Part shown: piece by piece, positions 1 to 64,000 of the stretch
Numbering within the stretch: the first letter of the stretch is position 1
Layout of the letters: each line of letters opens with the position of its first letter
Assembly: GCA_016214995.1 (NCBI GenBank)
Contig: JACRML010000031.1
Coordinates: 6,453 to 70,452 of the forward strand
Length of the DNA: 64,000 nucleotides
Direction of reading: 5' to 3'
Origin: Deltaproteobacteria bacterium
GTDB taxonomy: Bacteria; Desulfobacterota; GWC2-55-46; UBA9637
Made by a program: the position numbers and the translations under genes
The notes under the pieces: model-generated
The model's input: the letters and a program-made list of their open reading frames with translations, nothing else
What the model was told of the DNA's origin: nothing
Database searches by the model: none

Positions 1-2
1 CT

Positions 3-65
3 GTTCTTGGAGACGGCAGACCTGTATTTCTTATTGATCCGGCGGCGCTTATTACTGCAGGTTGA
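3..65 (+). CDS. 3' end of a truncated CDS with a CheW-like C-terminus (partial)
   Basis: Frame 3 reads VLGDGRPVFLIDPAALITAG-stop. LGDGR..L(I/L)D..AL is a usual ending of CheW/CheA-W domains. Only 20 codons are visible. Confidence 0.3.
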   Translation, partial: VLGDGRPVFLIDPAALITAG

Positions 66-131
66 GGCAGAGGTATAGAAAATATCTCACATTTACTCTA
101 CCTATGTCTTTACCTATATCTGTCTTAACCT

Positions 132-881
132 ATGAATGTTGACACATTAAAAAAACTTATCAGCAATATTAAAAAGGGGAAGGTAAATAATGTCAGTGCT
201 TTAGACGCATTAAGAACCCTTCCCTTTGAGGAGATGGAATTTGCCACATTGGATACCCACCGTTCTTTGCGGCAGGGCTTTCCTGAGGTAATACTTGGGC
301 AGGGCAAGACTGCAGCACAGATTATAACAATAATAAAAAAGATGAAGGATAAAAAGGAGAATATCCTTGCAACAAGGGTGGATAAGGTTAAGGCAAAGGC
401 TATAAGGAAGGCTGTTCCGCAGGCAATATACAATGATGTCGCAAGAACTTTATTTATAAAATCCCATCCCATAAAAATAATAGGCAAAGGAGCTATTCTG
501 GTTATATGCGCAGGCACATCAGATATGTCTGTGGCAGAGGAGGCAGTTATAACGGCGGAGGCAATGGGCAATAAGGTAGAGAGGCTTTATGATGTTGGAG
601 TTGCAGGCATCCACAGACTTCTTCACAAAAAGAAAAAAATCATTTCAGCCAATGTATTAATTGTTGTTGCCGGCATGGAAGGCGCGCTTCCCTCCGTAGT
701 TGGGGGATTGGTTTCAAGGCCTGTCATAGCGGTTCCGACAAGTATCGGCTACGGCGCAAACCTCGGCGGGCTTACAACGCTTCTTGCCATGCTAAACTCC
801 TGTGTAGCAGGTGTTACTGTGGTTAATATAGATAACGGTTTTGGCGCAGGATATGCGGCGAGTTTGATAAACAGGGGATAA
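132..881 (+). CDS. larB: LarB, nickel-pincer cofactor biosynthesis carboxylase/hydrolase (PurE-like)
   Basis: 249 aa. PurE/NCAIR-mutase-like core ILVICAGTSDMSVAEEA, VGVAGIHRL, VVAGMEGALPSVVGG. Immediately followed by larC. Confidence 0.85.
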   Translation: MNVDTLKKLISNIKKGKVNNVSALDALRTLPFEEMEFATLDTHRSLRQGFPEVILGQGKTAAQIITIIKKMKDKKENILATRVDKVKAKAIRKAVPQAIYNDVARTLFIKSHPIKIIGKGAILVICAGTSDMSVAEEAVITAEAMGNKVERLYDVGVAGIHRLLHKKKKIISANVLIVVAGMEGALPSVVGGLVSRPVIAVPTSIGYGANLGGLTTLLAMLNSCVAGVTVVNIDNGFGAGYAASLINRG

Positions 882-894
882 AACAAAATTTAAA

Positions 895-2100
895 ATGAAA
901 GATGGAAAAGTAAAAATAGCATACTTTGACTGCTGCTCAGGTATAAGCGGCGATATGGTTGTTGGGGCATTGATTGATTCGGGTCTTGATATAAAAATCC
1001 TGCAAAGAGAGCTTAAAAAGCTGGCCATAAAAGATTATTCCGTATCTGCCTCAAGAGACGAGCGGCACAACATAGTTGGCAGCAATTTCAAGATTAGATT
1101 CAAAGAATCCAGCCATCATAGAACATTCACTGGTATAAAAAATCTTATCAATAAAAGCAAACTCTCTGCAAAGGTTAAAGCATTAAGCGCCGCCATCTTT
1201 CTTAATCTTGCAAAGGCAGAGGCAAAGGTTCACGAGTGCAATATTAACGATATTCATTTTCATGAGGTTGGGGCAGTGGATTCTATTGCGGATATAGTTG
1301 GAACAGCTATCGGTATTGAACAATTGGGCATAGAAAAGATATATTCCTCGCCTTTACCCCTGGGTTCAGGCTGGGTCGAGACATCGCACGGAAGAATGCC
1401 GGTGCCTGCGCCTGCTACTCTGGAGCTTTTAAAAGATGTGCCGGTCGTTTCATCTCCTGTTGCATCAGAACTTACAACACCAACAGGTGCGGCCATAATA
1501 AAAACGCTGGCGCAGGATTTTGGCAACATGCCAAATATGACGATACAAGGTACAGGCTGCGGTGTAGGCGATAAGAATTTTAAGGAAATTCCGAATATAT
1601 TGAGACTGGTGATTGGTGAAGGGCTGGCATCAAACGGAGGCAGGCATGGTCATGAAAAACTTCTCATGATCGAGACTAATATAGATGATATGAATCCCCA
1701 GATATACGACTATCTTATGGCAAGGCTTTTCAAAAAAGACGCCCTTGATGTATTTCTTATACCAATACAGATGAAAAAGGGAAGGCCAGCCATACTTTTA
1801 AATGTTTTATGTTCTGAAAATAAACAAAATCCAATCATTGATGTAATCTTTAAGGAAACTACAACATTAGGTATTCGGACATATGAAGTGAACAGATACT
1901 GCCTTGAAAGGAAGACAGAAGATGTCTCAACACCTTATGGAAAGGTGAGGGTTAAAGTTTCTCAAAAGGATGGTAAATTAATAAACATTCAATCCGAATA
2001 CGAGGATTGCAAAAAAATAGCAGAAAAGAAAAATGTGCCTCTGAAACAAGTGATGGATGTGGCAAAGGAAGCAGGCTATAATTTAAGACAAAGGAGGTGA
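895..2100 (+). CDS. larC: LarC, nickel insertion protein (DUF111)
   Basis: 401 aa. N-terminus IAYFDCCSGISGDM, then HFHEVGAVDSIADIVG. Single uninterrupted ORF. Confidence 0.85.
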   Translation: MKDGKVKIAYFDCCSGISGDMVVGALIDSGLDIKILQRELKKLAIKDYSVSASRDERHNIVGSNFKIRFKESSHHRTFTGIKNLINKSKLSAKVKALSAAIFLNLAKAEAKVHECNINDIHFHEVGAVDSIADIVGTAIGIEQLGIEKIYSSPLPLGSGWVETSHGRMPVPAPATLELLKDVPVVSSPVASELTTPTGAAIIKTLAQDFGNMPNMTIQGTGCGVGDKNFKEIPNILRLVIGEGLASNGGRHGHEKLLMIETNIDDMNPQIYDYLMARLFKKDALDVFLIPIQMKKGRPAILLNVLCSENKQNPIIDVIFKETTTLGIRTYEVNRYCLERKTEDVSTPYGKVRVKVSQKDGKLINIQSEYEDCKKIAEKKNVPLKQVMDVAKEAGYNLRQRR

Positions 2101-2105
2101 AAACT

Positions 2106-2189
2106 ATGGCAGCAAAAAAGAAGGCAGCAAAGAAAGCAACAAAGAAGACGGCAAAAAAGGCAAAAAAATCTTCTTGCAAAAGCTGTTAG
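2106..2189 (+). CDS. 27-aa lysine-rich small protein (MAAKKKAAKKATKKTAKKAKKSSCKSC)
   Basis: ATG preceded by AAGGAGGTGA with about 6 nt spacing. The SD overlaps the larC stop. Not in the supplied ORF track because it is under 60 aa. Confidence 0.4.
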   Translation: MAAKKKAAKKATKKTAKKAKKSSCKSC

Positions 2190-2239
2190 GTGAGTGAGTT
2201 CGGAATAAGAACAAATTCCTGCCTAGGAGAACCCTTGCT

Positions 2240-2454
2240 CCAAAAATAGACATTGATTTTTGGGGAAACTGGTAAGTTGCCTGCCAGACAACAACCCCTA
2301 AATCCCCTCTCGAGAGGGGACTAAAGGGGTGTGTTATTTGCAACGAGCCGTATGTTCACCGATACGGTGAGGAGCAAAAATTCGCCGACAACGAAGTATG
2401 GCAGGCAAATCGCCAGTTTGTAAAATAGCAAGGTTTTTAATCGCTATTTTACGG
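2240..2454 (+). repeat. Mosaic hairpin-module repeat, family A, copy A1
   Basis: Modules: ccaaaaatagacattgatttttgg hairpin, the cccctctcgagagggg palindrome, caccgatacggtg hairpin, and gtaaaatagc..gctattttac hairpin. Same modules recur at 6688, 22488, 43871 and 51559. Confidence 0.85.
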
Positions 2455-2488
2455 TTGCCATAAGCAGGCGGGGGTTCTCCAAAATCTT

Positions 2489-3211
2489 ATGAAAATGAGA
2501 AAAGAAAAGAAACCCATTGCCATAGTCCTTGTAAGCGGCGGCATGGATAGTCTTGTTGCCGCTGCTATTGCCAGTCTTGAACATGAGATGGCATTTTTGC
2601 ATCTCAATTATGGTCAGAGGACTGAAAAACGAGAACACAAGGCATTCAATGATATTGCTGATTTTTATGGCGTGAAAAAAAGGCTTGTTGTTGATGTAGG
2701 GTATTTAAAAGAAATCGGCGGTTCTGCGTTGACGGATAAAGGCATAGATATTCCGATTCAGACGTCAGCTACCAGCCAGCAGCTATCAGCCATTCCTGTC
2801 ACCTATGTCCCCTTCAGAAATGCCCATTTGCTTTCAATTGCAGTATCATGGGCAGAGGTAATAGACGCCCATAAGATTTACATTGGCGCTGTTGAGGAGG
2901 ACAGTTCCGGCTATCCTGATTGCAGGGAGGTTTTTTATAAGGCATTTGGAAAGGCAATAGATGCCGGCACAAAGCCGGATACCAAGATAGAAATAATAAC
3001 GCCGCTCATTCACATAAGGAAGTCGGCAATTGTGAAAAAAGGGCTTAAGCTTAATGCGCCATTTCATTTGACATGGTCATGCTACCTTCCCCCTTATCCC
3101 CCTCATGGAGGGGGACAGGGGGAGGTAGCATGCGGCAAATGCGATTCGTGCAGGTTAAGGCTCAAAGGGTTTAGAGAAGCCGGAGCGGATGATCCGATAC
3201 CGTATAAGTAG
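2489..3211 (+). CDS. queC: 7-cyano-7-deazaguanine synthase QueC
   Basis: 240 aa. PP-loop VLVSGGMDSLV and C-terminal Zn site SCY...CGKCDSCRLR. Carries a 14-codon repeat-derived insert at 3086-3126. Confidence 0.9.
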   Translation: MKMRKEKKPIAIVLVSGGMDSLVAAAIASLEHEMAFLHLNYGQRTEKREHKAFNDIADFYGVKKRLVVDVGYLKEIGGSALTDKGIDIPIQTSATSQQLSAIPVTYVPFRNAHLLSIAVSWAEVIDAHKIYIGAVEEDSSGYPDCREVFYKAFGKAIDAGTKPDTKIEIITPLIHIRKSAIVKKGLKLNAPFHLTWSCYLPPYPPHGGGQGEVACGKCDSCRLRLKGFREAGADDPIPYK

Positions 3212-3250
3212 ATATGGTTTTTTATCATTTGAAGTTTTAAGAGGTATGTT

Positions 3251-3958
3251 TTGAAAGTTTCCGTTGTTATACCGGTTTATAATGAAGCGCCGTTTGTAGA
3301 AAAGGTGATTGCGAGAGTTCTTGAAACCGGCATTCCGTATGAAATTATTATTGTGGATGATGGTTCCACCGACGGCACACGGGAAATACTGAAAGCAATG
3401 TTTGGAGATCGGACAACCGGCACCAACGGCAAGGTTCATATTTATTTTCAAGAAAAAAATATGGGCAAAGGGGCGGCGCTTCGGCGTGGACTTAAAGAAG
3501 TGTCCGGCGATGTCGTCATCATTCAGGATGCCGATCTTGAATACAGCCCTCGGGACTATCCCCAATTATTAGAGCCGATATTGAATGGCAGAGCCGATGT
3601 GGTATATGGCTCCCGCTTTGCCGGGGGAGAAGCGCATAGGGTTCTCTATTTCTGGCATATGGCGGGAAACAAATTGCTGACCTTGTTGTCTAATAAGTTG
3701 ACCAACATAAATCTTACTGATATGGAAACCTGCTATAAAGTTTTCAAAAAAGAGACACTTAACCGAATTGTCATAGTGGAAAATCGTTTCGGTTTTGAGC
3801 CGGAGATTACCGCAAAGGTGGCGCGATTGGGTGCAAGGATATATGAGGTGGGGATTTCCTATTCCGGAAGATCCTACAGCGAAGGGAAGAAAATTGGGTG
3901 GAAGGACGGATTTCGGACATTATACTGCATTCTCAAATATAATCTGATAAGGTTTTGA
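3251..3958 (+). CDS. Family 2 glycosyltransferase (polyprenyl-phosphate sugar synthase-like)
   Basis: 235 aa with a TTG start. VVIPVYNE, IIVDDGSTDGT and QDADLEY (GT-A DxD). Confidence 0.8.
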   Translation: MKVSVVIPVYNEAPFVEKVIARVLETGIPYEIIIVDDGSTDGTREILKAMFGDRTTGTNGKVHIYFQEKNMGKGAALRRGLKEVSGDVVIIQDADLEYSPRDYPQLLEPILNGRADVVYGSRFAGGEAHRVLYFWHMAGNKLLTLLSNKLTNINLTDMETCYKVFKKETLNRIVIVENRFGFEPEITAKVARLGARIYEVGISYSGRSYSEGKKIGWKDGFRTLYCILKYNLIRF

Positions 3959-3971
3959 GAATGTTTACTGT

Positions 3972-4472
3972 ATGTTCAGACGAAGTGTAAAATATATCAT
4001 CGGAATATTTCTGTTATCCATCTGGTTTGTGTCAAACATGTCGAGCTTTAAAGCAGAGGGCATAGTATGGGGGCAGATATTCTTTTCCAAAGAAAGCATT
4101 TTTAAAACATTTGCTGTTGAATATCCGCTGTATGATTTTCTCGGCAAGGTAGTTTCTCTCACCCCGGGAAACAGCGCCTTCTATTGTTTTAATCCGTTTG
4201 GAGAGGAAGGCGGTTTATATTATTTATATTATCCTGTTCTGGTTAAGTATTATCTTTATCCCAGAAAGGTAATTATGGTTAATCAAAGTGAAGAAGTGCG
4301 GATAGAAGAACTGCTCAAAAGCAACTATATATTATTCTATATCCCTTATAACTTTCCATTGGCTAAGATTGAATCCACAATTAACAGCTTACCTTTCGCA
4401 CAAAGAATTTATTGGTCTCATAATAGCGCATATCAGGCCATTTACAGTTTGCAAAAAAACGATATGAGGTAA
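3972..4472 (+). CDS. Hypothetical membrane-anchored protein
   Basis: 166 aa with an N-terminal hydrophobic helix. No motif recognised. Packed between the GT2 gene and a polytopic membrane protein. Confidence 0.55.
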   Translation: MFRRSVKYIIGIFLLSIWFVSNMSSFKAEGIVWGQIFFSKESIFKTFAVEYPLYDFLGKVVSLTPGNSAFYCFNPFGEEGGLYYLYYPVLVKYYLYPRKVIMVNQSEEVRIEELLKSNYILFYIPYNFPLAKIESTINSLPFAQRIYWSHNSAYQAIYSLQKNDMR

Positions 4473-4474
4473 TC

Positions 4475-5911
4475 ATGGAATTTTTATTGTTTACGGCGTC
4501 CATCTGCATATTTATTTTATCCGGCCTCATAGCGCTGAGCTACATAGAGAAGGGGGTGGCGCTGGGTTTTGGCATGTGGGCAAGACTGGCTGTTTCCTTT
4601 ATGCTGGGTCTTGGCATTATATCGATGCAGATGTTTATTTATACGATATTATCCATTCCCTTCAGCTTTTTTAATATAACCGTTATCTGGATTGTTTTGA
4701 CGACTTTCTCTTGTTTATCCCACGACAGGAGAAATTTGTTTTCCGCTCATTTCAAGGCGTTTGACATTTCCTGTTTTCACAACCTTAAATGGCATGATGT
4801 AATTCTGCTACTCATTGTTGTATTGCAGGTAATATACACATTTATGTGTGCATTTCTTATGCCTCTCAACGGATGGGACGCATTGGAAATATGGTTTCTC
4901 AAGGCCAGGGGATTTTTTATGGAAAAAAAGGTTTCGCCAGAATTTCTCCTAAACGCCTCCTCTCACGCTGATTATCCTCTTTTAATTCCTTTATCTGTTG
5001 CATGGATATATACCTCTATGGGCAAACTCAATGATCACATGGCAAAGGTTATGTATCCTCTGCAATATGTTTCACTGCTGATAATCTTCCATTATTTGTT
5101 AAAAAAAATTTCCTCTCGCAACAATGCGCTATTATTTACTACCCTTCTTTCGTTAACACCTATGCTTGTGCTTCATGCCGGTGGTTTCCCTGCAATGAGT
5201 GTGAACTTATTCGTTTATGATTACGTCGGGTATGCGGATATTACCTTGTCCATATATTTCATAAGTTTCTGCGGTTTCCTATATCTTTTCCTGCTGAATC
5301 AAAACTATTTGCTTCTTACAATAGCCGTTTTGTTTCTTGGAATGGGTGCGTGGACTAAAAATGAAGGATTGACATTTGCCTTGATTGGAGCATGTTTGAT
5401 TGCGCAATATCTTTCAGGGGAGCTAAAGCGGCGCCTTTTGACAATATCAGTTATTTTAGCTGTTTTTGTATTACCTTGGCTTGCTTATAGATTATATTTC
5501 GGCATACCAGGCGAATATTTTAGCAATCTGAATTTTTACGTAATCCTCGACAATATAAGTCGTTTATCGGTTATAGTAAATACGATGGGCAAATCTATGT
5601 TCGTAGATATAACGCTCTTCAGCTTCATATGGTATGGATATATATTGACATCACTCGTCAATTGGCGCGGTTTTCTTCACAGGCCGCTCTTTGTTTTACA
5701 AACAATGCTTTTATCGCAGTGTGCAATCTATATCTTTATATACATGATAAGTCCGCATGATATTGTTTGGCATCTTACTACCTCAGTAGATAGATTAATC
5801 TTCCACCTGACGCCGCTGGCTTTGTTCATTGCCGGTATCAATGTGTGGCAAAAAATTGAACCTGCTGATTTACAATCTAGAGCTTATTTTCCGGTAAGAC
5901 AAAATCTATGA
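4475..5911 (+). CDS. Polytopic membrane protein, possibly GT-C (ArnT/PMT-like) glycosyltransferase
   Basis: 478 aa with roughly a dozen hydrophobic segments. Function is inferred only from architecture and the GT2 neighbour. Confidence 0.5.
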   Translation: MEFLLFTASICIFILSGLIALSYIEKGVALGFGMWARLAVSFMLGLGIISMQMFIYTILSIPFSFFNITVIWIVLTTFSCLSHDRRNLFSAHFKAFDISCFHNLKWHDVILLLIVVLQVIYTFMCAFLMPLNGWDALEIWFLKARGFFMEKKVSPEFLLNASSHADYPLLIPLSVAWIYTSMGKLNDHMAKVMYPLQYVSLLIIFHYLLKKISSRNNALLFTTLLSLTPMLVLHAGGFPAMSVNLFVYDYVGYADITLSIYFISFCGFLYLFLLNQNYLLLTIAVLFLGMGAWTKNEGLTFALIGACLIAQYLSGELKRRLLTISVILAVFVLPWLAYRLYFGIPGEYFSNLNFYVILDNISRLSVIVNTMGKSMFVDITLFSFIWYGYILTSLVNWRGFLHRPLFVLQTMLLSQCAIYIFIYMISPHDIVWHLTTSVDRLIFHLTPLALFIAGINVWQKIEPADLQSRAYFPVRQNL

Positions 5912-5980
5912 GCATGACATTTAAAGAATTTCTTAAACAAAAAAAAGAGATTGACACAAGCAAGGTTGATCCTATGGATT

Positions 5981-6625
5981 TTATGGATGAGTATTATGAC
6001 GAATATATAGAATATCTGGCAAAGGTAAAAGACGGCTGCAGCCCAAAAGAGTAGCTATCTCGGCGGATAATATGGATAAATAATATGGATAATATGGATG
6101 ATAATATGGGTAAGGGGAATATGGATGGTACGGATAATATGGGTTGTATGGCTGATAAGGCCGCCACGGCTGAGGCGGTTCGTAAATTATTTCCGACTGT
6201 GGTTCAAAGATACGCATCTGCAATGGTTCCAGTACAGGGTAAACATAATCCATTTCTCCAATCTTCTGTATTGTTATGCCCTTGATTATGCCCGCAACAG
6301 TTATCTCCTTGCCTGCTTTATATAAAAAGGTGTCCAAATATATTGAACTATCTACAAGAAACCTGCCTTTAGAAAGTTCTTTGTCAATTACCATGTCTGC
6401 TCTGTCCAGAGGTGTTTGAAGCACTTCGATGACTGTTTTATCGGCAAGATTTTTTGATGATATAATTATTCCGCCCCAGATGACATTTTTACCTTTATAA
6501 GCGTTTGGGTTTGTCTGAACCATAGGTAAGGTTATGGTTCTGTCAATCTCGCGCCTTATATTTCCAGAGATAACAGAACAACCTGTTAAAAAAATCAAAA
6601 ATATGATAGAAAGTCTGTAGCTCAT
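5981..6625 (-). CDS. Slp-family outer-membrane lipoprotein with a Pro/Tyr-rich C-terminal extension
   Basis: Lipobox LTGC. Slp core NVIWGGIIISS, VIEVLQTPLD, GRFLV. The start at MSYRL is preferred over the ORF-track start at 6634. Confidence 0.7.
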   Translation of the reverse strand: MSYRLSIIFLIFLTGCSVISGNIRREIDRTITLPMVQTNPNAYKGKNVIWGGIIISSKNLADKTVIEVLQTPLDRADMVIDKELSKGRFLVDSSIYLDTFLYKAGKEITVAGIIKGITIQKIGEMDYVYPVLEPLQMRIFEPQSEIIYEPPQPWRPYQPYNPYYPYHPYSPYPYYHPYYPYYLSILSAEIATLLGCSRLLPLPDILYIRHNTHP

Positions 6626-6687
6626 ATAGAACATCTTATCTAATAAGGAGAAAATGTCAACCCTTTACAAGTTACCCAAAAATTGTC

Positions 6688-6789
6688 CGATAACGCAGTA
6701 TGGCAGCCAAATCGGCTGGCTCCACTTGCTGCGAAGCAATTGCAAGTGGAAGATGTAAAATAGCGAGGTTTTTAATCGCTACTTTACGG
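6688..6789 (+). repeat. Family A repeat, partial copy A4
   Basis: cgataacgcagtatggcagccaaatcggc, then the ccacttgctgcgaagcaattgcaagtgg hairpin, then the gtaaaatagcgaggtttttaatcgctactttac hairpin. Confidence 0.8.
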
Positions 6790-6820
6790 AATCATATGCT
6801 TTATATGACAAGGCAGTCCA

Positions 6821-6843
6821 GTGTTTTGCCATTGGCAAAACAC
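6821..6843. promoter_or_regulatory. Perfect 23-bp palindrome upstream of dgt (candidate operator)
   Basis: gtgttttgcca-t-tggcaaaacac, 11-bp arms, 20 bp upstream of the dgt start. Confidence 0.3.
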
Positions 6844-6862
6844 ATAATTTATTGAGGGTCAA

Positions 6863-8023
6863 ATGGTTATGAAAGAAATAATGACATCTGCTGATTTAGA
6901 GGCAAAGAAACTTGCACCACATGCAATGGCTAGCAAGAAGTCCAAAGGACGAAGATATAAGGAAGATGAACATCCCTTCAGGACAGCCTTTCAAAGGGAC
7001 AGGGACAGAATTATCCACTGCAATGCCTTCCGCAGGCTGGAATATAAAACCCAGGTCTTTGTGTATCATGAAGGCGATCACTACAGGACCCGCTTAACTC
7101 ACACAATAGAAGTGGCGCAGATAGCCAGAACCATTGCAAGGGCTCTCCGCCTGAATGAAGAATTGGCAGAGGCCATTGCTCTTGCCCACGACCTCGGTCA
7201 CCCGCCCTTTGGGCATACGGGGGAAAAGACTTTGGCTCAACTCATGAAAGGTCACGGCGGTTTTGAGCACAATCTCCACAGTTTAAGGATTGTAGAATAT
7301 CTTGAGAGGCGGTATCCCGGTTTTAAGGGTTTAAATCTGACATGGGAAGTAAGAGAAGGAATTGTAAAGCATTGCTCCGAACATGACAGCCCTGATGTGT
7401 TGAAGGAATATGAGCCTGAAAAAGCGCCCTGCCTTGAGGCGCAGATAGTTGATGTGGCAGACGAGATAGCATATAACAACCATGATATAGATGACGGCCT
7501 GTCTTCCGAGATGATTGATGTAGAGCAGTTGAAAGAGGTGCAACTCTGGCTGGACCATTATGAGAGGGTAAGGGAGGCCTTTCCAGGAGAGGAATTTAAG
7601 ATTCATAAATCTCAGACAATAATCCAGATAATAAACCAACAGGTTACAGACCTGATTGTGCAGATATCAAAAGAAATAGAAAAGAGGAAGATAGGCTCTG
7701 TTGAGGATATCAGGGATATCGGCGAACCCATAGCAAGATTCAGCCCTGATATGAATAAGAAAAACACAGAGTTAAAAAAGTTTCTCAAAAGGAATCTTTA
7801 CAGCCACCATAGGGTAATACGGATGGCGGATAAGGCAGACCGCATACTCAAGGCACTTTTTAAGGTTTATTCAGACGAGCCCAAGCTTCTTCCGCCCCAT
7901 GTATATGCTGAATTGGAAGAAAAGGGCAAAGAGCGGCTCATCTGCGACTACATTGCCGGCATGACTGACAGGTTTGTGCTTGATGAATATAAAAAGCTTT
8001 TTGACCCGTATGAGAGGGTATAG
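6863..8023 (+). CDS. dgt: dGTPase-like deoxynucleoside triphosphate triphosphohydrolase (HD domain)
   Basis: 386 aa. FQRDRDRIIH, FRRLEYKTQVF, RTRLTHTIEVAQIAR, HDLGHPPFGH. Confidence 0.85.
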   Translation: MVMKEIMTSADLEAKKLAPHAMASKKSKGRRYKEDEHPFRTAFQRDRDRIIHCNAFRRLEYKTQVFVYHEGDHYRTRLTHTIEVAQIARTIARALRLNEELAEAIALAHDLGHPPFGHTGEKTLAQLMKGHGGFEHNLHSLRIVEYLERRYPGFKGLNLTWEVREGIVKHCSEHDSPDVLKEYEPEKAPCLEAQIVDVADEIAYNNHDIDDGLSSEMIDVEQLKEVQLWLDHYERVREAFPGEEFKIHKSQTIIQIINQQVTDLIVQISKEIEKRKIGSVEDIRDIGEPIARFSPDMNKKNTELKKFLKRNLYSHHRVIRMADKADRILKALFKVYSDEPKLLPPHVYAELEEKGKERLICDYIAGMTDRFVLDEYKKLFDPYERV

Positions 8024-8114
8024 AGTTTGTATACAATATGAGTAGGTGCAGAGGTCTGGCACAGGTGACCAGAACAAGGAGTATCTGTATTTTGCCACAG
8101 TGCATAGCCGGCGT

Positions 8115-9227
8115 TTATTTGATTCCAGCTTTAGCAAAGATTTCCTTCAATACACTACGGACAATAGTCTCATAGCTTGAAAAAGATGTTCCTGAGAAAT
8201 TGCCATTAGCTATGATTTCGCCGCTATTTTCATCAATCCATTGCATATTAAATCTTAAAAGGGTGTAATAGAATCCATCCCAGGCATAATTATAGCTATA
8301 GGTAAGCAAAATCCTCCTGTTTTGTCTGGGCGTGGCAGCACTTTTTGGAGTGTCACTGTCATTGACTGCAATCAAGGCAGTGGCCTCTATCGCATCCTCC
8401 AGTGAAACCACATCCGATGTTTTGGTGTCTATTGATTTTCTGATATCATCATTAAATAGCGCTGCGGCGTAATTAATCTTTATTCCAAAATTCACATTTT
8501 GAGGAACGGTCCCTGTTTTTTTAAGCGTATATAAATCAGAAAGTTTTTCCGTTGCAATGCCTATTACATGAAATTTTTCATTTAAAATAGGCCCTCCGCT
8601 ATTTCCGGGTTGAATGGCAGCTGAAACCTGGAAACGTGTTGGATTATCCATGAGCCCTACATCGGCAGAGACTATACCCTCAGTGACCCTCGGATGTTTT
8701 CCCAATAAATCTATGAGTGGAAAACCTACTACTTTTATGTGGTCGCCAATTTTTACATTCTCACTCTGATCCAGCCGCATCCATTTGAGCACTTTTATAG
8801 GCTCAAGCGGCTTCAATATTGCAATGTCGTTTTCTTCGTCTATGATTATAACTCTGGACTTGAAACTCTCACCATCCACTTTTTTGATAATAATAGCAGA
8901 GGAATCCTTCACTACATGGAGATTGGAAATAAGCATGCCATCTTCAGAAATGAAGAATCCGCTTCCAAATGCTAGTGTCAGTTTTGGCTCGTGTTCCTGC
9001 ATCTTTTGATTAGAATGAAAAGTTTGGATGCTGAATCCCAGTTTACTCAGTTCTTCTGATATTATAGGGGCAACGCCTATCGGGTCGTTTTTGTTTGATA
9101 CAATAAAGGTCGTGTCCTTGGTTGTGATATTATCTGTGGTCACATAGGCAGTCATAGTGCAACCGTCAATTATTACCGTAGAAAAAAATAACAAAACGGC
9201 ACATACAAAACGCGACAACTCTTTCAT
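8115..9227 (-). CDS. Trypsin-like serine protease lipoprotein (S1C-like)
   Basis: Triad context SNLHVV, NDIAILK, GNSGGPILN. Lipoprotein signal ...VIIDGC if started at MKELS. The ORF track extends to 9299. Confidence 0.7.
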   Translation of the reverse strand: MKELSRFVCAVLLFFSTVIIDGCTMTAYVTTDNITTKDTTFIVSNKNDPIGVAPIISEELSKLGFSIQTFHSNQKMQEHEPKLTLAFGSGFFISEDGMLISNLHVVKDSSAIIIKKVDGESFKSRVIIIDEENDIAILKPLEPIKVLKWMRLDQSENVKIGDHIKVVGFPLIDLLGKHPRVTEGIVSADVGLMDNPTRFQVSAAIQPGNSGGPILNEKFHVIGIATEKLSDLYTLKKTGTVPQNVNFGIKINYAAALFNDDIRKSIDTKTSDVVSLEDAIEATALIAVNDSDTPKSAATPRQNRRILLTYSYNYAWDGFYYTLLRFNMQWIDENSGEIIANGNFSGTSFSSYETIVRSVLKEIFAKAGIK

Positions 9228-9295
9228 TATCAGGATGCCGCATTTATAGAGTCTGAAATCTGATATGGGATTTGCTGTTGTGCGAATCATAATAA

Positions 9296-9338
9296 TCAAA
9301 AAGAAAAGGGGCTAGCTAATATTATTTGCTAACCCCTT
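9296..9338 (-). terminator. Rho-independent terminator after tRNA-Phe
   Basis: Stem aaggggttagc/gctagcccctt (10 of 11 bp) followed on the minus strand by a T-rich run, cttttcttttt. Confidence 0.55.
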
Positions 9339-9346
9339 GATATTCA

Positions 9347-9422
<76 letters not shown>

Positions 9423-9552
9423 GTTAACTACGATTTGGAGTTGCTAGTTCGTAGCTCGGATAAAAAAGTATGTAAGTGTGATTTGTGTATTGTATGAATT
9501 ATAAGGTAATTTATACGAGTCCATTTTGTCAAGGTTTTTCTATTTTTTAACA

Positions 9553-10836
9553 TTATAATTCTTTAAATACCTTTTCTACGGCAGCCAGTGTTTTATTAAT
9601 GTCGTTTTTTGAATGCGCCAATGAAACAAACACTGCCTCAAACTGAGACGGAGCAAGATAGACGCCTGATTCCAGCATCTTCTTAAAGTATTTGGCAAAC
9701 CTTTCAAGGTTGCTTTTCTTGGCATCCTCATAATTATCAACCGGTCTGTCGTTAAAAAACAGCGTGAACATTGCGCCTGCCCGTGCAACCTGCACAGGAA
9801 TATTTTTTTTCCTTGCTATAGTTTCAAGACCATAGCACAGTTCTTTGCTGGTTTTCTCCAGCTTTTCATAAACCCCTTTGCCCTTTAATATCTTTAAAGT
9901 CTCTATGCCTGCAGTCATTGCAAGAGGATTGCCTGACAATGTCCCTGCCTGATAAACAGGGCCGGATGGCGCCAGCATCTCCATAATTTTCTTCTTTCCG
10001 CCGAATGCGCCGACAGGCAAACCTCCGCCAATTACCTGTCCGAGGCATGTCATATCAGGGTCAACATCATAAACCTTCTGCGCCCCGCCGTAGCAAAGCC
10101 TAAATCCGCTCATCACCTCATCCAGTATCAACACAATGCCGTATTGATTGCACATATCCCTGAGCGCCTTTAAAAAGCCGCTTTGTGGAAGCACAACACC
10201 CATATTGCCCGGCACACCTTCTACTATTATGCATGCCACTCCTTCAGGGTCATTTCTGAGAATATCCTCAACAGATGTAATATCATTATATATGGCTGTG
10301 TATGTATTTTTTGCAATATCCGCCGGAACCCCGGGGCTGTCCGGTACGCCGAGGGTTGCTGCGCCGCTACCTGCCTTTACAAGAAGGCCGTCACTGTGAC
10401 CGTGATAGCATCCTTCAAATTTTATTATCTTGTCTCTTTTCGTATATGCACGCGCAAGGCGGATAGCGCTCATTGTCGCCTCTGTGCCTGAGTTTACAAA
10501 ACGCACCATGTCCATAGTAGGAAACGCCTCAAGCACAAACCCTGCGAGGGTTACTTCAAGCTCTGTTGGCGCACCGTAGCTTGTTCCTCTGTCAACCGCC
10601 TTTTTCAAAGCAGCATTTACCTTTGGATGTGAATGGCCGAGGATTGCCGGCCCCCATGAGCCCACATAATCTATAAAGCAGTTGCCGTCTGCATCGTATA
10701 TCTTTGAGCCTTTGGCCTTTTTTATGAAGAGCGGATTTCCTCCCATTGCCTTGAATGCCCGCACAGGACTGTTCACGCCGCCGGGGATGATGCCCTGCGC
10801 CTTTTGCATGAGTTTTTTGGAATTGGTAGTGTTCAT
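9553..10836 (-). CDS. hemL: Glutamate-1-semialdehyde 2,1-aminomutase
   Basis: 427 aa. Class III aminotransferase with [10 protein letters not shown] and DEVMSGFR. N-terminus [10 protein letters not shown] is typical of HemL. Confidence 0.92.
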
Positions 10837-11279
10837 GTGTTTCCTCCATAAATTTTAAAATCGACAAATTCTCTTATTCTCAAAAAATCTCTTTTATTAT
10901 AGGTAACAACAATTGCCCCGATCTTCCTTGCGGTAAGGGCAATTAAGACATCCTTTGTAATCTTTGATAAAAAGTTATCCCCAAAACCATACTTTTTCCC
11001 AAGTTTGGCAACAACTTTACCTGTTTTCTGCCAATCGGATGCATCGGGAGTTATTAACCTGCTAAGATCTGCGAAGGTCGTATAAATTTTATCAAGGAGT
11101 TTTATAGAGGTGTTATCAAATGCACCTGCATAGAGTTCTTCAATGACAATTGCGCTCATATAAAACACTGGCTTCCCGAATTTTAGCTCAAACACGGGAT
11201 AGGAAATACCATTATTTATAAACGGGATGCATATTGAGGTATCAAAAATAACCTTAACTGGAAACCCTGCCATAAACAT
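10833..11279 (-). CDS. vapC: PIN-domain toxin (VapC-like)
   Basis: 148 aa. N-terminal [10 protein letters not shown] acidic motif. Stop overlaps the hemL ATG (ATGA). Overlaps the vapB 3' end. Confidence 0.75.
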
Positions 11280-11463
11280 CTTTAATATTTCCTTTACCCT
11301 TAATTGACATGAACATTTTCTCTATCTTGCTATTTGCTATCACAATGTCTAATGCCTTATTTATTGCCTCAGTGTCCGTCTTTGCCCCCAGAATTTTTCT
11401 GACGGATTCTATTTTATCCGATTCCAGGAGAAACTGTTTCCTCACTTTCAATGCAGTAGTCAT
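11254..11463 (-). CDS. vapB: VapB-type antitoxin
   Basis: 69 aa. Pattern ...ILGAKTDTEAINKALDIVI... resembles DUF2191/VapB antitoxins. Lies upstream of and overlaps the PIN gene. Confidence 0.65.
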   Translation of the reverse strand: MTTALKVRKQFLLESDKIESVRKILGAKTDTEAINKALDIVIANSKIEKMFMSIKGKGNIKDVYGRVSS

Positions 11464-11684
11464 CCTCCATCACCTCCATACACATCATATTTATTTTTAT
11501 ACACATTGTCAAGTTTTTCGGGTTAATCTTCTTAAATTTCAATGAGTTAAGAATTGTAAAGGTTATATTTTCTTGACCAGACTCATAGCTTTCCCTATAA
11601 TACGCATGCGGCATAAAAAATAAAAAATAATGTTGTGCCGAATGAAAAACCGTAACTCCATGACCAAGCAGAAGGAGGATGAAC

Positions 11685-12113
11685 ATGGGAATGCTCAAAG
11701 AATTCAAAGAATTTGCTATGCGTGGTAATGTTGTTGATATGGCCGTAGGTATTATTATCGGTGCTGCATTTGGGAAGATTGTAAGTTCGCTTGTGAGCGA
11801 CGTAATCATGCCACCAATCGGATTGCTTGTAGGCAACATCGATTTTTCTCACATGGCAATCACGCTCAGAGAGAAAACCATTGCGGCAGAGGCAGTCACA
11901 ATCAAGTACGGTGTATTCATCAACACCGCCTTGGATTTCATTATCGTGGCCTTTGCAATCTTCATAGTCATCAAGCAAATGAACCGTTTCAAAAAGAAAG
12001 AGGAAGCACCAGTCGCCGAACTAACGACCAAGGAATGTCCAAAATGCTTCACCGCCATTCCTATTAAGGCGATGCGTTGCCCGAACTGCACTTCAGAGCT
12101 TCAATCCGTATAG
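11685..12113 (+). CDS. mscL: Large-conductance mechanosensitive channel MscL with a C-terminal zinc-ribbon extension
   Basis: [31 protein letters not shown]... is the canonical MscL TM1. AAGGAGG lies 6 nt upstream of ATG 11685. C-terminus CPKC-x12-CPNC. Confidence 0.85.
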
Positions 12114-12120
12114 AATTGTG

Positions 12121-12192
12121 GCACAACAAGGCGCTCCACCAGATGTCTATTCCGCTGCGCTTCATAGCCGCTGATGAGCCTGGTCGTTAGAT
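12121..12192 (+). other. attC-like imperfect palindrome downstream of mscL (tentative)
   Basis: gcacaacaaggcgctccacc...gagcctggtcgttagat resembles the integron attC layout: RYYYAAC-like left end, GTTAGAT right end, 72 bp, bulged pairing. A single copy and no integrase. Confidence 0.2.
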
Positions 12193-12384
12193 GAGCGATA
12201 CATTACACAGAAGCTTTTACTTCTTCTGACCCCTGCTTAAGGCCTGCAGGGGCAGGATCCTGACTCTTGACTTCTGACTCATCTTTTTTATACCCGCACC
12301 CTTCCTTCGGGCATTTAACCGACTTGCCTGTCTTTTTGGAATATTTTTTCACAAGGGGAGGAGGTATTCATCGGGTTGTTTTAT

Positions 12385-14904
12385 TTAACCCGCCTTGCGA
12401 ATTTTTGCTTTTCCGCTTTTTACTTTTCCCTTTGCGCTTGCAGTTTTGGATTTTTTCTTTTCCTCGTTCAATCCAGCCATGGAAAGACATTCATCCAGCG
12501 TAAGCTCCTGCGGCTGTTTATCTGCGGGGATGCGGAAAAATCTTTTTCCGGCCTGAATGCACGGGCCGTATCTGCCGTTTACCACGCGCACGCTTGTATT
12601 CTCGTCCCATGCCTTGATGATTTTCTCCTGCTCTTTTTTCTCCTTCACAGTTACCAATTCAATGGCACGTTCCAGAGTTACACTGAGCGGATCTTCCCCT
12701 TTGCTCAAGGATGCAAAAATATTTTTATATTTCACATAAGGGCCGAATCTCCCTTTTGCCACACTGACATCTTCATTCTGAAACTTGCCTAACACTTTCG
12801 GCAGGCGGGGGCCGTTTAAAATTTCCTTGACCCTTTCCAGAGAAATCGTGTAAGGGTCTTCGCCTTTGGGAAGCGACACAAATGCATCTCTATATTTTAT
12901 ATACGGACCAAAACGTCCTATGCTCACAATCACCTCATTGCCTTCATGTGTTCCGAGATTGCGTGGCAGTTTGAAAAGTTCCATTGCCTGTTCAAAGGTG
13001 ATGTTATCCACACGCTGGTCTTTGCGAAGCGAAGCATAACGTGGTTTCTCATCGTCATCCTGATGTCCTATTTGAACCATAGGTCCAAACCTTCCGAGCC
13101 TTACGATTACTTGTTTCCCTGTCTTCGGGTCTTTGCCGAGCAGGCGCTCGCCGCTTTGGCGCTCTGATGTTTCGGCAGTATGCTTCACTATTTCATGAAA
13201 GGGTTTATAAAACGCCGCAAGCATCTTCGTCCACACCAATTTTCCTCCGGCAATTTCGTCAAACTCCTCTTCCACCTTTGCCGTGAAATTGAAATCCATA
13301 ATGTCTTTGAAATTATTCATAAGAAAATCATTTACCACCATGCCGATGTCCGTGGGAAAGAGTTTTGCCTTCTCTGCTCCGGTGTTTTCCGATTTAATTT
13401 CTTCTGTGATTTGCTTATTCTTCAAAGTGAAACAACTGAAATTTCGCTTCATCCCTTCGCGGTCTTCCTTAACCACATAATTTCTTTTTTGAATGGTAGA
13501 GATTGTGGGAGCATAGGTTGAAGGCCTTCCAATACCTAGTTCCTCCAGCTTGCGCACGAGTGTAGCTTCGGTATATCTGGGCGGGTGATGCGTGAAACGT
13601 TCTGTAGCAGTTATTTCTTTACCGGTGAGTTTCTCGCCGATTTTCAAAGGAGGAAGAATGCCTTCTGTGTTTTCCTCATCTTCGTCGTCTCTTCCTTCCA
13701 GATAAACTTTCAAAAACCCCTCGAACTTCAGAACTTCTCCCTGCGCAACAAAACTTTCTTCAGCCGTTGATACGCAGATTGTTGCTGTAGTCTTCTCCAG
13801 CAGGGCATCACTCATCTGCGAAGCAATCGTCCTTTTCCAAATCAGATCATAAATGCGGAGTTCCTGCGCATTGCCTTCAATTGAAGAGGCGCCGAGATCT
13901 GTAGGACGAATGGCTTCGTGCGCTTCCTGCGCTCCCTTGCTCTTTGTTTTGTAACGACGGATATTGATAAAGCCTTTTCCGTATAATTTTTCAATCTCCT
14001 TCTTCGCCTGGGCAAGCGCGGTGTCTGAAAGATTTACCGAATCCGTGCGCATATAGGTTATTTTTCCGCTCTCATAAAGCCCTTGCGCAGTTCTCATGGT
14101 TTGAGCAACAGAGTATCCGAATTTTCTTCCTGCCTCCTGCTGAAGTGTAGAAGTGGTAAAAGGAGCGGATGGGGATTTCTTTGCGGGCTTTGTCTCTATG
14201 TTGGCGATGGAGAACTCCGCATTTTTGCATTTTTCGAGGAATGATTTCGCCTCTTCTTTGGTCTGGAACTTTTTCGGCAGTTCCGCTTTCACCACCTCGT
14301 TTTTCTGATTCAGAAAAACAGCCGACACTTTGTAAGATGAAACAGATTTGAAATCTTGTATTTCTCTTTCCCGCTCCACAATCAATCTTACGGCAACGCT
14401 CTGCACCCTTCCTGCAGAGAGGGCGGGTTTCACTTTTTTCCAAAGGATTGGAGAAATCTCGTAGCCGACCAGCCTGTCCAAAACCCTGCGCGCCTGCTGA
14501 GCGTCAACCAAATTTTTATCAATTGTTCTAGGATTTTCAATTGCCTTTTGAATAGCCTCTTTGGTAATTTCAGAGTAGCTTATCCGTTTTGTTTTCTCCG
14601 GCTTCAAGTCCAGCGCTTCCGACAAATGCCATGCGATGGCCTCACCTTCGCGGTCTTCATCTGTTGCGAGCCACACCGTATCCGCACCCTTGGAAAGTTT
14701 TTTTAATTCGGCAACCACAGCTTTTTTATCGGGCGAAATTTCATACACTGGCTCAAAATTATTTTCTACATCTACCCCTATCCCTTTCTCAACCAAGTCG
14801 CGGATATGGCCGATGGAAGACTTCACTGTGAAATCCTTGCCGAGAAACTTGTTTATGGTCTTTGCCTTTGCAGGAGACTCTACTATGACGAGTGATCTGG
14901 ACAT
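12385..14904 (-). CDS. topA: DNA topoisomerase I
   Basis: 839 aa. TOPRIM LVIVESPAKAKTI and active-site ITYMRTDS. C-terminal repeated GRFGPY modules. Confidence 0.95.
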   Translation of the reverse strand: MSRSLVIVESPAKAKTINKFLGKDFTVKSSIGHIRDLVEKGIGVDVENNFEPVYEISPDKKAVVAELKKLSKGADTVWLATDEDREGEAIAWHLSEALDLKPEKTKRISYSEITKEAIQKAIENPRTIDKNLVDAQQARRVLDRLVGYEISPILWKKVKPALSAGRVQSVAVRLIVEREREIQDFKSVSSYKVSAVFLNQKNEVVKAELPKKFQTKEEAKSFLEKCKNAEFSIANIETKPAKKSPSAPFTTSTLQQEAGRKFGYSVAQTMRTAQGLYESGKITYMRTDSVNLSDTALAQAKKEIEKLYGKGFINIRRYKTKSKGAQEAHEAIRPTDLGASSIEGNAQELRIYDLIWKRTIASQMSDALLEKTTATICVSTAEESFVAQGEVLKFEGFLKVYLEGRDDEDEENTEGILPPLKIGEKLTGKEITATERFTHHPPRYTEATLVRKLEELGIGRPSTYAPTISTIQKRNYVVKEDREGMKRNFSCFTLKNKQITEEIKSENTGAEKAKLFPTDIGMVVNDFLMNNFKDIMDFNFTAKVEEEFDEIAGGKLVWTKMLAAFYKPFHEIVKHTAETSERQSGERLLGKDPKTGKQVIVRLGRFGPMVQIGHQDDDEKPRYASLRKDQRVDNITFEQAMELFKLPRNLGTHEGNEVIVSIGRFGPYIKYRDAFVSLPKGEDPYTISLERVKEILNGPRLPKVLGKFQNEDVSVAKGRFGPYVKYKNIFASLSKGEDPLSVTLERAIELVTVKEKKEQEKIIKAWDENTSVRVVNGRYGPCIQAGKRFFRIPADKQPQELTLDECLSMAGLNEEKKKSKTASAKGKVKSGKAKIRKAG

Positions 14905-14915
14905 AATAATAAAGT

Positions 14916-15000
14916 GATTACACGGATTTTTGAAAAGTGATTACACAGATTTAAAAGCAATCTTTTATCTGTGCAATCGTCTTTTGTAATCTGTGCAATC
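14916..15000. repeat. GATTACACAGAT double inverted-repeat element, family G, copy G1
   Basis: Two direct gattacac(g/a)gat units, then two inverted atctgtgcaatc units. Lies between the dprA stop and the topA start. The dprA TGA stop lies inside the last unit. Confidence 0.9.
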
Positions 15001-16111
15001 ATATTCTCCTTATAAACTGTTTTCCAGCCTGCTGCTCAATAAGCCCCTTTAATTCCATATCCAGAAGCAGTGATGATGTCTTTTGGGCGGATAAACCTGT
15101 GTTTTGTATAATGCTGTCAATGAAGCATGGTTCATCAAGAAGGTTCATAATCTTTTCTTCTTCAGGTGAAAGCCGTGGTCGTATCTTTCTTGCTGTGTCT
15201 GTAGTTACTTCTGTTTTCTGATTCCGGACTCCTGATATATTTATTGACAACTCTTCCAATATGTCCCTTATATCTTCAACAAGCTTTGCGCCATCTTTAA
15301 TAAGCTTATTTGTGCCCTTGCTCTTACTGGATGTTACGCTGCCCGGCAGGGCAAAAACATCCCTTCCGTAATCAAGCGCCAATCTTGCTGTTATAAGAGA
15401 GCCGCTTTTTAAGGAAGCCTCTGCAACCAGCACGCCTTTAACAAGGCCGCTGATAATCCTGTTCCTCTGGGGAAAGTTTGTTGCAAGCGGCGGGGCGCCA
15501 ATGGGAAACTCGGACACAACAGCGCCATTTGATATAATCTGTTCATACAGTTTCTTATTTTCTGACGGATATATCACATCAATGCCGCTGCCAAGCACAG
15601 CAATCGTCCTGCCTTTGCCTGCAATAGCCCCTCTGTGCGCCGCCGAGTCTATGCCCCTTGCCATGCCGCTTATAATTGTAATCCCAAGTGCGGCCAATTC
15701 TCTGGATAGTTTTTCTGCAACAGCGATGCCGTATAATGTTGGAAGCCTTGTGCCAACAACAGCTATGGCATTTTCATCCTCTTTACATATTGTCCCTTTT
15801 ACATAGAGATAAGGCGGAGGATCGGGGATTGAAAGCAGGGATTTGGGAAAATCCGCGTGTCTCAGGGTCAGGAATTTAACGTCGTGTTTCTTTATGAGGT
15901 TTATTTCATTTTCTACCCACTTCCACTCGTTAAATCCTTTTATGGCCTGGCTGAGTTTTTTCCCGACACCCTGGGTTTGTTCAAGTCTCTTTACCGATGA
16001 TTCAAAAACAAGTCTTGGCTCACGGAATTCGTCAATGAGCGTCTTATATGCTAGTTTGCCAATTCCCTTAATCCTTCCAAGGGCAAGCCAATATTTTATT
16101 TCGTGAGCCAT
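14999..16111 (-). CDS. dprA: DNA-processing protein DprA
   Basis: 370 aa. DprA Rossmann core GMARGIDSAAHRGA, FPQRNRIISGL. Confidence 0.9.
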   Translation of the reverse strand: MAHEIKYWLALGRIKGIGKLAYKTLIDEFREPRLVFESSVKRLEQTQGVGKKLSQAIKGFNEWKWVENEINLIKKHDVKFLTLRHADFPKSLLSIPDPPPYLYVKGTICKEDENAIAVVGTRLPTLYGIAVAEKLSRELAALGITIISGMARGIDSAAHRGAIAGKGRTIAVLGSGIDVIYPSENKKLYEQIISNGAVVSEFPIGAPPLATNFPQRNRIISGLVKGVLVAEASLKSGSLITARLALDYGRDVFALPGSVTSSKSKGTNKLIKDGAKLVEDIRDILEELSINISGVRNQKTEVTTDTARKIRPRLSPEEEKIMNLLDEPCFIDSIIQNTGLSAQKTSSLLLDMELKGLIEQQAGKQFIRRI

Positions 16112-16122
16112 AGAAAATAATT

Positions 16123-16188
16123 AGGCTATAGGCAATGGGCTTTGGGTAATAGGAAAACCTATAGCCCAGAGCCTATCACCTATAGCCT
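16123..16188. repeat. Heptamer-array hairpin (family H)
   Basis: Arm aggctat aggcaat gggcttt gggtaat agg, loop aaaa, then the inverted arm. 25 of 31 positions are complementary. Confidence 0.85.
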
Positions 16189-16191
16189 CTT

Positions 16192-17319
16192 TTATTCTGC
16201 TGTTCTTACCCTATCTCCCTTATAGATGACCTGCCTGCTTTTTGTTATAAATGCAGTGGATGTATCCTCCTCTGCACGGATTATTACAAGTTTTCCCAGT
16301 TCCGCAGGAGGAAAGGTGATTGTCTTCTCCTCTTTAGACATGGGGTCGCTTACCGTTGTTGTTGGCCTGAATATATTCATGGTGTTCCCCTGCTCAAGGC
16401 CGCTGTTTTTCCCTTTGTCAAGATAGACGATATCGCTTTCTGCTAGTCCTACCTTACCTTCAATCGACGCTATAATAAACCCGTCTATTACCTTTTCAGG
16501 CTTTTTTACCTCCACCTCTATAACAGGCGGCTCATGCGATTTTAGCTTTGCACCTTTTAATATCTCTTTGTAAGATTTTTCTATTCTTGCAATTATTACC
16601 CCACCTGTTTCAACCTTTATAATCTTCAATACGCCCGATGTGTCAGTCAAAAACCCTACTGGCTTATCAGTGACAGGGTGTTTTACTTCGCCTGTGATTG
16701 TAAAGATGGTGAGATTTTCGCCTTCTTTTATCTCATTTCCTTTGGCAATAGAGATGTAGACAATATCTCCTTGAGACAGCAAAAGCTTTTCCTCCTTGGA
16801 GCCTATAATTATGCCGATGCCTTCCTTATCTTTGGCAGATATCAATCCATGTCTTTCCATAATTAAGGAGGAAACCTTTATAATTTTAGGAGCTGGTTTT
16901 TCTTCAGTCGCAGAAGGTGTAGGGGGAACTTCAGCTTCTTTAGGCATTACTGCAGCAGATATATCTTCGGGTTTTTGCAATTTCTCAATTGGCAGTCCTT
17001 TCGGGACAGTCGGTTTTGCCTCTACACCACCCTCTTTTGCCTTTTCTCCTGCTTCAACCGATTCGGAAGGAAAGAGTCTGATTTTGTTGCCGGGGTATAT
17101 GAGATGAGGGTTCACAATATATGGGTTTATCTTCCAAACGCTTGGCCACTTAAATGGATTTCTTAAAAAGCTATCTGATATGTCCCAGAGCGTATCCCCT
17201 TCCAGAACAGTATATTCTCCATCTTCCAAATGCCTTTCTCTTTCTACAGCTAATGAGTGGCTGTAAACTGAGAAAGATAGTAGAAACATCAACATAAAAA
17301 TCAATTTTATCTTCATCAT
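16192..17319 (-). CDS. LysM domain-containing secreted protein
   Basis: 375 aa with a signal peptide. LysM YTVLEGDTLWDISDSF...PGNKIRL. Confidence 0.8.
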   Translation of the reverse strand: MMKIKLIFMLMFLLSFSVYSHSLAVERERHLEDGEYTVLEGDTLWDISDSFLRNPFKWPSVWKINPYIVNPHLIYPGNKIRLFPSESVEAGEKAKEGGVEAKPTVPKGLPIEKLQKPEDISAAVMPKEAEVPPTPSATEEKPAPKIIKVSSLIMERHGLISAKDKEGIGIIIGSKEEKLLLSQGDIVYISIAKGNEIKEGENLTIFTITGEVKHPVTDKPVGFLTDTSGVLKIIKVETGGVIIARIEKSYKEILKGAKLKSHEPPVIEVEVKKPEKVIDGFIIASIEGKVGLAESDIVYLDKGKNSGLEQGNTMNIFRPTTTVSDPMSKEEKTITFPPAELGKLVIIRAEEDTSTAFITKSRQVIYKGDRVRTAE

Positions 17320-17339
17320 AGCTTCCCCCTTTAGTAAAA

Positions 17340-18068
17340 CTATTTTTGGAGTTCTTGAATCTTTGTCCTTGCCTTCACTGCCGCCTCTGACGATGGGTAT
17401 CTCTCTATAAGTAATTTAAATTCACCCATTGCCTTTTCTTTGTTGTTAAGCTCCAAATATGTAAAGGCCACTTTTAAAAGTGCATCAGAAGCCTTATTTG
17501 CATTTGGATAGTTAGCCACCACTTTTTTAAACTCCACCAATGCCTTTTGATAGTCTTTCTGCGAATAGTAGGTTTCTCCAATCCAGTATTGTGCATTATC
17601 TGCCAGTGTATGTTTGGGGTAATTCAGAATAAAATTAGCGAACTTATCAATTGACTCAGGCAATCTGCCTGACATAAACAGGTTTTGTGCCTCATTGTAA
17701 AGTGCTTCCGGACTTGGCAAAGATTCTGCTTTTTTAGCATCTTCTTTTTTTATCGGTTCTTTTTTGGCTTCTGTCTTTTTTATATCTTCGGTTTCAAGTC
17801 TGACAACCTTGAGGTTGTCAGGCGGGATAACAGGAACAGCCATAGCCTTAAGCTCCCCAATATCTTTTTTGCTGACGGCAACCTGTTCCTGAAGCAGAAA
17901 GAGTTTATTATTTAACTCTTCCATGCTTGCATTGGTTTTAGACTGTTTTTTTTCTAATTCAGATATCTGAGTCTTGAGGTCCTTTACTGTTTGCTCCTGC
18001 TGTACGTTTGCACAACCGGTAATAAACAAACCAAGCAATAAGATAAGGTTTGCCGACGATTGTTTCAT
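17340..18068 (-). CDS. cpoB: Tol-Pal system protein CpoB/YbgF
   Basis: 242 aa. Signal ending ITGC, a coiled coil, then the YbgF TPR domain (AQYWIGETYYSQKDYQKA, YPNANKASDALLKV). Confidence 0.8.
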   Translation of the reverse strand: MKQSSANLILLLGLFITGCANVQQEQTVKDLKTQISELEKKQSKTNASMEELNNKLFLLQEQVAVSKKDIGELKAMAVPVIPPDNLKVVRLETEDIKKTEAKKEPIKKEDAKKAESLPSPEALYNEAQNLFMSGRLPESIDKFANFILNYPKHTLADNAQYWIGETYYSQKDYQKALVEFKKVVANYPNANKASDALLKVAFTYLELNNKEKAMGEFKLLIERYPSSEAAVKARTKIQELQK

Positions 18069-18108
18069 ATTTACCTCTAAGAGCTTGTTGAAAAACTCAA
18101 CAATCTCT

Positions 18109-18192
18109 GATTACACAGATAAAAGATTAGATTACACAGATTCAAACTTCTTTAAATATCTGTGTAATCATTTTTTCTAATCTGTGTAAATC
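18109..18192. repeat. Family G element, copy G2
   Basis: Two gattacacagat units, then atctgtgtaatc and atctgtgtaaatc. 40 bp upstream of the cpoB start. Confidence 0.9.
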
Positions 18193-18428
18193 AAGGCTGT
18201 TAATGGCTTTTTCCACAGCCTGCCAATGAACTACGAATCAAAACTTAATCTCCTTTATGATATTTGTCAAGGAGAATTTACAAACTTACAGGTTTTGTAT
18301 ACTATACTTTATATTGGATAGCCAACTTGCAGCAACTGTGATATAATACGCCGCATTTAAAATGTGGTATTGGATTACTGCATGGCAGCTAAAGGTTAAC
18401 ACTGCAACCAAAAGGAGATGATATGAAA

Positions 18429-18633
18429 GATTACACCGATTATAAAGGCGGATTACACAGATTAAGGCAAAGTAACAGTTTTTAATCACTTCGGGTCTAA
18501 TTCCCCGAAGCTTGCTTCGTAATTTTTTTTGTATCAACAACAATTGTAGCTTCTGTGAGGTGTTTTCAGATACCCCGCAGCTTGCTGCGGGGTAGTTCAT
18601 TCTGTGTAATCGTATTTCAAAATCTGTGTAATC
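18429..18633. repeat. Family G element, copy G3, with about 120 bp nested insert
   Basis: gattacaccgat and gattacacagat on the left, tctgtgtaatc and atctgtgtaatc on the right. The insert carries ccccgaagcttgcttcg and ccccgcagcttgctgcgggg hairpins. Confidence 0.85.
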
Positions 18634-18656
18634 AATTCTTTCATAGGAGGAATAAA

Positions 18657-19844
18657 ATGAAAGCAACGGTATCTATCATAAGGCAGGTAGTAATCATTAC
18701 AGTGATTGTTGCTATTTTTTTTAAATCTTACCTGAGTGCAGAGGAGAGTCAGTTTAGAAAGAAATTCATGGAAAACCACAAAGCCAATAGCCTGCAAGCC
18801 CAAAGCATCCTTATTAAAAAAAATAAGGATATCATACCAGCGGAAATTAACTCCCTGATTACAGAAGCTATGCTGCCTGAAAAGAGTTATCAGGAGAGGG
18901 TGTATCTGTTAGACATTGCAGGTGCCATAGCCACAATGAATATTCACTGGAACAACGGTGACGAGGAGTTGCTTAAGAAGGTAGAAAAATTACAAAAGGA
19001 AGAAGTTGAAAAGGAAAAAAAAAGAACCGAAGGGTTTGAAGAAATTAAAAAAATGGAAAAGGTGCCAGGTAATTTTGTTATGACTGCCCATAAGCAGGAA
19101 ATGGCTGCAAAGGGGCTAAGTCCTGTAATCTATCCCCACTGGATACACAGGGCATTCTTCAGATGCAAGGTCTGCCATGAGGACATCTTTATTATGAAAC
19201 GTGGCGCCAATGATCTATCCCAGGCAAAGATACAGGAGGGCAAGCAGTGCGGGATGTGCCATAACGGCAAGATATCTTTTAATGCAAGCGCTGAGGAAAA
19301 CTGCGGAAGATGTCATATTGTTGGTAAGCCTGAATCCAGGCCGCTTATGGATTTAAGTTATTATAACGGCAATAAATTTAAAGAGATTGCATCAAGGGTA
19401 GGTACTGAATGGAATCCCGAAAATCTTTCAGGCGGGAAATTGCCGGTTGATAAGCTAGGGTTTATCAACTGGGTTGAGCTTGACAAGGTGAAGGCGTTTA
19501 ATCCACGTACTAACCTCAATGGGGGCCCAGATGCTGAAGGTGTAAGAGAGACGAACATACTTTTTGAAACATCCATCGCCTTTTTAAAAAATGTCCTGTT
19601 CAGCCATAAAATACATTCTACATGGGTTAAATGTTCTATGTGTCATCCCGATACATTCAAACCAGAGCTTGGCGCAAACAGGGTAAAGATGATTGAAATG
19701 AAAGATGGTAAAAGCTGCGGCCGTTGCCATGGAAAGGTTGCCTTTACTCATTCTGATTGTCTAAGATGCCACAATTTTACAAAAGAAAATACGCCGGAAG
19801 GCGCGCTTATTAACCACGCGCCAACTGCTGCTCCAGCGCAGTAG
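18657..19844 (+). CDS. Hexaheme c-type cytochrome (two c7/c3-type triheme modules)
   Basis: Six CxxCH motifs: CKVCH, CGMCH, CGRCH, CSMCH, CGRCH, CLRCH. N-terminal signal anchor. ATG 18657 has AGGAGG 6 nt upstream. The ORF-track start at 18555 runs through repeat G3. Confidence 0.85.
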   Translation: MKATVSIIRQVVIITVIVAIFFKSYLSAEESQFRKKFMENHKANSLQAQSILIKKNKDIIPAEINSLITEAMLPEKSYQERVYLLDIAGAIATMNIHWNNGDEELLKKVEKLQKEEVEKEKKRTEGFEEIKKMEKVPGNFVMTAHKQEMAAKGLSPVIYPHWIHRAFFRCKVCHEDIFIMKRGANDLSQAKIQEGKQCGMCHNGKISFNASAEENCGRCHIVGKPESRPLMDLSYYNGNKFKEIASRVGTEWNPENLSGGKLPVDKLGFINWVELDKVKAFNPRTNLNGGPDAEGVRETNILFETSIAFLKNVLFSHKIHSTWVKCSMCHPDTFKPELGANRVKMIEMKDGKSCGRCHGKVAFTHSDCLRCHNFTKENTPEGALINHAPTAAPAQ

Positions 19845-19874
19845 CAGTTTGAATAAGACTCAAACATTTAGCCA

Positions 19875-21563
19875 TGTGAGGGGGAAAGGGGGTTTTGTTA
19901 CATTTCGCAACTCTACGGAAATACTAAAGGCCTTAAAACAGACCAGTTAAGAAGACTACAGCATATTTACCGCCGCCGTATTCCACCCAACCTGTTCATT
20001 ACTCCGGAATTAGGAAGATACCTTACAGAACTTTCCAGAGACATAGGCAGACAAATAGGTGTTATCGTTAATCGTCAGGGTTTTGTTGTCTGTGCCATTA
20101 TCGGCGATGAAAAAGAGATTGTCATCCCTATTCTTTCTGATTATCCGCTTGGCAGAAAGCGCCTCAGGGGCGTGCGCTGCATACACACGCATCTCAAAAA
20201 TGAACCTTTAAGCCAGGATGACCTTACAGACCTTGCCTTGCTGAGGCTGGATATGATGGCTGCCATCGGTGTTCTGGAAGACGGCCTGCCAGGCAATATT
20301 TATATGTCTCATCTTTTGCCGTTAAACCCTGAAGGCAAAACCTTTGAAACTCATCCGGCGATGCCGTTTCACAGGCTGGATTTAAAAGCAGACGAGTTTG
20401 TTGAGGCTCTGGAAGATGAGATGGGCAGGGCCATAGTAAGGGATGTCCAAGATAAAAGGGAAAGGGCAATCCTTGTAAGCGTATCAACAAAAAACAATAG
20501 AAGAGAAGAACAAATAGAATCCATGGAAGAACTTAAAGAACTGGCGCGCTCCGCAGATGTAGTTGTGCTGGATGCAATCATACAGAGGCCAAAGGAGTTT
20601 AACCCGAAATACCTCATGGGCAGCGGAAAACTGAAAGAGCTTGTCATAAATGCCCTTCAAAAAGAGGCAACCCTCATCATATTTGACCAAGAACTTACCT
20701 CTACGCAAATGCGCGAGATAGGCGAGATTACAGAGTTAAAGGTAATTGACAGGGCGCAGCTTATCCTTGACATATTTGCCAGAAGGGCGTTTTCTCGGGA
20801 CGGCAAGGTGCAGGTGGAACTGGCTCAGTTGAAATACCGTTTTTCAAAATTGACCGGCAAAGGCACTGCCATGTCAAGGCTTGCAGGCGGCATAGGCGGA
20901 AGGGGGCCGGGTGAGACGAAGCTGGAGGTTGACAGGCGCCGGGTGCAGGATAAAATCAGCCATCTTGAAAAACAGCTCAAACATTTAAGCAGGGGCAGAC
21001 TTGAGAGAAGGCGAAGCAGAAGAGACAGCGGTGTTCCCATAATATCCGTTGTTGGTTACACAAATGCAGGCAAATCCACGCTCCTCAATGCGCTCACAAA
21101 AAGCGAGACAAAGGTGGAAAACCTACTTTTTGCAACACTTGATACTGCCTCCAGAAGATTAAGATTTCCAAGAGAGAGGGATGCAGTTATTACAGATACA
21201 GTGGGTTTTATACGGCATCTGCCCGAAGACCTGCTCAAGGCATTCAAGGCAACGCTTGAGGAGATGCAGGATGCTGATTTGCTTATACACCTCGTTGATG
21301 TGAGCAATCCCAATTTTGAAAAACAGATGAAGGTAGTGGAAGATGTGTTGAGCGAGATAGGGCTTGACGCCATAGAAAGGCTTCTTGTGTTTAATAAAGA
21401 GGATAGGGCCGACCCTGAGATAGTTAAAAACCTTTGCAGACGATATAATGCAATATCTATTTCAGCTATATACACTGATACATTGAGGAAGCTGTTGGGT
21501 GTGCTTGAACAAAAGCTTTGGCCGAAAGATAGTGCAGAAACAATGGTTGCCAGCTTGGAATGA
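19875..21563 (+). CDS. hflX: GTPase HflX (long form)
   Basis: G domain VVGYTNAGKSTLLNAL, DTVGFI, NKED. HflX N-domain GKVQVELAQLKY, GPGETKLE. An open in-frame extension runs up to GTG 19875. The ORF track starts at GTG 20172. Confidence 0.8.
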   Translation, partial: CEGERGFCYISQLYGNTKGLKTDQLRRLQHIYRRRIPPNLFITPELGRYLTELSRDIGRQIGVIVNRQGFVVCAIIGDEKEIVIPILSDYPLGRKRLRGVRCIHTHLKNEPLSQDDLTDLALLRLDMMAAIGVLEDGLPGNIYMSHLLPLNPEGKTFETHPAMPFHRLDLKADEFVEALEDEMGRAIVRDVQDKRERAILVSVSTKNNRREEQIESMEELKELARSADVVVLDAIIQRPKEFNPKYLMGSGKLKELVINALQKEATLIIFDQELTSTQMREIGEITELKVIDRAQLILDIFARRAFSRDGKVQVELAQLKYRFSKLTGKGTAMSRLAGGIGGRGPGETKLEVDRRRVQDKISHLEKQLKHLSRGRLERRRSRRDSGVPIISVVGYTNAGKSTLLNALTKSETKVENLLFATLDTASRRLRFPRERDAVITDTVGFIRHLPEDLLKAFKATLEEMQDADLLIHLVDVSNPNFEKQMKVVEDVLSEIGLDAIERLLVFNKEDRADPEIVKNLCRRYNAISISAIYTDTLRKLLGVLEQKLWPKDSAETMVASLE

Positions 21564-21623
21564 TATATCTTGAACAAAGGGGTCTATTGTTTAAGGAGTA
21601 TCTGCTATTTCAACATATACCGA

Positions 21624-22373
21624 TTATGTTTTGCATGCCTTATGAAATGCCACTGTTCCGCCCAAAATGGAGCGGCCAATGATATTGGAATAACCCAGCT
21701 CCAACAGCACGTGGGAGAGCTCCTCTGTAGAGTAAAACATGCGGATAGACTGGATAAAGTAGGGCTGACATTTCAAAGATGTTGACCCACTACGGAAAGC
21801 CCTGGCAATAAGGGGCAAACAGGCCTTCAAGTAAAGGCAGTAAATTTCTTCTATAAATTTGTTTGCCGGTCTTAACATATCGCAGTGGTAAAAATAGCCG
21901 CCGGGTTTAAGCACCCGTTTGATTTCAGAGAATACCTTTATAACACGCAAATGCCGTGTCGCCCATTGTAGCGTCACAACGTCAAAATAATTGTCGGGAA
22001 ACGGCAAATGATGCACATCACTGATTAGACCGTTGATATGAAAGCCATGACGTTGGGCAAGGTTTCTGCCGACTTTCTGCATTGCAATACTTCTGTCCAC
22101 TGCATAAACAGTTAGATTTTGCTGTTTTTTTAAAAGCTTAATGCCAATGGCATTAGTACCGGCGCATACATCCAGAACCTTGTAATCGGGCTTAATATCA
22201 ATGGTGGAGATAAAGCGGCTGCGCAAGCTGTTCATAAGACCCAGGCTGGCGAAAATGTTTGCTCGGTCGTAATAAGCTGCAACATCGGAAAACACTGCGT
22301 CAAGGTCGTTATTCCAAATAGACTCAAACGCCTTTTTGCGTGCGTTTTCTTTCTCCATATAACTGCAATTCAT
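21624..22373 (-). CDS. Class I SAM-dependent methyltransferase, UbiE/MenG-like
   Basis: 249 aa. VAAYYDRANIFASLGL..., SAM motif VLDVCAGTNAIG, post-I D (AVDRS). Confidence 0.7.
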   Translation of the reverse strand: MNCSYMEKENARKKAFESIWNNDLDAVFSDVAAYYDRANIFASLGLMNSLRSRFISTIDIKPDYKVLDVCAGTNAIGIKLLKKQQNLTVYAVDRSIAMQKVGRNLAQRHGFHINGLISDVHHLPFPDNYFDVVTLQWATRHLRVIKVFSEIKRVLKPGGYFYHCDMLRPANKFIEEIYCLYLKACLPLIARAFRSGSTSLKCQPYFIQSIRMFYSTEELSHVLLELGYSNIIGRSILGGTVAFHKACKT

Positions 22374-22487
22374 ACTGATTCCTTTTCCAGCCAGAGAATT
22401 GGCATATATTATTTCCTTTTGGCTAACAAATTATTATACGGTTTCTGTGTAATATCAGAGCCAAATCATAAAGTCAAGGCGTTATAA

Positions 22488-22670
22488 CGTAAAATAGCGA
22501 TTGAAACACTCGCTATTTTACAAACCTGCGATTTGCCTGCCATACTTCGTTATCGGTCAATTTTTACTCCTCACCGTATCGGTGAACATACGGCTCGTCT
22601 CAAAAATTGGCGCTGCCTCGTCTGGCAGCCAACTTGCAGGTTTCCCCAAAAATCAATATCTATTTTTGGG
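22488..22670 (-). repeat. Family A repeat, copy A2
   Basis: Reverse orientation of A1. Lacks the cccctctcgagagggg module. Confidence 0.85.
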
Positions 22671-22987
22671 ACTGTAATACAAGAGTGGCAGATATTGTAG
22701 AATTTATATCTATTATTTCATGGTAGCATTATTTTATGAGTGATAGACAGAATTGTAGGATGGACTATGCCCACCATCTCTGGCTTCGGTTGGCGCAATC
22801 CATCCTACGGCTATGACAAATAAGGGATAGCCCCCCCCTTCTTCACACCGGCACCATTTTAGTACTCATTGAAGAAATTGTCGAATTCGATTTCAACAGC
22901 ACTATGGTGCCGACCCCCGGTCTGCGTTACCGCTGAAAAATAATCCAGCCTGCCAAACCTACTGTTGTAATAATATCAAACAATCTC

Positions 22988-23016
22988 TTGACAGATAATC
23001 ATACCTATGATAGATT
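22988..23016 (+). promoter_or_regulatory. Candidate sigma70 promoter of the XRE-DUF4065 operon
   Basis: TTGACA (22988-22993), 17-nt spacer, TAGATT (23011-23016). GGGGAGGG SD before ATG 23041. Confidence 0.4.
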
Positions 23017-23040
23017 AATGTTATTAAGGGGAGGGCTGCG

Positions 23041-23829
23041 ATGAGCATATACGAAAAAATAGGGTGTCGGATTAAAATGCTTAGGGAAAAGACCGGCATG
23101 AGCCAGGATATGCTGTCACAGAAGATTGGAATATCACGGCCTGCTGTTTCCAAAATAGAGAGCGGTGAGCGGAAAATCTCCGCATACGAGTTGCAAAAGC
23201 TTTCTCATATTTTCCATGTTTCAGTGGACGATTTGTTGAATCCGGTAAAAGAGCCGGAGGTTCATTTGCATAAAGGCAAGGAAGGGAAAACAGCCAGGCC
23301 GCAAATGCGGATTAGCGTGCCGCAGAAGAATCTCCAGAAATTCAAGGAAATTCTGTTGTACATTTTGAATAAGGTCGGGGCCAAAGAGAACATCGGCGAA
23401 ACTGTCATCTATAAACTCCTCTATTTCATAGACTTTGACTTCTATGAAAAATATGAGGAGCAACTGATCGGCGCAACATACATCAAAAACAAATACGGCC
23501 CCACGCCTGTCGAGTTTGCCAAAATCGTAGAGAAAATGATTGAAGGCAAAGAGATAGAGAAGGTCAAAAGCGAATATTTCAATTTTCCGCAGACCAAGTA
23601 TTTGCCTTGTCGGAAGCCTGACCTGGCGAAATTGAAGGCGAACGAGATTGAGGTGATAGACGATGTCCTGAACCGGCTTTCGGAGATGAATGCGAGTCAG
23701 ATAAGCGCCTATTCCCATAGCGATGTTCCATGGGTGACAACGGCGGATGGCGAGGCTATCGAATACGAATCGGTCTTTTACCGCACTTTGCCCTATTCTG
23801 TGCGGGCATATGCGGAAGAGAACGGATGA
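23041..23829 (+). CDS. XRE-family HTH fused to a DUF4065 (SocA/Panacea-type) antitoxin domain
   Basis: N-terminus LREKTGMSQDMLSQKIGISRPAVSKIESGERK. C-terminus KLLYFIDFDFYEKYEEQLIGATYIKNKYGPTP... Confidence 0.75.
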   Translation: MSIYEKIGCRIKMLREKTGMSQDMLSQKIGISRPAVSKIESGERKISAYELQKLSHIFHVSVDDLLNPVKEPEVHLHKGKEGKTARPQMRISVPQKNLQKFKEILLYILNKVGAKENIGETVIYKLLYFIDFDFYEKYEEQLIGATYIKNKYGPTPVEFAKIVEKMIEGKEIEKVKSEYFNFPQTKYLPCRKPDLAKLKANEIEVIDDVLNRLSEMNASQISAYSHSDVPWVTTADGEAIEYESVFYRTLPYSVRAYAEENG

Positions 23830-24074
23830 GTGAGCCATTCTACAGTCCATTCGTTAGGACGCTGTTCAAGAAGATATCTCATGCCCCGGAATTTGAAAAA
23901 GACATGAAGAGGCTTAAGCGATTCTCATCGATAGAAGAGGATTTGCGGTGGAAGGGGATAGATTCAGCAGGGATGGGGAAGGGTAAAGGGGTTGGGGTTG
24001 CGAGGGGGAGGGGAATAGATCAGGCTCGTATTTTCTGTTTTAGCTATAGAATAAGTTGGTACTTTGATATATAG
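23826..24074 (+). pseudogene. Truncated RelE/ParE-like toxin, 3' part replaced by repeat R3a
   Basis: ATGA overlap with the upstream antitoxin. The first 37 or so codons (..FEKDMKRLKRFSSIEEDL) resemble RelE/ParE N-termini. From about 23953 the frame reads through G-rich repeat sequence (GMGKGKGVGVARGRG). Confidence 0.5.
23953..24014 (+). repeat. G-rich post-toxin repeat R3, partial copy R3a
   Basis: Matches the 3' half of R3b and R3c: cagcaggga.ggggaagggtaaaggggttg.ggttgcgaggg. Confidence 0.8.
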
Positions 24075-24080
24075 TGAAAG

Positions 24081-24161
24081 CAATAAATAACTTGTAGGGC
24101 AAGCCTTCAGGCTTGCTTATTTGCAGGGCTAAAGCCCTGCCCTACACCAAGTTATTTATTG
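24081..24161. other. 81-nt three-way-junction palindrome
   Basis: Perfect 14-bp outer stem caataaataacttg/caagttatttattg. 6-bp tagggc/gcccta stem. Two inner hairpins, aagcc..ggctt and cagggc..gccctg. Confidence 0.7.
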
Positions 24162-24209
24162 CCGTTAGTATAGAATAGAGAAAAAATTAATAATGTAGGG
24201 GGGATTTAT

Positions 24210-24395
24210 ATGAGAACCGCGGCACAAAAAGTTAATCCAGAGGATTTTATCCTTTCTGCCCTTTCTCCAGAGGATCGGCTCGATGCGGCATTTGAGGTCG
24301 CTCGTGAGGCGTTCAAAAAGACACGCTTGACAATGAAAGATATTGACAATGCGGTTAAATCGGTAAGGAGAAAGGCTTACGAAAAGAAGAAATAA
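24210..24395 (+). CDS. Small putative antitoxin of the downstream PIN toxin
   Basis: 61 aa. No family firmly recognised. Position and size fit a type II antitoxin. Confidence 0.5.
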   Translation: MRTAAQKVNPEDFILSALSPEDRLDAAFEVAREAFKKTRLTMKDIDNAVKSVRRKAYEKKK

Positions 24396-24414
24396 AGTAG
24401 TCATAGACACAAGC

Positions 24415-24801
24415 GTGCTTATTTCTGCCTACGCCTTTGGTGGAACACCGGAGAAGGCTGTAAAGAAGGCGTTCTCAGAGGCAGACATATATTTAACCCC
24501 CGACCTTTTAAAGGAATACCGTGATGTCCCTTTGGCGCTTGAGGCAGAGGGAAAGATTAACCACCTGCAATTTAAGACCTTGATTTCAGGGATGGCAGCC
24601 GTTGTATCAAGAGCCGAGATTGTAAATCCAAAAAGAAAAATCCTGATATGTAGAGACCCGAAGGACGATATGTTGCTTGACTGTTGCATTGAAGCAAAGG
24701 CAGATTTTCTTGTCACAGGCGATGCTGACCTTCTTAATATCGCAGAATTGCCGTTTAATTTAAGGATAGTAACTCCACTCAAATTTCTCGAAGAAGGGTA
24801 G
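24415..24801 (+). CDS. PIN-family toxin (PIN_3/TIGR00305-like)
   Basis: DPKDDMLLDCCIEAKADFLVTGDADLL is the typical C-terminal PIN_3 motif. The conserved VVIDTSV segment is encoded in frame upstream of the first canonical start (GTG 24415). Confidence 0.75.
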   Translation: MLISAYAFGGTPEKAVKKAFSEADIYLTPDLLKEYRDVPLALEAEGKINHLQFKTLISGMAAVVSRAEIVNPKRKILICRDPKDDMLLDCCIEAKADFLVTGDADLLNIAELPFNLRIVTPLKFLEEG

Positions 24802-24814
24802 TCTATTCCCACCG

Positions 24815-24948
24815 GATGTAAAAACGATGAATGAAGAGGGCAATCGTAGGGTGGGCATTGCCCACCGGATGAGGAAGATAGAAGGGCTGATGGAGAGGTT
24901 CAGCAGGGACGGTGAAGGGTAAAGGGGTTGTGATTGCAAGAGGTGGGG
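24815..24948 (+). repeat. G-rich post-toxin repeat R3b
   Basis: Roughly 85 percent identical by eye to R3c over about 135 bp. Contains the ggtgggcattgcccacc palindrome and a G-run tract. Starts about 13 nt after the PIN stop. Confidence 0.85.
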
Positions 24949-24996
24949 AAATAAATGAGTCCGCTTCTTCAAAAAAAAGCTAAGTGGAGGTATTTG

Positions 24997-25266
24997 ATGA
25001 AAATAGTAAGCGAACACATAGACAAGATTGTAGCAATCGGCAAGCGGTATGGCGCTACCCGTCTGATATTGTTCGGGGGAGTGGTCGCAAGATCGGAAAA
25101 TACAAGAGATATTGATATAGCATGCGATGGCATCCCAGGCTGGAAGCTTTATGAATTTGCAGCAAGACTTGAAGAGGAGCTGCATATTCCTCTCGATGTA
25201 ATGCCGCTCAGCCCTCCGAGTCGTTTTACAAAATACATTGAGATGAAAGGCAAGGCGCTCATATGA
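24997..25266 (+). CDS. Nucleotidyltransferase-domain antitoxin (MntA-like)
   Basis: LILFGGVVARSENTRDIDIA (GG..x..DxD NTase signature). GGAGG lies 6 nt upstream of ATG 24997. ATGA overlap with the HEPN gene. Confidence 0.75.
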   Translation: MKIVSEHIDKIVAIGKRYGATRLILFGGVVARSENTRDIDIACDGIPGWKLYEFAARLEEELHIPLDVMPLSPPSRFTKYIEMKGKALI

Positions 25267-25736
25267 ATCTGAAAGACCTTTGCGAGGAAATTGCCATTGA
25301 GATTGAGCTTCTCGAATCCGTCATCAAAGAAATATCTTCCCTGCGCAACGACTTAACGGAGCGTGAGCCAACTATCAGGGAAAAAACAGCCGCAGGCGCC
25401 TTTATGGCACAATTTTACGGAGGGATTGAAAACATTTTGAAACGGATCAGCTTGTTCCACTCTGTTCCAATGCCTTCCGGCGACAACTGGCACACAGATC
25501 TTTTCCGAAGATTTTGCCAACCATCTTACCAAACCCTGCCTCTATTATTTAAGGAACAACTGGCCTTAGACATGGCCGCATTTCGTAAATTCAGGCATGT
25601 TGTTTATCACGGCTACGGTTTTGAACTTGACTGGGACAGGATGAAAGAAGGGTTGGCAAGAATTGATGATGTATTTAACCGTTTTAAACAGAAACTTAAC
25701 GAATATCTAAATGGGTTAGAAAAACAGAATAAATAG
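25263..25736 (+). CDS. HEPN-domain toxin (HepT-like)
   Basis: 157 aa. Rx4-6H motif in FRKFRHVVYHGYG. Paired with the MNT gene. Confidence 0.7.
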   Translation: MNLKDLCEEIAIEIELLESVIKEISSLRNDLTEREPTIREKTAAGAFMAQFYGGIENILKRISLFHSVPMPSGDNWHTDLFRRFCQPSYQTLPLLFKEQLALDMAAFRKFRHVVYHGYGFELDWDRMKEGLARIDDVFNRFKQKLNEYLNGLEKQNK

Positions 25737-25748
25737 CCGATACCGTCA

Positions 25749-25890
25749 AATGCGGAAACGATGATGGAAGAGGGCAAAAAGTTGTAGGGTGGGCTATGCC
25801 CACAGGATGAGAGAGATAGAAGGGCTGAGGGGAGAGGTTCCGCAGGGACGGGGAAGGGTAAGGGGGTTGGGATTGCGAGGGTGGAGGGGG
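25749..25890 (+). repeat. G-rich post-toxin repeat R3c
   Basis: Homologous to R3b. Starts about 13 nt after the HEPN stop. G-runs ggggaagggtaagggggttgggattgcgagggtggaggggg. Confidence 0.85.
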
Positions 25891-26017
25891 ATTTTATAAT
25901 TTCATACATGGATAAACGAGGCGACTAATGCAAATTTGAAGGTGATTGAAAGACTGATAAAACACTCATCAAAGCAATGAGATAAAGGCTGCAATAGCTA
26001 TTGTTTTAATATAAAAT

Positions 26018-29000
26018 ATGCCTGAACAAATGGATACTACCTGCAAAAAACCTCAGCCTGCTTTACTTGAAGATGTCTGGATAACATCAGGCATTTTTTC
26101 AAACCATTATCTATTAGAACGTCTGCCGCAGGCTGGAGCAAAAATCTGGCATAAAGATGAGGATGTACTGCCAGTATATAAAACCATTCAGGAATTATAC
26201 ACGAAAAATATTGTAGGTTTGAGAAGAGGTAATGAGGCAAATACCGAAAGGCGATTTATTGATAAGGTTTTTAATGAATTGGGTTTTGGCTATCTTAATC
26301 AGGATAAAATACCTGAAGCAGAGCGCAGACAGGTGCCTGATTACTTTCTTTACTCTACCCCCGAAGGTGCAGACAATGCCTTCAAACTCTCTCCGCATAA
26401 AAAATACAAACTTGCAATCTCAATTGTAGAATCAAAACGGTGGGATCATAATTTAGACCAGCCGTCATCAGGCAAGGGCAAGGCAACTAAAGGCGGGTAT
26501 CCGCATCAGCAGATAAGGGATTATCTAAACGAATCCGAACACATAAAATGGGGAATCCTTACCAATGGCAAGGAGTGGAGGCTCTATTCCAAAGAGGGGC
26601 GGTCAAGCAAATTTTTTGAGATAGACCTTGAGGCATGTCTTGAAGACCTTCAGAAGTTCAAATATTTCTATCTCCTTTTCAGCCCAAATGCCTTCATAAA
26701 GGAAAGTTCCGGCAGATGTCTCCTTGACAATATTTTTGACGAATCACTTAAGTTTCAGGAAGATGTTGAAAAAGACCTAAGAGTAAAGGTCTTTAACTGT
26801 GTTGAACGGCTTGGGTACGGCTTCCTGTCCAGAGAGGAAAACCGTTTATCTGAAAAAGACCTTGAATCAATATACTATCACAGCCTTATCCTTTTATATA
26901 GAATACTCTTTGTGCTTAATGCAGAGGCAAGAGACCTCCTTCCAACTAACCCACAAACAAATTACTACAAGCATTACGGCATCCAGAGGATAAAGGATAG
27001 GGTTAGGCATGGGAAAGGAGAATTTATAAGTGCCAAAACAGTTTTGTATGATGATTTATCAGCCCTTTTTCATCTGATAAACGGCAGCAATGAAAAACTC
27101 AATAGAGATATGAACATACCAAGATATAACGGCGGTCTTTTTGACCCTGATAAATATAAATTCCTTGAAGAAAAGAAGGCAGGAGACGATGTTCTTTCAG
27201 AGATAATTTATGAACTCTCCAACCGCACTGATAAAAATGGAGATGTCCATAGCATTGACTACAAAGGGCTTGGAGAGAGACATCTTGGAACAGTTTATGA
27301 AGGTTTGCTTGAACATAAGTTTAGTTTCGATAATGGTAAAGTAGTTCTTGAAAATGACAAAGGCGAACGAAAGGCTACAGGGGCATACTATACACCTGAC
27401 CATATTGTTAAGTATATCGTTGAAAATACGCTAGTGCCAATTATAAAGAAAATTGATGAAGAACTTTACCCCACTTTGAAAAAGGGGGGCGTGGGGGGAT
27501 TTTCAAAAGACGACTTTTTTGCCCAGGAAGTGCTGAACCTTAATATCTGCGACCCTGCGATGGGTTCAGGGCATTTCCTTGTCGAGGCTGTTCAATATCT
27601 TGCTGATGAGATTGCCTATCATCCCACAACACAGTTAAAGACGTCAAAAGGCGAAACAGAAGATGAAATTAACTATTGGAAGCGTAAGGTTGTAGAGTCC
27701 TGCATTTATGGAGTTGACATAAAAGAACTTGCAGTTGAACTTGCAAAACTCTCCTTATGGCTTAAGACAGTTGACAAAAGCCAGCCGCTAAATTTCTTAG
27801 ACCATCATCTCAGATGCGGCAATTCGCTTATCGGCGCAAGGATAGCCGACTTAAATTATCTGCCGCGGTCAAAGGGAAAGCAGAAAAAGACAGAGGAGAA
27901 TGAAAGCCAGTTGGTGCTTTTTGATAGAACCCGATTTAAAGAAGACATTACAACAGTAATAAAAGGATTTTATTCAATAGAAGAAATGCCGAGCGAAAAA
28001 ATTTCGGATATAAAGGCAAAGGAAAAGACATTCAAAAAATTGACCGAAGAACTGAATAGATACAGAGAAATTACAGACCTCTGGACAAGTTTGTTTTTTG
28101 GAAACAGCCTTGAACAAGAACAAGAGGCATTTGAAAACATTATACAAGAGCAGGATAAATTCCAGATGGATATATTCGGCTCAGAAACTAAAATCTCCCC
28201 CAAAAAGAAGTCCAAGGCAGGCATATCCAACCAGATTTACAATTTTATAGTTAGTTCACTACAAAGTCCTAACGGCAAAACCCAAGTTCCAAAACTTGAC
28301 TTGCTTCTTGGGAAGTCTGTATCCATTGCAAGGGAAAAGAAATTCTTTCACTGGGAACTTGCATTTCCTGAAGTATTCTTCAATGAAGACGGAAGTCCAA
28401 AAGAGAATCCGGGGTTTGATTGCGTAATAGGAAATCCGCCGTATGATGTTTTATCAGAACTTGAGCAGGAGAGGGATGTAGAGCATGAGAAAGAATTTTT
28501 CTTGCATCAGATGTCGTATAGACCTGCCATTGGCAGCAAACTTAATTTTTATCGCCTCTTTAGTGTCACATCTTTAAATTTACTCAAAAGCAAAGGTATG
28601 CATGGTTTTATCGTTCCTATGGCTTTATTAGCAGATAAACAAGCAAAGCCCTTGAGAGAATTTATACTTAAAAAGAACTGCCTGCAAAAGATAGAAGCAT
28701 TTCCCCAAAAAGATGACCCTGTAAACAGGGTATTTTATGAGGCAAAGTTATCAACCTGCATATATATCCTTTCTAAGCAAAAGCCATTTTCGTTTGATGT
28801 TAGAATCCATCCCGGAAAAGACATCTTGGAAACCTCTACTCGTTTAACCATAATGCCATCTCAAATTGAAGAATTTGACAAAGAAAATTTAAGTATTCCA
28901 TGTTATCCAAATATGACCGCAGAGGATTTTAAACTTGCCTTGAAATTAAACGAAGTTTCTAACGGAATTACACTCGGATACTTTGCGCCATCACAGCAGG

Positions 29001-29959
29001 GCGAGGTTAATCTTACAGCACACTCTGAATATTTGACAAATTCAGAAAAAGGACAAATTATTTTACGAGGTGCTCATATAAATCGTTATGAGTTTAAGGA
29101 AGAACCAAAACAAGGGAGTCCGATGTATCTTGATATTCAGCGATTCCTTGATGCACATGGAGAAGATACAAAAGCATTTGACCACAGGCACATACGCATC
29201 GGTTATCAAAGAGGGGCAGCAATAGACAATTGGCGCAGAATTATTGCAACTGTCATAGAAAAAGATAATTTCTGCTCCGATACAATCAACTATATTGTCA
29301 ATCCTAAAGAATATAGTCTGTTTTCCATTCTTGCATTATTAAATTCATCGCTATGGGAGTGGAGATTCAGGCTTACAAGCACAAACAATCATGTAAATTC
29401 TTATGAAATAGACTCAATGCCAATGCCAGTTATCTCCTTCACCACTCCCCCCAAAAGGGCGGAAGAATTTTTTAAGGATGCTGTTGAACTGTATGATGAT
29501 TCAAAATATGTTGATATTTTCAAATGGGCGGATTATGCATTGGATTTGGGCAGGAATGATACCATTCACGACTTCCTTGCCTATCTTGCAGAGCAGATAA
29601 TTGAGTTAAACAAGGCGAAGAATGAAGAGAGCAAAGGCTTTCTCAAATGGCTTGAAAGGGAAATCGGTACAGGAATTGATGCCTTAACAAACAAAACTGC
29701 AATCAAAGAATATCACGAACACGGCTTTGATCATCTCCTTGAAGTCCTCAAAAAGAACATAAACATAATCTCAATTGACCCTTCAGACCGAAAGAAACAG
29801 GAACTCGTTGAAAAGCATTTCACAAAAAGCATGTCAGTCCTTGAGCCTCTGAAAGAAAAAATTAAGGCGGCCGATAATCTGATAGACCAGATTATTTATA
29901 AGTTGTATGGATTGACGGAGGAGGAGATTGAGATTGTGGAGGGGAAAGTGACTTTATGA
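26018..29959 (+). CDS. Type IIG/IIL-like fused restriction endonuclease and N6-adenine DNA methyltransferase (Eco57I family)
   Basis: 1313 aa. N-terminal PD-ExK (VPDYFLY...IVESKRW), GAYYTPDHIV, SAM motif I DPAMGSGHFLVEA, motif IV GNPPY. TaqI-C-like TRD (LLNSSLWEWRF). C-terminal YKLYGLTEEEIEIVEG. Confidence 0.85.
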   Translation: MPEQMDTTCKKPQPALLEDVWITSGIFSNHYLLERLPQAGAKIWHKDEDVLPVYKTIQELYTKNIVGLRRGNEANTERRFIDKVFNELGFGYLNQDKIPEAERRQVPDYFLYSTPEGADNAFKLSPHKKYKLAISIVESKRWDHNLDQPSSGKGKATKGGYPHQQIRDYLNESEHIKWGILTNGKEWRLYSKEGRSSKFFEIDLEACLEDLQKFKYFYLLFSPNAFIKESSGRCLLDNIFDESLKFQEDVEKDLRVKVFNCVERLGYGFLSREENRLSEKDLESIYYHSLILLYRILFVLNAEARDLLPTNPQTNYYKHYGIQRIKDRVRHGKGEFISAKTVLYDDLSALFHLINGSNEKLNRDMNIPRYNGGLFDPDKYKFLEEKKAGDDVLSEIIYELSNRTDKNGDVHSIDYKGLGERHLGTVYEGLLEHKFSFDNGKVVLENDKGERKATGAYYTPDHIVKYIVENTLVPIIKKIDEELYPTLKKGGVGGFSKDDFFAQEVLNLNICDPAMGSGHFLVEAVQYLADEIAYHPTTQLKTSKGETEDEINYWKRKVVESCIYGVDIKELAVELAKLSLWLKTVDKSQPLNFLDHHLRCGNSLIGARIADLNYLPRSKGKQKKTEENESQLVLFDRTRFKEDITTVIKGFYSIEEMPSEKISDIKAKEKTFKKLTEELNRYREITDLWTSLFFGNSLEQEQEAFENIIQEQDKFQMDIFGSETKISPKKKSKAGISNQIYNFIVSSLQSPNGKTQVPKLDLLLGKSVSIAREKKFFHWELAFPEVFFNEDGSPKENPGFDCVIGNPPYDVLSELEQERDVEHEKEFFLHQMSYRPAIGSKLNFYRLFSVTSLNLLKSKGMHGFIVPMALLADKQAKPLREFILKKNCLQKIEAFPQKDDPVNRVFYEAKLSTCIYILSKQKPFSFDVRIHPGKDILETSTRLTIMPSQIEEFDKENLSIPCYPNMTAEDFKLALKLNEVSNGITLGYFAPSQQGEVNLTAHSEYLTNSEKGQIILRGAHINRYEFKEEPKQGSPMYLDIQRFLDAHGEDTKAFDHRHIRIGYQRGAAIDNWRRIIATVIEKDNFCSDTINYIVNPKEYSLFSILALLNSSLWEWRFRLTSTNNHVNSYEIDSMPMPVISFTTPPKRAEEFFKDAVELYDDSKYVDIFKWADYALDLGRNDTIHDFLAYLAEQIIELNKAKNEESKGFLKWLEREIGTGIDALTNKTAIKEYHEHGFDHLLEVLKKNINIISIDPSDRKKQELVEKHFTKSMSVLEPLKEKIKAADNLIDQIIYKLYGLTEEEIEIVEGKVTL

Positions 29960-32481
29960 ATTTTGAACGACCGCAACCCTTACATAAAAATATTGAAGTC
30001 AAAGCAACCAATAGGCCCATTAAAATTGCTTACCTTGTTCCATATGAAGAAAGTATAACTACACATAGGATACTTGATGCGGTTTTCCATGAATCATATA
30101 CCCGCTGGGGTGGTGTTCATACATTAATTATTCCTACTAATAGCAACAGTTTTTTGTTGGAAGAATACGATAAGTGGCTGCAATTTTATGACCCTGATTT
30201 TATTTATACATATGTTGATTTAGAACAGTCAGTGATTGCAAAAATAGATCACGCTTGTTGTCCTATCGCATTCATAAGTCACAAAAAATCAGAAATAACC
30301 CGATGGCAGGATTACATACCCGACTGGGGGGTATATTTCAAATCGATTTCATCGCTAACAACAATACATAGCCCATATGCTGGTTATCGTAGCCTACTAC
30401 CGTGGACTGAAAAAGAACAGAAAATAACACTTATTACCCAATACAAAGAAATTTCTGAAGAGCGTTTTATCGCTGATAACTTTGGAACTGCCTTTAATTT
30501 ACATATGTATCCTAACCCTATACAAGGGCTTTTTGATACTCTCTGTTTAGTGCCAAATGATTTGGGTAAGCATATGCATGTAGGTACTACAAAAACCACC
30601 TCAATTATAGATATACTTTCTCAAATAAGCGGCAAAAAAGCTATTATGATTGCAAAACTATCAATGGCTTACAGCAAATCTATATGCTGTGTGCAATCTT
30701 ATAGGTGGGATAGTTTCAACCTCTTTGTTGGAGATACTTGTCTTGATCGAATTCATTTCTGGAATGCAAGAAGTTTTTCTCCGGATTATATCAACGTGCC
30801 AGCCGCACTTATTGTAAAAAAGATACAGATAGAAGAATCAGATTTTATTACTCAGCTAGGCTTGTATCTAAATAGTCATAATTTTTTAGGGCAACATACT
30901 GGCCAGGCTTCAGTAGCAATAAGGAGCTTTAGCCACAACATTGAAGAACTCAAGCCGATACAAGAGAGATTACAAAAATGCACCTTCAATCGTGTGATTT
31001 TAACAAATGAATATAATAACCCTGCAATTCCATCTACCGACGATTTCAAACACTATTATCATAGTGGGTCTGCAGATGTAACGACATTTAAGTTAAGCGA
31101 AACTATTAATAAAATACAGGCGAAGGAGCCCGAACATTTTGCGTTCACTCCACCACGATTTAGAGGAATAAATGAAGGTCAGTGGATTGTCGAGCTTGAA
31201 ATTGAACGCCACAATAGCCTTTCTCGTGTTGTCAATGTTGCTGATACTTGGATGCCGCCACGGCGTCATAAAGCAGTAAGAGCATTTACTAAAAATTTGG
31301 GGAGGATTTCAAAAAACCATAGAATTTCTCTTATACCATCAACAGATAACCATCCATTATTGAGTAGCCCAATTAAAAAGGACTACTCATACTCCCTCTT
31401 TTTGCCGGATGATGAAACTTTTTTTCGATGGTTCGCCATCGATGCGGTTAATTATCTAAAAGAAGATTTACGGTCTTCACTTTCCTATGACCTATACAAT
31501 GGTTTGTCTGTCTCCGATAAAGGGCAAAATTTAAGAGGTGTAATTTCTATGTTTGGCAATCTTTCTGATGCATCTGAATGCTTGACCAATAAGTTTTGGC
31601 GTCAGATTATAAGAGCAAACAAGAGCAAGGTGGATGATGAAAAAGATGCCCAAAGACCAGATAATATTTTCAGTTGGGATAAATTGTTCTCTTTTATACC
31701 AAATGACCATAAATTTAAAGAGCAGCTACGGAAAAAATTACGCATTGGAAACAGGTTTAAAATACATGATTACTTGGTTGCAGACTTCAATGACGCGTTG
31801 GAATTTCTGATTAACAAAAAAGTTTTCTATCAGGTGCATCAGTGGAGGTGTTCATATTGCGGGCATACAAATACGCTTACCTTTGATCATATTAAAAGAA
31901 CAAATAATTGTGAGATTTGTGATAAGGAATATTTTGCACCGATTGATATTGAGTGGAAGTATAAACTTAATGACTTTGTATATAAATCATTATGTGAGCG
32001 TAACGGACTGACTGTTTTGTGGGCGTTGGGTCATTTACAAGAACGGGATGTGCATAGCAGTTTTTATTACCTTCCAGAAGTTAATTTGTTTTTAGAACAT
32101 AATAATTCAGAGAAAAAGCATGAAATAGATATTTTATGCATGATAGGTGGAAAGTTTTATGCTGTAGAAGCTAAATTTAGTTCAACCGGTTTTACTAAGA
32201 AACATGATGAGATTGAAAAGTTCATTAAGAAAATCTCATTAATCAGACCCGATGTCGCTCTATTAGCATTTGAACAGTATTGTGAACCTGAAGCTGATAC
32301 GGAGTCTGCCAAGAAGGATTTGAAAGGAGTGGTTGCAGATATATCTCAGAAAATAGGGGAGCAAATAAAAATTGAAACGGTAGTTGCATCTGATTTCGAA
32401 GAATTTAATGAGTATCCTGTTGATTTAGGTTGTTGGGGCAAACGTGTTTTAAAGATGCTTTATAAACTCGACAGCAAATAA
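29956..32481 (+). CDS. Uncharacterised 841-aa protein with a C-terminal zinc ribbon and PD-(D/E)xK-like nuclease signature
   Basis: ATGA overlap with the methyltransferase stop. CSYC-x16-CEIC at aa 632-655. HEIDILCMIGGKFYAVEAK at aa 722-740 (E-x-D...E-x-K). No Walker A or other motif recognised in aa 1-630. Confidence 0.8.
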   Translation: MNFERPQPLHKNIEVKATNRPIKIAYLVPYEESITTHRILDAVFHESYTRWGGVHTLIIPTNSNSFLLEEYDKWLQFYDPDFIYTYVDLEQSVIAKIDHACCPIAFISHKKSEITRWQDYIPDWGVYFKSISSLTTIHSPYAGYRSLLPWTEKEQKITLITQYKEISEERFIADNFGTAFNLHMYPNPIQGLFDTLCLVPNDLGKHMHVGTTKTTSIIDILSQISGKKAIMIAKLSMAYSKSICCVQSYRWDSFNLFVGDTCLDRIHFWNARSFSPDYINVPAALIVKKIQIEESDFITQLGLYLNSHNFLGQHTGQASVAIRSFSHNIEELKPIQERLQKCTFNRVILTNEYNNPAIPSTDDFKHYYHSGSADVTTFKLSETINKIQAKEPEHFAFTPPRFRGINEGQWIVELEIERHNSLSRVVNVADTWMPPRRHKAVRAFTKNLGRISKNHRISLIPSTDNHPLLSSPIKKDYSYSLFLPDDETFFRWFAIDAVNYLKEDLRSSLSYDLYNGLSVSDKGQNLRGVISMFGNLSDASECLTNKFWRQIIRANKSKVDDEKDAQRPDNIFSWDKLFSFIPNDHKFKEQLRKKLRIGNRFKIHDYLVADFNDALEFLINKKVFYQVHQWRCSYCGHTNTLTFDHIKRTNNCEICDKEYFAPIDIEWKYKLNDFVYKSLCERNGLTVLWALGHLQERDVHSSFYYLPEVNLFLEHNNSEKKHEIDILCMIGGKFYAVEAKFSSTGFTKKHDEIEKFIKKISLIRPDVALLAFEQYCEPEADTESAKKDLKGVVADISQKIGEQIKIETVVASDFEEFNEYPVDLGCWGKRVLKMLYKLDSK

Positions 32482-32561
32482 AAAACATTATTTTTTAAGA
32501 TGATACAATAAAAAAGAGCACATCGTTCTTCAGGCAGAGGGCGGGAGAGTGATGAGAATAA

Positions 32562-32954
32562 TTGACCAAAAAAACTCAAAAACTTTTAGATGAGTTAAGA
32601 GTCTTGCCTGCTGAAACCGAATGGGTATGGTTTAATAGGAAGTTGAGAAATGAGCGGCATTTCCAGATTTATAACTTTGATGACGGTCAACCGATTGAGC
32701 CTGACTTTGTTCTATTTCTCAAAAAGAAAGATTCGGATATTTCACTGCACTATCAAGTGTTCATTGAACCGAAAGGTGAGCACCTTTTAAAATATGACGA
32801 ATGGAAAGAGAACTTTTTAAAATCATTGAAAAAGAAGCATCAGATAAATATATTATGGAAATCAAAAAAATACACTGTATGGGGAATGCCTTTCTATAAT
32901 GAGGCGTTAAAGAAAACCGAATTTGAAGATGAATTCAGGGCTGCACTGTTATAG
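32562..32954 (+). pseudogene. Remnant of the C-terminal nuclease domain of a type III-restriction-like helicase/endonuclease
   Basis: 130 aa with a TTG start. W.WFNRK...F.I.Y...G..IEPDFVLFL...QVFIEPKGEHL is the PD-ExK tail normally found at the end of roughly 900-aa ResIII helicases. No helicase part is present. Confidence 0.5.
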
Positions 32955-33090
32955 GATAATGATGAAAAACCAGCCGCAACCCTTAACCATCCAGTCTGCC
33001 AAAACCGCCCACTAAAGGGCGCTCCTCGACAGGTTGGTTATGGGCTTTATGGGTTGACAAAGGAAGAGATAAGTATTGAAAACTACCCAT
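32955..33090 (+). pseudogene. Relic of a methyltransferase C-terminus
   Basis: Open frame ...APRQVVGYGLYGLTKEEISIE... mirrors the YKLYGLTEEEIEIVEG ending of the intact enzyme. No start and no upstream domain. Confidence 0.4.
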
Positions 33091-33132
33091 CTCCTGAAGG
33101 GGATAGGTATATTACAAAAGGAGGGTTATTTT

Positions 33133-33312
33133 ATGAAGAATATTGATATGCAGATTCAGGGAGACATGCTCACCATCAAAGTAGATTTAAAAAAGGAGTT
33201 TGGTCCCTCTGCTTCCGGTAAGACTACAATAATTGCAACTACCGAAGGTAATGTTACAGCGCCTGAGCATGAGAATATTAAGATAGGAATAAACGTGTAT
33301 AGGAAAAAGTAA
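33133..33312 (+). CDS. Small conserved-looking hypothetical protein (59 aa)
   Basis: AAGGAGGG about 7 nt upstream of ATG 33133. MKNIDMQIQGDMLTIKVDLKKEFGPSASGKTTIIATTEGN... The ORF-track start at 33076 lies in the methyltransferase relic. Confidence 0.55.
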   Translation: MKNIDMQIQGDMLTIKVDLKKEFGPSASGKTTIIATTEGNVTAPEHENIKIGINVYRKK

Positions 33313-33320
33313 TAAACCAG

Positions 33321-33376
33321 AAAATGTATTTGGCCAAAGATTGCGTTTGCCAAAAAATGTAACTTCATTTTTTGGG
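33321..33376 (-). repeat. MITE-like element, 5'-terminal fragment (about 55 bp)
   Basis: Reverse complement cccaaaaaatgaagttacattttttggcaaacgcaatctttggccaaata matches the left end of the copies at 44240 and 59129. Confidence 0.75.
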
Positions 33377-33387
33377 TAAAGGAACGT

Positions 33388-34059
33388 ATGGACGAGATTA
33401 AAATAGACAAGGTAATAAGGTCTCATAGAAAAACTATTGCCCTTGTAATAACACAAGATACTGCACTTGTGGTGCGCGCCCCTTTCTTTACACCGCTTGA
33501 ATACATTCAGAAGTTGATTGAGAGAAAACGTTTCTGGATAAATAGGAAGCAGGAAGAGATAAGGAAAAGACCGATAGTAAAGCCAAAGGAATTTGTCAGC
33601 GGCGAGGTTTTTTTGTTTTTGGGGAGGAGCTATAAACTTGAGATTGTAGATGGTTTACAATCCGACATTGAGTTAAGGGATACTCTGCAGATTTCAAGAA
33701 CCAGATTGCCCGTAGCAAAGGAAACGTTGATCGCATGGTACAAGGAACGCGCCCTTGAAAAAATAAGGGAACGTTGCGAATGGTATGCAAAGCTGACCGG
33801 ATACAAGCCAACATCAATAAAGATTACCGGCGCTAAAAGGAGATGGGGCTCTTGCGGACCAAGAGGAACGCTCAATTTTAGCTGGCGGCTTATCATGACA
33901 CCGCTTGAAGTGGTGGATTATGTGGTAGTCCATGAATTGGTTCATCTGGAAGAAAAAAGTCATGCAAAAAAGTTTTGGAGCAAAGTAAAAACCATTCTTC
34001 ACGATTATGAGAAAAGGGAGAGGTGGTTGAAGGAAAATAAGGCAGCGGTTATTTTATAG
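33388..34059 (+). CDS. DUF45/YgjP-type (M48-like) zinc metallopeptidase
   Basis: 223 aa. HExxH in VVVHELVHLEEKSH. WGSC...LNFSWRL is typical of DUF45. Confidence 0.8.
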   Translation: MDEIKIDKVIRSHRKTIALVITQDTALVVRAPFFTPLEYIQKLIERKRFWINRKQEEIRKRPIVKPKEFVSGEVFLFLGRSYKLEIVDGLQSDIELRDTLQISRTRLPVAKETLIAWYKERALEKIRERCEWYAKLTGYKPTSIKITGAKRRWGSCGPRGTLNFSWRLIMTPLEVVDYVVVHELVHLEEKSHAKKFWSKVKTILHDYEKRERWLKENKAAVIL

Positions 34060-34076
34060 GTGTTAGACCCTGAATA

Positions 34077-35114
34077 TCAGGCAGGGCGTGTTAACCCCGA
34101 CACCTTCACCCCGACAAGCCTTACCTCTTTTTGAAAATCTATTTTGTTCAGCACCCATAAAGCTGCTGTCCATATATCATTGAAGGAATCGGTTGGCTCT
34201 TCCATTGTCTTTGCCCTTGTTATGGTGTGGAAGTCTTTGTAGCGAATCTTCAGGGTTACGGTTTTTGCTTTGTATTTATCATATTTCATTCCGTCCACCA
34301 CATCCTTTGCAAGCTCAAACAAGGTCTCTTTTATGAGATACAAATCCCTTGTATCTTCCTGAAATGTAACCTCTCTGGAAAATGAGCTTGGTTCATAAAA
34401 CGGCACAACAGGGCTATCATCCATGCCGTGAGAGTATTCATAGAGCATCCTTCCAAAGGATTTTCCGAAATTTACCTCCAGATGCTGAACAGGGAGCTTT
34501 GCCAATTCACCAATTGTTTTTATACCAAGCTTATGAAGCCTCTTTTCTGTTTTTTCTCCAACCCCCCACAATTTTCTTACAGAGAGAGGGGAAAGTATTT
34601 TGATTATATCCTTTTCCCTTATCACGGTGAAGCCATTGGGCTTATTCATTTCGCTTGCCATCTTTGCCAGAAGTTTATTTGGCGCTATGCCCACCGATGC
34701 TGTAAGGCCAAGCTCCTCCTTAATCCTCTTCTTTATCTCCCTCGCTATATCAAGGGCGCTCTTGCTGCATTCTGTAACATCCATAAATGCCTCATCAAGG
34801 CCGAACGATTCTATGAGCGGCGTGTATTCTCTGATTATTGTTATGAACTTTTCAGATTCGTTTTCATACGCTTCAAAGTCTACCGGCAGAAAGACCGCAT
34901 GAGGGCATCTTTTAGACGCAGTTCTGAGAGGCATACCGGACCTTACCCCAAATTTGCGCGCCTCATACGATGCGGCAGATACAACGCCACGTTTCGTGGG
35001 GTTACCATCGCCGCCCACGATAACGGGCTTGCCTTTTAACTCCGGATGCTTTTTTAATTCTACGGAAGCAAAGAAGGCATCCATGTCTATGTGGATTATG
35101 GAACGGTTTGGCAT
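34077..35114 (-). CDS. dinB: DNA polymerase IV
   Basis: IIHIDMDAFFASVE, Y-family palm, little-finger region. Start chosen at MPNRSIIHID. The ORF is open up to 35168. Confidence 0.9.
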   Translation of the reverse strand: MPNRSIIHIDMDAFFASVELKKHPELKGKPVIVGGDGNPTKRGVVSAASYEARKFGVRSGMPLRTASKRCPHAVFLPVDFEAYENESEKFITIIREYTPLIESFGLDEAFMDVTECSKSALDIAREIKKRIKEELGLTASVGIAPNKLLAKMASEMNKPNGFTVIREKDIIKILSPLSVRKLWGVGEKTEKRLHKLGIKTIGELAKLPVQHLEVNFGKSFGRMLYEYSHGMDDSPVVPFYEPSSFSREVTFQEDTRDLYLIKETLFELAKDVVDGMKYDKYKAKTVTLKIRYKDFHTITRAKTMEEPTDSFNDIWTAALWVLNKIDFQKEVRLVGVKVSGLTRPA

Positions 35115-35257
35115 GTATTCTATACAGAGCGTCATAACTTTGCATACCTGCGTTGCTCCTCGGCTCATCGTTTCGGCGTATGCTTAAAATATGCCTCACT
35201 CCGAGCCTTTGTCGCGCCTTGGTCTGCTTTGTTCTGACGCTCTGTAATGTGTATTTA

Positions 35258-35286
35258 CCCCCACACCAAAATTTTTGGTGTGGGGG
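35258..35286. terminator. Perfect GC-rich hairpin between glyA and dinB
   Basis: cccccacaccaaaa-t-ttttggtgtggggg. T-rich only on the plus side (tttactt), so its role in terminating minus-strand glyA is uncertain. Confidence 0.4.
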
Positions 35287-35373
35287 TTTACTTATGACGC
35301 TGTGTATAATTAGGTAAGGAAAGTGGAGGCACGAATGTAATAAATGATATGTATAAAACTGTATTCTTAGAAT

Positions 35374-36624
35374 CTAGTCCTTCAGTTTATTCTTATAGAA
35401 TGGAAATTTTTCGCAGAGTTTCTTTACGTCAGCCTTGATGGAAGATAGTTTTGTCTCATCAGTTCTATTTTTGAGGGCATTATCTATGAAACCAGCGATT
35501 ACCTTCATTTCAGCTTCTTTCATCCCCTTTGTGGTTGCAGCAGGTGTTCCAATTCTTATGCCGCTTGTTACAAATGGGCTTCTGGTTTCAAACGGAATTG
35601 TGTTCTTGTTTACGGTAATTCCTGCCCTGACAAGGGCATCCTCTGCATCTTTTCCTGTAATATCCTTCTTGGTCAAGTCAACAAGCATGAGGTGGGTGTC
35701 TGTTCCGCCTGAAACAAGGTCATAGCCTTTGTTCATAAGCTCCGCGGCAAGGGTTTTCGCATTTGCGACAATCTGCTTTTGATATTCTTTAAAAGAAGAC
35801 TCCAGCGCTTCCTTTAAAGCCACTGCCTTCGCGGCAATCACATGCATAAGCGGGCCGCCCTGTATACCTGGAAATATCATTTTATCCACAGCCTTTGCAT
35901 AATCAGCTCGGCACATAATCATGCCGGCCCTTGGGCCTCTTAATGTCTTATGCGTTGTAGTTGTGATGAACTCCGCATAAGGCACAGGAGTTGGATGTAA
36001 TCCTGTAACAACCAAACCCACAATATGGGCGATATCCACCATTACAACAGCGCCTACCTCATCCGCAATCTCTCTGAATGCCTTGAAATCTAGGACCCTC
36101 GGATACGCGCTTGCGCCCACAACAATCATCTTCGGCTTATGCTGTTTAGCAAGGTCTCTTGCCTGGTCATAATCAATTCTATGATTGTCCTTCTTTACTC
36201 CGTAGAAAACAATATTGTAAAGCTGGCCTGAAAAATTCACAGGGCTTCCGTGTGTGAGATGTCCGCCGTGGGAGAGATTCATTCCAAGGATGGTGTCGCC
36301 GGGCTTTAAAACTGACATATACACAGCCATATTTGCCTGCGAGCCTGAATGGGGCTGGACATTCACATGGTCGCAGTTAAACAGTTTTTTAGCCCTTTCA
36401 ATGGCAAGGTTTTCTGCAATGTCAACGAACTCACATCCGCCGTAATATCTCTTGCCGGGATACCCTTCGGCATATTTGTTTGTCATCACACTGCCGAGCG
36501 CCTCAAGCACAGCCTCGCTTACAAGATTTTCAGAAGCGATAAGCTCAAGTTTATATTCCTGCCTCTCTGTTTCAAGCCGTATGGCATCGTAGATTTCAGG
36601 GTCAAAGGTTTTTAATGTGGACAT
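35374..36624 (-). CDS. glyA: Serine hydroxymethyltransferase
   Basis: [14 protein letters not shown] site [15 protein letters not shown] 36624 has a GGGGGA SD. The ORF-track GTG at 36636 is probably too long. Confidence 0.93.
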
Positions 36625-36641
36625 CTGTTCCCCCACTATTT

Positions 36642-36723
36642 AGTGTCAGAGTATCAGAGAGTCAAAGAGTCAAAGTAAAAACTATGACCCACTGACTCTT
36701 TGACTCTTTGACTCTTTGATACT
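36642..36723. repeat. Repeat-array hairpin (family H, 8-nt period)
   Basis: gtcagagt atcagaga gtcaaaga gtcaaagt, a loop, then the inverted gactcttt array. The 3' arm encodes the rpiB C-terminal tail. Confidence 0.85.
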
Positions 36724-37161
36724 ATTTTCTATCTCTCGTATTTTATCTAATCTCTTCTGGTGCCTGCCGCCTTCAAATTTTGCCTCAAGCCACGTTTTTA
36801 CCATTTCCCTTGCAAGTCCTTTACCGGCAATTCTTCCGCCGATTACAAGGATATTAGCATCGTTGTGCTCTCTTGCCATTTTTGCGGAATATACATCATT
36901 TACAAGGGCAGCCCGTACATTTGAAAATTTGTTTGCAACTATTGACATGCCAATGCCTGTCCCGCAAATAAGTATTCCTTTTTCAATCTTTCCCATGGAA
37001 ACCTTTTCTGCAACAGGAATACCATAGTCGGGATAGTCAACTGATTCGCTGCCGTTTGTCCCCATGTCAAGGGTATCGACCCCTTTTTCTTTTAAAAAGG
37101 TTTTTATATCTTCTTTCAATTCCAGGCCGGCATGGTCGCTGGCGATAGCAATGGTTTCCAA
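36682..37161 (-). CDS. rpiB: Ribose-5-phosphate isomerase B
   Basis: 159 aa. IAIASDHAGLELK, ILICGTGIGMSIVANK. Confidence 0.9.
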   Translation of the reverse strand: METIAIASDHAGLELKEDIKTFLKEKGVDTLDMGTNGSESVDYPDYGIPVAEKVSMGKIEKGILICGTGIGMSIVANKFSNVRAALVNDVYSAKMAREHNDANILVIGGRIAGKGLAREMVKTWLEAKFEGGRHQKRLDKIREIENSIKESKSQRVSGS

Positions 37162-37181
37162 TCAAGCACTCCTTATTGATT

Positions 37182-37266
37182 GATTACGCAGATTACAAAA
37201 ATAGATTACACAGATAAGGCTTGGTTTATCTAATCTGTGCAATCGTATTCTAAAATCTGTGTAATC
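37182..37266. repeat. Family G element, copy G4
   Basis: gattacgcagat, gattacacagat, then atctgtgcaatc and atctgtgtaatc. The fabF TGA stop lies inside the last unit. 20 bp upstream of the rpiB start. Confidence 0.9.
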
Positions 37267-38503
37267 ATATAAATTTTTTAAACACCAATGTCGCATTGGT
37301 TCCGCCAAAACCAAAGGAGTTTGACATCGCTATATTTATTTTTCTTTCTCTTGCCTTGTTTGGCACATAGTCTAAATCGCATTCAGCATCAGGTGTTTCA
37401 TAATTTATGGTCGGCGGCATTATGCTGTTATAAATAGAAAGAACTGTTATTGCCGCTTCTATTCCTCCGGCAGCCCCGAGTAAATGCCCTGTCATACTCT
37501 TTGTAGAGCTTACCGCAAGTTTTTTTGCATGACCCTGGAAAACTTTTTTTATCGCCATAGTTTCAGCCGCATCACCTACAGGTGTTGATGTGCCGTGGGC
37601 ATTAATATAATCTATATCTTCAGAATTTATCTCAGCCGATTTTAAAGCCATATTCATACACCTTACGGCGCCTTCCCCCTCTGGTGCAGGGGTTGTCATG
37701 TGAAAGGCATCGGCAGTCATTCCATAGCCGACAACTTCAGCATAAATTCTTGCTCCACGTTTCTTGGCAGTTTTCATATCTTCAAGAACCAATACCCCTG
37801 CCCCTTCGCCCAAAACAAAGCCGTCCCTGTTTTTATCAAATGGGCGGCTGGCTTTTTCCGGTGCATCATTTCTTGTGGAAAGAGCCTTCATGGCGCTAAA
37901 TCCTGCAACACAAAGCGGTGTTATTACAGACTCTGTCCCCCCTGCGATCATTATATCCGCATCTCCCCTCTCTATAATTTTAAATGCGTCTCCTATTGAA
38001 TTATTACCTGTAGCGCATGCAGTTACTGCGCTGCTATTTGGGCCTTTTGCTCCAAGTTGTATAGAAACCTGACCGGAGGCAAGGTTTATAATGACCATTG
38101 GTATAAAGAATGGTGTTATTCTGTTAGGGCCTTTTTCATTTAAGATGTTATGCCAGTGTTCTATAGCAGGGAGGCCGCCTATGCCTGAGCCTATATAAAC
38201 ACCGACCCTTTCTGCATTTTCTGACGTTACCTCTAATCCCGCATCTTTTGCAGCCATGATGCTTGCTGCCACTGCATAATGGATAAAGGTGTCCATCTTT
38301 TTAATCTCTTTTTTTGCTATAAATTCCTCTGGATTAAAGTCAGGAACCTCGCCTGCTATCTTGACAGAATAGCTTGCAGCATCAAACCTGGTAATCCGCC
38401 TTATGCCGGATTTACCTTCAACAATTCCTTTCCAGTTTTTTTCTATACCGGTTCCAAGCGGGCTGATAATACCGATTCCGGTGACAACAATGCGTCTTTT
38501 CAT
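37265..38503 (-). CDS. fabF: Beta-ketoacyl-ACP synthase II
   Basis: 412 aa. [15 protein letters not shown], active-site Cys in [26 protein letters not shown]. Confidence 0.95.
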
Positions 38504-38525
38504 ATTACCTTTCTCGAAAAAAATT

Positions 38526-38569
38526 AGAGACTAGGTTTGCGGATAGCTTTTTACCAACCTCTAGTCTCT
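38526..38569. repeat. Short intergenic hairpin (acpP-fabF junction)
   Basis: agagactaggtttg / caacctctagtctct imperfect inverted repeat. Confidence 0.6.
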
Positions 38570-38592
38570 GGCCTATAGTCGCTTTTAAAAAA

Positions 38593-38829
38593 CTACTTTG
38601 CCGCTTTCTTATTTATATAATCAACAGCATCCTTGACGGTCTTTATTTTTTCAGCATCCTCATCAGGTATCTCTATGTTGAATTCCTCTTCAAATGCCAT
38701 CACCATCTCTACAGTATCAAGCGAGTCTGCTCCCAGGTCGTCAACAAAAGATGCCTCTGACTTTACCTCCTCCTCGGTCACACCCAGTTGATCAACTATA
38801 ATTTTTTTAACCTTATTTTCTACAATCAT
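38593..38829 (-). CDS. acpP: Acyl carrier protein
   Basis: 78 aa with the [11 protein letters not shown] phosphopantetheine site. Confidence 0.97.
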
Positions 38830-38912
38830 TTTAAACCTCCTTGTTTTTGTTAATTTTTACAAAGTGTATCCTCTATATCATTTAATTAAATAACTTGTCA
38901 AAGGGTAATGCG

Positions 38913-38995
38913 GGTTAAGGTTCAGGTTCAGGTTGAGAAAAACTTTTTTGGTCTTCGTTTTCCACTCAACTCCAACCTTAACCTCAACCTCAACC
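38913..38995. repeat. Hexamer-array hairpin (family H, aggttN units)
   Basis: ggttaaggttcaggttcaggttgag ... ctcaactccaaccttaacctcaacctcaacc. The same unit family occurs at 59753. Confidence 0.85.
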
Positions 38996-39002
38996 TGTCT
39001 TT

Positions 39003-39743
39003 TTACATATACATCCCGCCATTTATATTTAGAACTTGTCCTGTAATATAGTTGGCAGCATCTGAGACCAAAAAGAGTACGCTCTCAGCTACATCTTCAG
39101 GCATTCCAATTCTGGCCAGGGGTATTTGCTTTGCCAGTTCCTCTCTTACCTTTTCAGAAAGGGCCTGTGTCATTGCTGTCTCTATAAAACCAGGGGCAAT
39201 TGCATTGCAGGTAATGTTTCTTGATGCAAATTCTCGTGCCACTGTTTTTGCAAGGGCAATAACGGCTGCCTTGCTGGCAGAATAGTTTGCCTGGCCTGCG
39301 TTGCCCATCTCTCCAACAATGGATGCAATATTTACAATACGCCCGTATCTCTGCTTTGCCATATACTTCACAGCGGCCTTTGTGCAGTTAAAAACACCTT
39401 TTAGATTTACAGCAATTACAGCGTCCCAGTCTTCCTCTTTCATCCTCAGGATAAGGGCGTCTCTTGTAATTCCGGCGTTGTTGACCAATATATGGATTGC
39501 CCCAAGCTTGGCAACTGTTTCGTCCACCATGGCCTCCGCCTCCTTAAGGTTTGCCACGTTTGCTTTCAGCGCTACTGCCCTTCTGCCAAGGTTCTCTATT
39601 TCTTTGGCAGTTTCCTGTGCCTTTTCAAGGTTCATATCAACGATAACTAAATCAGCGCCGCTATTTGCAAGCCTTAAGGCTATGGCTTTTCCTATGCCCT
39701 GTGCGGCGCCTGTAACAAGGGCAACCTTATCCTTGAGAATCAT
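39003..39743 (-). CDS. fabG: 3-oxoacyl-ACP reductase
   Basis: 246 aa SDR. TGAAQGIGKAIA and YSASKAA. Confidence 0.93.
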   Translation of the reverse strand: MILKDKVALVTGAAQGIGKAIALRLANSGADLVIVDMNLEKAQETAKEIENLGRRAVALKANVANLKEAEAMVDETVAKLGAIHILVNNAGITRDALILRMKEEDWDAVIAVNLKGVFNCTKAAVKYMAKQRYGRIVNIASIVGEMGNAGQANYSASKAAVIALAKTVAREFASRNITCNAIAPGFIETAMTQALSEKVREELAKQIPLARIGMPEDVAESVLFLVSDAANYITGQVLNINGGMYM

Positions 39744-39763
39744 AAAACCTCCTGTAAAAACTG

Positions 39764-40768
39764 TTAAATGTGAACTGTAAACTGTTTTAAGTCTTCCGGC
39801 TTCTCTATGTTTATTGTCTTTATACTGCTGTCTATCCTTTTTACAAGGCCTGTCAGTACTCTGCCGGGTCCGATTTCTATAATGGCTTCTACACCTTCCT
39901 GTCTCATCCTTTTAATAGACTCAACCCATCTGACAGGGCTGTAAAGTTGTTTTTCAAGAAGCTCCTTGACTCGCGTTTCTTCTAATAAAGGTTCTGCCTC
40001 CACATTTGTAATTACAGGGGTATTAAGCGGCTTAACTTTTATGCCGTTCAGCTCTTTTGCAAGTTTTTCGGCTGCGGGCTTCATAAGCGGAGAATGAGAA
40101 GGGACGCTTACCGGTAAAGGTATGACCCTTTTTGCCTTTCTATCCTTTGCAAGATTAGAGGCTCTTTCTACCGCCTCTTTATGGCCGGATATGACGGTCT
40201 GCTCGGGGGTATTAAAATTTGCAGGGACAACAATACTTTTTTCTGTGCTGGTTTCTCTGCAAATACCCTCTACGATTTCTCTTGTAAGTCCAAGTATGGC
40301 TGCCATAGCGCCAATACCTTGCGGTACAGCGTCCTGCATAAATCTTCCCCTCATGTTAACCAATCTAACCGCATCCTTAAAATCCAATGCGCCGCTGGCA
40401 ACCAAGGCAGTATACTCTCCAAGGCTGTGGCCTGCCAGCAACTTGGGTTTTATAGAAACTTCCTGCTCCAGACATTTAAGCGCCGCTACACTTGCGGTTA
40501 ATAAGGCAGGCTGGGTATTCTGCGTCCGATTAAGCTCTTCAATCGGGCCTTGAAAACAGAGCTTTGCCATATCAAGATGCAGTGTATCGCTGGCTTCTCG
40601 AAAAATCTTCTTTGCATCGGCATATCTATCGTAAAATTCCTTTGCCATGCCAAGACATTGGGAACCTTGGCCAGGGAAGATAAAAGCAATTTGTGAGGCA
40701 AGAGGCAAGAGGCAAGAGGCAAGATTTTTTTCTTGCTCCTTGCTTCTGACTTCTGACTTCTGACTCAT
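39764..40768 (-). CDS. fabD: Malonyl-CoA-ACP transacylase (start uncertain)
   Basis: IAFIFPGQGSQ, GHSLGEY. The 26 codons before IAFIFPGQGSQ are repeat-hairpin sequence. An internal TTG (giving MPLASQIAF) is an alternative start. Confidence 0.88.
   Translation of the reverse strand: MSQKSEVRSKEQEKNLASCLLPLASQIAFIFPGQGSQCLGMAKEFYDRYADAKKIFREASDTLHLDMAKLCFQGPIEELNRTQNTQPALLTASVAALKCLEQEVSIKPKLLAGHSLGEYTALVASGALDFKDAVRLVNMRGRFMQDAVPQGIGAMAAILGLTREIVEGICRETSTEKSIVVPANFNTPEQTVISGHKEAVERASNLAKDRKAKRVIPLPVSVPSHSPLMKPAAEKLAKELNGIKVKPLNTPVITNVEAEPLLEETRVKELLEKQLYSPVRWVESIKRMRQEGVEAIIEIGPGRVLTGLVKRIDSSIKTINIEKPEDLKQFTVHI
40695..40764. repeat. Heptamer-array hairpin (gaggcaa / ttctgac units) at the fabD 5' end
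   Basis: gaggcaa x4, loop ttttttt, then tcttgctccttgcttctgacttctgacttctgac. Confidence 0.85.
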
Positions 40769-40769
40769 C

Positions 40770-41744
40770 TCACCACCTCACCACTGCCGATGCCCATGTA
40801 AATCCGCCGCCAAAGGCAACAAAAAGTATAATATCGCCCTTTTTTATAACCCCTTTTTTAACCGCCTCATCAAGGGCAAGCGGGATAGAGCCGGCAGATG
40901 TATTGCCATATTTATCAAGGTTTATGTAAATCTTTTCTTCCGGCAGCCCCAATCTTTCTGCAGTAGCCTTTATTATGCGCATATTTGCCTGATGCGGAAT
41001 TAAAAGTGAGACATCCTCAACCTTCAACCCATTATGGTCTAATGCCTCCTGACATACTTCTCCCATTGTTCTGACTGCAACCTTGAATGTTTCATTGCCT
41101 TGCATTCTTAAAAAGGAATTTTCCAGAGGCTTATTGTGGAAAGGGCTTGAGGCTATGCAAAGAGGGGTATACAGCATTTTCCAGTAATGGCCATCAGCAT
41201 GGATGTGAGTTGAGAGTATGCCGCTCTTGCCTTTTTCACCGGAGAGTACAACAGCGCCGGCGCCATCTCCAAACAGAACGCATGTATTTCTGTCCTTCCA
41301 GTCAACAATATGAGAAAACAGGTCTACCCCTATGACCAGAGCCTTCTTGTTTACCCCTGCTCGTATATATTTGTCTGCTATATCTAACGCATAGAGGAAG
41401 CCGGAACATGCTGCGGATATATCAAAAGCAGGTATCCCTCTGTTGGCGCCAATGTGAGCCTGCACAAAACAGGCAGTGGACGGGAACAACATCTCTGGCG
41501 TGACTGTACCCACAATAATCAGGTCTATTTCTTTGGGGGAAATGCCTGCCGCCTTAAGGGCATTTTTCGCGGTTTTTGTGGCAATCTCATTTGTAGTTTC
41601 ATGATCTGCAATCCTTCTTTCCTTTATGCCTGTTCTGGAGGTAATCCACTCATCGCTGGTATCCACCATACGTTCAAGGTCCTGATTTTTAATGACCCTT
41701 GGCGGCACATAAGAACCTGTTCCGATTATGCTGGCTCTCATCAT
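40770..41744 (-). CDS. fabH: Beta-ketoacyl-ACP synthase III
   Basis: 324 aa. IIGTGSYVP, active-site Cys in DISAACSGF, PHQANMRI, GNTSAGSIP. Confidence 0.95.
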   Translation of the reverse strand: MMRASIIGTGSYVPPRVIKNQDLERMVDTSDEWITSRTGIKERRIADHETTNEIATKTAKNALKAAGISPKEIDLIIVGTVTPEMLFPSTACFVQAHIGANRGIPAFDISAACSGFLYALDIADKYIRAGVNKKALVIGVDLFSHIVDWKDRNTCVLFGDGAGAVVLSGEKGKSGILSTHIHADGHYWKMLYTPLCIASSPFHNKPLENSFLRMQGNETFKVAVRTMGEVCQEALDHNGLKVEDVSLLIPHQANMRIIKATAERLGLPEEKIYINLDKYGNTSAGSIPLALDEAVKKGVIKKGDIILFVAFGGGFTWASAVVRW

Positions 41745-41753
41745 TTACAATTA

Positions 41754-42788
41754 CTAGCCTTCTTCTCCCACAGAATGCATGGACGCCTGTCTTCCGAGCT
41801 TCTGAAGAATCTGACTTTTTTCAAGTTCTTCTAATAGATGGCGGTTAATCTTGTTTCTGGCGCATTCAGACGCAACCTTTATGGCATTTTTTATTGCTTT
41901 GGCATCAGATGCACCGTGGCTTATTATACCGATGCCATCTATGCCGAGAAGCGGTGCCCCGCCATATTCTGCATAGTCCACCTTCTTTTTTACTTTTTCA
42001 AGTGCGCTTTTAGCAAGCAGATATCCGAACTTGGCAGAAAGACTTGCCATGATTTCTTTTTTAAGCATTGATGTAAGGGCCTCGGCTACGCCTTCGGTCA
42101 CCTTAAGCACCACATTCCCCACAAATCCGTCGCACACTACTACATTCAAATCCCCTGAAAATATATCTCTGCCTTCTACATAACCAATATAGTTAAGATA
42201 ATTAAAAGAACTATCTTTTAATATCTCATGGGTTTCTCTTGTAAGTTCATTACCCTTGCCTTCTTCTTCGCCGTTTGAAAGGAGGCCAATCTTGGGGTTA
42301 TTTTTCTTGAGTATATACTTGGCATAAACAGAGCCCATAAGTGCAAATTGAACCAGATGTATGGGCTTGCAGTCAACATTTCCACCAGCATCCAATACTA
42401 TGACAGGTTCTTTCTTGGTAGGCAGGATAACTGCAATGGCAGGGCGGTCAACACCTTTTAAATTCCTAAGCACAAATATGCCGGCAGCCATTGCAGCCCC
42501 TGAATTGCCTGCGCTTACAACAGCATTGGCTTCTCCGTTCTTGACCAGGTCAAAGCAGACCCTGATAGATGAATCCTTCTTTTTTCTCATTGCCTGGCCA
42601 GGGGATTCATCCATGCCGACAACTTGAGAGGTATGTTTAATAGATATGGGAAGGCCTTGCCATTTATGCTTGACAAGTTCATCCTCAATTCTGGTTTTAT
42701 CACCAACCAGTATTAAGGGGATATCAAGTTCTCTGGCAGCCCACACTGCACCTTCTACTACAACAGAAGGGGCGTAATCTCCACCCAT
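41754..42788 (-). CDS. plsX: Phosphate acyltransferase PlsX (N-terminus probably extends to about 42809)
   Basis: MGGDYAP..., GFVGNVVLK. The conserved KIAVDA segment is encoded in frame upstream of the first ATG with no canonical start. Confidence 0.9.
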
Positions 42789-42811
42789 TGCATCAACAGC
42801 TATCTTCAGCG

Positions 42812-42903
42812 GTTATCAGTTACCAGTTGACAGTTATCAGTTGACAGTTACCAGTTTTTGTCTTTCACTGATAGCTGTTCACTGCTCACTGTTCACTGAT
42901 AAC
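42812..42903. repeat. Heptamer-array hairpin (NNNcagt units) between rpmF and plsX
   Basis: gttatcagt taccagt tgacagt tatcagt tgacagt taccag, a loop, then the inverted actg arrays. The outer 9 bp are perfect. Confidence 0.85.
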
Positions 42904-43082
42904 TACTCCTTGCTTTTTATGACCTCTCTGCCTTTATATGTGCCGCAGTTGGGGCAGATGTGATGAGGAGCCTTGGGTTCCCCGCATTGAGGGCATAGTG
43001 AAATAGCAGGCTTTGACAGTGCATCATGGCTTCTGCGGTTATTCCTTCTTGTTCTGGAATGTCTCTTTTTAGGATTTGGCAT
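42903..43082 (-). CDS. rpmF: 50S ribosomal protein L32
   Basis: MPNPKKRHSRTRRNNRRSH... with CPQC...CPNC. Start at the second ATG. Confidence 0.93.
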   Translation of the reverse strand: MPNPKKRHSRTRRNNRRSHDALSKPAISLCPQCGEPKAPHHICPNCGTYKGREVIKSKE

Positions 43083-43102
43083 CTTTTCCTCCTTTAACAA
43101 CT

Positions 43103-43253
43103 GATTACATAGATTTTAGAATACGATTCCACAGAAATGTCATTCCGAGCGAAGTGAGGAATCTCGGTTTGAGATTCTTCAGACTTTGCCCTCAGAATGA
43201 CAGCAACAGCAATACCGCCATCTGTGTAATCTCGTCTTTATAATCTGTGAAAT
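43103..43253. repeat. Family G element, copy G5, with a nested gaatgaca palindromic module
   Basis: gattacatagat, gattccacaga, then the insert tgtcattccgagcgaagtgaggaatctcgg..ccctcagaatgaca, then atctgtgtaatc and atctgtgaaatc. Confidence 0.85.
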
Positions 43254-43259
43254 CATTTT

Positions 43260-43790
43260 TTATTTGAGTTTGAGTTCCTTCAGCTTGGCAAACCTTGTAT
43301 CTGTATGATCTGTCGCATGGCAGCCGCAATTTCCCTGATTTAAATCTGCACCGCACTTCGGGCAGAGCCCCTTGCAATTAGGTCCGCATACAGGCTGCAT
43401 TGGTATATCTAATGAAAGCTGCTCAAAAAGAACTGCATTTATATCTATTTCATTGCCCTTTAAATAGTTGGCGCTGGCTTCTTCTCGCGAGAGTTCCTTT
43501 TCCTTCTCTTTTAAGCCATGTTCAGGAGCAATTGAGTAGACAACGTCTATATTAGAACTTATTTTTTGCTCAAATTCTTTCAAGCATCTGGCACAACGAA
43601 GCTTAAGGATAGACGCCATACGTCCTCTTACAAACACTTCTTCATCTGATTTTAGCAGTGTAAGATTTGCAGAAACAGGCGACAGAATTAAAAAATCTAC
43701 CTTATCAGCGGCGGTCTGCAGCTCACTGCCATTTTCTGCAATATCGAGATGCAATCCCTCTTCAAGTATATCACGGATATCCACCTTCAT
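43260..43790 (-). CDS. yceD: YceD/DUF177 family protein
   Basis: 176 aa from MKVDIRD. C-terminal CxxxCxGLCxxCG..L.....C motif (CGPNCKGLCPKCGADLNQGNCGC). Canonical position upstream of rpmF. The ORF-track extension to 44075 reads through repeat A3. Confidence 0.8.
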   Translation of the reverse strand: MKVDIRDILEEGLHLDIAENGSELQTAADKVDFLILSPVSANLTLLKSDEEVFVRGRMASILKLRCARCLKEFEQKISSNIDVVYSIAPEHGLKEKEKELSREEASANYLKGNEIDINAVLFEQLSLDIPMQPVCGPNCKGLCPKCGADLNQGNCGCHATDHTDTRFAKLKELKLK

Positions 43791-43870
43791 TGTAATTTTA
43801 GAGGTTTTATAATATACAAGAACTGTGTTGTTGTTGTCAAGGATAAAGCTGTCTCCTGTTAAAGCTATTT

Positions 43871-44170
43871 CCGTACAATAGCAATTAAAAACCTCGCTAT
43901 TGTACATCTTCCCCTTGCAATCGCTTCGCAGCAAGTGGAACCAGCCGATTTGCTCGCCCCAAGCTTTGCTTGGGTGCCCCGACTTTGTTATCGGCCATTT
44001 TTGCTCCTCACCGTATCCTCCCGCTGTCCCCCTCCATGAGGGGATAAAGGGGGGAGGGCTCGTCGCAAATAACACACCCCTTTAGTCCCCCCTCTCGCGA
44101 GGGGATTTAGGGGTGTGTTGTCTGGCAGGCAGCTTGCAGGTTCCCCCAAAAATCAAAGTCTATTTTTGGG
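43871..44170 (-). repeat. Family A repeat, copy A3 (longest, with extra modules)
   Basis: Contains all A modules plus cctcccgctgtccccctccatgaggggataaaggggggagg (44017-44057). That module is the one found in frame inside queC. Confidence 0.85.
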
Positions 44171-44239
44171 CTATTTCTTTGTCATTTTGCTTGAGTTTGT
44201 TTTTATAGTATGGTATCAAATCAGCATGAATCATATTAT

Positions 44240-44451
44240 CCCAAAAAATGCAGTTGCATTTTTTGGCAAGCGCAATCTTTGGCCAAATACTGCGTCAAAG
44301 CTGGCTGTCCCAATACTCACATACTTAAAACAGTATGCTCCGTTTTGTCCAGCCAGCTTTTCCTTGTCCCCTGATAGAAACTTTCAGGGGCAGGCTCTGG
44401 CTCAAATCTTGTGTTTGTACCAAAAAATAAAAAACAAATGCATTTTTCGGG
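44240..44451 (+). mobile_element. MITE-like element, copy 1 (212 bp)
   Basis: Terminal inverted repeats cccaaaaaatgcagttgcatttttt and aaaaacaaatgcatttttcggg. No ORF. A homologous copy is at 59129. Confidence 0.6.
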
Positions 44452-44549
44452 TTATAAACTTTCTAAAAACCTTTCACAATGTTTTGGGTGGTTTTACAGA
44501 TGCAGCACATATCTGCTTTTCTAATCATTCTCCTGTGATTTTTAACCTG

Positions 44550-45968
44550 ATGAAGAGAAAAGTAATGCTTTATACTGCCATATTCCTTTTACCCTGCTGT
44601 TGTCTTGAAGCGAGTCCGGTTAGCAAAGGCCAGCAAAATTATGCAGCTACGAAAGCCGGTGCAACAGCTTCTGACAAGGCAAATAAGTACTTCCCCATTT
44701 ACAAGGCAGGTTTCTGGATTGAAAGGCTGAATAATCCAGACGAGCTGATGCTTGCATCAGAGCAAATTGAAGAATTGAATGAGGCTATCCTTTATGAAAA
44801 TGATGAAATGGCGGATGTTACAAGGTTGGAAAACACAGCTTCAAAACAGGATTTGGTTGAATGGCTGCTTAAAGACCCTATTCCGCAGGACAAGAAGATG
44901 TTCGACAAAAAAGGTAAGGCTGTAAAAGAGGTTTTTTATAAGCAACTCTTGGATAATATGAATATTGAAGCTGTAAAAGAAACAAATGATTTGGTTTTTG
45001 GCGTAGTTGTGAAAATGACAGATATGAGGTCATTTCCAACCGATGAGCCTGTTTTTAAAAGTTCTTCTGCCAAAGATTTTGATGCATTTCAATACTCTGC
45101 CATATACCCTCCTCAGCCAGTTGCACTACTGCATAAAAGCAAGGATGGAAAGTGGGGGTTCTTTCAAACATCATTTGTAAGGGGTTGGATAAAGATTGAC
45201 AATATAGCATTTGCGGATAACAGAGATGATGTAAATCCGCATTCTGTATTTAATATCCCGTATTCCATCGTAATCACAGGAAGCAGAGTAAAGGTCCTGA
45301 AACAAGGGGTCGGGGGGCAGGGGGCAGGGGACAGGAAAAAAACAACTATTGAAACCGTTCCTATGGGAACTGCTCTGGCATTCAATGGCGAGGATAAAAA
45401 TTATTTGGTTATTAAATTTCCAGAGAAAAATAAACAAGGGCGCCTTAAATGGATAGACGGTTATATCGAAAAAAAGGCAGATGTACATATCGGGCCGCTT
45501 GCATACACCAAACGTAATGTAATAAATCAGGCATTTAAGATATTAGGGGAAGGATATGGATGGGGGGGGAGAAATGGCTTAAGGGACTGCTCCAGTTTTA
45601 TCAAAGATGTCTTTGCAACAATGGCTATTAACCTGCCGCGGCATTCCAGCCACCAGGCCACAGTTGGAACAGTGCTGGCAGACATTGCTGAATCATCTGC
45701 GACGGAGGATATAAAGAAGGCGTTGGATTCAGCAGTCCCTGGTATTACGCTTTTTGGTTTAAGCGGCCACATAATGCTTTATCTCGGCAATATAAACGGA
45801 AACTATTATACGCTTCATCAGCTTTTTGGCTACCATGATAAAGACGGCTTCAAAACCGTTAATAAGGCAGTGGTAACAAACCTTGAACTTGGCAAAGGTT
45901 CTCATATGGGCGCAATAAGGGATAGAGTAAAGAGTGTGAATCTTGTAGTGTTGGACGGGGCGAATTGA
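44550..45968 (+). CDS. NlpC/P60 (C40) cell-wall endopeptidase with N-terminal SH3b-like domains
   Basis: Signal MLYTAIFLLPCCCLEA. C-terminal catalytic Cys context GLRDCSSFIKDVF and His in SGHIMLYLG. The ORF-track start at 44115 runs through the MITE and repeat A3. Confidence 0.8.
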   Translation: MKRKVMLYTAIFLLPCCCLEASPVSKGQQNYAATKAGATASDKANKYFPIYKAGFWIERLNNPDELMLASEQIEELNEAILYENDEMADVTRLENTASKQDLVEWLLKDPIPQDKKMFDKKGKAVKEVFYKQLLDNMNIEAVKETNDLVFGVVVKMTDMRSFPTDEPVFKSSSAKDFDAFQYSAIYPPQPVALLHKSKDGKWGFFQTSFVRGWIKIDNIAFADNRDDVNPHSVFNIPYSIVITGSRVKVLKQGVGGQGAGDRKKTTIETVPMGTALAFNGEDKNYLVIKFPEKNKQGRLKWIDGYIEKKADVHIGPLAYTKRNVINQAFKILGEGYGWGGRNGLRDCSSFIKDVFATMAINLPRHSSHQATVGTVLADIAESSATEDIKKALDSAVPGITLFGLSGHIMLYLGNINGNYYTLHQLFGYHDKDGFKTVNKAVVTNLELGKGSHMGAIRDRVKSVNLVVLDGAN

Positions 45969-45970
45969 AG

Positions 45971-47212
45971 ATGGGGCAGAAGGCAAGAGGCAAGAGGCAA
46001 GAGGCAAGAGGTAAGACTATTTATCTTGCTTCTAACTTCTTGCTTCTAACTTCTTGCTTCTTGCTTCTTGCTATTCCTCTCGCTTTAGCAGCGGAACCCC
46101 CAAAAACCAAAACCGAGGTTGTAAAGAAAGAAAAGCAGCTGGAATCTCTTAAAAGGGAGATTGTAGAAAAAAAGAAAAGTTTAGAATATAATGTAAGAAA
46201 AGAGAATAATATCCTTGAAGAATTGGAAAGGCTTGATAAAGCAAGATTTAAAAAAGAGGAAGAGTTGACAGATATAGAAGATAGCATTATTAAGCTAAAA
46301 CAAAAAACCAGCGCAGTGGACATACATATTGCAACGTTGGTGCGCGAGAGAGAAAGGCTGGCAGGGTTTTTGAACCAGCGATTGGTTGCTATGTATAAGA
46401 TGAAGAAAGGCGGCGTAATACAGCCGCTCTTTTCCTCCAACTCTGTTAATGATTTTGGCAGAAGATATAAGTATATAAACAAGATAGTAGAGTATGACGT
46501 TGACCTGTTAAAGGATTACAAAGAGAATCAACTGCTTTTAGAAGCAGAAAAGGAGAGGCTTAAGGCATTTCAGGAAGAGGCATTTTCCTTAAAGGATGAG
46601 GTTGAACACAAAAAAGGAGAGATAGAAGAGGAAAAGGATAAAAAGCAAGCTCTCTTGACAGCCATAAAGAAGAAAAAGAACATACAGCTTGCTACAATAC
46701 GGGAAATGGAGGACGCTTCTAAAGAACTCCAGTCTTTTTTAGACAAATTCAGAAAGGATATGGCGGAAAATACCGGAGGAAGCCATACTTTCGGTTTTGC
46801 AGCGATGCGGGGCAATCTGCCGATGCCGGTAGCAGGGAAGATTGTTTCCCTGTATGGGAAAGTGGAGCATCCGAAATTTCGCACTGTTACTTTTAATAAT
46901 GGTATTGAAATAGCCGCAAATATGGGGGGGGAGGTTAGGTCTGTGTACAAGGGGAGGGTGGCGTATTCAGGATGGTTCAGAGGTTATGGAAAGGTTATGA
47001 TTGTAGACCATGGTGACGGCTATTTTACCCTGTTTGCCCGTCTTTCAAAAATTATTAAAGATCTGGATTCCATTGTAGAAAAAGGCGATATAGTTGCCCT
47101 TGTAGGGGATACAGGCTCCATAAAAGGTCCGCACTTATATTTTGAAGTAAGACAGAAGGGAGTACCGTTGGACCCGTTAAATTGGTTGGCTTATACAGAA
47201 AGAAAAAAGTAG
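45971..47212 (+). CDS. M23 peptidase-domain murein hydrolase activator (EnvC-like)
   Basis: Signal peptide, long coiled coil, and C-terminal M23 domain (DHGDGYFTLFARL, GPHLYFEVRQKGVPLDP). Confidence 0.85.
   Translation: MGQKARGKRQEARGKTIYLASNFLLLTSCFLLLAIPLALAAEPPKTKTEVVKKEKQLESLKREIVEKKKSLEYNVRKENNILEELERLDKARFKKEEELTDIEDSIIKLKQKTSAVDIHIATLVRERERLAGFLNQRLVAMYKMKKGGVIQPLFSSNSVNDFGRRYKYINKIVEYDVDLLKDYKENQLLLEAEKERLKAFQEEAFSLKDEVEHKKGEIEEEKDKKQALLTAIKKKKNIQLATIREMEDASKELQSFLDKFRKDMAENTGGSHTFGFAAMRGNLPMPVAGKIVSLYGKVEHPKFRTVTFNNGIEIAANMGGEVRSVYKGRVAYSGWFRGYGKVMIVDHGDGYFTLFARLSKIIKDLDSIVEKGDIVALVGDTGSIKGPHLYFEVRQKGVPLDPLNWLAYTERKK
45976..46071. repeat. Heptamer-array hairpin forming the EnvC-like signal-peptide codons
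   Basis: Arm gaaggca agaggca agaggca agaggca agaggta aga, loop ctattta, then arm tcttgcttctaacttcttgcttctaacttcttgcttcttgcttcttgc. Confidence 0.85.
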
Positions 47213-47307
47213 GCAGTAAGGAGTAGGCAGTAAGCAGGTTAGTAGGATGGGTGAAGCGCACTCATCTGTTGTAGGCTGCATGCTCCTTACTGCTTACTGC
47301 ATACTGA
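47209..47307. repeat. Heptamer-array hairpin with a nested gtaggatgg module
   Basis: gtaggca gtaagga gtaggca gtaagca gg ... ctccttactgcttactgcatactgac. Confidence 0.8.
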
Positions 47308-47330
47308 CTTCATAAGGAGGAACAAACATC

Positions 47331-48644
47331 ATGTTCAAAATGGTTAAGGGGAAAAAGCTTATTCCGTTGACTGGAATAGCAATAGTAATAAGCATTTTTT
47401 TATGGGGAATAAATCACAGGGTTTCTGCCGTACTTCCTAAGGCATATGAAAATATAAGGATATTTACAGATGTCATTTCTATTGTGCAGGATAACTATGC
47501 TGAAGAAGTGGATTCGAAGAACCTTATTTACGGTGCAGTAAAAGGCATGCTTCAAGGGCTTGACCCGCATTCATCTTTTATGGCCCCTGAAGAGTATAAA
47601 GAGATGCAGGTCGAAACCAAGGGAAGCTTTGGGGGTATTGGCATAGAGATAGGTACAAGAGACAATATGCTGACAGTTATTGCCCCAATTGAGGACACAC
47701 CGGCATTTAAGGCAGGAATAAAGGCAGGGGACAGGATAGTCAAGATTGGCGAGAAATATACAAAGGATATGAGCATAAATGATGCTGTAAAGCTTATGCG
47801 GGGGCCTAAAGGTACGAAGGTTACTATCTGGATACTCAGAGAGAGTTGGAAGGATCCGCAGGAATTTACACTTACCAGAGATATTATTGCAGTAAAGAGT
47901 GTAAAGTATAAGATCCTTGAAGAAGGGTTTGGTTATCTCCGTATTTCACAATTTCAGGAAAAGACCGCAAATGACCTTGAAGATGCATTGAATAAGCTTG
48001 GTTCAAAAGAGGGAAAGCTGAAAGGACTAGTCCTGGATTTAAGGAATAATCCCGGCGGGCTTTTACAGCAGGCTGTGGAGATTGCGGATAAGTTTTTGGA
48101 AGAGGGCCTGATTGTATACACAAAGGGGAGAGCCCCTGGCCAGGATATGAGGTTTGAAGCCAAGGCTGAAGGCACTCAGCCTCCCTACATGATAATTGTT
48201 TTGGTTAATGGAGGAAGTGCAAGTGCCTCAGAGATTGTAGCTGGCGCATTGCAGGACCATAAAAGGGCGGTGATACTGGGAACCCAAACATTTGGTAAGG
48301 GGTCTGTACAGACCATCATCCCATTAAGCGACGGTTCGGCCATAAGACTTACCACCTCTAAATACTATACACCGGCGGGTAGGTCTATACAGGCCAAAGG
48401 TATTGAGCCTGATATCACGGTGGGAGATGTTGCGACAAAAAACCATATAAAGGAAAAAGACCTGGAAAGACATCTTGAGGCAGAGGGCGGAGAGCCTCAA
48501 AAACCTGAAAAGTTAGAAAAGAAAGTAAAAGTGGAAGAAAAAGCTGAAAAAGAAAAGGAAGAGGCTGAAGACATCCAGCTTAAGAGGGCATTGGATTATT
48601 TGAAGAGCTGGTATATATTCAAAGGAACAGCTCCGAAATCATAG
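47331..48644 (+). CDS. ctpA: Carboxy-terminal processing protease (S41)
   Basis: 437 aa. PDZ (GIGIEIG..., AGIKAGDRIVKIG). S41 core NGGSASASEIVAGALQD, TFGKGSVQ. Confidence 0.9.
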   Translation: MFKMVKGKKLIPLTGIAIVISIFLWGINHRVSAVLPKAYENIRIFTDVISIVQDNYAEEVDSKNLIYGAVKGMLQGLDPHSSFMAPEEYKEMQVETKGSFGGIGIEIGTRDNMLTVIAPIEDTPAFKAGIKAGDRIVKIGEKYTKDMSINDAVKLMRGPKGTKVTIWILRESWKDPQEFTLTRDIIAVKSVKYKILEEGFGYLRISQFQEKTANDLEDALNKLGSKEGKLKGLVLDLRNNPGGLLQQAVEIADKFLEEGLIVYTKGRAPGQDMRFEAKAEGTQPPYMIIVLVNGGSASASEIVAGALQDHKRAVILGTQTFGKGSVQTIIPLSDGSAIRLTTSKYYTPAGRSIQAKGIEPDITVGDVATKNHIKEKDLERHLEAEGGEPQKPEKLEKKVKVEEKAEKEKEEAEDIQLKRALDYLKSWYIFKGTAPKS

Positions 48645-48650
48645 ATACAA

Positions 48651-48752
48651 AATCCTAATTTCTAAATCCTAATTTCTAATAAAAATCTAAATGTCCAATG
48701 GCAAAACTGGAAATTGGTAATTGGAAATTTTATTGGAAATTAGACATTAGGG
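48651..48752. repeat. AT-rich repeat-array hairpin (aatcctaatttct units)
   Basis: aatcctaatttctaaatcctaatttctaat ... attggaaattttattggaaattagacattaggg. Related to the hairpin at 62108 and the half-arm at 63883. Confidence 0.8.
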
Positions 48753-48809
48753 TTTCTTATGGTTGTATTACCCACAGGAAAGTCAGAAGAACCAAAACGG
48801 AACACGAGA

Positions 48810-49697
48810 ATGTCAAAAAACAAAACGAGTAAAAGAGGGTCTTTGAGAACAAAGACCCTCTTTATTTTTGGAATTGCACTGGGTTTTTTCATTATGGTCA
48901 TAGCAGGGTTTATTCTGTATTATGGCTATAAGAGCAAGGAGGGAGAACAAAAGAATTTACTCATACCTCCTCAAGTGGCAAAAATAGAAAAACCTCAACT
49001 TCCGCCAGCAAAGACTTTTGTCCCAAAGGCCAAGGTTGCAATAGTTATTGATGATATGGGACAGGATATAAAACAGTTGAGGGAATTATTGGAGATAGAT
49101 GTGCCTATATCAATTGCTGTATTGCCATTTTTGCCTTATTCAAAAGATGTCGCAAAAGAAGCCAATTTGAATGGAAGAGAGGTTTTGCTACACCTTCCCA
49201 TGGAGCCGAAAGATTCCAGGAATCATGACCCTGGGAAGGGGGCGCTATTTACGGATATGTCTGAGGCCAAAGTTGCTGAGCAGGTCAAGAAGGGTATTGA
49301 TGCTGTTCCGTATATTACAGGCATAAACAACCACATGGGTTCAATGTTTACGGAGGACGAGAGATTGATGAAGGTTGTATTGGAGATAGCAAAAACGAAA
49401 AACATCTTCTTCCTTGACAGCAAGACCACAAACAAATCGGCTGCCTACAGATTGGCAAAGGAGATAGGACTTAGAGCGGCAAGCAGGCAGGTATTTCTGG
49501 ATAATAAAGAAGATATAAATTATGTAAAAGCACAGATACTGGAACTTATAGAGATTGCAAAAAAGAGAGGCAGTGCAATTGCTATAGGGCATCCTCACCC
49601 GGCCACGATTTTAGCGATAAAAGAAATGATTCACACACTTAATCAAGATGTGAATGTGGTGGCTGTCTCTTCGTTGATTGACAGTGCGGGAGAATAA
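48810..49697 (+). CDS. Divergent polysaccharide deacetylase family protein (YibQ-like)
   Basis: TM anchor. AIVIDDMGQD, ISIAVLPF, EVLLHLPMEP, INNHMGS. Confidence 0.8.
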   Translation: MSKNKTSKRGSLRTKTLFIFGIALGFFIMVIAGFILYYGYKSKEGEQKNLLIPPQVAKIEKPQLPPAKTFVPKAKVAIVIDDMGQDIKQLRELLEIDVPISIAVLPFLPYSKDVAKEANLNGREVLLHLPMEPKDSRNHDPGKGALFTDMSEAKVAEQVKKGIDAVPYITGINNHMGSMFTEDERLMKVVLEIAKTKNIFFLDSKTTNKSAAYRLAKEIGLRAASRQVFLDNKEDINYVKAQILELIEIAKKRGSAIAIGHPHPATILAIKEMIHTLNQDVNVVAVSSLIDSAGE

Positions 49698-49708
49698 TGG
49701 TAAAAGAT

Positions 49709-49772
49709 GCCGTGATGCGTGTCCGTGAACCGTGAAAAAATTACGGTCACGGACAACGGACACGGATAACGG
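49709..49772. repeat. Repeat-array hairpin (ccgtgNN units)
   Basis: gccgtgatgcgtgtccgtgaaccgtga, loop, then ttacggtcacggacaacggacacggataacgg. Confidence 0.85.
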
Positions 49773-49787
49773 TTGTTGGGAGGTTTG

Positions 49788-50696
49788 ATGAGCATTCTTG
49801 TTGTTGGTTCTGTTGCATTTGATTCGGTTGAAACACCGTTTGGGAAGGCTGATAATGTGCTGGGAGGTTCTGCAACCTATTTTTCTGCCGCTGCCAGCTA
49901 TTTTTCTGAAGTCAAACTGGTGGCTGTGGTTGGCGAGGATTTTCCAGATGAGCATATAGATTTTTTAAAAGATAAGGGTGTGGATGTAACCGGCCTGCAA
50001 AGGATGCAGGGGAAGACATTTCATTGGGAAGGGCGGTATGACTATGACCTGAATGAAGCCCATACGCTTGCAACCCATTTGAATGTCTTTGAAAAATTTC
50101 AGCCTGATATACCGGCGGCTTACAGGAAATCGTCGTATGTATTCCTTGCAAATATTGACCCTGATATTCAATGGAATGTGCTTGAACAGGTTGAAAGGCC
50201 GAAATTTATTGCATGCGACACCATGAACTTTTGGATAGAGGGCAAACCCGATGCCTTAAAAAGGCTTTTATCAAAGGTTGACCTTTTTGTTTTAAATGAA
50301 GGCGAAGCAAGGGAGTTTGCAAAAGAGCCTAATCTCGTCAAGGCTGCCAAAAAGATTATATCCTACGGGCCAAAAACAATTATAATCAAGAGGGGTGAGT
50401 ATGGGGCGTTGATGTTCAACGGCGGTTCCATATTTTCTGCCCCTGCCTATCCGCTGGAATCAATATTCGACCCGACCGGCGCAGGGGATAGTTTTGCCGG
50501 CGGCTTAATGGGATATTTAGCAAATACAGATGATGCAAGCGAGGCAAATATTCGGCAGGCCATTATCTTTGGCAGTGTTATGGCATCTTTTAATGTAGAG
50601 GATTTCAGCCTGAACAGGATGAGAACCTTAACGCTGAAAGAGATTCGGGAAAGATACCGGCAGTTTAAGCAATTGACCCATTTTGAGGATATATGA
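49788..50696 (+). CDS. PfkB-family carbohydrate kinase
   Basis: ILVVGSVAFD and DPTGAGDSFAGG (the PfkB signature 2 region). GGGAGG SD before ATG 49788. Confidence 0.8.
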   Translation: MSILVVGSVAFDSVETPFGKADNVLGGSATYFSAAASYFSEVKLVAVVGEDFPDEHIDFLKDKGVDVTGLQRMQGKTFHWEGRYDYDLNEAHTLATHLNVFEKFQPDIPAAYRKSSYVFLANIDPDIQWNVLEQVERPKFIACDTMNFWIEGKPDALKRLLSKVDLFVLNEGEAREFAKEPNLVKAAKKIISYGPKTIIIKRGEYGALMFNGGSIFSAPAYPLESIFDPTGAGDSFAGGLMGYLANTDDASEANIRQAIIFGSVMASFNVEDFSLNRMRTLTLKEIRERYRQFKQLTHFEDI

Positions 50697-50743
50697 GTAA
50701 GAAACAGGCAATGGACTATGGGTTATAGGCTAAAGGAGCTAAA

Positions 50744-51568
50744 ATGACACAGGAATCAGAAGTCGGAAGTCAGAAGTCAGAAATTAGAAGTCAGAGGTTA
50801 GAAGCAAGAAGCAAGAAAAAATCTTGCATCTTGCACCTTGCATCTTGCATCTTACTGTTCACTGTCTTTTACAGCTGTGCCTCTGATGCAAGCCGAAAAG
50901 ACGATGCAGATATACATTATAAGATTGGCGTTGTTCATCTTAATGAAGGGAACATCCCTGAGGCTATGAAAGAGTTGACGACTGCTGTGGAGAAATATCA
51001 CAAAGAGGCCTCATTTCACAATGCGCTTGGCCTGGCATATTTTGCTAAAGGTATGCATGAAGATGCAGTAAAGCATATGAAAGAGGCTACAAGTATAAAC
51101 CCGAAGTTTTCTGATGCCCATACAAATCTTGCAGCTGTTTATCTTGAAAAAAAGGAGTGGGATTTAGCTGTAGCAGAAGCCAAGCTTGCTCTATCCGATA
51201 TTTTTTACACTACCCCGGAATTTGCTTATTTCAATATGGGACGCGCCTTTTATGAGAAGGCTGATTATGCAAAGGCAGAAGAAAGCTATAAAAAGGCAAT
51301 AGAGAGCAATCCAAAATATATTGTTGCCTACAACAATATGGGTCTTACCTATATGAAGATGAACAGAGATAAAGAGGCGGCAGATATGTTCAGGCTTGCG
51401 ATAAGGAATGCGCCAAATTATGTTGATGCCCATTACAGACTTGGTCTTGTTTTGATAAACCTGAAGGATAAGAAGGGGGCATTCAATGAATTTCAGGAGG
51501 TTATAAAACTTGCTCCTGACAGCGAGACGGCAAGGTCTGCCAAAAGTTACATAGACTTGTTAAAATAG
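50744..51568 (+). CDS. TPR-repeat lipoprotein (PilW/PilF-like, upstream of rodZ)
   Basis: AGGAG SD. N-terminus from the repeat hairpin ends in a possible lipobox VFYSC, followed by multiple TPRs. The conserved pilW-rodZ neighbourhood supports the call. Confidence 0.7.
   Translation: MTQESEVGSQKSEIRSQRLEARSKKKSCILHLASCILLFTVFYSCASDASRKDDADIHYKIGVVHLNEGNIPEAMKELTTAVEKYHKEASFHNALGLAYFAKGMHEDAVKHMKEATSINPKFSDAHTNLAAVYLEKKEWDLAVAEAKLALSDIFYTTPEFAYFNMGRAFYEKADYAKAEESYKKAIESNPKYIVAYNNMGLTYMKMNRDKEAADMFRLAIRNAPNYVDAHYRLGLVLINLKDKKGAFNEFQEVIKLAPDSETARSAKSYIDLLK
50756..50857. repeat. Heptamer-array hairpin forming the TPR lipoprotein signal-peptide codons
   Basis: tcagaag tcggaag tcagaag tcagaaa ttagaag tcagagg ttagaag caagaag caaga, loop aaaaa, then tcttgca tcttgca ccttgca tcttgca tcttactg. 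Confidence 0.85.
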
Positions 51569-51594
51569 CGAGGTTTTTAATCGCTATTTTACGG
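51559..51594 (+). repeat. Family A hairpin module alone (A5)
   Basis: gttaaaatagcgaggtttttaatcgctattttacgg. Overlaps the last codons and stop of the TPR gene. Confidence 0.85.
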
Positions 51595-51606
51595 AGATAG
51601 ATATAC

Positions 51607-52542
51607 ATGGAAAGTCCTGGAGAATATCTTAAGAGAGAGAGAGAGATTAGGGGTATCCCATTAGAAGATATTTCTAATGCAACCAAGGTAAGGGTAGGGC
51701 TTCTTACTGCTATAGAGAGAAACGATTTTGATGTCTTGCCATCAGCGCCTTTTGTAAAAGGTTTTATACAGGCATATTGTAAATATCTTGGTCTGGATGT
51801 GCAGGATGCATTGCTGCGCTATGAGGCATATATTCGTATTGCAGAGGATGAAACATCTGCCATGAAACAGAAGTCCGGAGCTATTACTCAACCACCAATT
51901 AAGCCTGGGGTTGAAAATTCTGTGTCTTATTCGCAGCTTTCAATTATAGGCATTGCGGCCATCGCACTATTGATAATAGTAGGCGGCGTGTATATTATAT
52001 CAAAATCAAAGAGGCAGCCGTCTGCTACCCCTGATTCTTCTGTTCGGCAAGTTGATGGCTCATCCAATTTTCAAACAAGGGAGAGTCAAACCGGGCACAG
52101 GGTGGGGCGTGAAGTTATTGCAAAAAAAGAAGCGTCTTCTTTGCCAACAAAATCTGAAGCCCAATCAAATCCAACCCATGAAGCTTCTGCCTCTAAGGTA
52201 TCAATAAAAAAAGAAAATAAAGATGCAAAAGATATGTTGCCAGATAATGTTGTTATTGATAAAGGTCCTCTTGTACTAATCATAGAGGCTACAAAGCCTA
52301 CGTGGATTAAAGCTGAGGTTGACGGCATGAACCCGTTTGAGGTGTCTCTAAAGCAGGGGGAAAAGATAAAATGGAATGCGAAAGAAAGGTTTTCTATTCT
52401 TATAGGAAACGCAGGTGGTGTTAATGTAATATTTAACGACAATCTGCTTGGCAGTTTGGGGGATGAGGGTAAGGTGGTAAAACTTGTTCTGCCAAAGGAA
52501 AGACTACAGACTCCGGACTCAAGACCACAGACTCAAAACTAA
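51607..52542 (+). CDS. rodZ: Cytoskeleton protein RodZ
   Basis: N-terminal HTH GEYLKREREIRGIPLEDIS..., FVKGFIQAYCKYLGLD, a TM segment, and a C-terminal DUF4115-like domain. Confidence 0.85.
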   Translation: MESPGEYLKREREIRGIPLEDISNATKVRVGLLTAIERNDFDVLPSAPFVKGFIQAYCKYLGLDVQDALLRYEAYIRIAEDETSAMKQKSGAITQPPIKPGVENSVSYSQLSIIGIAAIALLIIVGGVYIISKSKRQPSATPDSSVRQVDGSSNFQTRESQTGHRVGREVIAKKEASSLPTKSEAQSNPTHEASASKVSIKKENKDAKDMLPDNVVIDKGPLVLIIEATKPTWIKAEVDGMNPFEVSLKQGEKIKWNAKERFSILIGNAGGVNVIFNDNLLGSLGDEGKVVKLVLPKERLQTPDSRPQTQN

Positions 52543-52578
52543 GATTTTGGGCGTTAAAACTTTGGTCTTGAGTCTGTA
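52506..52578. repeat. Repeat hairpin overlapping the rodZ 3' end
   Basis: acagactc[cggactc]aagacca ... tggtcttgagtctgt. The 5' arm encodes the RodZ tail LQTPDSRPQTQN. Confidence 0.75.
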
Positions 52579-52595
52579 TTTCAAAGGAGATTTCA

Positions 52596-53303
52596 ATGGA
52601 AACGATCACCCGCTGCAGGAAATGCGGTAAAAAAATGAAGAGTGAGAGAGTGGATGACTACAGGGTAAAACTTGTATGCTCATGCGGCTTCTGGGAGTTT
52701 AAGACAATGCCTGCAGCCAGCAAGGCGATAAATCCATATTATCAAAGGGATACATTTTCACATGTAAAGATTGACGAGCAAGGCGGCCTTGTCTTTGAGA
52801 TTGAGAGGGCAAACAGAGAAAAGATGGAGATTATAACCCTTGAAGAGATAAGTATGCTTGCAAGTTCTGACTATGACCTGGATGATGTGCTTCAATCCGT
52901 TGTAGAAAAAACCGCAAAAAGACTGGGTGTGGATGTTTCTTCAATATACCTCTGGGACGGAAAAGAGCTTGTATTAAGGGCAACCACGAGCTTTGTAAAA
53001 GAAGCCATTGGAAAAGTCAGGCTTAAATTAGGGGAAGGCGTTACCGGTACGGCTGCGAAAGAAGGAAAATCAATATATATAAAGGATGTATCAAAAGATA
53101 AAAGATACAAAAAGTTTTCTGAATTAAGAGAACAGAATTATACATCCATGCTATCTCATCCTATTATCCACAGAGGAGATCTCTTTGGAGTGCTGAATGT
53201 CCAGACTGTTGCACCGAAAGAATTTCAGGAAGACGAACTCTATTTTGTATCTGTAATTGCCAATCTGCTCCTTGGCGCCATAAGGATTAGAAAGAAGGTA
53301 TAA
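52596..53303 (+). CDS. Zinc-ribbon plus GAF domain protein
   Basis: CRKCGKK...CSCG N-terminus. GAF core GEGVTGTAAKEGKSIYIKDVSKDKRY. Confidence 0.7.
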   Translation: METITRCRKCGKKMKSERVDDYRVKLVCSCGFWEFKTMPAASKAINPYYQRDTFSHVKIDEQGGLVFEIERANREKMEIITLEEISMLASSDYDLDDVLQSVVEKTAKRLGVDVSSIYLWDGKELVLRATTSFVKEAIGKVRLKLGEGVTGTAAKEGKSIYIKDVSKDKRYKKFSELREQNYTSMLSHPIIHRGDLFGVLNVQTVAPKEFQEDELYFVSVIANLLLGAIRIRKKV

Positions 53304-53304
53304 G

Positions 53305-54426
53305 TTGCTTTGTAGAAATTGCGGGACAAACTTCCCCGATAACATTGCAAACTGTCCAAAATGCAGCGCTGCTCTGCCCCGTCCAATCAAGGTTTTCAAA
53401 CCAGAGTCAGATAAGCCATCAAGCAGAATAAGAGCAGCCATTCTATTGGCATTGCTTCTTTCTGTTATAGGAATAGCTGTTTTCAAACTATATTTTATCT
53501 CCAGGCCCGGATTAGAAACAAGTCTGGATGCAGCCAAACAAGTAACCGCACCGAAGTTGGATAGAGAAGACAGCGCTCTGAATATTACGGAGCCTGTGAA
53601 AAAAAGACATACCTCCGAAACTATGACACGGCCTCAAGCTGTACAAGACTCGCATAAAGACCTTCTGATTAAAGACAGCGCTGAAAATAAAACAAGCTAT
53701 CAAAGGACACGGGAGGGCCTTGAAGAACAGGTTGAGAAGGGATTTCAGAAAAAAGAGGGGAGTCATTTTATTGTCAAGTTTGGAGATGCGGAGAATTCAG
53801 ACATCGGCCATCTCATCTCAATTGTTTTGGAAGAGGCGTATATAAAGGTGGGGTCTGACATTGGATATTATCCTAATGACAGGATAGAGGCTGTCCTCTA
53901 TACCCAACAACAATTTACAGATGTAACCAGGGCTCCAGGCTGGGTGGGCGCAATATATGACGGCAGGATTAAGATTCCTGTAGGCGGGATAACAAGCAGA
54001 ACCAGCCTTTTGGAAAAAGTCCTGTTTCATGAATACACCCATGCGCTAGTGCACAGGCTTTCCAACGGCAGGGCGCCGTTATGGCTAAACGAAGGCCTTG
54101 CCCAGCACGAAGAAGGCGCTGTCAATGAAGGCATCAATAACGTTTTGACTCAAGTTGCAAAAATAGAAAAACCACTGCCATTAAGACCGTTTGAAGGTTC
54201 GTTCATGGGCTTTAATGCAACACAAGCCATTGTAGCCTATTCTGTCAGCCTTTCTGCGACAGAGTATATAATAAAGGAGTTCGGCATGTCAGCAGTAAAG
54301 CGGATATTAGAAAATATTGGGACTGGGAAAACTATTGAAGAGGCTGTATCTTCAAGTCTTTATATTTCCTATGAAGACCTGCAAAGCAACTGGTTTATGT
54401 CGCTGAAAAGAAAATTTGCGGGATAG
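53305..54426 (+). CDS. Zinc-ribbon, single-TM, MA-clan metallopeptidase-like protein
   Basis: TTG start 1 nt after the upstream stop. CRNCG...CPKC, a TM helix, and HEYTHALV (HExxH) ...NEGLAQHEEG. Confidence 0.7.
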   Translation: MLCRNCGTNFPDNIANCPKCSAALPRPIKVFKPESDKPSSRIRAAILLALLLSVIGIAVFKLYFISRPGLETSLDAAKQVTAPKLDREDSALNITEPVKKRHTSETMTRPQAVQDSHKDLLIKDSAENKTSYQRTREGLEEQVEKGFQKKEGSHFIVKFGDAENSDIGHLISIVLEEAYIKVGSDIGYYPNDRIEAVLYTQQQFTDVTRAPGWVGAIYDGRIKIPVGGITSRTSLLEKVLFHEYTHALVHRLSNGRAPLWLNEGLAQHEEGAVNEGINNVLTQVAKIEKPLPLRPFEGSFMGFNATQAIVAYSVSLSATEYIIKEFGMSAVKRILENIGTGKTIEEAVSSSLYISYEDLQSNWFMSLKRKFAG

Positions 54427-54459
54427 ATAAATTTGGCCAGTGAAGAACTATACTCAATT

Positions 54460-54933
54460 TTACAGCATATCATGAAGTGTGATAATCTTATTTACCGAAT
54501 ATTCCTTTTTCCCTGTGGGAAGCTGTATAGCTACTTCATCTCCGACCTCTTTATTCAGAAGCGCCTTGCCGATGGGAGAGGCTATGGATATTTTTCCGTT
54601 TCTTGGGTCAACCTCTTCGGGCGTAACAAGCTCATACACAATCTCTTCGCCTGTATTTAAGTCTTCTAAAAAAACCTTTGAACCAAATGCAACCTTATCC
54701 CTCGGCAGACTGTCTAACTTGATTGATGCAAGGGCGTTTATCCGTGTATGTAAATGCGCAACCCGTGCCTGAAGAAATGTTTGCCTTTCCTTTGCGGCAT
54801 GATATTCGGCGTTTTCCCTGAAATCACCATGAGCCGCGGCTGCCCTTAGCTCTTTGGGCAGGTCTATTCTGAGCTCCTTCTCCAGTTTTTTAAGCTCTTC
54901 TTCCAGTTGTTTTAAGGCAGGAAGTTTATGCAT
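54460..54933 (-). CDS. greA: Transcription elongation factor GreA
   Basis: 157 aa. GDFRENAEYHAAKE. C-terminal FKBP-like SIASPIGKALL. Confidence 0.93.
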   Translation of the reverse strand: MHKLPALKQLEEELKKLEKELRIDLPKELRAAAAHGDFRENAEYHAAKERQTFLQARVAHLHTRINALASIKLDSLPRDKVAFGSKVFLEDLNTGEEIVYELVTPEEVDPRNGKISIASPIGKALLNKEVGDEVAIQLPTGKKEYSVNKIITLHDML

Positions 54934-54966
54934 GCTGCTTCTCCTATGAAAGAATAGATTACACAG

Positions 54967-55103
54967 ATTTTGAAATACGATTACCCAGAAATGTCATTCC
55001 TAGCAAAGCGAGGAATCTCGGCTTTAAGATTCTTCGGGCTTCGCCCTCAGAATGACAGTAATGCTGTCATCTGTGTAATCCACCTTTATAATCGGTGTGA
55101 TCT
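54967..55103. repeat. Family G element, copy G6, with a nested gaatgaca module
   Basis: gattacacagat and gattacccaga, then tgtcattcctagcaaagcgaggaatctcgg..ccctcagaatgaca, then atctgtgtaatc and aatcggtgtgatc. Confidence 0.85.
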
Positions 55104-55104
55104 T

Positions 55105-57522
55105 TCATATCATCTCCTTTTTAATAAGCCTTTTCATCTTTTCAACCGCCTCAAGTGCATCCTTTGCATAACCGTTCGCGCCTATCCTGTCTGCAAATTC
55201 CTGGTTCACCACCGCGCCTCCAACCATGGTCAAAACAGATACACCATGCTCTTTAAGCTTTTTAATAACATTATCCATTTCCATAACAGTTGTTGTCATC
55301 AAAGCTGAAAGACCAACTGCATCTACTTTATTTTTTATTGCCTCTGCTATGATTTTACCGGCAGGGACATTTTTTCCCAAATCAATGACTTCAAAACCAT
55401 GATTTTCCAATAGTGTGGATACAATATTTTTTCCGATATCATGAATATCGCCTTCAACAGTTGCCATCAAAACCTTGCCCATGCTTTGCGCTTTTTCCCC
55501 TTTAAACTCTTTTTTCAACCTGTCAAACGCCTTTTTCATGGTATCGGCAGAGAGCATAACCTGCGGCAGAAAGTAAATATTTTTATTAAACAATCGTCCA
55601 ACTTCTTCAAGTCCAGGTATGAGTCCCGCATTGCTTATCTTCAATGGATCCCATCCATGCTTCAAAGCCTCTTCAACCAATGAAACAATCCCTTCCTCAT
55701 CGCCGTTGATAATCGCATTCTTCAGCTTTTCATCAATTGTTTTAGGTTCTTTTTTTTCTTCTGACTTCTGACTTCTGACTTCTGACTTCTGGCCGTATCT
55801 CCTGATATATCTCTCTGCTCTCAAGTCATGGCCTGTCAGCACAATTGCGGCATGATATGCATCCATCATCAGACTATTATGCGGATTTATAATAGCAGCG
55901 TCAAGACCCGCCTCAATTGCCATTGTTAGAAAATTTGCATTTATTGCCTCCCTGTTCGGAAGACCGAATGAGATGTTGCTTACCCCAAGTATCGTGGAGA
56001 CTCCGAGTTTTTCCTTGACCATCCTAATTGCCTTCAAAGTCTCCCGTGCGGATTTCTGGTCTGCGCTCACTGTCATTGCAAGACAATCTATCACAACATC
56101 GGATTTTGAAAGGCCACATTCTAAAGCCCGCTTTAAAATTATCTCCGCAACGCAAAACCTGCCTTCTGTGGTCGGCGGAATGCCTTTATCATCCAGCGTC
56201 AGGCCGAGCACAGCTGCTCCGTATTTTTTTGCAAGAGGAAGGATTGTGCTTAATTTCTTTTCCTCTCCGCTTACTGAGTTTATCAACACCTTCCCGTCAA
56301 CTGCCTTTAAACCTGTTTCTAAGGCTTCAAGGCTTGAGGAGTCAAGAACTATGGGAAGCGGGCAGTTTTCATTGACTGCAAATACAGCCATCTGCATTGA
56401 TGCGGGTTCGTCTATCCCAGGCACCCCGACATTTACATCTAATATATGAGCGCCTACATCAGCCTGAGATTTTGCCTCTTTGCGGATGATAGAGGTCTTT
56501 TTATCTTTAATTTCCTGCTGGAGAAGTTTTTTGCCAGTCGGATTTATTCTTTCGCCTACAATTACAGGCGGCTGGGCGCCGCCAAATGATATATATCCGC
56601 TGCGGCTCGCAAGCCTGGTTTGGTGGGCATAGCCCACCCTACGACCTCCTGACTTCTGACTTCTAACTTCTGACTTCATTGCCTTAATATGCTCAGGTGT
56701 TGTGCCGCAGCAGCCGCCGATTATCTTGACGCCTGCGTCCAAAAGTTTAGGTACATACTTTGCCATCTCGGAAGGGCTGGCGGGAAATATGGTTTTGCCG
56801 TCTTTGAGATACGGTATACCTGCATTGGGTTGGGCGATTAAAGGCAGGTTAGTAACCTTGCTCATCGCAATAATCGCCTTGTAGATTCCTTCTATGCCAA
56901 GACTGCAGTTTGCGCCAATAACATCAGCGCCAAGACCCTCTGCAACTACGGCAAACACCTCTGGCGGAGTGCCAAGAACAGTCCTCATGGTCTCATCAAA
57001 TGTCATGGTTGCCGCTACCGGCAGGCCAGATGCCTTTGCAGCAATGATTGCCGCCTTCATCTCCCTTATATCCATCATCGTCTCAATGATGATTAAATCC
57101 ACGCCGCCGTCTTTTAGCGCACCAACCTGCTCTGAAAATATATCCACTGCCTCATCAAATGACAGGTCACCCACAGGCTCCAAAAACCTGCCGGTTGGCC
57201 CGAGTCCGCCTGCAACAAATTTATCTTTACCGGCTGACTCTCTTGCGTTTTTCGCTGCATTGAGATTTATTTCATGGAGTTTGTTTTCAAAATTATATTC
57301 CTTTAGCTTGGTTCTATTGGCGCCAAATGTGCATGTTGTAACAACATCAGAACCCGCATTTATATATCCTTTGTGAACTGTCTTTATCATCTCAGGATTT
57401 GTGATATTAAGCTCATCAGGGCAGCCGCCTGGCTTCAATCCAAGCCTCTGAAGCATTGTGCCGGTAGCGCCGTCAAAGAGGATGGGACGTTCATTTAATA
57501 TTTTTAAAAATTTGCTTTGCAT
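55105..57522 (-). CDS. metH: Methionine synthase (Hcy-MT, pterin-binding and B12-binding domains; no C-terminal activation domain)
   Basis: 805 aa. GGCCGTTPEHI, GERINPTG, and the DxHxxG B12 motif GDIHDIGKNIV. Two in-frame repeat inserts. Confidence 0.92.
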   Translation of the reverse strand: MQSKFLKILNERPILFDGATGTMLQRLGLKPGGCPDELNITNPEMIKTVHKGYINAGSDVVTTCTFGANRTKLKEYNFENKLHEINLNAAKNARESAGKDKFVAGGLGPTGRFLEPVGDLSFDEAVDIFSEQVGALKDGGVDLIIIETMMDIREMKAAIIAAKASGLPVAATMTFDETMRTVLGTPPEVFAVVAEGLGADVIGANCSLGIEGIYKAIIAMSKVTNLPLIAQPNAGIPYLKDGKTIFPASPSEMAKYVPKLLDAGVKIIGGCCGTTPEHIKAMKSEVRSQKSGGRRVGYAHQTRLASRSGYISFGGAQPPVIVGERINPTGKKLLQQEIKDKKTSIIRKEAKSQADVGAHILDVNVGVPGIDEPASMQMAVFAVNENCPLPIVLDSSSLEALETGLKAVDGKVLINSVSGEEKKLSTILPLAKKYGAAVLGLTLDDKGIPPTTEGRFCVAEIILKRALECGLSKSDVVIDCLAMTVSADQKSARETLKAIRMVKEKLGVSTILGVSNISFGLPNREAINANFLTMAIEAGLDAAIINPHNSLMMDAYHAAIVLTGHDLRAERYIRRYGQKSEVRSQKSEEKKEPKTIDEKLKNAIINGDEEGIVSLVEEALKHGWDPLKISNAGLIPGLEEVGRLFNKNIYFLPQVMLSADTMKKAFDRLKKEFKGEKAQSMGKVLMATVEGDIHDIGKNIVSTLLENHGFEVIDLGKNVPAGKIIAEAIKNKVDAVGLSALMTTTVMEMDNVIKKLKEHGVSVLTMVGGAVVNQEFADRIGANGYAKDALEAVEKMKRLIKKEMI
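55758..55790. repeat. In-frame ttctgac heptamer array inside metH
   Basis: cttctgac followed by ttctgac repeats. Translated as QKSEVRSQKSE in the linker before the B12 cap domain. Confidence 0.9.
56600..56680. repeat. In-frame mosaic repeat inside metH (palindrome module plus heptamer array)
   Basis: ggtgggcatagcccaccctac plus ctgacttctgacttctaacttctgac. Translated as SEVRSQKSGGRRVGYAHQTRLA. Confidence 0.85.
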
Positions 57523-57529
57523 TGGTTTG

Positions 57530-58129
57530 TTATCTTTTTATAAAGTCTTTGTTATGGCCAAGGGGGAAGGAAATATCTATATGGCCTGCAAGTGTCTTTG
57601 CCTTTTTCCCTTCTATGAGGAACTGCACCCGCTTTACTTCATGGAAGTTGAGGGTTATTGTATTGACAATGGAATAGATGGTTTGCAATTCAGCCGAGCT
57701 TCCCCCCGGATGTTTCTCGGATATCTCCTTGCTGAAATTCAAAAACGCAACACCTTCTTTAATCTCCACGCCAAGAAACCTTGTGCCGTCAGGGATAGTA
57801 GGTATAAGCCGTGCCTTTGGACCATTGATAAGGCCCTCTATGCTTTGTTTAATTTCTTTTGTCAAACTGCCCTTTGCTATCTCCCTTTTTTCTGCATTTA
57901 ATGCAATACCCTCATCACCAGAAAAATAGAGGTTTACTGTTTTTATCTCCGGCTTTTGGGGAATAAGGAAAGACGGAAGTTTTTCGCCGTACTTAGTCAA
58001 GAGCAAGATTCCGATCACCACGGTAATCAAGGCAATGATGATTACGGTCAGAATAGCGCCGCCGGAACTGCCCCTTTTTTTTCTCAACCCTTTTGATTTT
58101 TGAGCGGGTGGTATTTTTTTTTTAGCCAT
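57530..58129 (-). CDS. GerMN domain-containing membrane-anchored protein
   Basis: 199 aa with a TM anchor. GerMN-like core VAFLNFSKE...LQTIYSIVNTITLNF..VKRVQFLIEG. Confidence 0.7.
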   Translation of the reverse strand: MAKKKIPPAQKSKGLRKKRGSSGGAILTVIIIALITVVIGILLLTKYGEKLPSFLIPQKPEIKTVNLYFSGDEGIALNAEKREIAKGSLTKEIKQSIEGLINGPKARLIPTIPDGTRFLGVEIKEGVAFLNFSKEISEKHPGGSSAELQTIYSIVNTITLNFHEVKRVQFLIEGKKAKTLAGHIDISFPLGHNKDFIKR

Positions 58130-58239
58130 GCGCGTATTATCAAAAAATGCACCTGCATTTTTTCCGGGTTAAAGATGAAAGCCTCCAGCCCCCCAAAGCA
58201 GCGATTGATTTTTTGGGAAACCCGTACCCATTGCCTTTA

Positions 58240-59037
58240 TTACACATTTACCAGTTCAACAGTATCAACATTTGCAGTCATGAATTTACCGCCAACCTGC
58301 CTAAATCTGTCAGGCGAATCTGTAACAAAGAATCTATGCGAACCCTGTTGAGAAGATGCAACCTCGAGAATGCCTCTTTTCATAAGACACTGCGCAACAG
58401 CTGCTGCGGTTTCGTGGCCTGAATCTATCAGTGCAACATCCTTGCCCATAATTTCTTTAATTACATCCTTCAACAGCGGATAATGGGTGCAGCCAAGTAT
58501 CAATGCATCCACCCATTGCTTCTTTATCTCCCGCAGGTATGTATGAGCAGTTAAGCGGGCCATTTGATTATTCGTCCAGCCCTCTTCTACGAGTGGAACA
58601 AACATGGGGCATGGTTTTGTAAAGACGGCAATTGAACTGTCAATAGCCTTTATGGCGTCAAAATACGCCCCACTTCTTATCGTCCCCTCTGTTCCTATGA
58701 CGCCAACCCTTTTAGTCTTTGTTATTCCAACTGCCCTTCTTGCGCCGGGTTCTATCACGCCTACTACCGGTATTGGCAGCTCTTGCTGCAGCCGGTGCAG
58801 GCAATATGCAGAGGCGGTGTTGCATGCGACTACCAGCAGCTTTATATTAAACTTTAAAAGAAATCTTGCGTTTTCAAAGGAGTATCGTGTAACTGTCTCA
58901 ACAGATTTCGTGCCATAGGGGACGCGAGCGGTGTCTCCAAGATAGATGGTATCTTCCCCCGGCAGGGCATTCAAAATTTCCTTCAGCACCGTGAGCCCGC
59001 CTATGCCGGAATCAAATATCCCTATTGGCTTTTTCAT
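58240..59037 (-). CDS. murI: Glutamate racemase
   Basis: IGIFDSGIGGLTV, VVACNTAS, LGCTHYPLL. Confidence 0.95.
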   Translation of the reverse strand: MKKPIGIFDSGIGGLTVLKEILNALPGEDTIYLGDTARVPYGTKSVETVTRYSFENARFLLKFNIKLLVVACNTASAYCLHRLQQELPIPVVGVIEPGARRAVGITKTKRVGVIGTEGTIRSGAYFDAIKAIDSSIAVFTKPCPMFVPLVEEGWTNNQMARLTAHTYLREIKKQWVDALILGCTHYPLLKDVIKEIMGKDVALIDSGHETAAAVAQCLMKRGILEVASSQQGSHRFFVTDSPDRFRQVGGKFMTANVDTVELVNV

Positions 59038-59128
59038 CTAAAAATGCCTTTCTCGCCATAACAGTGCATAAACATGCATTATAATTGCTATCAGTTTAGG
59101 TAATTGCCCTTACTTTGTCAAGTGTCAA

Positions 59129-59421
59129 CCCCAAAAATGTAGTTGCATTTTTTGACAAACGCAATCTTTGGCTAAATACTGCGTCAGGGGCACCCATTGA
59201 GGAGCAATGGGTCGGGCTGTCCAAATACTCACATACTTAAAACAGTATGCTCCGTTTTGTCCAGCCATCTTTTCCTTGCCCTTGACAAATTATGTATTTT
59301 GTTGAAGCAAAACACGAAACCCCTCTTTGTTAAAGGCAAAGGAGATAATTTGTCAAGGGCTTGTCTTTGGCTCAAATCTTGTGTTTGCCCCGAAAAATAA
59401 CAACTAAATGCATTTTTCGGG
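59129..59421 (+). mobile_element. MITE-like element, copy 2 (293 bp)
   Basis: Same termini and core as copy 1. Differs by two internal hairpin insertions or substitutions. Confidence 0.6.
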
Positions 59422-59480
59422 ACAAGCGAGTTTTGCACACTAAATAAAAATCCCACAGATGTGTCTGTGGGATTAATTTC

Positions 59481-59556
59481 TGGCGTCCCCACAGGGATTC
59501 GAACCCTGGTTACCGCCGTGAAAGGGCGATGTCCTTGGCCTCTAGACGATGGGGAC
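59481..59556 (-). tRNA. tRNA-Glu (UUC)
   Basis: Reverse complement GTCCCCATCGTCTAGAGGCCAAGGACATCGCCCTTTCACGGCGGTAACCAGGGTTCGAATCCCTGTGGGGACGCCA. Anticodon loop CTTTCAC. Confidence 0.93.
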
Positions 59557-59564
59557 TTTAAAAA

Positions 59565-59657
59565 CAGTGAAAAGTGATGAGTGAATAGTGTTGAGATTTA
59601 TTTTGTTCTACCCATTTTTGTTTTTACTAACCACTCATCACTGACCACTGCACACTG
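59565..59657. repeat. Heptamer-array hairpin between tRNA-Lys and tRNA-Glu
   Basis: cagtgaa aagtgat gagtgaa tagtg ... ctaaccactcatcactgaccactgcacactg. Confidence 0.8.
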
Positions 59658-59664
59658 TAGTTAC

Positions 59665-59740
59665 TGGTGAGCCGCCCGGGATTCGAACCCGGGGCCCACG
59701 CCTTAAAAGGGCGTTGCTCTACCATCTGAGCTAGCGGCTC
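59665..59740 (-). tRNA. tRNA-Lys (UUU)
   Basis: Reverse complement GAGCCGCTAGCTCAGATGGTAGAGCAACGCCCTTTTAAGGCGTGGGCCCCGGGTTCGAATCCCGGGCGGCTCACCA. Anticodon loop CTTTTAA. Confidence 0.93.
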
Positions 59741-59752
59741 GTTATTAAAACA

Positions 59753-59799
59753 AAGGTTGAGGTTAAGGTTGAGGTTTCTCTTAGCCTTAACCTTGACCT
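59753..59799. repeat. Hexamer-array hairpin (aggttN units) after purA
   Basis: aaggttgaggttaaggttgagg, loop, agccttaaccttgacct. Same unit family as 38913. Confidence 0.8.
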
Positions 59800-59804
59800 G
59801 TTTT

Positions 59805-62100
<2,296 letters not shown>

Positions 62101-62107
62101 ATATAAG

Positions 62108-62215
62108 AAATCCTAAACCCCAATGTCTAATTCCTAATAAGATGTCCAATAACTAAATTTTTAATATTTTTTTGATATTTGACATTTTATTGGAAATTAG
62201 GATTTAGAAATTTAG
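62108..62215. repeat. AT-rich repeat-array hairpin (cctaat / attagg units)
   Basis: aaatcctaaaccccaatgtctaattcctaataagatgtccaat ... atttgacattttattggaaattaggatttagaaatttag. Confidence 0.8.
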
Positions 62216-62279
62216 CACAATATCTACTTGTTTTCATCATCCGCTATAAATTCGTAATTTCAATTCGTAATTGATTGTA

Positions 62280-63863
62280 TTACAGCTTTACCACCTTTGC
62301 AGAAATCATATGTGGCAGTTTCAAAAGTTTTGACAATAGGTCAGCCGGCAAAGGGGTATCGATATTCCAAACTGATACAGCCTCACCGCCGATTGCCTGT
62401 CTGCCGAGATGCAGTCTTGCAATATTGATATTGCCTGTGCCGAGCAGTGTGCCGACATTGCCTATAACACCGGGTTTATCATAATTGTGAAGCACCAGGA
62501 GATAACCTTCTGGCACAGCATCCAGGAAGAACTTATTTATTCTTACTATCCGGGGTTCTTTTTTGCCAAAGAGCGCGCCTTCTACAAGGTTTTCTTCCTC
62601 TTTTGTTTTTACCTTTATGGTTATGCTGCTGGCAAAATCAATGGCCCTTGAAGTCTTCATTTCCACTACCTTTATACCGCGTTCCCTTGCAACAAAAGGG
62701 GCATTTACAAAATTTACCTGCTGATCCATTACTTGATCAAGAAGGCCCTTTATGACAGCAATGGTAACAGGCGCAACATCATAGGAAACAACATCGCCGC
62801 TATATTCTACTGTAACCTCTTCTATGCCGCCTTTGAGTATCTGGCCCTGGAAAATACCAAGTTTTTCAGCAAGCATGATATATGGATTCAGGCTCGCAAG
62901 CAGTTCTGCAGGCACAGATGGAACATTTACAGCATTTCTTATGGTGCCTTTTATAAGGTAATCCACAATCTGTTCAGCTATTGCTATGGCAACATTTTCC
63001 TGCGCCTCTGCGGTAGACGCGCCGAGGTGCGGTGTTAGAATTACCTCCTCCATTTGTAATAAAGGATTATCGGACGACGTTGGCTCTTTTTCAAAAACAT
63101 CCATTGCTGCCCCGGATACCTTGCCTTGTTTTATAGCATCACACAAATCTTTTTCATTGACTATTCCGCCTCTGGCACAATTTATAATCTTCACGCCTTT
63201 TTTCATCTTTGCAAAGGCGTCTTTATCCACTAGACCCTTTGTTTCGTTTGTAAGAGGCACATGTATGGATAGAAAATCACTTCTTTTATACAACTCCTCC
63301 AACGATACCAACTCAACCCCCAATCTGTCCGCTGCCTCTTGTGACAGATATGGATCGTATGCAATCACATTCATCTTTATACCCTGTGCTCTGTCAGCAA
63401 CAATACTCCCGATATTGCCCACTCCGAGTATGCCTAGGGTCTTGCTCGTTACTTCAGTGCCTTCAAATTTTTTTTTCTCCCATTCGCCTTTTCGCATGGA
63501 TGCGGTTGCCTGTGGAATCTTTCTCGCCAGCGCCATAAGCATTGAAACTGCGTGTTCTGCGGTAGTTATGGTATTGCCGCCCGGGGTATTCATGACAACA
63601 ATACCTTTTTTTGTTGCAGCCTGTGTGTCAATATTGTCAACGCCTGTGCCTGCCCTGCCGATAACCTTGAGATTATCCGCCGCCTCTATGATCTCAGCAG
63701 TGACCTTTGTGGCGCTCCGTACAACAAGGGCATGGTAATCCTTAATTATCTTCTTGAGTTCTTCCGGCTTTAGTTTTGTATTGACATCCACCTGCAAACC
63801 GGGGGCATTTTTAAAAATCTCAACACATCTGTCAGACATGCTGTCGCTGATAAGAACCTTCAT
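62280..63863 (-). CDS. serA: D-3-phosphoglycerate dehydrogenase (long form with ACT domain)
   Basis: MKVLISD..., NAD motif GILGVGNIGSIVA, catalytic region LTPHLGAST, C-terminal ACT. Confidence 0.92.
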   Translation of the reverse strand: MKVLISDSMSDRCVEIFKNAPGLQVDVNTKLKPEELKKIIKDYHALVVRSATKVTAEIIEAADNLKVIGRAGTGVDNIDTQAATKKGIVVMNTPGGNTITTAEHAVSMLMALARKIPQATASMRKGEWEKKKFEGTEVTSKTLGILGVGNIGSIVADRAQGIKMNVIAYDPYLSQEAADRLGVELVSLEELYKRSDFLSIHVPLTNETKGLVDKDAFAKMKKGVKIINCARGGIVNEKDLCDAIKQGKVSGAAMDVFEKEPTSSDNPLLQMEEVILTPHLGASTAEAQENVAIAIAEQIVDYLIKGTIRNAVNVPSVPAELLASLNPYIMLAEKLGIFQGQILKGGIEEVTVEYSGDVVSYDVAPVTIAVIKGLLDQVMDQQVNFVNAPFVARERGIKVVEMKTSRAIDFASSITIKVKTKEEENLVEGALFGKKEPRIVRINKFFLDAVPEGYLLVLHNYDKPGVIGNVGTLLGTGNINIARLHLGRQAIGGEAVSVWNIDTPLPADLLSKLLKLPHMISAKVVKL

Positions 63864-63918
63864 TAAAACCTCCATAAAAGCAGGAATTAGAAATTAGGAA
63901 TTAGTTTCTTCTTCCCTG

Positions 63919-64000
63919 TTACTTATACCCTTCCAACAAGATCTCCTGCGCTGCCGCCACGCCTTTACCAAACTCCACCTTATAGCCAAACTTTTTCAGC
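63919..64000 (-). CDS. 3' end of a truncated CDS (partial), function unknown
   Basis: Minus-strand frame ends ...LKKFGYKVEFGKGVAAAQEILLEGYK-stop. Its position upstream of serA would fit a serC-type aminotransferase, but 26 aa are not diagnostic. Confidence 0.3.
   Translation of the reverse strand, partial: LKKFGYKVEFGKGVAAAQEILLEGYK

Follow-up and report, generated by a model that had tools for sequence, protein, structure and literature searches.

In the intervening sequences of 23S rRNA, a very small ORF for a four-helix-bundle 'S23p' protein lies within long inverted repeats whose transcript folds into a stem, and such ORFs are scattered across distant bacteria. The attC sites of integrons carry four protein-binding boxes, two on either side of a variable centre, and fold into hairpins; integron cassettes are promoterless and co-directional.

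The closest described systems are dispersed repeats. REPIN/RAYT systems pair doublets of REP sequences with a single-copy Y1 transposase (PMC3116915, PMC3337134, PMC5581495), and REP sequences begin with a conserved GTAG or CGTC tetranucleotide head (PMC3733652). Classical bacterial miniature inverted-repeat transposable elements (MITEs) include the Neisseria Correia/NEMIS elements and the pneumococcal RUP (PMC3049150).

Here we report on a repeat family seen first as six copies in a window of 64,000 nucleotides, the whole stretch of DNA analysed, which is C81:6453-70452 of the assembly of one Deltaproteobacteria genome (G000; 1.98 Mb, 99 contigs, 41.8% G+C; C-numbers are contigs of an assembly, and G001 and so on are the relatives compared). 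We describe the architecture of the elements, their census, their presence and absence between species, the duplication of AGGAG, their bias in position and polarity, and the linkage of their boxes to a nuclease gene. The six elements are, in our judgement, probably non-autonomous, gene-less copies of a mobile nuclease-gene cassette, inserted at or beside Shine-Dalgarno sequences and mobilised in trans.

The family behaves in a REPIN- and MITE-like manner, with a nuclease as its partner. Like REPINs, it consists of non-autonomous, hairpin-forming inverted pairs of short palindromic units in tens to hundreds of intergenic copies (here about 70, outside called genes), and like REPIN/RAYT systems it has a single-copy protein gene, inherited vertically, between repeats of the same kind, and copy numbers that vary widely among related genomes. 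Unlike in those systems, the linked protein is a predicted 125-aa PD-(D/E)XK nuclease rather than an HUH/Y1 transposase, each arm consists of two 12-bp boxes phased 21-22 bp apart, the arms start with (T)GATTAC and have neither a GTAG nor a CGTC head, the copies prefer the 5' side of genes (the Shine-Dalgarno region) with fixed polarity, and the same box sequence recurs in metagenome-assembled genomes (MAGs) labelled as many phyla.

With MITEs the elements share a size of 80-150 bp, terminal inverted repeats, the absence of a transposase gene, a target-site duplication in one subfamily (B) and presence or absence among relatives; as with MITEs, copies could be co-transcribed with neighbouring genes and affect their expression. 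Unlike MITEs, they share their ends with no insertion sequence encoding a DDE transposase, the only ORF between arms being that of the GxxExxY nuclease; the duplicated target is a 5-bp AGGAG ribosome-binding site rather than TA, and the arms are arrays of repeated boxes rather than a simple terminal inverted repeat. The resemblance to 23S rRNA intervening sequences lies in a small ORF framed by stem-forming inverted repeats in distant bacteria, although the sites here are junctions of protein genes, not rRNA helices, and the ORF family is another one. The 2 + 2 boxes around a variable centre and the hairpin fold recall attC, but the box sequence, judged by eye, differs from RYYYAAC/GTTRRRY, the palindrome encloses the ORF instead of standing beside it, and copies are dispersed, not arrayed.

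Results

Allowing up to two mismatches, the 12-mer GATTACACAGAT matches the window 37 times, against 5.1 +/- 2.0 times in shuffled sequence, and none of 100 shuffles of the window reached that number. The matches group into six elements (Table 1), all built on the claimed plan of two direct and two inverted 12-mers: a 12-mer, about 10 nt, a second 12-mer, a core, an inverted 12-mer, about 10 nt and a second inverted 12-mer. Boxes within an arm are spaced 21-23 bp apart, and a spacing of 21-22 bp places them on one face of the duplex. Three short copies measure 83-85 bp with cores of 16-17 nt, and the other three owe their length to other repeats nested in the core.

Five of the six positions in the original prediction are correct, whereas the sixth copy starts at 54957 and not at 54967, a difference of 10 nt. 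Every start codon is 11-40 nt away from the last box, in keeping with the proposed closeness to gene starts, and the gene names proposed for the neighbours (topA, cpoB, the cytochrome gene, rpiB, rpmF and greA) are right; ybgF/cpoB, the c7-type multihaem nature of the cytochrome, dprA, fabF and a metH-like gene were confirmed with them. Four copies, those at topA, rpiB, rpmF and greA, do follow the stop of a co-directional upstream gene, and the TGA stops of dprA (14999-15001) and fabF (37265-37267) do fall within the repeat unit, being formed by a T and the GA of the terminal box.

Table 1. Four-box elements of the window, their parts, and the corresponding sites in relatives
Feature	Position	Strand	Last box to start codon (nt)	Description	Orthologous site in relatives
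E1	14916..15000	-	11	Naked (C-type), 85 bp; between dprA stop and topA start, and between the old Shine-Dalgarno AAGGAG (inside the dprA end) and the topA ATG at 14904	Empty in G001, G002, G006, G009; same kind of element in G007, G008; other palindromic fillers in G004, G005
E2	18080..18222	+	40	A-type composite; 11 nt from ybgF/cpoB start at 18068	Empty in G002, G003, G006; hairpin-like ends with a different core in G004
E2 outer hairpin	18080-18108				
E2 four-box core	18109-18191				
E2 outer hairpin	18193-18222				
E3	18413..18649	+	23	B-type; cytochrome gene ATG at 18657	Empty in G004
E3 duplicated AGGAG	18413-18417 and 18645-18649				
E3 outer inverted repeat	18418-18428 and 18634-18644				
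E3 boxes	18429-18633				
E3 mini-ORF	start 18423			MKDYTDYKGGLHRLRQSNSF	
E3 nested repeat	18480-18603			Unrelated, 123 bp	
E4	37182..37266	+	20	Naked, 85 bp; between fabF stop and rpiB Shine-Dalgarno/start (TTG at 37161)	Empty in G002, G006; different insert in G004; single-box remnant in G005
E5	43103..43254	-	20	Naked; just upstream of rpmF Shine-Dalgarno (rpmF ATG at 43082)	Empty in G002, G006; present in G004
E5 nested repeat	43137-43202			GTCATTCCGAGCGAAG...CAGAATGACA	
E6	54941..55118	-	23	B-type; greA ATG at 54933	Empty in G004, G002, G006, G005, with a single CTCCT
E6 duplicated CTCCT	54941-54945 and 55114-55118			AGGAG on the gene strand	
E6 outer inverted repeat	54946-54956 and 55103-55113				
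E6 boxes	54957-55102				
E6 nested repeat	54991-55057			Same second repeat as in E5	

Copies across the genome were counted by a mismatch-tolerant box search, since an nhmmer model of the arm missed arms with 21-nt spacing. This census gave about 70 complete four-box elements and about 30 partial or decayed ones in 1.98 Mb, and none of the complete elements lies inside a called gene; the gene calls were home-made and some starts were wrong, those of topA and rpmF being corrected by hand. Leaving nested repeats aside, the elements measure 83-90 bp, have 34-bp inverted arms that open with (T)GATTAC, and contain no transposase gene.

The complete elements fall into three subfamilies. Subfamily A (36 copies, mean pairwise identity 0.89) has an 83-bp four-box core between two extra conserved hairpins, AGAGcTTGTTGAAAAACTCAACAAtCTCT ... 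AAGGCTGTTGatgcCTTTTTCAACAGCCTg; subfamily B (10 copies, 0.94) has a 90-bp core in a short outer inverted repeat, ATGATATGAAA ... AATTCTTTCAT; and subfamily C (24 copies, 0.75) is naked, with unique flanks. The outer hairpins of subfamily A, as in E2, behave as a separate shell: 36 of the 38 outer-hairpin pairs in the genome enclose a four-box core, one is an empty shell (contig C78, near 14028), and the hairpin-like ends around a different core at the ybgF site of G004 suggest that cores are exchanged.

Within one order the number of copies differs by more than 50-fold. Per strand, this genome has 77 arms and six other species of the genus have 1-9. Counts for three further genera in that order are 64, 65 and 124, and most members of the class lack arms altogether. 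Each of the six window copies has cleanly bounded empty orthologous sites in at least two relatives (Table 1), and G004 also has empty counterparts of A, B and C copies from other parts of the genome. In the two relatives in which the E4 site is empty, fabF ends in KKFEE-TAA and GGAG follows directly.

B-type sites have AGGAG on both flanks when filled and a single AGGAG when empty (E3, E6, C15:3291 and C19:880). The empty E3 site of G004, for instance, reads CAACCAAAAGGAGGAATAAAATG, and the filled site reads ...AAAAGGAG/ATGATATGAAAGATTAC...GTAATCAATTCTTTCAT/AGGAGGAATAAAATG. The duplicated AGGAG is the Shine-Dalgarno sequence of the downstream gene, and its upstream copy, together with an ATG of the element, creates a mini-ORF of 20 codons. 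The pair of AGGAG motifs could instead arise if the element carries one copy and inserts beside the other. Among C-type copies, C27:7086 has a duplication of ATATT; comparison of orthologous sites resolved no clear target duplication for most C copies, because most of these sites in the closest relative, G004, carry other fillers. Insertion/deletion polymorphism, the breadth of copy-number variation and the duplication of AGGAG in one subfamily all favour the option, raised in the original prediction, of a highly site-selective REP- or MITE-like element.

Many operon junctions with a four-box element in this genome carry unrelated short tandem or palindromic fillers in G004 and G005, among them runs of AATCGTAAA..., GGTTAAG..., CAGACTA... 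and CAAGATTCAAG/CTTGCAACTTGCAAC, and similar runs flank genes in G000. Such junctions may thus be general hot spots. Separately, one element (C47:9912-10001) is 100% identical, with at least 100 bp of flank on each side, to C67:5004-5293 of G004, against 86-92% identity elsewhere between the two genomes, which points to recent transfer, recombination or cross-assembly.

The position of copies relative to genes depends on the subfamily. The 35 nt in front of starts account for 12.5% of non-coding bases by our rough gene calls; the same interval holds 9/10 copies of subfamily B (p = 7e-8) and 18/24 of subfamily C (p = 3e-12), or 27 of the 34 taken together. Subfamily A has no start bias (7/36 copies, p = 0.16), so that the original prediction of strict placement in front of genes holds strongly for B and C and fails for the 36 hairpin-flanked copies. 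Co-directional junctions accommodate 21/24 C copies; most of these have the upstream stop at -2 to +15 nt and the start at a distance of 10-31 nt. Convergent gene pairs have none of the 34 B or C copies between them.

Orientation is constrained too. The two arms differ in their spacers, one resembling TATAAAGGCG and the other GTATTTCAAA, and in 30/33 B and C copies the TATAAAGGCG-like arm faces the upstream gene and the GTATTTCAAA-like arm the Shine-Dalgarno sequence and start (p = 1.4e-6); E4 is one of the three copies with reversed polarity. Entering from the upstream side, stops occur within 60 nt in all three frames of 17/33 copies and in two frames of 14/33.

In a few cases, most clearly E1, the element separates the Shine-Dalgarno sequence from the start codon. 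In empty relatives dprA and topA overlap in GTGA, with AAGGAGG 5 nt upstream, and topA of insert-free relatives starts with GTG or TTG. Genomes with any filler start topA with ATG (14902-14904 in the window) and have a changed second residue. The E1-type element of G000, G007 and G008 comes after AAGGAG, and E1 provides the TGA stop of dprA, followed by an A/T-rich tail and the new topA ATG. If the E1 hairpin folds, it would bring the Shine-Dalgarno sequence and the topA ATG to within about 16 nt of one another. New stops, new starts, decoy mini-ORFs and the separation of Shine-Dalgarno sequence from start make automatic gene calls near these repeats error-prone.

Conservation is concentrated in the boxes, whose columns are 77-100% conserved with only box position 9 below 88%, and the spacers and core vary. 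The predicted single-strand fold has an energy of -28 to -32 kcal/mol, against -8 to -12 kcal/mol for shuffles. At 149 variant positions in paired boxes the change was compensated once, a G-U type pair was kept in 44 cases and the pair was broken in 104, which gives no sign of selection maintaining pairing. This pattern of conservation fits recognition of the box sequence, or recent copying, better than a selected RNA helix. Rfam yielded no family match, either for the whole window at gathering thresholds or for 18000-18700 at E <=10, the only hits being tRNAs and chance matches.

A full-length form of the element lies outside the window at C15:26274-26744 (471 bp), where an ORF of 125 aa (C15:26361-26738) sits between the same arms. 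The ORF encodes a GxxExxY protein (TIGR04256, 1e-36; PF13366 PDDEXK_3, 2e-34); the gene has one copy in the genome, in which no other ORF was found between arms. In general the cassette is about 0.45 kb long, with phased inverted pairs of (T)GATTACACAGAT bracketing a gene for 122-125 aa. Its polarity is that of the gene-less copies, the ORF is co-directional with the downstream host gene, and the TAA stop of the ORF is the start of the first inverted box.

The single-copy GxxExxY gene of G002 and that of G012 are likewise abutted by boxes on both sides, and that of G007 has one arm. In G000, G002 and G007 the gene lies upstream of the same host gene, which indicates vertical inheritance and means that the full-length cassette has not been seen moving. 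In a metagenome sample of 80 loci encoding GxxExxY relatives of 58-87% identity, boxes adjoin the gene in the expected orientation at all 80, lie on both sides at 74/80, and number at least two per side at 49/80. Boxes typically stand at -32/-10 relative to the ATG and at -6/+14 relative to the end of the ORF.

Across all 13 genomes of the order, the gene is present in 3/4 high-copy and 1/9 low-copy genomes, a borderline association (one-sided Fisher test, about 0.05). No GxxExxY gene was detected in G008 (65 arms per strand; assembly 91% complete) or in G021 (19 arms per strand; assembly 80% complete).

GxxExxY (TIGR04256/PF13366) is, to our knowledge, a widespread protein family without an assigned function, and we know of no nuclease or transposition activity of any of its members; the literature that we searched describes neither activity and mentions the name only in passing. 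Residues E28, Y31, D67, E77 and K79 are invariant in 54 sequences. Searching solved structures with the nuclease sequence returned no match. The AlphaFold model (pLDDT 92) comes closest to Cas4 SSO0001, followed by Cas4 Pcal_0546, lambda exonuclease and MGME1, with Hjc further down. The protein is a predicted PD-(D/E)XK nuclease with conserved E28, D67, E77 and K79 and a Cas4-like fold, and in the model proposed below it would act on the boxes.

More than 114 contigs carry the exact double box; they come from MAGs, some perhaps mis-binned, whose labels span more than 12 phyla. The labels include Omnitrophota, Elusimicrobiota, Planctomycetota, Deltaproteobacteria, Nitrospirae, Nitrospinae, WOR-3, Stahlbacteria, Latescibacterota, Clostridia and Patescibacteria, and one MAG is labelled Nanoarchaeia. 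The 2 + 2 plan recurs at most of these loci, around a core of about 16 nt; among the matches listed, 5/80 double-box loci have a GxxExxY gene, which lies beside the boxes in 3. Phages were considered as a reservoir and rejected, the exact double box being found in only 1 of 2.9 million viral contigs.

Discussion

Taken as gene-less copies of a nuclease cassette, the elements suggest the following model. The nuclease would bind boxes phased two helical turns apart on both arms and, once bound, would mobilise the gene-less copies in trans; these would enter junctions between co-directional genes, in or next to the Shine-Dalgarno sequence and almost always with the same polarity. Insertion may be tolerated in several ways. 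The upstream arm would close the incoming frames, with TGA drawn from T+GATTAC and TAA after the second box; the Shine-Dalgarno sequence would be kept, or doubled as the 5-bp AGGAG repeat in subfamily B; and the transcribed element would form a hairpin whose stem is roughly 30 bp long. As a target, a ribosome-binding site whose AGGAG becomes duplicated is unusual, and such a choice would explain how repeats come to lie inside essential operons (dprA-topA, fabF-rpiB, rpmF, greA) without death of the host. The link to a moving dispersed repeat also gives the GxxExxY family a testable role. What counts against the model is that the 125-aa PD-(D/E)XK protein has no obvious strand-transfer function, and the extra outer repeats of A and B mean that targeting in those subfamilies may belong to different machinery.

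The elements may otherwise be viewed as ordinary MITEs moved by some other transposase, Y1 (IS200/RAYT-like) or DDE, with the GxxExxY gene as cargo that was trapped once and then spread. We regard this as unlikely, even though G000, with 13 Y1_Tnp matches, ranks first among 41 relatives, A and B clearly use additional outer terminal repeats, and two arm-rich genomes are without a detected GxxExxY gene. The RAYT/IS200 partner whose presence had been suggested did not emerge: none of the 13 PF01797 loci of G000 has a box within 1.5 kb, the gene that the boxes do flank is GxxExxY, and no other ORF occurs between arms in this genome. Boxes at fixed offsets, sharing the start and stop codons of the ORF at 80 diverged loci, point to co-evolution and not to chance capture. 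Several of the Y1_Tnp matches are frames of 220-330 aa.

Placement in front of genes might also be no more than survivorship, with insertion at random and only those copies seen in a compact genome that hit no gene. The lack of copies in genes, the many junctions that measured only 10-30 nt before insertion, and the unrelated repeats that occupy the same junctions in G004 and G005 are all compatible with this explanation. It is nonetheless improbable, more so than a foreign transposase, given that 27/34 B and C copies crowd into an interval with 12.5% of non-coding bases, that none lies between convergent genes, where harm should be least, that polarity is fixed in 30/33, that four B-type sites have the same AGGAG duplication, and that subfamily A in the same genome has no start bias.

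Phased boxes near starts resemble operators, but the remaining proposal, in essence the main one of the original prediction, that the copies are host regulatory devices (operators of a global regulator, insulators, or 5'-UTR or intercistronic RNA structures), can be set aside as highly improbable in spite of their fixed polarity near start codons, very stable predicted hairpins (-28 to -32 against about -10 kcal/mol for shuffles) and a topA hairpin that could join Shine-Dalgarno sequence and ATG, seeing that the same junctions are empty or hold unrelated repeats in congeners, the genes served are unrelated housekeeping genes, copy number runs from 1 to more than 100 among close relatives, covariation is absent (1/149), Rfam has no match, and the labels of MAGs with identical boxes span more than 12 phyla.

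Returning to the nuclease cassette, we searched the literature and found no paper on the box sequence or describing the element, and for MITEs in combination with Shine-Dalgarno sequences only a paper on pneumococcal repeats. The GxxExxY cassette is not a published family; we found no published description of it. A wider reading, which we offer tentatively and hold with somewhat less than even confidence, is that the cassette and its copies form an undescribed selfish class: a minimal Cas4-like GxxExxY nuclease with phased inverted arrays of 12-bp boxes, parallel to RAYT and REPIN, whose gene-less copies would home to Shine-Dalgarno sequences at operon junctions with fixed polarity, be translationally harmless in design and, being tolerated, persist in MAGs labelled as a dozen or more phyla. 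If this reading is true, harmlessness would be reached in three ways, by stops in the incoming frames, by a duplicated or preserved ribosome-binding site, and by a hairpin that bridges Shine-Dalgarno sequence and start (topA), and a nuclease-based counterpart would be added to the tyrosine-transposase REPIN systems.

Other repeats are associated with these elements. The 123-bp repeat nested in E3 has two G+C-rich hairpins, CTTCGGG...CCCCGAAG and CCCCGCAGCTTGCTGCGGGG, and its 11 genome copies, at least 98% identical, make it look like a small element in its own right that was active recently. The second nested repeat, ATGTCATTCCGAGCGAAG...CCCTCAGAATGACA, has about 17 genome copies and stands directly after the second box in E5, in E6, and at C20:32582 and C51:3204; at least four independent four-box elements, from different subfamilies, have it at this place, and the palindrome centre itself seems to be a target. 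Elsewhere in the window lies another multi-copy repeat region, 43864-44474; it takes in the end of the ORF at 43260-44075 together with the start of the following gene and has matches at many sites in G004 and G005.

What the first reader, a model, noticed from the sequence alone, without database searches (positions are those of the whole stretch)
23953..25890. Each of three toxin genes is followed by a copy of the same G-rich repeat (cassette-like punctuation)
R3b (24815-24948) and R3c (25749-25890) are about 135-140 bp and roughly 85 percent identical by eye. Each begins about 13 nt after a toxin stop codon (PIN and HEPN). The 3' half recurs as R3a (23953-24014), fused in frame to the broken RelE-like toxin. 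The repeats contain a ggtgggca(t/ta)tgcccac palindrome and then 5-6 closely spaced G-runs on the coding strand. They do not fit the attC consensus, having no RYYYAAC/GTTRRRY ends. Even so, the arrangement of one module followed by one repeat resembles integron or gene-cassette organisation. It could mark a recombination-based cassette system, a shared 3' UTR element, or a terminator/insulator.
Basis: seen in the sequence. Interest (0 to 1): 0.6.

Follow-up and report, generated by a model that had tools for sequence, protein, structure and literature searches.

The report
Junction repeat of a toxin-antitoxin cassette array
A G-rich DNA repeat of about 115-140 bases separates small toxin-antitoxin gene modules in a few related groundwater bacteria, and recombination between its copies adds or removes single modules, which resembles an integron without integron-type sites.

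Summary
R3b and R3c are 84.6% identical over 130 nt. R3a is the 3' half of the same element.

Each R3 consists of:
- an optional 5' extension;
- one REP-type palindrome (GTAG head), which belongs to a family dispersed through the genome;
- a purine-rich core of about 95 nt that has no conserved base-paired fold.

The core is not dispersed. In the window's own 1.98-Mb genome it occurs only at this locus. Among 96 genomes of the class it occurs only in 6-7 genomes of one order. There it almost always forms one small cluster per genome, in the same orientation as the genes, between toxin-antitoxin or abortive-infection modules.

Two near-identical strains differ by exactly one module plus one R3, and the single R3 is a hybrid of the two flanking copies. 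Halves of R3 copies are mosaics, and truncated copies sit at deletion junctions; R3a is one of these.

The core diverges at the same rate as four-fold degenerate sites (0.180 against 0.175). A sequence-specific RNA or protein-binding role is therefore unlikely.

R3 has no attC features, no terminator and no Rfam match. The genome has integron integrases, but they are unlinked to the array.

Best reading: R3 is portable homology that builds and erodes a cassette array by recombination. This is a new variant of a known kind, of moderate interest.

The parts
22755..22808 (+). REPIN-like inverted pair of REP elements at the left edge of the island
   Evidence: listed as C81:29206
23041..23829 (+). 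Module 1 antitoxin: XRE helix-turn-helix plus SocA/Panacea domain (262 aa)
   Evidence: PF13274 E 2.7e-19, PF01381 E 6.6e-16
23826..24074 (+). Remnant of the module 1 toxin. About 41 native codons remain (to about 23948), then the frame reads through R3a. The full-length protein has 132 aa in relatives G007 and G004.
   Evidence: No family hit
23953..24021 (+). R3a: 3' part of the R3 core only (model positions 19-93). It is a deletion product that joins the toxin gene to mid-R3.
   Evidence: 47.3 bits; comparison with G004 and G007
24022..24071 (+). Leader and promoter region of module 2 (TTTTAGCTATAGAATAAG..TTTGATATA), shared with G007, G002 and G004. It continues at 24173, after the inserted palindrome.
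24072..24172 (.). REPIN-like palindromic insertion of 101 nt (two inverted GTAG-headed REPs inside an AT-rich outer stem). It is absent from the orthologous leader in G007.
24210..24395 (+). Module 2 antitoxin (61 aa, no family hit)
24397..24801 (+). Module 2 PIN_3 toxin. The ORF from GTG begins at 24415, and the conserved N-terminal strand lies upstream of any ATG, GTG or TTG.
   Evidence: TIGR00305 E 2.6e-13
24810..24845 (+). R3b 5' extension: a diverged duplicate of the REP 3' arm plus the first 30 nt of the core
   Evidence: (family D2)
24846..24866 (+). R3b REP singlet (GTAGGGTGGGCATTGCCCACC)
24865..24956 (+). R3b purine-rich core
   Evidence: 78.2 bits, C81:31317-31408
24997..25266 (+). 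Module 3 minimal nucleotidyltransferase-like antitoxin (an alternative start is at 24955). It has no Pfam hit of its own. Its counterpart in the E14 bin (L014) is 92% identical in amino acids.
25263..25736 (+). Module 3 HEPN toxin (HepT-like_2)
   Evidence: E 1.9e-23
25749..25783 (+). R3c 5' extension
25784..25804 (+). R3c REP singlet
25803..25893 (+). R3c purine-rich core
   Evidence: 74.5 bits, C81:32255-32345
25873..25900 (+). Sigma-70-like promoter match (TTGCGA, 16-nt spacer, TATAAT) formed by the R3c 3' end and its flank. The same flank follows the R3 copy in G010.
26018..29959 (+). Type IIG restriction-modification gene that follows the array

Best explanation
R3 is the junction repeat of a toxin-antitoxin/defence cassette array that is built and eroded by recombination. 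Each unit is a REP-type hairpin plus a purine-rich core of about 95 nt. It lies as a direct repeat, in the same orientation as the genes, between small self-contained modules that carry their own promoter-like leaders.

Because the copies are direct repeats, a crossover between two of them removes the intervening module, presumably as a circle carrying one hybrid R3. The reverse crossover, between an R3 on an incoming circle or fragment and a resident R3, inserts a module flanked by two hybrid copies.

What is shown:
- R3 is confined to these arrays.
- Near-identical strains differ by one module plus one R3, with a hybrid R3 at the junction.
- R3 copies are mosaics.
- Truncated R3 copies lie at deletion junctions. 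R3a is one of them: a deletion ran from codon ~41 of the module 1 toxin into mid-R3.
- The core evolves at the neutral rate.

What is inferred:
- The crossovers are made by general (RecA-type) homologous recombination and not by a dedicated recombinase.
- Modules move between genomes as R3-bearing circles or fragments.
- The G-richness is inherited from the founder copy and is not itself selected.
For: **1. R3 is confined to the arrays.**
- In the window's own assembly the core occurs only at this locus, 3 copies.
- Among 96 genomes of the class it is found in G000, G002, G004, G006, G007 and G010, with relics in G005. It forms one main cluster per genome; G002 also has a relic at a second locus.
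- Scans of public genomes and metagenomes added only loci of the same lineage.
- There is no match in the plasmid or phage collections.

**2. Array content and orientation.**
- All 18 or more copies have the same orientation as both neighbouring genes.
- The modules between them are PIN with various antitoxins, HepT/MNT, AbiEii, TumE, AbiU2 and Panacea modules.

**3. A direct recombination event.**
- L012 (the G010 genome) and metagenome contig L020 are 99.96% identical over 9,563 nt and 99.6% over 736 nt.
- L020 has one extra unit of about 1,062 nt: the AbiEii module plus one R3.
- The single R3 of L012 equals the left part of the L020 upstream copy plus the right part of its downstream copy. 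The switch lies within a 43-nt stretch that is identical in both copies.

**4. Mosaic copies.**
- The left and right halves of R3 copies have different nearest relatives. For example, R3c is 93% identical on the left to G004 copy 4 and 88% on the right to the G010 copy. The G010 copy is 97% identical on the left to R3b and 88% on the right to R3c.

**5. Rearrangement junctions inside R3.**
- R3a in the window.
- G002 copy 1, where the 5' part is fused to the next leader.
- The central part of one copy in L023 is replaced by unrelated sequence.

**6. A Campbell-type footprint elsewhere.**
- In G005 a toxin-antitoxin module with R3 relics on both sides sits in the 3' end of mutS. It is flanked by a 174-nt direct duplication of mutS at 96% identity.

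**7. Neutral rate.**
- The core differs at 99 of 551 sites (0.180) between copies next to the same module in different genomes.
- Four-fold degenerate sites of those modules differ at 73 of 418 (0.175), Fisher p = 0.87, with a similar transition/transversion ratio.

**8. The same modules occur with different neighbours, and the arrays lie at different chromosomal sites.**
- Between fixC and fixX, which overlap in the empty site of G000.
- After a uspA-like gene, after a PAS kinase and after a PilZ gene.
Against: - Only one clean with/without polymorphism was found, and its direction (insertion or deletion) is unknown.
- Copies within one array are only 75-88% identical, with short runs of perfect identity. 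Present-day homologous recombination between many pairs would therefore be inefficient.
- Homology alone does not explain why the founder sequence is so G-rich.
- It also does not explain why the 3' boundary (…GGGGAATAAATCAG) is fairly uniform in front of different modules.
- Integron integrases are present in 4 of the 6 R3-bearing genomes, so a recombinase-assisted process is not excluded.
- The neutral-rate test rests on about 550 sites and on the choice of 'orthologous' copies.
Confidence: 0.55

Rival explanations
1. R3 is the recombination site of a dedicated site-specific recombinase. It would be an attC analogue used by the genome's integron integrases or by another enzyme, making the array a cluster of sites without a neighbouring integrase.
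For: - The window's genome encodes two integron integrases (TIGR02249, 422 and 364 bits against a cut-off of 265).
- Integrases over the cut-off occur in 4 of the 6 R3-bearing genomes but in only 1 of 7 R3-free genomes of the order.
- The units are of cassette size, share one orientation, and follow the pattern of one module then one site.
- Several rearrangement junctions fall in the same central stretch of R3 (…GAAGGGCTG.GGGAGAGGTTCMGCAGGGAYGGTGAAGG).
Against: - There are no RYYYAAC/GTTRRRY boxes and no extended imperfect palindrome.
- The integrases lie on other contigs.
- G002 is 100% complete and has 3 or more R3 copies but no integron integrase.
- Junction positions are scattered over more than 60 nt and do not fall at one point.
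- The core evolves at the neutral rate.
- A crude scan found no attC-like arrays anywhere in the genome.
Confidence: 0.12
2. R3 is a functional transcript element that travels with the modules. The REP hairpin would protect the upstream toxin mRNA from 3' exonucleases. The purine-rich tract would act as an insulator in one of two ways: G-quadruplex or R-loop formation on the sense strand, or a C-rich, G-poor Rho-loading site on antisense RNA.
For: - R3 always has the same orientation as the genes and starts 12-13 nt after the stop codons.
- REP hairpins are thought to play roles in mRNA stabilisation and transcription termination (PMC3733652 abstract).
- R3a and R3c are the two top G4Hunter windows in the genome.
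- The core is 47% G and 9% C, so the antisense RNA would be C-rich and unstructured.
- The R3c 3' end contributes a -35 box to a good promoter match.
Against: - The core evolves at the neutral rate.
- The four-run G motif is lost in R3b and in several relatives, while the best-conserved block (CAGGGAYGGTGAAGGRTAAAGGG) is not the G-run part.
- There is no hairpin followed by a T-run at any R3 and no conserved fold.
- About 11 other PIN loci of the genome lack R3.
- This reading does not explain the hybrid copies or the cassette gain/loss variant.
Confidence: 0.15
3. R3 is a small non-autonomous mobile element. It would be a REP-associated passenger mobilised by one of the genome's many Y1 (RAYT/IS200-type) transposases, and it would insert next to toxin-antitoxin modules.
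For: - R3 begins with a GTAG-headed REP.
- The genome has 12 Y1_Tnp matches over the cut-off and more than 30 REP/REPIN loci.
- The R3 core is present after the toxin gene in G004 but absent at the same spot in G007, next to what looks like a decayed REP arm.
- REP and core can each be lost separately (G002 copy 1).
Against: - The core is never found away from the arrays.
- It has no terminal inverted repeats, no second hairpin and no target duplication.
- Other REP copies carry no R3-like tail.
Confidence: 0.1

Closest known systems
Integron cassette arrays and clusters of attC sites lacking an integrase (CALINs)
   Same: - Arrays of small genes in one orientation, often toxin-antitoxin genes.
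- Each module is followed by one repeat of about 60-140 nt whose copies are similar within an array.
- Cassettes are gained and lost singly.
- The arrays can lie far from any integrase.
   Different: - R3 has no R''/R' boxes, no folded imperfect palindrome and no fixed crossover point.
- R3 is purine-rich on one strand.
- The modules carry their own promoter-like leaders.
- R3 persists in a complete genome that has no integron integrase.
REP / REPIN elements with RAYT transposases (GTAG-tagged palindromic repeats; PMC3733652, PMC3116915, PMC8266576)
   Same: The palindrome inside R3 is a member of such a family. It has a GTAG head and an 8-bp GC-rich stem, it is dispersed in the genome mostly as inverted doublets, and Y1 transposase genes are present.
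   Different: - The G-rich core, which makes up most of R3, is not part of that family and is not dispersed.
- In R3 the REP is a single copy in a fixed orientation.
Tandem integrative islands separated by direct repeats of the attachment site, and Campbell-type insertion through shared homology
   Same: - Direct repeats flank each inserted unit.
- Hybrid repeats form at the junctions.
- A single unit can be lost by recombination between the repeats.
- A 174-nt target duplication flanks one module in a relative.
   Different: - The units carry no integrase.
- The repeat is not part of a tRNA or protein gene.
- The units are only about 0.8-1.6 kb.
Minimal mobile elements of Neisseria and similar exchange of cassettes by flanking homology (from my own knowledge, not checked in papers here)
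   Same: Different small gene cassettes, often restriction or toxin genes, are exchanged between strains through conserved flanking sequence, without a dedicated recombinase.
   Different: There the homology is provided by conserved flanking genes at one chromosomal site. Here it is a portable intergenic repeat that forms multi-cassette arrays at several sites.
pdif (Xer-dependent) modules of Acinetobacter plasmids (from my own knowledge)
   Same: Small modules, often toxin-antitoxin pairs, are bounded by short recombination sites and found in varied contexts.
   Different: pdif sites are 28 bp (11-6-11) and flank modules as inverted pairs. R3 copies are direct repeats of about 115-140 nt with no such architecture.

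Membership tests
Integron attC site / cassette array | Inverse core and core sites (RYYYAAC at the 5' end, GTTRRRY at the 3' end) that pair with each other | tested here: not met
   The alignments of all copies show no such boxes at the ends. The only GTT-purine stretch (GTTGGGA) is internal and has no complementary partner.
Integron attC site / cassette array | Imperfect palindrome that folds as a single strand into a long hairpin | tested here: not met
   The consensus fold of the core scores -0.74 kcal/mol with 6 pairs and no covariation. Single-sequence folds show only the REP hairpin in common, and R3c has z = -0.78.
Integron attC site / cassette array | Integron integrase next to the array (not required for integrase-less clusters) | tested here: not met
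   Integrases lie on contigs C87 and C3, whereas the array is on C81. In G004, G007 and G010 they are also on other contigs. G002 has none.
Integron attC site / cassette array | One cassette followed by one site, all in one orientation | tested here: met
   Window. Relatives. One G004 interval holds two modules.
REP / REPIN family (palindrome part only) | GTAG head followed by a 20-40-nt GC-rich palindrome; many extragenic copies, often as inverted doublets; Y1 transposase present in the genome | tested here: met
   72 strand-specific matches at more than 30 loci, mostly doublets. 12 Y1_Tnp matches over the cut-off.
REP / REPIN family (whole R3) | The whole repeat unit is dispersed with the family | tested here: not met
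   No other REP copy carries the G-rich tail.
MITE | Terminal inverted repeats, target-site duplication and dispersed copies | tested here: not met
   No inverted repeats at the ends. Copies occur only within the arrays.
Intrinsic terminator | GC-rich hairpin directly followed by a T-run | tested here: not met
   None of the 6 terminator-like sites in 22300-26300 lies in an R3. The REP hairpin is followed by GGATGAGG.
G-quadruplex-forming sequence | Four or more runs of at least 3 G with loops of 1-7 nt; folding shown in vitro | tested here: inconclusive
   The motif is present in R3a and R3c and absent in R3b. It is not conserved in all relatives. Folding is not testable with these tools.
Any Rfam RNA family | Match to a covariance model | tested here: not met
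   No match in R3 at E up to 5 in 20000-30000.
pdif / Xer modules | 28-bp XerC/XerD sites flanking each module as inverted pairs | tested here: not met
   All R3 copies are direct repeats. The only palindrome has 8-bp arms with a 1-3-nt spacer.

The most novel reading that the evidence does not exclude
R3 arrays are an integron-like gene-capture system for toxin-antitoxin and defence modules. The system would use no attC hairpin and no linked integrase. Transcription through the G-rich non-template strand would form an R-loop or G-quadruplex that locally stimulates recombination between copies. That would be functionally comparable to immunoglobulin switch regions or to the G-quadruplex upstream of pilE in Neisseria. 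Alternatively, a still unidentified recombinase recognises the conserved central block of R3.
Probability: 0.15. Interest if true: 0.8.

Novelty: new variant of a known kind. Interest (0 to 1): 0.5.

Why it matters
Defence and toxin-antitoxin genes cluster in islands that turn over quickly, and the mechanics of that turnover are known for only a few systems, such as integrons, Xer modules and integrative islands.

Here a short portable repeat, with no recognisable recombinase site, marks the boundaries of single modules. Near-identical strains can be seen to gain or lose exactly one module at that repeat.

If general recombination on about 100 nt of shared junction sequence is enough to assemble such arrays, similar 'soft' cassette systems may be common and overlooked. 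Integron-finding tools would miss them. The R3 consensus also gives a simple probe for following module exchange among uncultured groundwater bacteria.

Tried and rejected
- **Rfam.** A permissive scan of 20000-30000 gave nothing in R3.
- **Consensus RNA structure of the core.** No conserved fold was found.
- **Small peptide.** A recurrent 17-codon frame (MRKIEGL..ERF.RDGEG) is open in about 5 of 16 copies. It is shifted or lacks ATG in the others, and it has no ribosome-binding site, so I rejected it (read).
- **Origin from mutL.** A 28-nt match inside the mutL gene of G035 is not shared by the mutL of G000. I treat it as chance.
- **Chance pattern hits.** The matches in an Acidobacteriaceae contig and a Jidaibacter contig do not extend beyond the 23-nt pattern.
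- **attC.** A crude genome-wide scan for AAC…GTT hairpins gave 44 scattered hits, no arrays, and none near the integrase genes. The only hit inside the array is the REPIN-like insertion.
- **Plasmid and phage collections.** No match.
- **Naming the module 1 toxin.** No hit in Pfam, NCBIfam or PDB sequences.
- **Literature.** A search for repeat-bounded toxin-antitoxin cassette arrays returned only integron papers.
Full report
**Observation.**
- R3b and R3c align over 130 nt at 84.6% identity (E 2e-33). R3a matches the 3' half of both, at 87.7% and 80.9%.
- A 20-nt motif from the core occurs three times in the window, against 0.02 expected by chance.
- R3b begins 13 nt after the stop codon of a PIN_3 toxin. 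R3c begins 12 nt after the stop codon of a HepT-like HEPN toxin.
- R3a is read in frame from a short ORF whose start overlaps the stop of an XRE/Panacea antitoxin gene.
- That ORF could not be named by Pfam, NCBIfam or PDB sequences. Intact 132-aa versions exist in two relatives, so it is a truncated partner gene.

**Anatomy.** Aligning 18 copies from ten loci shows three parts:
- An optional 5' extension of about 35 nt. It is a diverged duplicate of the next two parts' beginning (family D2).
- One GTAG-headed palindrome, GTAGGGTGGGCWWTGCCCACC.
- A core of about 95 nt: CCGGATGAGGAAGATAGAAGGGCTG.GGGAGAGGTTCCGCAGGGAYGGTGAAGGRTAAAGGGGTTGGGATTGCGAGGGGTGAGGGGAATAAATCAG. It is 47% G, 29% A and 9% C.

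The palindrome is an ordinary REP element.
- The own genome has more than 30 loci of it, mostly as inverted doublets (REPINs), and none carries the G-rich tail.
- The genome has 12 Y1 transposase matches over the cut-off.
- This fits the published description of GTAG-tagged REPs and REPINs (PMC3733652, PMC3116915).

The core has no conserved base-paired structure: the consensus energy is -0.74 kcal/mol, with no compensatory changes. It has no Rfam match.

**Distribution.**
- In the 1.98-Mb assembly that holds the window, the core occurs only at this locus.
- A sequence model of the core was searched in all 96 held genomes of the class. It hit only genomes of one order: G000, G002, G004, G006, G007 and G010, with degenerate relics in G005 and at a second site in G002.
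- Exact-pattern scans of public genomes and metagenomes returned only contigs of the same groundwater 'Deltaproteobacteria' lineage, plus two chance hits.
- Plasmid and phage collections gave nothing.
R3 is also not a general appendage of toxin genes, since about 11 other PIN loci of the same genome lack it.

**Context.** In every locus the copies lie as direct repeats, in the same orientation as the genes, between small modules.
- The modules are PIN toxins with at least four kinds of antitoxin, three kinds of HepT/MNT pairs, AbiEii with a 62-aa partner, TumE with a 91-aa partner, AbiU2, and the Panacea module.
- The same module appears with different neighbours in different genomes.
- The arrays lie at different chromosomal sites: after a uspA-like gene, after a PAS kinase, after a PilZ gene, and between fixC and fixX. 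In the window's own genome fixC and fixX overlap by ATGA, which marks the empty site.
- The window and G007, a different genus, share the first two modules at 90-97% nucleotide identity, whereas a housekeeping protein is only 75% identical between G000 and a congener. The arrays therefore appear to move horizontally.

**Recombination at R3.** The clearest case is G010.
- Its genome contig (L012) and a metagenome contig (L020) are 99.96% identical over 9.6 kb and 99.6% over 0.7 kb.
- L020 has one extra unit of about 1.06 kb: the AbiEii module plus one R3.
- The single R3 of L012 follows the upstream copy of L020 on its left and the downstream copy on its right. The switch lies within 43 nt that are identical in both copies.
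- This is the product expected from a crossover between direct repeats, in either direction.

Further signs of recombination:
- The left and right halves of R3 copies have different nearest relatives. The G010 copy resembles R3b on the left (97%) and R3c on the right (88%, including the downstream flank).
- Variable positions occur in all four pairwise combinations (read).
- Truncated copies sit at rearrangement junctions. In G004 the intact toxin gene is followed by a full R3 and the same leader as in the window. In the window a deletion joins codon ~41 of the toxin to mid-R3. R3a is therefore a deletion scar and not an insertion.
- In G002 the 5' part of a copy is fused to that same leader.
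- In G005 a module with R3 relics on both sides lies in the 3' end of mutS and is flanked by a 174-nt duplication of mutS. This is the footprint of a circle integrating through homology.

**Constraint.**
- Between copies adjacent to the same module in different genomes, the core differs at 99 of 551 sites (0.180).
- Four-fold degenerate sites of those modules differ at 73 of 418 sites (0.175), p = 0.87, with a similar transition/transversion ratio.
- On this timescale the core evolves like neutral DNA. That argues against a structured RNA, a set of protein-binding sites or a peptide. It suggests that R3 persists because of how the arrays are made and because they are young.

**Alternatives tested.**
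- *Integron.* The genome does encode two integron integrases (TIGR02249, 422 and 364 bits), and such genes are more frequent in R3-bearing genomes (4 of 6 against 1 of 7). However, they are on other contigs, and the complete genome G002 has R3 but no integrase. R3 has neither the core sites nor the fold of attC, and junction positions are scattered.
- *Terminator.* No hairpin followed by a T-run occurs at any R3.
- *G-quadruplex.* R3a and R3c are the top two G4Hunter windows of the genome, but R3b and several relatives have lost the motif. The genome also has 88 canonical motifs, many of them in G-rich heptamer arrays.
- *Antisense Rho loading on the C-rich strand.* This is compatible with the composition but is untested.
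- *Mobile element.* R3 has no terminal repeats, no target duplication and no dispersal.

**Model.** R3 acts as portable homology.
- A module flanked by two copies can loop out with one hybrid copy.
- Such a circle, or a fragment taken up from a relative, can recombine with any resident R3 and extend the array.
- Deletions that start or end in R3 erode the array and often disable toxins. The toxin is truncated in the window, the PIN gene is lost in G002, and the PIN gene in G007 has an internal 88-nt deletion.
- The step from 'recombination between R3 copies' (shown) to 'RecA-type recombination, no dedicated enzyme' is inference.
- The reason for the G-richness of the founder copy is unexplained.

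**Comparison and novelty.** The system works like an integron array or like tandem integrative islands, but it fails the defining tests of attC. Its palindrome is a REP, but the unit as a whole is not a REP, a MITE or a known RNA. I file it as a new variant of repeat-bounded gene-cassette arrays, restricted so far to one order of uncultured bacteria.

**Limits.**
- All genomes are fragmented metagenome bins.
- Only one clean polymorphism was found.
- Read data could not be consulted.
- No attC covariance model was available.

Noticed in passing
own genome outside the window: C87:18436-19716 and C3:35348-36685: Two integron integrase genes (TIGR02249, 422 and 364 bits). Each has an N-terminal extension of about 110-130 aa. 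A crude scan found no obvious attC array beside them.
   Followed up: partly
own genome, e.g. C64:12132-12645; window 22755-22808 and 56618-56642: A GTAG-headed REP/REPIN family at more than 30 loci, together with 12 Y1 (RAYT/IS200-type) transposase matches, in a 2-Mb genome. One transposase-like ORF lies among REP copies on C64.
   Followed up: partly
window 24072-24172: The elaborate palindrome between modules 1 and 2 is a 101-nt REPIN-like insertion into the leader of module 2. The orthologous leader in G007 is uninterrupted.
   Followed up: yes
window 24364-24417: The conserved first strand of the PIN toxin (KVVIDTSVLI) lies upstream of any ATG, GTG or TTG in its frame. The same holds in G007.
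   Followed up: partly
L011:9118-9197 (G007): One R3 copy is split by an insertion of about 80 nt with perfect terminal inverted repeats (CCCCGTTAGAAGC…GCTTCTAACGGGG). It looks like a miniature hairpin element.
   Followed up: no
L033 (G005:C150:9694-11714): A toxin-antitoxin module (106 aa plus a 200-aa PIN-like protein) sits in the 3' end of mutS between two copies of the last 174 nt of mutS (96% identical). The downstream copy keeps the native overlap with the next gene.
   Followed up: partly
L010:8268-11085, L021, L024; empty site at own genome C90:30921-30927: The toxin-antitoxin array splits the overlapping fixC-fixX gene pair in three relatives. In G002 a sequence of about 10 nt (GATTCTWTGA) is present at both ends of the insertion. 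L024 has a different left junction at the same spot.
   Followed up: partly
L042 (G002:C56:68517-68571): An internally deleted R3 relic lies upstream of a TIR-like protein gene (identified from its N-terminal sequence only). It is followed by the same leader sequence that precedes an MNT module in the Hainich contig L021.
   Followed up: no
L011:9965-10045 and L010:8905-8990: Two R3 copies contain GCTGGTGG, the E. coli Chi octamer, at the position where other copies have GCTGAGGG or GCTGATGG. Its significance in this lineage is unknown.
   Followed up: no

Follow-up and report, generated by a model that had tools for sequence, protein, structure and literature searches.

Two probably separately functioning genes on one transcript: a type IIG restriction-modification enzyme and a predicted PD-(D/E)xK nuclease in a slot with variable cargo

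Genes A and B, which overlap in a 64,000-nucleotide stretch from a Deltaproteobacteria bacterium (the window), probably function independently of each other, on a common transcript in this genome. The operon that they form is real yet lineage-specific.

Gene pair and shared transcript

The features of the pair are:
26018-29959, + strand: A, type IIG restriction-modification enzyme, 1313 aa
29956-32481, + strand: B, member of an unannotated protein family, 841 aa
29956-29959, + strand: overlap between the A stop and the B start (ATGA)

A sequence-only reading of this DNA had described two large overlapping open reading frames (ORFs), and both, including the ATGA overlap, lie exactly where it had placed them. 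The junction (29950-29959) reads gactttATGA, with the ATG of B (29956-29958) overlapping the TGA of A (29957-29959), and an SD-like GGAGGGG is located inside A, 5' of the B start (29938-29944). A promoter-like TTGCGA-16-TATAAT upstream of A (25873-25900) is shared by the two genes, and a search between them for a terminator or a strong promoter found neither. The GC content is 0.36-0.38 across the pair, as compared with 0.42-0.45 in the surroundings. A true two-gene system would equally be expected to show such a 4-nt overlap and a common promoter-like site.

A as a type IIG enzyme

Three regions were delimited in A:
26231-26662, + strand: N-terminal PD-ExK nuclease region, aa 72-215 (P107-D108 ... 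E138-x-K140)
27359-28702, + strand: gamma-class N6-adenine methyltransferase core, aa 448-895 (GAYYTP, DPAMGSGHFL, NPPY)
29060-29422, + strand: putative target-recognition domain, aa 1015-1135 (sub-threshold TaqI_C)

Judged from its sequence, A is complete as a type IIG restriction-modification enzyme: nuclease (PD-ExK), methyltransferase (gamma-class, m6A) and target-recognition domain are united in a single polypeptide. The self-sufficient fusion proposed earlier thus agrees with Pfam, with the PADLOC models and with the invariant motifs. Pfam matches were obtained for Eco57I (7e-30), N6_Mtase (1e-16) and MmeI_Mtase (2.4e-8), those to TaqI_C (22.3 bits; cut-off 26.5), HSDR_N and MmeI_N were all under the gathering scores, and PF12950 is present in several A homologues. 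PADLOC REase_MTase_IIG models matched residues 55-458 and the methyltransferase core, and the only PDB sequence matches were to an adenine-specific DNA methyltransferase (7lni) and M.TaqI, at residues 798-924. We retrieved 4044 homologues of A, the nearest of which (77-92% identity) belong to Nitrospirota. All motifs quoted in the sequence-only reading are present, and P107-D108...K140, D512-PAxGSGHFL and N806-P-P-Y809 are invariant in an alignment of 19 sequences; P107, D108 and K140 remain unchanged in 19 relatives with identities down to 41%.

A has the same N-terminal PD-ExK, gamma-class N6-adenine methyltransferase motifs and TaqI_C-like specificity region as Eco57I and MmeI, as well as a conserved C-terminal ..YGLTEEEIxIVEG helix. 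Such an enzyme would mark host DNA and cut unmarked DNA without a partner. A itself is ordinary, and what is unusual is the changing cargo behind its family, often with overlapping start codons. The highest PADLOC score for A was to the DISARM class 1 protein DrmMI (3.3e-103). This assignment was rejected, since the match spans only the methyltransferase core (residues 440-866) and no DrmA, DrmB, DrmC, DrmD, DrmE-type helicase, DUF1998 or PLD gene is present within 12-40 kb.

B as a family with a predicted C-terminal nuclease

B was divided into four regions:
29956-31395, + strand: N-terminal module with alpha/beta lobes and a beta-rich region, aa 1-480
31411-31815, + strand: linker region, aa 486-620 (helical in the modelled secondary structure)
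31843-31935, + strand: zinc ribbon, C632-x2-C635 ... C652-x2-C655
31972-32355, + strand: PD-(D/E)xK nuclease domain, P707-E-V, D725, E738-x-K740

The sequence-only reading could not assign B to any described defence component, and our searches led to the same result. Sequence comparison with Pfam, NCBIfam and PDB produced 0 matches, and PADLOC, the use of which had been proposed, assigned no described defence system to B, the only matches being weak ones to CARF nucleases (Csx1 'ARF+Nuclease', 2.5e-6, and CARF_PDDEXK). All 193 close homologues are unnamed or hypothetical, and none has a Pfam domain. The wider family comprises 1,421 clusters at 50% identity (representative library, E<=1e-3), almost all of which contain proteins of 800-870 aa. 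A search for family members in phages or viruses found no carrier.

In the predicted structure, the C-terminal third of B has a nuclease fold that is nearest to the effector domains of Card1, Can2 and VC1899 and to restriction endonucleases. The best Foldseek match of this domain was 1xmx (VC1899; 1.7e-3, probability 0.99), followed by Can2 (8bao, 8.2e-3), with further matches to 7bdv, EcoT38I (7e8r), McrC (6ut7_G), BamHI and OkrAI; in BFVD, viral restriction-endonuclease-like models were matched. The PD-(D/E)xK module noticed earlier in B was thus recovered, C-terminal of the zinc ribbon, with both conserved residues and fold matches. Of the catalytic set initially proposed for it (E723/D725/K740), D725 and K740 are conserved, but E723 is kept only in close relatives, so that the set is better given as D725/E738/K740. 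Among relatives at 21-27% identity, D725 and E738 are invariant and K740 is present in at least 90%. The four cysteines of the zinc ribbon are also invariant at this distance, and several family members show weak treble-clef and Zn-ribbon Pfam matches.

The N-terminal module (AF2 model with a pLDDT of 86 and a pTM of 0.89) is conserved throughout the family, with E46, Y48, R50, W51, G53, D79, D81, D174, N175, G177, W269 and N270 being invariant, as is SDKGxNxRG at residues 520-528. Residues 1-480 matched no PDB structure at E<=1e-3 (best 9e-3, probability 0.25). B shares with Card1, Can2 and VC1899, the CARF-fused PD-(D/E)xK proteins of type III CRISPR signalling that are the best fold matches of its C-terminal domain, the concept of a putatively regulatory N-terminus ahead of a nuclease. 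It differs in its length, which exceeds theirs more than twofold, in the zinc ribbon that precedes the nuclease, and in the lack of a detectable CARF domain; CRISPR or cyclase genes adjoin B homologues in none of the loci examined. B also resembles Shedu (SduA, DUF4263), a one-gene defence in which variable N-terminal sensors precede a C-terminal PD-(D/E)xK nuclease, in that one polypeptide, usually encoded by a solo gene, carries an N-terminal module and a nuclease of this type. In contrast to the variable N-termini of Shedu, the module of B is conserved family-wide, and B and its relatives gave no match to Shedu or DUF4263 in either Pfam or PADLOC.

We infer from the conserved residues and the modelled fold that B is a nuclease and acts as an autonomous nucleic-acid-cutting effector, possibly a single-gene defence. 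Its first ~620 residues, that is, the N-terminal module and the helical linker, would most likely restrain or aim the nuclease until a cue arrives. As the structure search detected no recognisable sensor fold in the N-terminal 480 residues, a regulated effector, and hence a regulatory module, is suggested by analogy.

Variable cargo behind A

In six other locus types containing close A relatives (77-92% identity), different cargo is located directly 3' of A. One relative is followed by PDC-M41A (2e-39) and a radical SAM protein, another by pAgo (1.8e-115) and Aga_SIR2 (3e-74), and others by three distinct sets of uncharacterised genes, one of which includes a second radical SAM protein. The cargo genes are all on the strand of A, and the A stop is overlapped by 1-4 nt in three locus types. 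Some members of the A family carry a C-terminal Fic fusion.

29921-29946, + strand: 3'-end core of A, GAGGAGATTGAGATTGTGGAGGGGAA, coding for EEIEIVEGK and containing the SD-like GGAGGGG used by B

The homology breakpoint lies in the last codons of A, where blastn identity to five loci (L050, L051, L052, L055 and L056) stops at 29925-29946; at the other end, homology of the A unit with L054 begins at 25912. The 3'-end core reappears after cargo blocks in other loci. The stretch directly after the last codons of A would therefore be a swap-prone slot, which in relatives holds other defence cargo, and B may be located behind A because of it. In such a slot, the final ~26 nt of A would supply a ribosome-binding site, and the ATGA junction a start codon, for any incoming cargo.

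Linkage of A and B across genomes

We inspected 47 distinct loci encoding B homologues, 33 of which had at least 1.2 kb of upstream sequence. An A-like protein was encoded in none of these 33 other loci (tblastn, E<=1e-3). No neighbour family was recurrent, the maximum being two loci per family, and a Pfam/PADLOC census of 133 ORFs neighbouring B homologues revealed no recurrent partner. Methyltransferases were limited to one type II and one type III enzyme, and only a handful of neighbours were defence genes, most being housekeeping outside the A slot, so that guilt by association is weak for the B family as a whole. Plasmid-borne homologues are solo genes annotated as hypothetical.

Two related loci retain traces of A. 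In L010, A is reduced to a decayed 3' end, accompanied by sequence with homology to the segment 5' of A in L056, whereas L060 retains ~35 decayed N-terminal codons joined to the A end; B is a full-length ORF in both. Sequence comparison thus indicates that the A-B operon is ancestral to the B clade of the window and that A was deleted twice independently, with B kept intact. As shown by the different flanks in the window, L010 and L060, the operon has been transferred as a unit from genome to genome on at least one occasion. The two losses argue against B needing A and against A methylation being required to tolerate B, bearing in mind that the A-less genomes are metagenome bins that may hold a second copy of A elsewhere. 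The coupled two-gene module envisaged in the sequence-only reading found no support, given that conserved linkage, which it had proposed to examine, was found neither to A (0/33) nor to methyltransferases across genomes, and that A relatives carry other cargo. Since the B family is nearly always solo, A and B appear to be adjacent within a swap-prone defence slot without making up a machine of two parts.

Alternative explanations

B may be non-immune, either a mobile-element nuclease (maintenance, addiction or inter-element competition) or a factor accessory to DNA repair or recombination, with an accidental place behind A. We consider this rather unlikely. On a Burkholderia glumae plasmid, one homologue adjoins a tandem array of three tyrosine recombinases, another is near a resolvase and a primase-polymerase, and others are near integrases and transposases; the many housekeeping neighbours and the lack of a defence-model match are also in line with this view. 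However, bona fide defence systems occupy the same slot in A relatives, phages and viruses carry no B family member, and the retention of B under the upstream region of A after the loss of A suggests host-side selection.

An unlikely sub-variant of the preferred reading is that B is a modification-dependent (type IV-like) or a sequence- or structure-directed restriction endonuclease, the N-terminal module of which reads features of foreign DNA, and not an abortive-infection effector. The structural neighbours EcoT38I, McrC, BamHI and OkrAI, the viral 'restriction endonuclease' models and the absence of an ATPase motif or partner are consistent with it, as is the large single chain; several type IV enzymes have N-terminal domains ahead of a PD-(D/E)xK domain. 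Nevertheless, searches with the N-terminal module revealed no reader fold, whether SRA, EVE, YTH or another, the top fold matches are ligand-activated Card1/Can2 nucleases, and m6A at the sites of A is excluded as a target, as B coexists with this m6A methyltransferase.

A functional two-component module, for example with B as sensor or cutter and A as modifier, or with B as a PrrC/RloC-like back-up nuclease kept latent by A and freed when a phage disables A, is quite improbable: the ATGA overlap with the SD inside A, the uninterrupted junction, the similarly low GC content and the inheritance of the operon as a unit in the window/L010/L060 clade favour it, but they are opposed by the 0/33 loci, the cargo of the six locus types, the two deletions and the conserved nuclease motif of A, owing to which A needs no cutter. 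PrrC/EcoprrI and RloC are nucleases that lie inside restriction-modification loci and provide a second defence line; PrrC is reportedly located within the EcoprrI locus and physically associates with the EcoprrI enzyme. B resembles them in that a nuclease gene and a restriction-modification gene are tightly linked and transcribed together; unlike them, it is solo in 33/33 other informative loci, survives A deletion, and possesses neither an anticodon-nuclease nor an ATPase domain.

Flanking island and repeats

The pair is surrounded by the following features:
23041-23829, + strand: HTH-SocA/Panacea cassette (Pfam)
24415-24801, + strand: PIN cassette (Pfam)
24955-25266 and 25263-25736, + strand: putative MNT plus HepT, third TA-type cassette (Pfam)
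23898-24025, 24816-24961 and 25750-25898, + strand: copies 1-3 of a ~130-150-nt direct repeat, one after each TA-type cassette
32499-32574, + strand: decayed copy of the 'after-cargo' repeat, tcaggcagagggcgggagagtgatgag... (nhmmer)
32562-32954, + strand: truncated type III Res-like helicase-nuclease remnant, 130-aa ORF, C-terminal ~100 aa only
33030-33080, + strand: short remnant ..GYGLYGLTKEEISIEN, methyltransferase C-terminus-like (read from sequence)

The defence/TA island described earlier is borne out by the SocA/Panacea, PIN and HepT cassettes upstream; the third direct repeat copy ends just 5' of the A unit and includes the promoter-like site given above (25873-25900). No PglZ, BrxC, helicase or PLD gene was found at positions 12-40 kb in the window, as the sequence-only reading had also noted for the vicinity of the pair. 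Repeats of 60-75 nt, apparently derived from the A 3' end, separate cargo blocks. Eleven copies of this after-cargo repeat were found in 5 loci, invariably on the + strand and 3' of a cargo block, and its core shows full identity with the 3' terminus of the type IIG coding sequence. The copy at 32499-32574 was detected with an E-value of 5.8e-12, using a profile of six copies that included this one. No consensus secondary structure or attC-type hairpin was found in the repeat, and reading of the copies revealed no RYYYAAC/GTTRRRY ends.

This arrangement recalls integron arrays and CALINs (attC clusters without integrase), as a short conserved repeat stands behind each of the same-strand, apparently promoterless cassettes (TA modules, small uncharacterised genes and defence genes), and the newest-looking cargo adjoins a fixed 'platform' gene. 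It differs from them in the identity of the repeat core with type IIG coding sequence, in the missing attC-type hairpin and in the absence of an integrase from the window and from annotated A-relative loci.

The wreck of an older restriction-modification system reported nearby corresponds to the 130-aa ORF. It has no Pfam match, and tblastn aligned it, with identities of 36-50%, to the C-terminal ends of proteins annotated as 'DEAD/DEAH box helicase family protein' in 235 plasmid records; since only the last ~100 residues of these proteins are matched, it is considered a truncated restriction-gene remnant. The short remnant at 33030-33080 may be compared with the C-termini of the A family, which read ..YKLYGLTEEEIxIVEG.

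A is apparently an ordinary type IIG enzyme

Gene A and gene B, which directly follows it, were arranged as follows:

26018-29959, + strand: A, 1,313 aa
29938-29944: SD-like GGAGGGG, within A
29950-29959: A/B junction, gactttATGA, in which the B start codon overlaps the A stop codon
29956-32481, + strand: B, 841 aa

Both ORFs, the ATGA overlap and all motifs that the sequence-only reading had quoted from the two translations were confirmed. The GC content over A and B was 0.36 to 0.38 versus 0.42 to 0.45 on both sides, which fits acquired DNA.

The A protein carries an N-terminal PD-ExK motif (P107-D108 ... E138-x-K140) in the same chain as the methyltransferase. In an alignment with 19 relatives, down to 41% identity, residues P107, D108 and K140 were invariant, as were the motifs DPAxGSGHFL (residues 512 to 521; DPAMGSGHFL in A) and NPPY (806 to 809) and the C-terminal helix ..LIDQIVYKLYGLTEEEIxIVEG. 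Pfam identified Eco57I (7e-30), N6_Mtase (1e-16) and MmeI_Mtase; matches to HSDR_N and MmeI_N were sub-threshold, and TaqI_C scored 22.3 bits against a cut-off of 26.5 bits, with PF12950 being present in several close homologues. The PADLOC type IIG models (REase_MTase_IIG) covered residues 55 to 458 and the methyltransferase core. DrmMI was the highest-scoring PADLOC model, but it spans residues 440 to 866 only. Sequence matches in the PDB were confined to the catalytic region, namely to an adenine-specific DNA methyltransferase (7lni) and M.TaqI. The nearest relatives, sharing 77 to 92% identity, were found in Nitrospirota metagenome bins. Judged from these motifs and profiles, A is apparently an ordinary, intact type IIG restriction-modification enzyme, a kind already known, and would act alone.

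Two other assignments were rejected after a Pfam inspection of the large ORFs between 12 and 40 kb. A DISARM methyltransferase was dismissed, since no DrmA helicase, DrmB (DUF1998), DrmC (PLD), DrmD or DrmE was detected in any of them, and a BREX PglX was dismissed, since there was no PglZ phosphatase or BrxC ATPase; the NCBIfam PglX models scored 64.5 bits on A, far under their cut-off of 500. In some A-family enzymes of 1,416 to 1,508 aa, a C-terminal Fic domain (PF02661) replaces the usual ..YGLTEEEIxIVEG end (homologues P0136-P0140, P0149, P0151, P0153, P0155, P0157, P0159, P0222, P0229, P0233 and P0238). The sequence TATAAAAT (26010-26017) adjoins the annotated ATG of A, and the homologous position is retained upstream of B in locus L060, which harbors a B homologue; A may start at its second Met (codon 5) or be read from a nearly leaderless transcript.

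The linkage between A and B is not conserved

We compiled 47 distinct B loci from reference genomes, metagenomes, contigs encoding individual homologues, and plasmids. A tblastn search with A (E ≤ 1e-3) retrieved an A-like gene in none of the 33 loci that contained at least 1.2 kb upstream of B, and an all-against-all comparison of about 700 flanking ORFs revealed no neighbour family common to more than two B loci. The census of 133 neighbouring ORFs from 30 B loci, made with Pfam and PADLOC, was heterogeneous, comprising PIN (three times), integrase (twice), radical SAM (twice) and many housekeeping genes; defence matches were few (PDC-M11, RmrA), along with one type II and one type III methyltransferase. 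Likewise, the six locus types with relatives of A contained no B. The obligate two-gene system proposed from the sequence thus fails on conserved linkage, the refuting condition named in the sequence-only reading itself, and neither it nor the coupled module is supported; the reading of A as a standard type IIG enzyme and of B as a genuinely unassigned nuclease held. It is very probable that B functions independently of A.

The position directly after A is a slot for varying genes

The genes that follow A differed largely among its close relatives. In these loci, DNA identity to the window spans A and ends at 29925-29946, in the last ~12 codons of A. Its left edge was located 46 to 106 nt upstream of the A start codon in L050 and L054; in the remaining loci it fell slightly within A.

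Genes directly following relatives of A (locus; identity to A; next genes; cargo coordinates in the locus)
L050 and L054; 92% and 84%; 347-aa PDC-M41A-like protein (2e-39) and radical SAM protein; 4295-6039 and 4132-5948
L051; 87%; pAgo (1.8e-115) and Aga_SIR2 (3e-74); 11959-15254
L052 and L053; 83%; 242-aa unknown
L055; 80%; three unknowns and radical SAM protein; 11986-14447
L056 and L057; 79%; 235-aa unknown, then HTH-M78/DUF4411

In all six locus types this cargo lies on the same strand as A, and in L050, L052 and L054 its first gene overlaps the A stop codon by 1 to 4 nt. The pAgo of L051 is a short pAgo paired with SIR2, and the PDC-M41A and radical SAM pair is a PADLOC candidate system. 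Because the identity ends in the last codons of A and the next genes differ, A is a conserved unit and the position just after it a slot for varying genes, several of which belong to known or candidate defence systems. In practice, new defence genes can be sought in the slot behind this type IIG family, which in relatives already contains pAgo plus SIR2 and a PADLOC candidate. Between L050/L054 and L055, the radical SAM genes share 87 to 88% DNA identity, the preceding genes being different.

A has been lost naturally next to an intact B

The three closest B homologues with genomic context share 71 to 72% protein identity with B (L010, ~82% DNA identity). In two of these loci, L010 and L011, the A gene is absent upstream of B; the sequence there shows homology to what precedes A in L056, and then comes a degraded A 3' end (gggaggagattgagttgagggggaaatag). 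In the third, L060, A is reduced to ~35 decayed codons from its N-terminus (..WITAGIFSSHCLL.. versus ..WITSGIFSNHYLL.. in A) joined directly to an A-end-like ..ggggggctgactttATG, after which B begins. The deletion sites are as follows:

L010, 9500-10000: A deletion
L060, 4470-4667: A deletion

By sequence comparison, these represent two independent A deletions from an ancestral A-B operon. B has remained a full-length ORF after the loss of A, with 885 and 875 aa in L010/L011 and L060, respectively. Such deletions with B intact indicate that A and B form a genuine operon, transferred between genomes as one block, and also that B needs no A for its maintenance. The tolerated loss of the A methyltransferase in the presence of B argues against methylation by A shielding the host from B, although the genomes concerned are metagenome bins that may hold a second A copy elsewhere. 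Overlapping stop and start codons of two large defence-type genes are thus not sufficient to define a two-component system; shared function can be told apart from adjacency by comparing the same slot in close relatives and by using loci in which one partner has been deleted naturally.

B belongs to a widespread, unannotated family of predicted nucleases

No match to B was found in Pfam, NCBIfam or the PDB sequences, whether the query was the single sequence or a profile. PADLOC returned only weak matches, restricted to residues 581 to 790, to models of CARF-associated PD-(D/E)xK nucleases (Csx1 'ARF+Nuclease', 2.5e-6). We retrieved 193 close homologues of ~830 aa, every one unnamed or 'hypothetical', and the profile search yielded 1,421 clusters (50% identity) at E ≤ 1e-3 and 400 at 1e-30, nearly all of 800 to 870 aa and aligning end to end. 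Pfam, NCBIfam and PADLOC assigned no family to 27 close and 10 distant members, and the distant ones had no meaningful PADLOC match. A literature search by keyword and accession number retrieved nothing relevant to B.

Residues C632, C635, C652, C655, D725 and E738 were invariant in members sharing 21 to 27% identity, and K740 was conserved in at least 90%. Seven N-terminal residues were also invariant in distant members (G53, D79, D81, G177, W269, N270 and W410). The AlphaFold model of the whole protein (pLDDT 77, pTM 0.77) predicts the following regions:

Residues ~13-350: alpha/beta lobes
Residues 375-460: beta-rich region
Residues 486-620: helical region
Residues 624-671: zinc ribbon
Residues 673-810: alpha/beta nuclease domain

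When this model was compared with the PDB using Foldseek, matches were obtained for the C-terminal part alone, with VC1899 (1xmx; 1.7e-3, probability 0.99), Can2 (8bao, 7bdv), EcoT38I, McrC and Can1; the probabilities for the nuclease domain against VC1899, Can2 and EcoT38I ranged from 0.96 to 0.99. Matches in BFVD were weak and 'restriction endonuclease'-like. The C-terminal domain shows the features of the PD-(D/E)xK superfamily, an alpha/beta core with D725 and E738-x-K740. A separate model of residues 1 to 480 was confident (pLDDT 86, pTM 0.89), yet the PDB contained nothing similar at E ≤ 1e-3, the top match reaching 9e-3 (probability 0.25, TM <0.2). B is therefore predicted to consist of a large conserved module that has no fold relative in the PDB, followed by a zinc ribbon and a PD-(D/E)xK nuclease. 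It differs from Shedu in that the DUF4263-type nuclease domain was not matched by B in Pfam or PADLOC at any threshold used, and from the CARF-nuclease effectors in that no N-terminal CARF (or SAVED) domain was detected, the N-terminal model having no CARF match in the PDB.

Family members occur in Nitrospirota, Desulfobacterota, Beta- and Gammaproteobacteria, and one Methanobacterium metagenome bin, a patchy spread typical of accessory genes. IMG/VR contained no full-length relative, only two 65-residue matches, and no phage in INPHARED carried the family. Only three plasmid-borne homologues were found, annotated as 'hypothetical protein', and a viral or plasmid origin of B was rejected on these results. 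On a Burkholderia glumae plasmid (NZ_CP100298.1; L059, 2426-10502), a distant homologue (24% identity) comes immediately after a run of three tyrosine recombinase genes in tandem plus a small ORF, an arrangement resembling the cargo of a 'recombinase in trio' element. In a Rhodocyclaceae genome (L012, 6967-10041), a 1,024-aa Trans_reg_C/AAA_16/TPR protein on the same strand overlaps the start of the B homologue, a further case in which B is tightly paired, in one lineage, with a large unrelated gene. The notion that B is itself a mobile element with target-site duplications was rejected, as flanking direct repeats in 27 other B loci were not above shuffled controls; the direct repeat around B in L010 derives from the A 3' end.

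B may be a single-gene defence nuclease

Considering its conservation and predicted structure, B is best described as a putative single-chain type of sensor plus PD-(D/E)xK nuclease, with an N-terminal module without precedent. Most likely, B would act alone, its C-terminal domain cutting nucleic acid and its N-terminal ~620 residues restraining or directing this activity. A role in defence is somewhat favored by its position in a slot that in relatives holds pAgo plus SIR2 and PDC-M41, by its patchy distribution and presence on plasmids and near mobile-element genes, and by the resemblance of its nuclease family to immune effectors and restriction enzymes. A type IV-like enzyme would be a sub-variant of this best explanation, with the McrC and EcoT38I matches of the nuclease domain in its favor. 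B might otherwise be a nuclease without an immune role, associated with mobile elements or with DNA repair; the mobile-element genes near some homologues bear on this, as do, on the other side, the defence systems that share its slot. A true A-B module accords with the overlapping codons and the ancestral operon and is opposed by the absence of A from the other B loci.

If B is a defence gene, a widespread, unannotated family (~1,400 clusters at 50% identity across bacteria, and one Methanobacterium metagenome bin) joins the single-gene nuclease defences, and its N-terminal module could reveal a new mode of infection sensing. As a candidate for a new single-gene defence, B can be put to the test, and it lies in a repeat-bounded cargo slot behind a restriction gene.

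Repeats mark the cargo boundaries

The last 26 nt of A, GAGGAGATTGAGATTGTGGAGGGGAA (29921-29946), encode EEIEIVEGK and include the SD that serves B. A repeat of 60 to 75 nt that closes cargo blocks, referred to as the after-cargo element, has a core identical to these 26 nt and its own left arm, CACATTATCCGTCAGGCAGAGGGCG (consensus CACATTATCCGTCAGGCAGAGGGCGGGAGATTGAGATTGTGGAGGGGAAA; search pattern CAYATYATCC..GCAGAGGGCRGGAGATTGAGATTGTGGAGGGG). The left arm looks like the ..QII.. codons of A minus 10 nt, as judged from the alignment. An nhmmer profile detected 11 copies of the element in five loci, all on the + strand; they are listed here together with the core at the A end:

Window, 29921-29946: core at the A end
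Window, 32499-32574: decayed copy
L010, 12671-12748: after B
L052, 12628-12698, 12726-12788 and 13160-13229
L055, 14441-14517 and 15093-15141
L056, 14445-14518, 15117-15152, 15616-15657 and 16120-16190

In L052 the element follows the 242-aa gene, and in L052, L055 and L056 it also follows successive small same-strand cassettes (PemK TA, DUF3024, HTH_25, DUF433). L055 and L056 have A in common, unrelated cargo between, and common sequence again from the element onward (90% identity).

A reading of the element as an RNA or attC-like structure was rejected: RNAalifold found no consensus secondary structure in the 11 copies, and Rfam identified no family between 20 and 36 kb except for a sub-threshold isrK match. 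No Phage_integrase was present in the A-relative loci, no tyrosine-recombinase motif in the window, and no tRNA gene at the island edges. An integron cassette array was rejected because the window lacks that motif, the A-relative loci lack Phage_integrase, and the 11 repeats lack consensus pairs. The element could have been left behind by repeated homologous exchange between the 3' ends of A-type genes, or could itself be a recombination site, and hints at a specific, tractable mechanism of cargo exchange. We consider it improbable that B founds a family of single-protein immune nucleases with a 480-residue sensor of a new kind and that, at the same time, the last ~26 nt of A and the repeats serve as recombination sites for an undescribed platform of cassette capture. 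This platform might place promoterless defence genes, translationally coupled, behind a restriction-modification gene, in an integron-like manner without an integrase in cis or an attC hairpin.

Upstream cassettes and downstream remnants

The island has dinB on one side and a gene for a UbiE-type methyltransferase on the other, in a housekeeping setting. B is followed by a truncated Res-like fragment and by a gene for a YgjP-like metallopeptidase. The fragment, a 130-aa ORF (32562-32954), corresponds to the last ~100 residues of a DEAD/DEAH protein of the type III Res-like kind (36 to 50% identity to plasmid genes), and ~80 nt further downstream (33030-33080) the sequence encodes ..GYGLYGLTKEEISIEN, similar to the C-terminus of a methyltransferase. 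Both seem to be debris of former restriction-modification genes.

Upstream of A are three TA-type cassettes (SocA/Panacea, PIN and MNT/HepT), each followed by a direct repeat of ~130 to 150 nt, with a spacing of 936 and 939 nt:

23898-24025: direct repeat
24816-24961: direct repeat
25750-25898: direct repeat
22748-22808 and 56620-56649: further matches

These repeats were not detected in the other loci retrieved, and nhmmer showed no significant similarity to the after-cargo element, so that a common family for the two is not supported. They contain the palindrome GGGTGGGCWWTGCCCAC, for which the window has eight matches versus 0.3 expected. Their G-rich tail supplies an SD or promoter-like site for the next gene, and the last repeat holds a promoter-like TTGCGA-16-TATAAT (25873-25900).

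Follow-up and report, generated by a model that had tools for sequence, protein, structure and literature searches.

Sensor domains are the least understood component of prokaryotic immunity. The locus described here lies in a 64,000-nucleotide stretch of deltaproteobacterial DNA (the window) and raises the question of what a long N-terminal region, devoid of familiar motifs, does in front of a nuclease. The gene, P0001 (29956..32481, + strand; from the open reading frame list and its translation), encodes a protein of 841 amino acids. Its product consists of an N-terminal module (N-module, residues 1–622), followed by a four-cysteine zinc ribbon and then a PD-(D/E)xK nuclease.

Domain architecture of P0001 and its family

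The AF2 model of full-length P0001 is confident (pLDDT 86.3, pTM 0.84) and resolves four subdomains in the N-module. Subdomain A (residues 13–135, 29992..30360, + strand, pLDDT about 90–97) is predicted to form a β-hairpin followed by a Rossmann-like β-α-β-α-β-α-β lobe, and contains the invariant columns R20, Y48, W51, G53, and D79-P-D81. Subdomain B (residues 157–350, 30424..31005, + strand) is a second Rossmann-like α/β lobe, and subdomain C (residues 351–520, 31006..31515, + strand) is rich in β-structure; both were delimited from the model together with conservation. Subdomain D (residues 521–622, 31516..31821, + strand) is helical in the model and harbors a variable insert (residues 556–600) that is weakly conserved and has an insertion in one relative (L006).

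The zinc ribbon (31822..31941, + strand) was assigned from four invariant cysteines (C632, C635, C652, and C655), and weak zinc-ribbon matches in Pfam occur in many family members. The nuclease domain (31942..32481, + strand), delimited using Foldseek, PADLOC, and conservation, resembles those of Can2, Card1, and VC1899. It carries the motif HEIDILC...AVEAKFS, which corresponds to E723-x-D725...E738-x-K740. Across 58 sequences with identities as low as 21%, the four cysteines, D725, and E738 are invariant and K740 is present in at least 90%. For the nuclease, Foldseek searches of the PDB returned 1xmx (E = 8.7e-5) and the Can2 entries 8q43, 7bdv, and 8bao (E = 5e-4 to 7e-3), all with probability 1.0. 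The PADLOC Csx1 "CARF+nuclease" model gave a partial match (2.5e-6) to residues 581–761, and NERD, UPF0102, Mrr_cat, and PDDEXK_10 matched several members weakly, in all cases below the Pfam thresholds. On the evidence of motif and predicted fold, the C-terminal domain is assigned to the PD-(D/E)xK superfamily. Foldseek and conservation identify it as a nuclease domain of the DUF1887/Card1 type that retains the catalytic D, E, and K; Pfam's own model for this type is unmatched, so the likeness holds at the level of the fold only.

Judged by sequence comparison, the family is large and unnamed. There are 193 full-length homologs (44–72% identity), every one annotated as "hypothetical," and a profile of the N-region gathers 776 clusters (50% identity); the members seen are all about 830 residues long. 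Eight sequences were inspected in full, namely seven full-length proteins (five from the distant clade) and one 704-residue fragment. Every full-length member inspected, in both clades, has the ribbon and nuclease at its C terminus; the fragment ends just past the ribbon. None of the system models in PADLOC-DB 2.0 matched the whole protein, the only matches being partial, weak ones of the CARF-nuclease type in the C-terminal third. No phage record carries a family member, which speaks neither for nor against a role in defense.

The N-terminal module

The first-pass annotation had reported no recognizable catalytic or NTPase motif in the N-terminal ~630 residues, and motif, library, and structure searches all bear this out. 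Regular expressions for Walker A/B, DEAD/DExH, PLD HxK, SAM motif I, NPPY, and SIR2 GAGxS gave no match anywhere in P0001; combined with HMM libraries, they revealed no P-loop, helicase, PLD, SIR2, TIR, or methyltransferase signature in residues 1–630. Residues 1–575 had no match in Pfam, NCBIfam, PADLOC, or PHROGs, and Pfam left the N-region of 58 diverse family members unmatched. Sequence and profile searches of the PDB yielded either no match or zinc-ribbon noise alone. A model of the N-module by itself gave no significant fold in Foldseek searches of the PDB (best E = 0.023, probability ≤0.18, TM ≤0.2), and no significant match among the viral folds of BFVD. Its non-significant matches are generic two-lobed α/β proteins (PBP-I/LacI, GT-B, ANL ligases, and HflX). 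The predicted structure, Foldseek, and profile searches thus produced no confident match to a characterized family, and the earlier claim stands. The N-module is family-specific and built from four subdomains, and no described domain is detectably related to it.

Two candidate assignments were rejected. Local TOPRIM-like matches of 115 residues had a probability of about 0.6. In the TOPRIM fold, strand 3 carries the DxD motif at its C-terminal end. The AF2 model places D79-P-D81 in the loop between helix 2 and strand 3, and the acidic residue following strand 1 is not invariant; TOPRIM was discarded on these two grounds. An assignment to CARF or SAVED was rejected because no such structure occurs among the best 50 PDB matches of the N-only model and because a survey of Cas10 and CD-NTase (below) was unsupportive. 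Neither Pfam nor PADLOC matched a CARF domain in residues 1–580.

Conservation within the N-module is not confined to the block near the N terminus that the first-pass annotation had singled out. That block is truly conserved (Y48, W51, G53, D79, and D81), but it is neither the sole block nor the strongest. The strongest motif of the N-region is S520-D-K-G-Q-N-L-R-G528 (31513..31539, + strand), identified by conservation. Further blocks are found in subdomain B (D174-N-F-G177, D264-R265, and F268-W-N-x-R272, with G259 also conserved) and in subdomain C (R418-HNNLS-423, together with P392, G408-x-W410, W432, and P435). Subdomains A and D1 are conserved to the same degree as the nuclease; mean identity is 58% for A, equal to the nuclease, and 68% for D1 (residues 521–555, which hold SDKGQNLRG). 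The pLDDT of the 520–528 loop is about 90 in the full-length model and falls below 50 in a model without the C terminus, which suggests that the loop packs on the zinc-ribbon/nuclease part; the contact is read from a difference in pLDDT between two models that were built from alignments of different depth.

Genomic setting and mobility

P0001 is located in an accessory island (22400..34060, neither strand specified; delimited with Pfam) between a ubiE-like gene and dinB. In order, the island contains an XRE-Panacea antitoxin, a PIN gene, a 103-residue open reading frame with no Pfam match, HepT, the type IIG restriction-modification (RM) gene P0002, P0001, a 130-residue remnant, and a YgjP-like peptidase. 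The 103-residue frame, immediately ahead of HepT, is MNT-like by position. The interval between hflX and dinB measures 12.5 kb here, compared with 2.4 kb of unrelated DNA in a relative (G007), and is a variable hotspot. Family copies are also found on plasmids, adjoining a RelE toxin-antitoxin pair or directly after a tyrosine recombinase trio, and Legionella drozanskii has a broken (pseudogenized) copy.

Spot counts of GC had hinted at foreign origin. P0001 has a GC content of 35.9%, whereas the genome averages 41.8% (SD 2.4 in 2.5-kb windows), which puts the gene at the 0.7th percentile; GC3 is 30.6%, against 42.3 ± 5.2 (1.5th percentile). Counted in 60-nucleotide lines, GC ranges over 28–50% in the N-region and roughly 32–67% in housekeeping genes. 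GC and GC3 are low, but the deviation is modest, and the synonymous-codon likelihood score is not deviant. Low GC and GC3, the absence of P0001 from 40 of 40 related genomes, the variable hotspot, and the plasmid copies together support the view that P0001 is a horizontally mobile accessory gene of foreign origin.

Among the neighbors of family members are integrases, resolvases, parts of type I, II, and III RM systems, Cas1, RmrA, and candidate systems listed by PADLOC. The tie to known defense genes is nevertheless modest, which counts against a defense role: only a handful of the 145 nearest-neighbor open reading frames (54 loci) are defense-related; many are housekeeping genes, and several family loci are set among ordinary metabolic genes.

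Possible roles of P0001

From these properties, we infer a defense role for P0001, with sensing and allosteric gating, and on balance we favor the interpretation that it is a self-contained sensor-nuclease, made up of a single protein, that acts against invading DNA. The case for the N-module as the sensor is an architectural one, and it is plausible. The N-module would recognize a cue, which may be a ligand sandwiched by the two lobes or some feature of the invader's nucleic acids or proteins, and would then license the C-terminal nuclease, possibly via the invariant SDKGQNLRG loop, which seems to contact the C-terminal part. A more specific proposal, which we put forward tentatively, is that the N-module (~560–620 residues) is a new infection sensor that responds to a direct invader cue within one polypeptide, without an NTPase, cyclase, or partner gene, and switches on a ribbon-tethered Can2-like nuclease. 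If this is true, the family, with its 776 or more clusters (50% identity), would be a widespread type of immunity that relies on one protein and has yet to be named. If P0001 defends, its trigger and gating mechanism would be new.

An alternative that we regard as unlikely, yet the best placed of those considered, is that P0001 is a modification-dependent or DNA-feature-dependent (type IV-like) endonuclease, in which the N-region, instead of acting as an allosteric sensor, would read DNA and bring the nuclease to marked or foreign molecules. Most family loci have no cognate methyltransferase, so that the nuclease is solitary; RM-rich settings recur, in this window, at relative L093 (whose upstream open reading frame is M.Eco57I-C-like), and beside type I, II, and III RM parts; and the invariant zinc ribbon adjoins the nuclease. 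P0001 has the same ExD...ExK signature as nucleases of the NERD, YraN (UPF0102), and Mrr types, which include solitary type IV enzymes, and it shares with the latter a solitary existence in RM-rich islands. However, the family's matches to these nucleases are the sub-threshold ones described above, and its N-module shows no match to known modification readers. SRA, EVE, YTH, PUA, winged-helix, and DUF3427 domains were detected neither by Pfam nor by Foldseek, where the query was the N-only model as a whole. A pair of Rossmann-like lobes would also be uncommon for a DNA reader.

It is improbable that P0001 and the upstream type IIG enzyme form one two-gene system in which P0001 acts as an accessory nuclease or sensor. 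P0002 (26018..29959, + strand; Pfam and PADLOC) is a complete, MmeI/Eco57I-like type IIG RM enzyme of 1313 residues. The two genes are on the same strand and overlap by 4 bases (ATGA) where P0002 stops and P0001 starts, with no terminator-like site found between them, and in the close relative L093 (73% identity), too, the C-terminal domain of an Eco57I-type methyltransferase lies upstream. Two further relatives of equal closeness sit after housekeeping genes, however, and a conserved-partner search (all-against-all BLAST and phmmer of neighbors) in ~60 family loci found no homolog of P0002 within 10 kb, no homolog of the L093 upstream frame, and no shared neighbor of any kind. At least three relatives (G003, G004, and G007) have homologs of most of P0002 without P0001; two more (G005 and G011) contain only parts of it. 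P0002 has a PD...ExK nuclease motif of its own and the complete MmeI-like set of Pfam domains (Eco57I at 7e-30, N6_Mtase, MmeI_Mtase, HSDR_N, and TaqI_C). P0001 is not an obligate partner of the adjoining type IIG enzyme, and the description of it as a "partner protein" in the first-pass annotation is unsupported, given the lack of a recurring pairing, the type IIG homologs that occur without it, and the nuclease motif of P0002 itself. P0002 matches the PADLOC models REase_MTase_IIG and DrmMI and belongs with the MmeI/Eco57I-type IIG enzymes and the DrmMI of DISARM, whereas P0001 shares nothing with such enzymes. The DrmA helicase, DrmB (DUF1998), and DrmC (PLD) of DISARM are not near P0001, whose neighbors are toxin-antitoxin genes and the YgjP-like peptidase.

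We give somewhat less credence still to a second-messenger-activated effector like Can2, Card1, or Cap4, with the lobes serving as a divergent CARF/SAVED-type nucleotide sensor. Can2 and VC1899 are the closest solved relatives of the nuclease, the weak PADLOC matches are to CARF+nuclease models, and the N-region has two Rossmann-like lobes in the AF2 model. P0001 also resembles Can2, Card1, and VC1899 in having a sensor-type module N-terminal to the nuclease on one polypeptide. These proteins, however, are CRISPR ancillary nucleases that combine CARF, a domain binding cyclic oligoadenylate, with a DUF1887-type PD-(D/E)xK domain, whereas no CARF was detected in P0001 by the searches above and its PADLOC match is confined to residues 581–761. 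The N-module of Can2/Card1 is about 150 residues long; that of P0001 has 620 residues in four subdomains. Unlike Can2/Card1, P0001 has a zinc ribbon inserted ahead of the nuclease and shows no association with type III CRISPR or its Cas10. Nine member-carrying genomes were surveyed, including the Legionella with the broken copy, and the controls for the Cas10 search behaved as expected; Cas10 (Cmr2/Csm1) scored over the cut-off in none of the nine and a CD-NTase was present in only two. No signaling gene recurs as a neighbor.

Least probable of all is a role outside immunity, with the N-region an undescribed enzyme (one resembling GT-B proteins or ligases, for example) or else a factor in repair or recombination, and the protein serving a mobile element's own biology or DNA repair: the generic two-lobe resemblance to GT-B, ANL, and PBP-I proteins, the acidic and basic conserved residues distributed across all subdomains, the loci amid housekeeping genes, and the copy carried as cargo of the recombinase-trio element would fit, but the fold matches are all non-significant, and the patchy distribution, the 40 relatives without the gene, and the pseudogenized copy argue against a core function. 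Should P0001 not defend, the family, which comprises several hundred clusters carried by plasmids and genomic islands and has no annotation to date, would nonetheless merit a name.

The favored interpretation, a stand-alone sensor-nuclease, has a parallel in Shedu (SduA) and Upx, which combine a variable or unknown N-terminal region with a PD-(D/E)xK effector and are likewise stand-alone and horizontally spreading. Their PADLOC models do not match P0001, however, which is a candidate defense gene. The HEC systems (Payne et al., bioRxiv 10.1101/2024.01.29.577857) were checked for a NERD/zinc-ribbon match, and none has the architecture of P0001. Because the N-module is fixed to a recognizable nuclease effector and no partner is needed, P0001 should be easy to test as a one-gene construct.

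The N-terminal module and its family

The P0001 gene (29956–32481, + strand) encodes 841 residues. The first-pass annotation described the N-terminal ~630 amino acids as lacking any catalytic or NTPase motif, and this observation is confirmed. Regular-expression searches of P0001 found no Walker A or B, DEAD/DExH, PLD HxK, SAM motif I, NPPY, or SIR2 motif. Residues 1–575 matched nothing in Pfam, NCBIfam, PADLOC, or PHROGs, and PDB sequences gave nothing relevant with the protein or two profiles as query; the N-terminal region has no match to a characterized family in these collections. Residues 581–790 gave weak PADLOC matches, exclusively to CARF-plus-nuclease models. When 58 members with identities as low as 21% were scanned against Pfam, only zinc-ribbon families and sub-threshold NERD, UPF0102, Mrr_cat, and PDDEXK_10 were matched, always in the C-terminal third.

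A word-based search recovered 193 full-length P0001 homologs (~830 amino acids, 44–72% identity), all named "hypothetical." A profile of residues 1–622 (alignment A2, 16 sequences), searched against 1.84 billion cluster representatives, matched 776 proteins at E ≤1e-3 and 243 at E ≤1e-30; a distant clade, at 21–27% identity, aligns to positions 14–558. Members occur in Nitrospirota-type bacteria, Desulfobacterota, Beta- and Gammaproteobacteria, and one Methanobacterium bin. Of eight sequences examined over their whole length, one is a 704-residue fragment that ends just past the zinc ribbon. All seven full-length sequences, five of them from the distant clade, carry a CxxC...CxxC ribbon plus an ExD...ExK nuclease at the C-terminal end, and no other C-terminal effector was seen behind the N-terminal module among the best 150 profile matches.

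Across the broad 58-sequence alignment, R20, G53, D81, W269, N270, P392, W432, the four cysteines, D725, and E738 are invariant; nearly invariant positions include D79, F176-G177, G259, D264-R265, S324, G408, R418, S520, G523, G528, and K740. Subdomain A and segment 521–555 of the N-terminal region (mean identity in alignment A1, 58% and 68%) are conserved to the level of the nuclease (58%) and ribbon (64%). The block near the N terminus, earlier singled out as the only striking one, is genuinely conserved, but S520-DKGQNLRG-528 is the strongest motif. The N-terminal region is an undescribed, conserved, multi-domain module, and it defines a large, horizontally moving family of stand-alone zinc-ribbon PD-(D/E)xK nucleases.

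Two very distant relatives (L065:1204–2874 and L066:2078–3748) share 23% identity over amino acids 253–774. A 1758-amino-acid ORF (4133–9406) comes after the L065 gene; these two loci may represent a separate subfamily with a partner.

The P0001 gene, at 35.9% GC, falls below the genome average of 41.8% (SD 2.4, same-length windows) and lies at the 0.7th percentile; GC3 is 30.6% versus 42.3 ± 5.2 (1.5th percentile). Earlier spot counts over 60-nt lines were about right. GC and GC3 are in line with the suggested foreign origin; synonymous-codon likelihood is unremarkable. Neither of the outcomes that would have refuted the observation, a confident match to a characterized family with a non-defense role or a lack of compositional deviation, was seen.

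Structural models and candidate function

The full-length AlphaFold2 model of P0001, built with 66 sequences, has a pLDDT of 86.3 and a pTM of 0.84. Its secondary structure delineates a β-hairpin and Rossmann-like lobe (amino acids 13–135), a second α/β lobe (157–350), a β-rich domain (351–520), a helical domain with a variable insert (521–622), the zinc ribbon (623–662), and the nuclease (663–841). A Foldseek search of the PDB with the whole model returned VC1899 (1xmx, E 8.7e-5) as well as several Can2 entries; the top ten contain nine Can2 chains, of which eight have probabilities of 0.94–1.0. Normalized to the target, the TM score reaches only ~0.30, consistent with a match borne mainly by the nuclease domain. 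A model of residues 1–622 alone (pLDDT 77.7) had no significant PDB match (best E 0.023, probability ≤0.18, TM ≤0.2), and nothing significant was found in BFVD. Its PDB list brings together various two-lobe α/β proteins: LacI/PBP-I cores, iGluR amino-terminal domains, GT-B transferases, ANL ligases, and HflX. The 520–527 loop is confidently predicted in the full model but has a pLDDT below 50 when the C-terminal part is left out. The difference is a hint of packing on that part, although the two alignments differ in depth and the comparison is only a lead.

The best-supported reading, which we favor modestly, is that P0001 is a single-protein sensor-nuclease and a candidate defense gene. Its main rival, a type IV-like restriction enzyme dependent on DNA features, we consider rather improbable. 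Because the nuclease resembles Can2, cyclase genes were sought in nine genomes that contain a copy, which is broken in Legionella; control genomes gave the expected results. Cmr2 or Csm1 above cut-off was found in none of the nine and CD-NTase in only two, and no CARF or SAVED fold appears among the fold matches of the N-terminal module, so a cyclic-nucleotide effector is unlikely. TOPRIM was rejected: the matches were local (115 residues, probability ~0.6), D79-P-D81 lies before strand 3 rather than after it, and conservation of the acidic position that follows strand 1 is incomplete.

The adjacent type IIG enzyme

The upstream gene (26018–29959, + strand) encodes P0002, a complete MmeI/Eco57I-like type IIG restriction-modification enzyme by Pfam (Eco57I, 7e-30; N6_Mtase; MmeI_Mtase; HSDR_N; TaqI_C) and PADLOC (REase_MTase_IIG, with DrmMI across the methyltransferase part only). 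It has a PD...ExK motif of its own (VPDYFLY ... IVESK). The P0001 start codon overlaps the P0002 stop (ATGA) with no terminator-like site between the genes, and the two possibly form an operon.

P0001 had been called a partner protein, a description that the loci of its relatives do not support. BLASTP and phmmer found no P0002 homolog at any of ~60 loci of P0001 relatives, and an all-against-all comparison of their neighboring ORFs found no gene common to more than two other loci. Three close relatives (~72% identity) have readable upstream DNA; two (L006 and L092) are preceded by housekeeping genes. Conversely, homologs spanning most of P0002 (35–77% identity) occur without P0001 in three related genomes (G003, G004, and G007), a fourth (G005) has two separate fragments, and P0001 is absent from all 40 relatives. 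The pairing is therefore a local juxtaposition and, as judged from these loci, not a conserved system.

At the third close relative (L093), an ORF at 1–1452, 40 bases upstream of the 73%-identical P0004, has a borderline M.Eco57I C-terminal domain match (E 4e-6, 26.8 bits, cut-off 27). This ORF and P0002 are not related in sequence. The locus is a second case, independent of the first, of a member placed beside an Eco57I-type methyltransferase. In a Rhodocyclaceae MAG (L016:6805–10038), the upstream gene overlaps the family member by ~40 bases and encodes a STAND-like product (1024–1078 amino acids; Trans_reg_C, AAA_16, and TPR), a pairing not seen at other loci.

G011, from a different family of the same order, encodes the first 401 residues of P0002 at 97% identity before the contig ends (G011:C11:3–1205, L072); same-genus homologs are just 35–77% identical. 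This match points to recent horizontal transfer of the type IIG gene.

The hflX-dinB interval and mobility of the family

The hflX-dinB interval spans 12.5 kb in the window (21563–34077) versus 2.4 kb of unrelated DNA in G007 (L087, G007:C19), and is, by this sequence comparison, a variable hotspot. It contains XRE-Panacea antitoxin and PIN toxin genes, a 103-amino-acid ORF, a HepT toxin gene, the type IIG gene, P0001, a short remnant, and a gene for a YgjP-like peptidase. The 103-amino-acid ORF, in front of HepT, has no Pfam match and is MNT-like by position. Short matches to 22492–22604 and 33339–33379 lie ~750 bp apart after hflX in G004, which suggests an emptier version of the site. In-frame TGA codons occur in the dinB homologs from two genomes of the same genus (two in G003:C54:9054–10100, one in G001:C268:1804–2835), whereas G004, G005, and G007 have intact copies.

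Among the two nearest ORFs per side at 54 loci (145 ORFs), many are housekeeping genes. The others include three phage integrases, two resolvases, two ResIII, one Y2 transposase, one type I REase, type II and III methyltransferases, Cas1, RmrA, PDC-M11A, and PDC-S20. No member was found in phage records. The Legionella drozanskii LLAP-1 copy (L020:9986–12240) is split into two ORFs (query amino acids 7–451 and 478–758), lacks the C-terminal end, and is a probable pseudogene. Three plasmids carry members, and one copy adjoins a RelE toxin-antitoxin pair. On the Burkholderia glumae conjugative plasmid NZ_CP100298.1 (L091:1426–9502), a distant member of 24% identity comes immediately after three tyrosine recombinase genes in a row and a small ORF, with an IS481 transposase next; it has the appearance of cargo carried by a recombinase-trio element.
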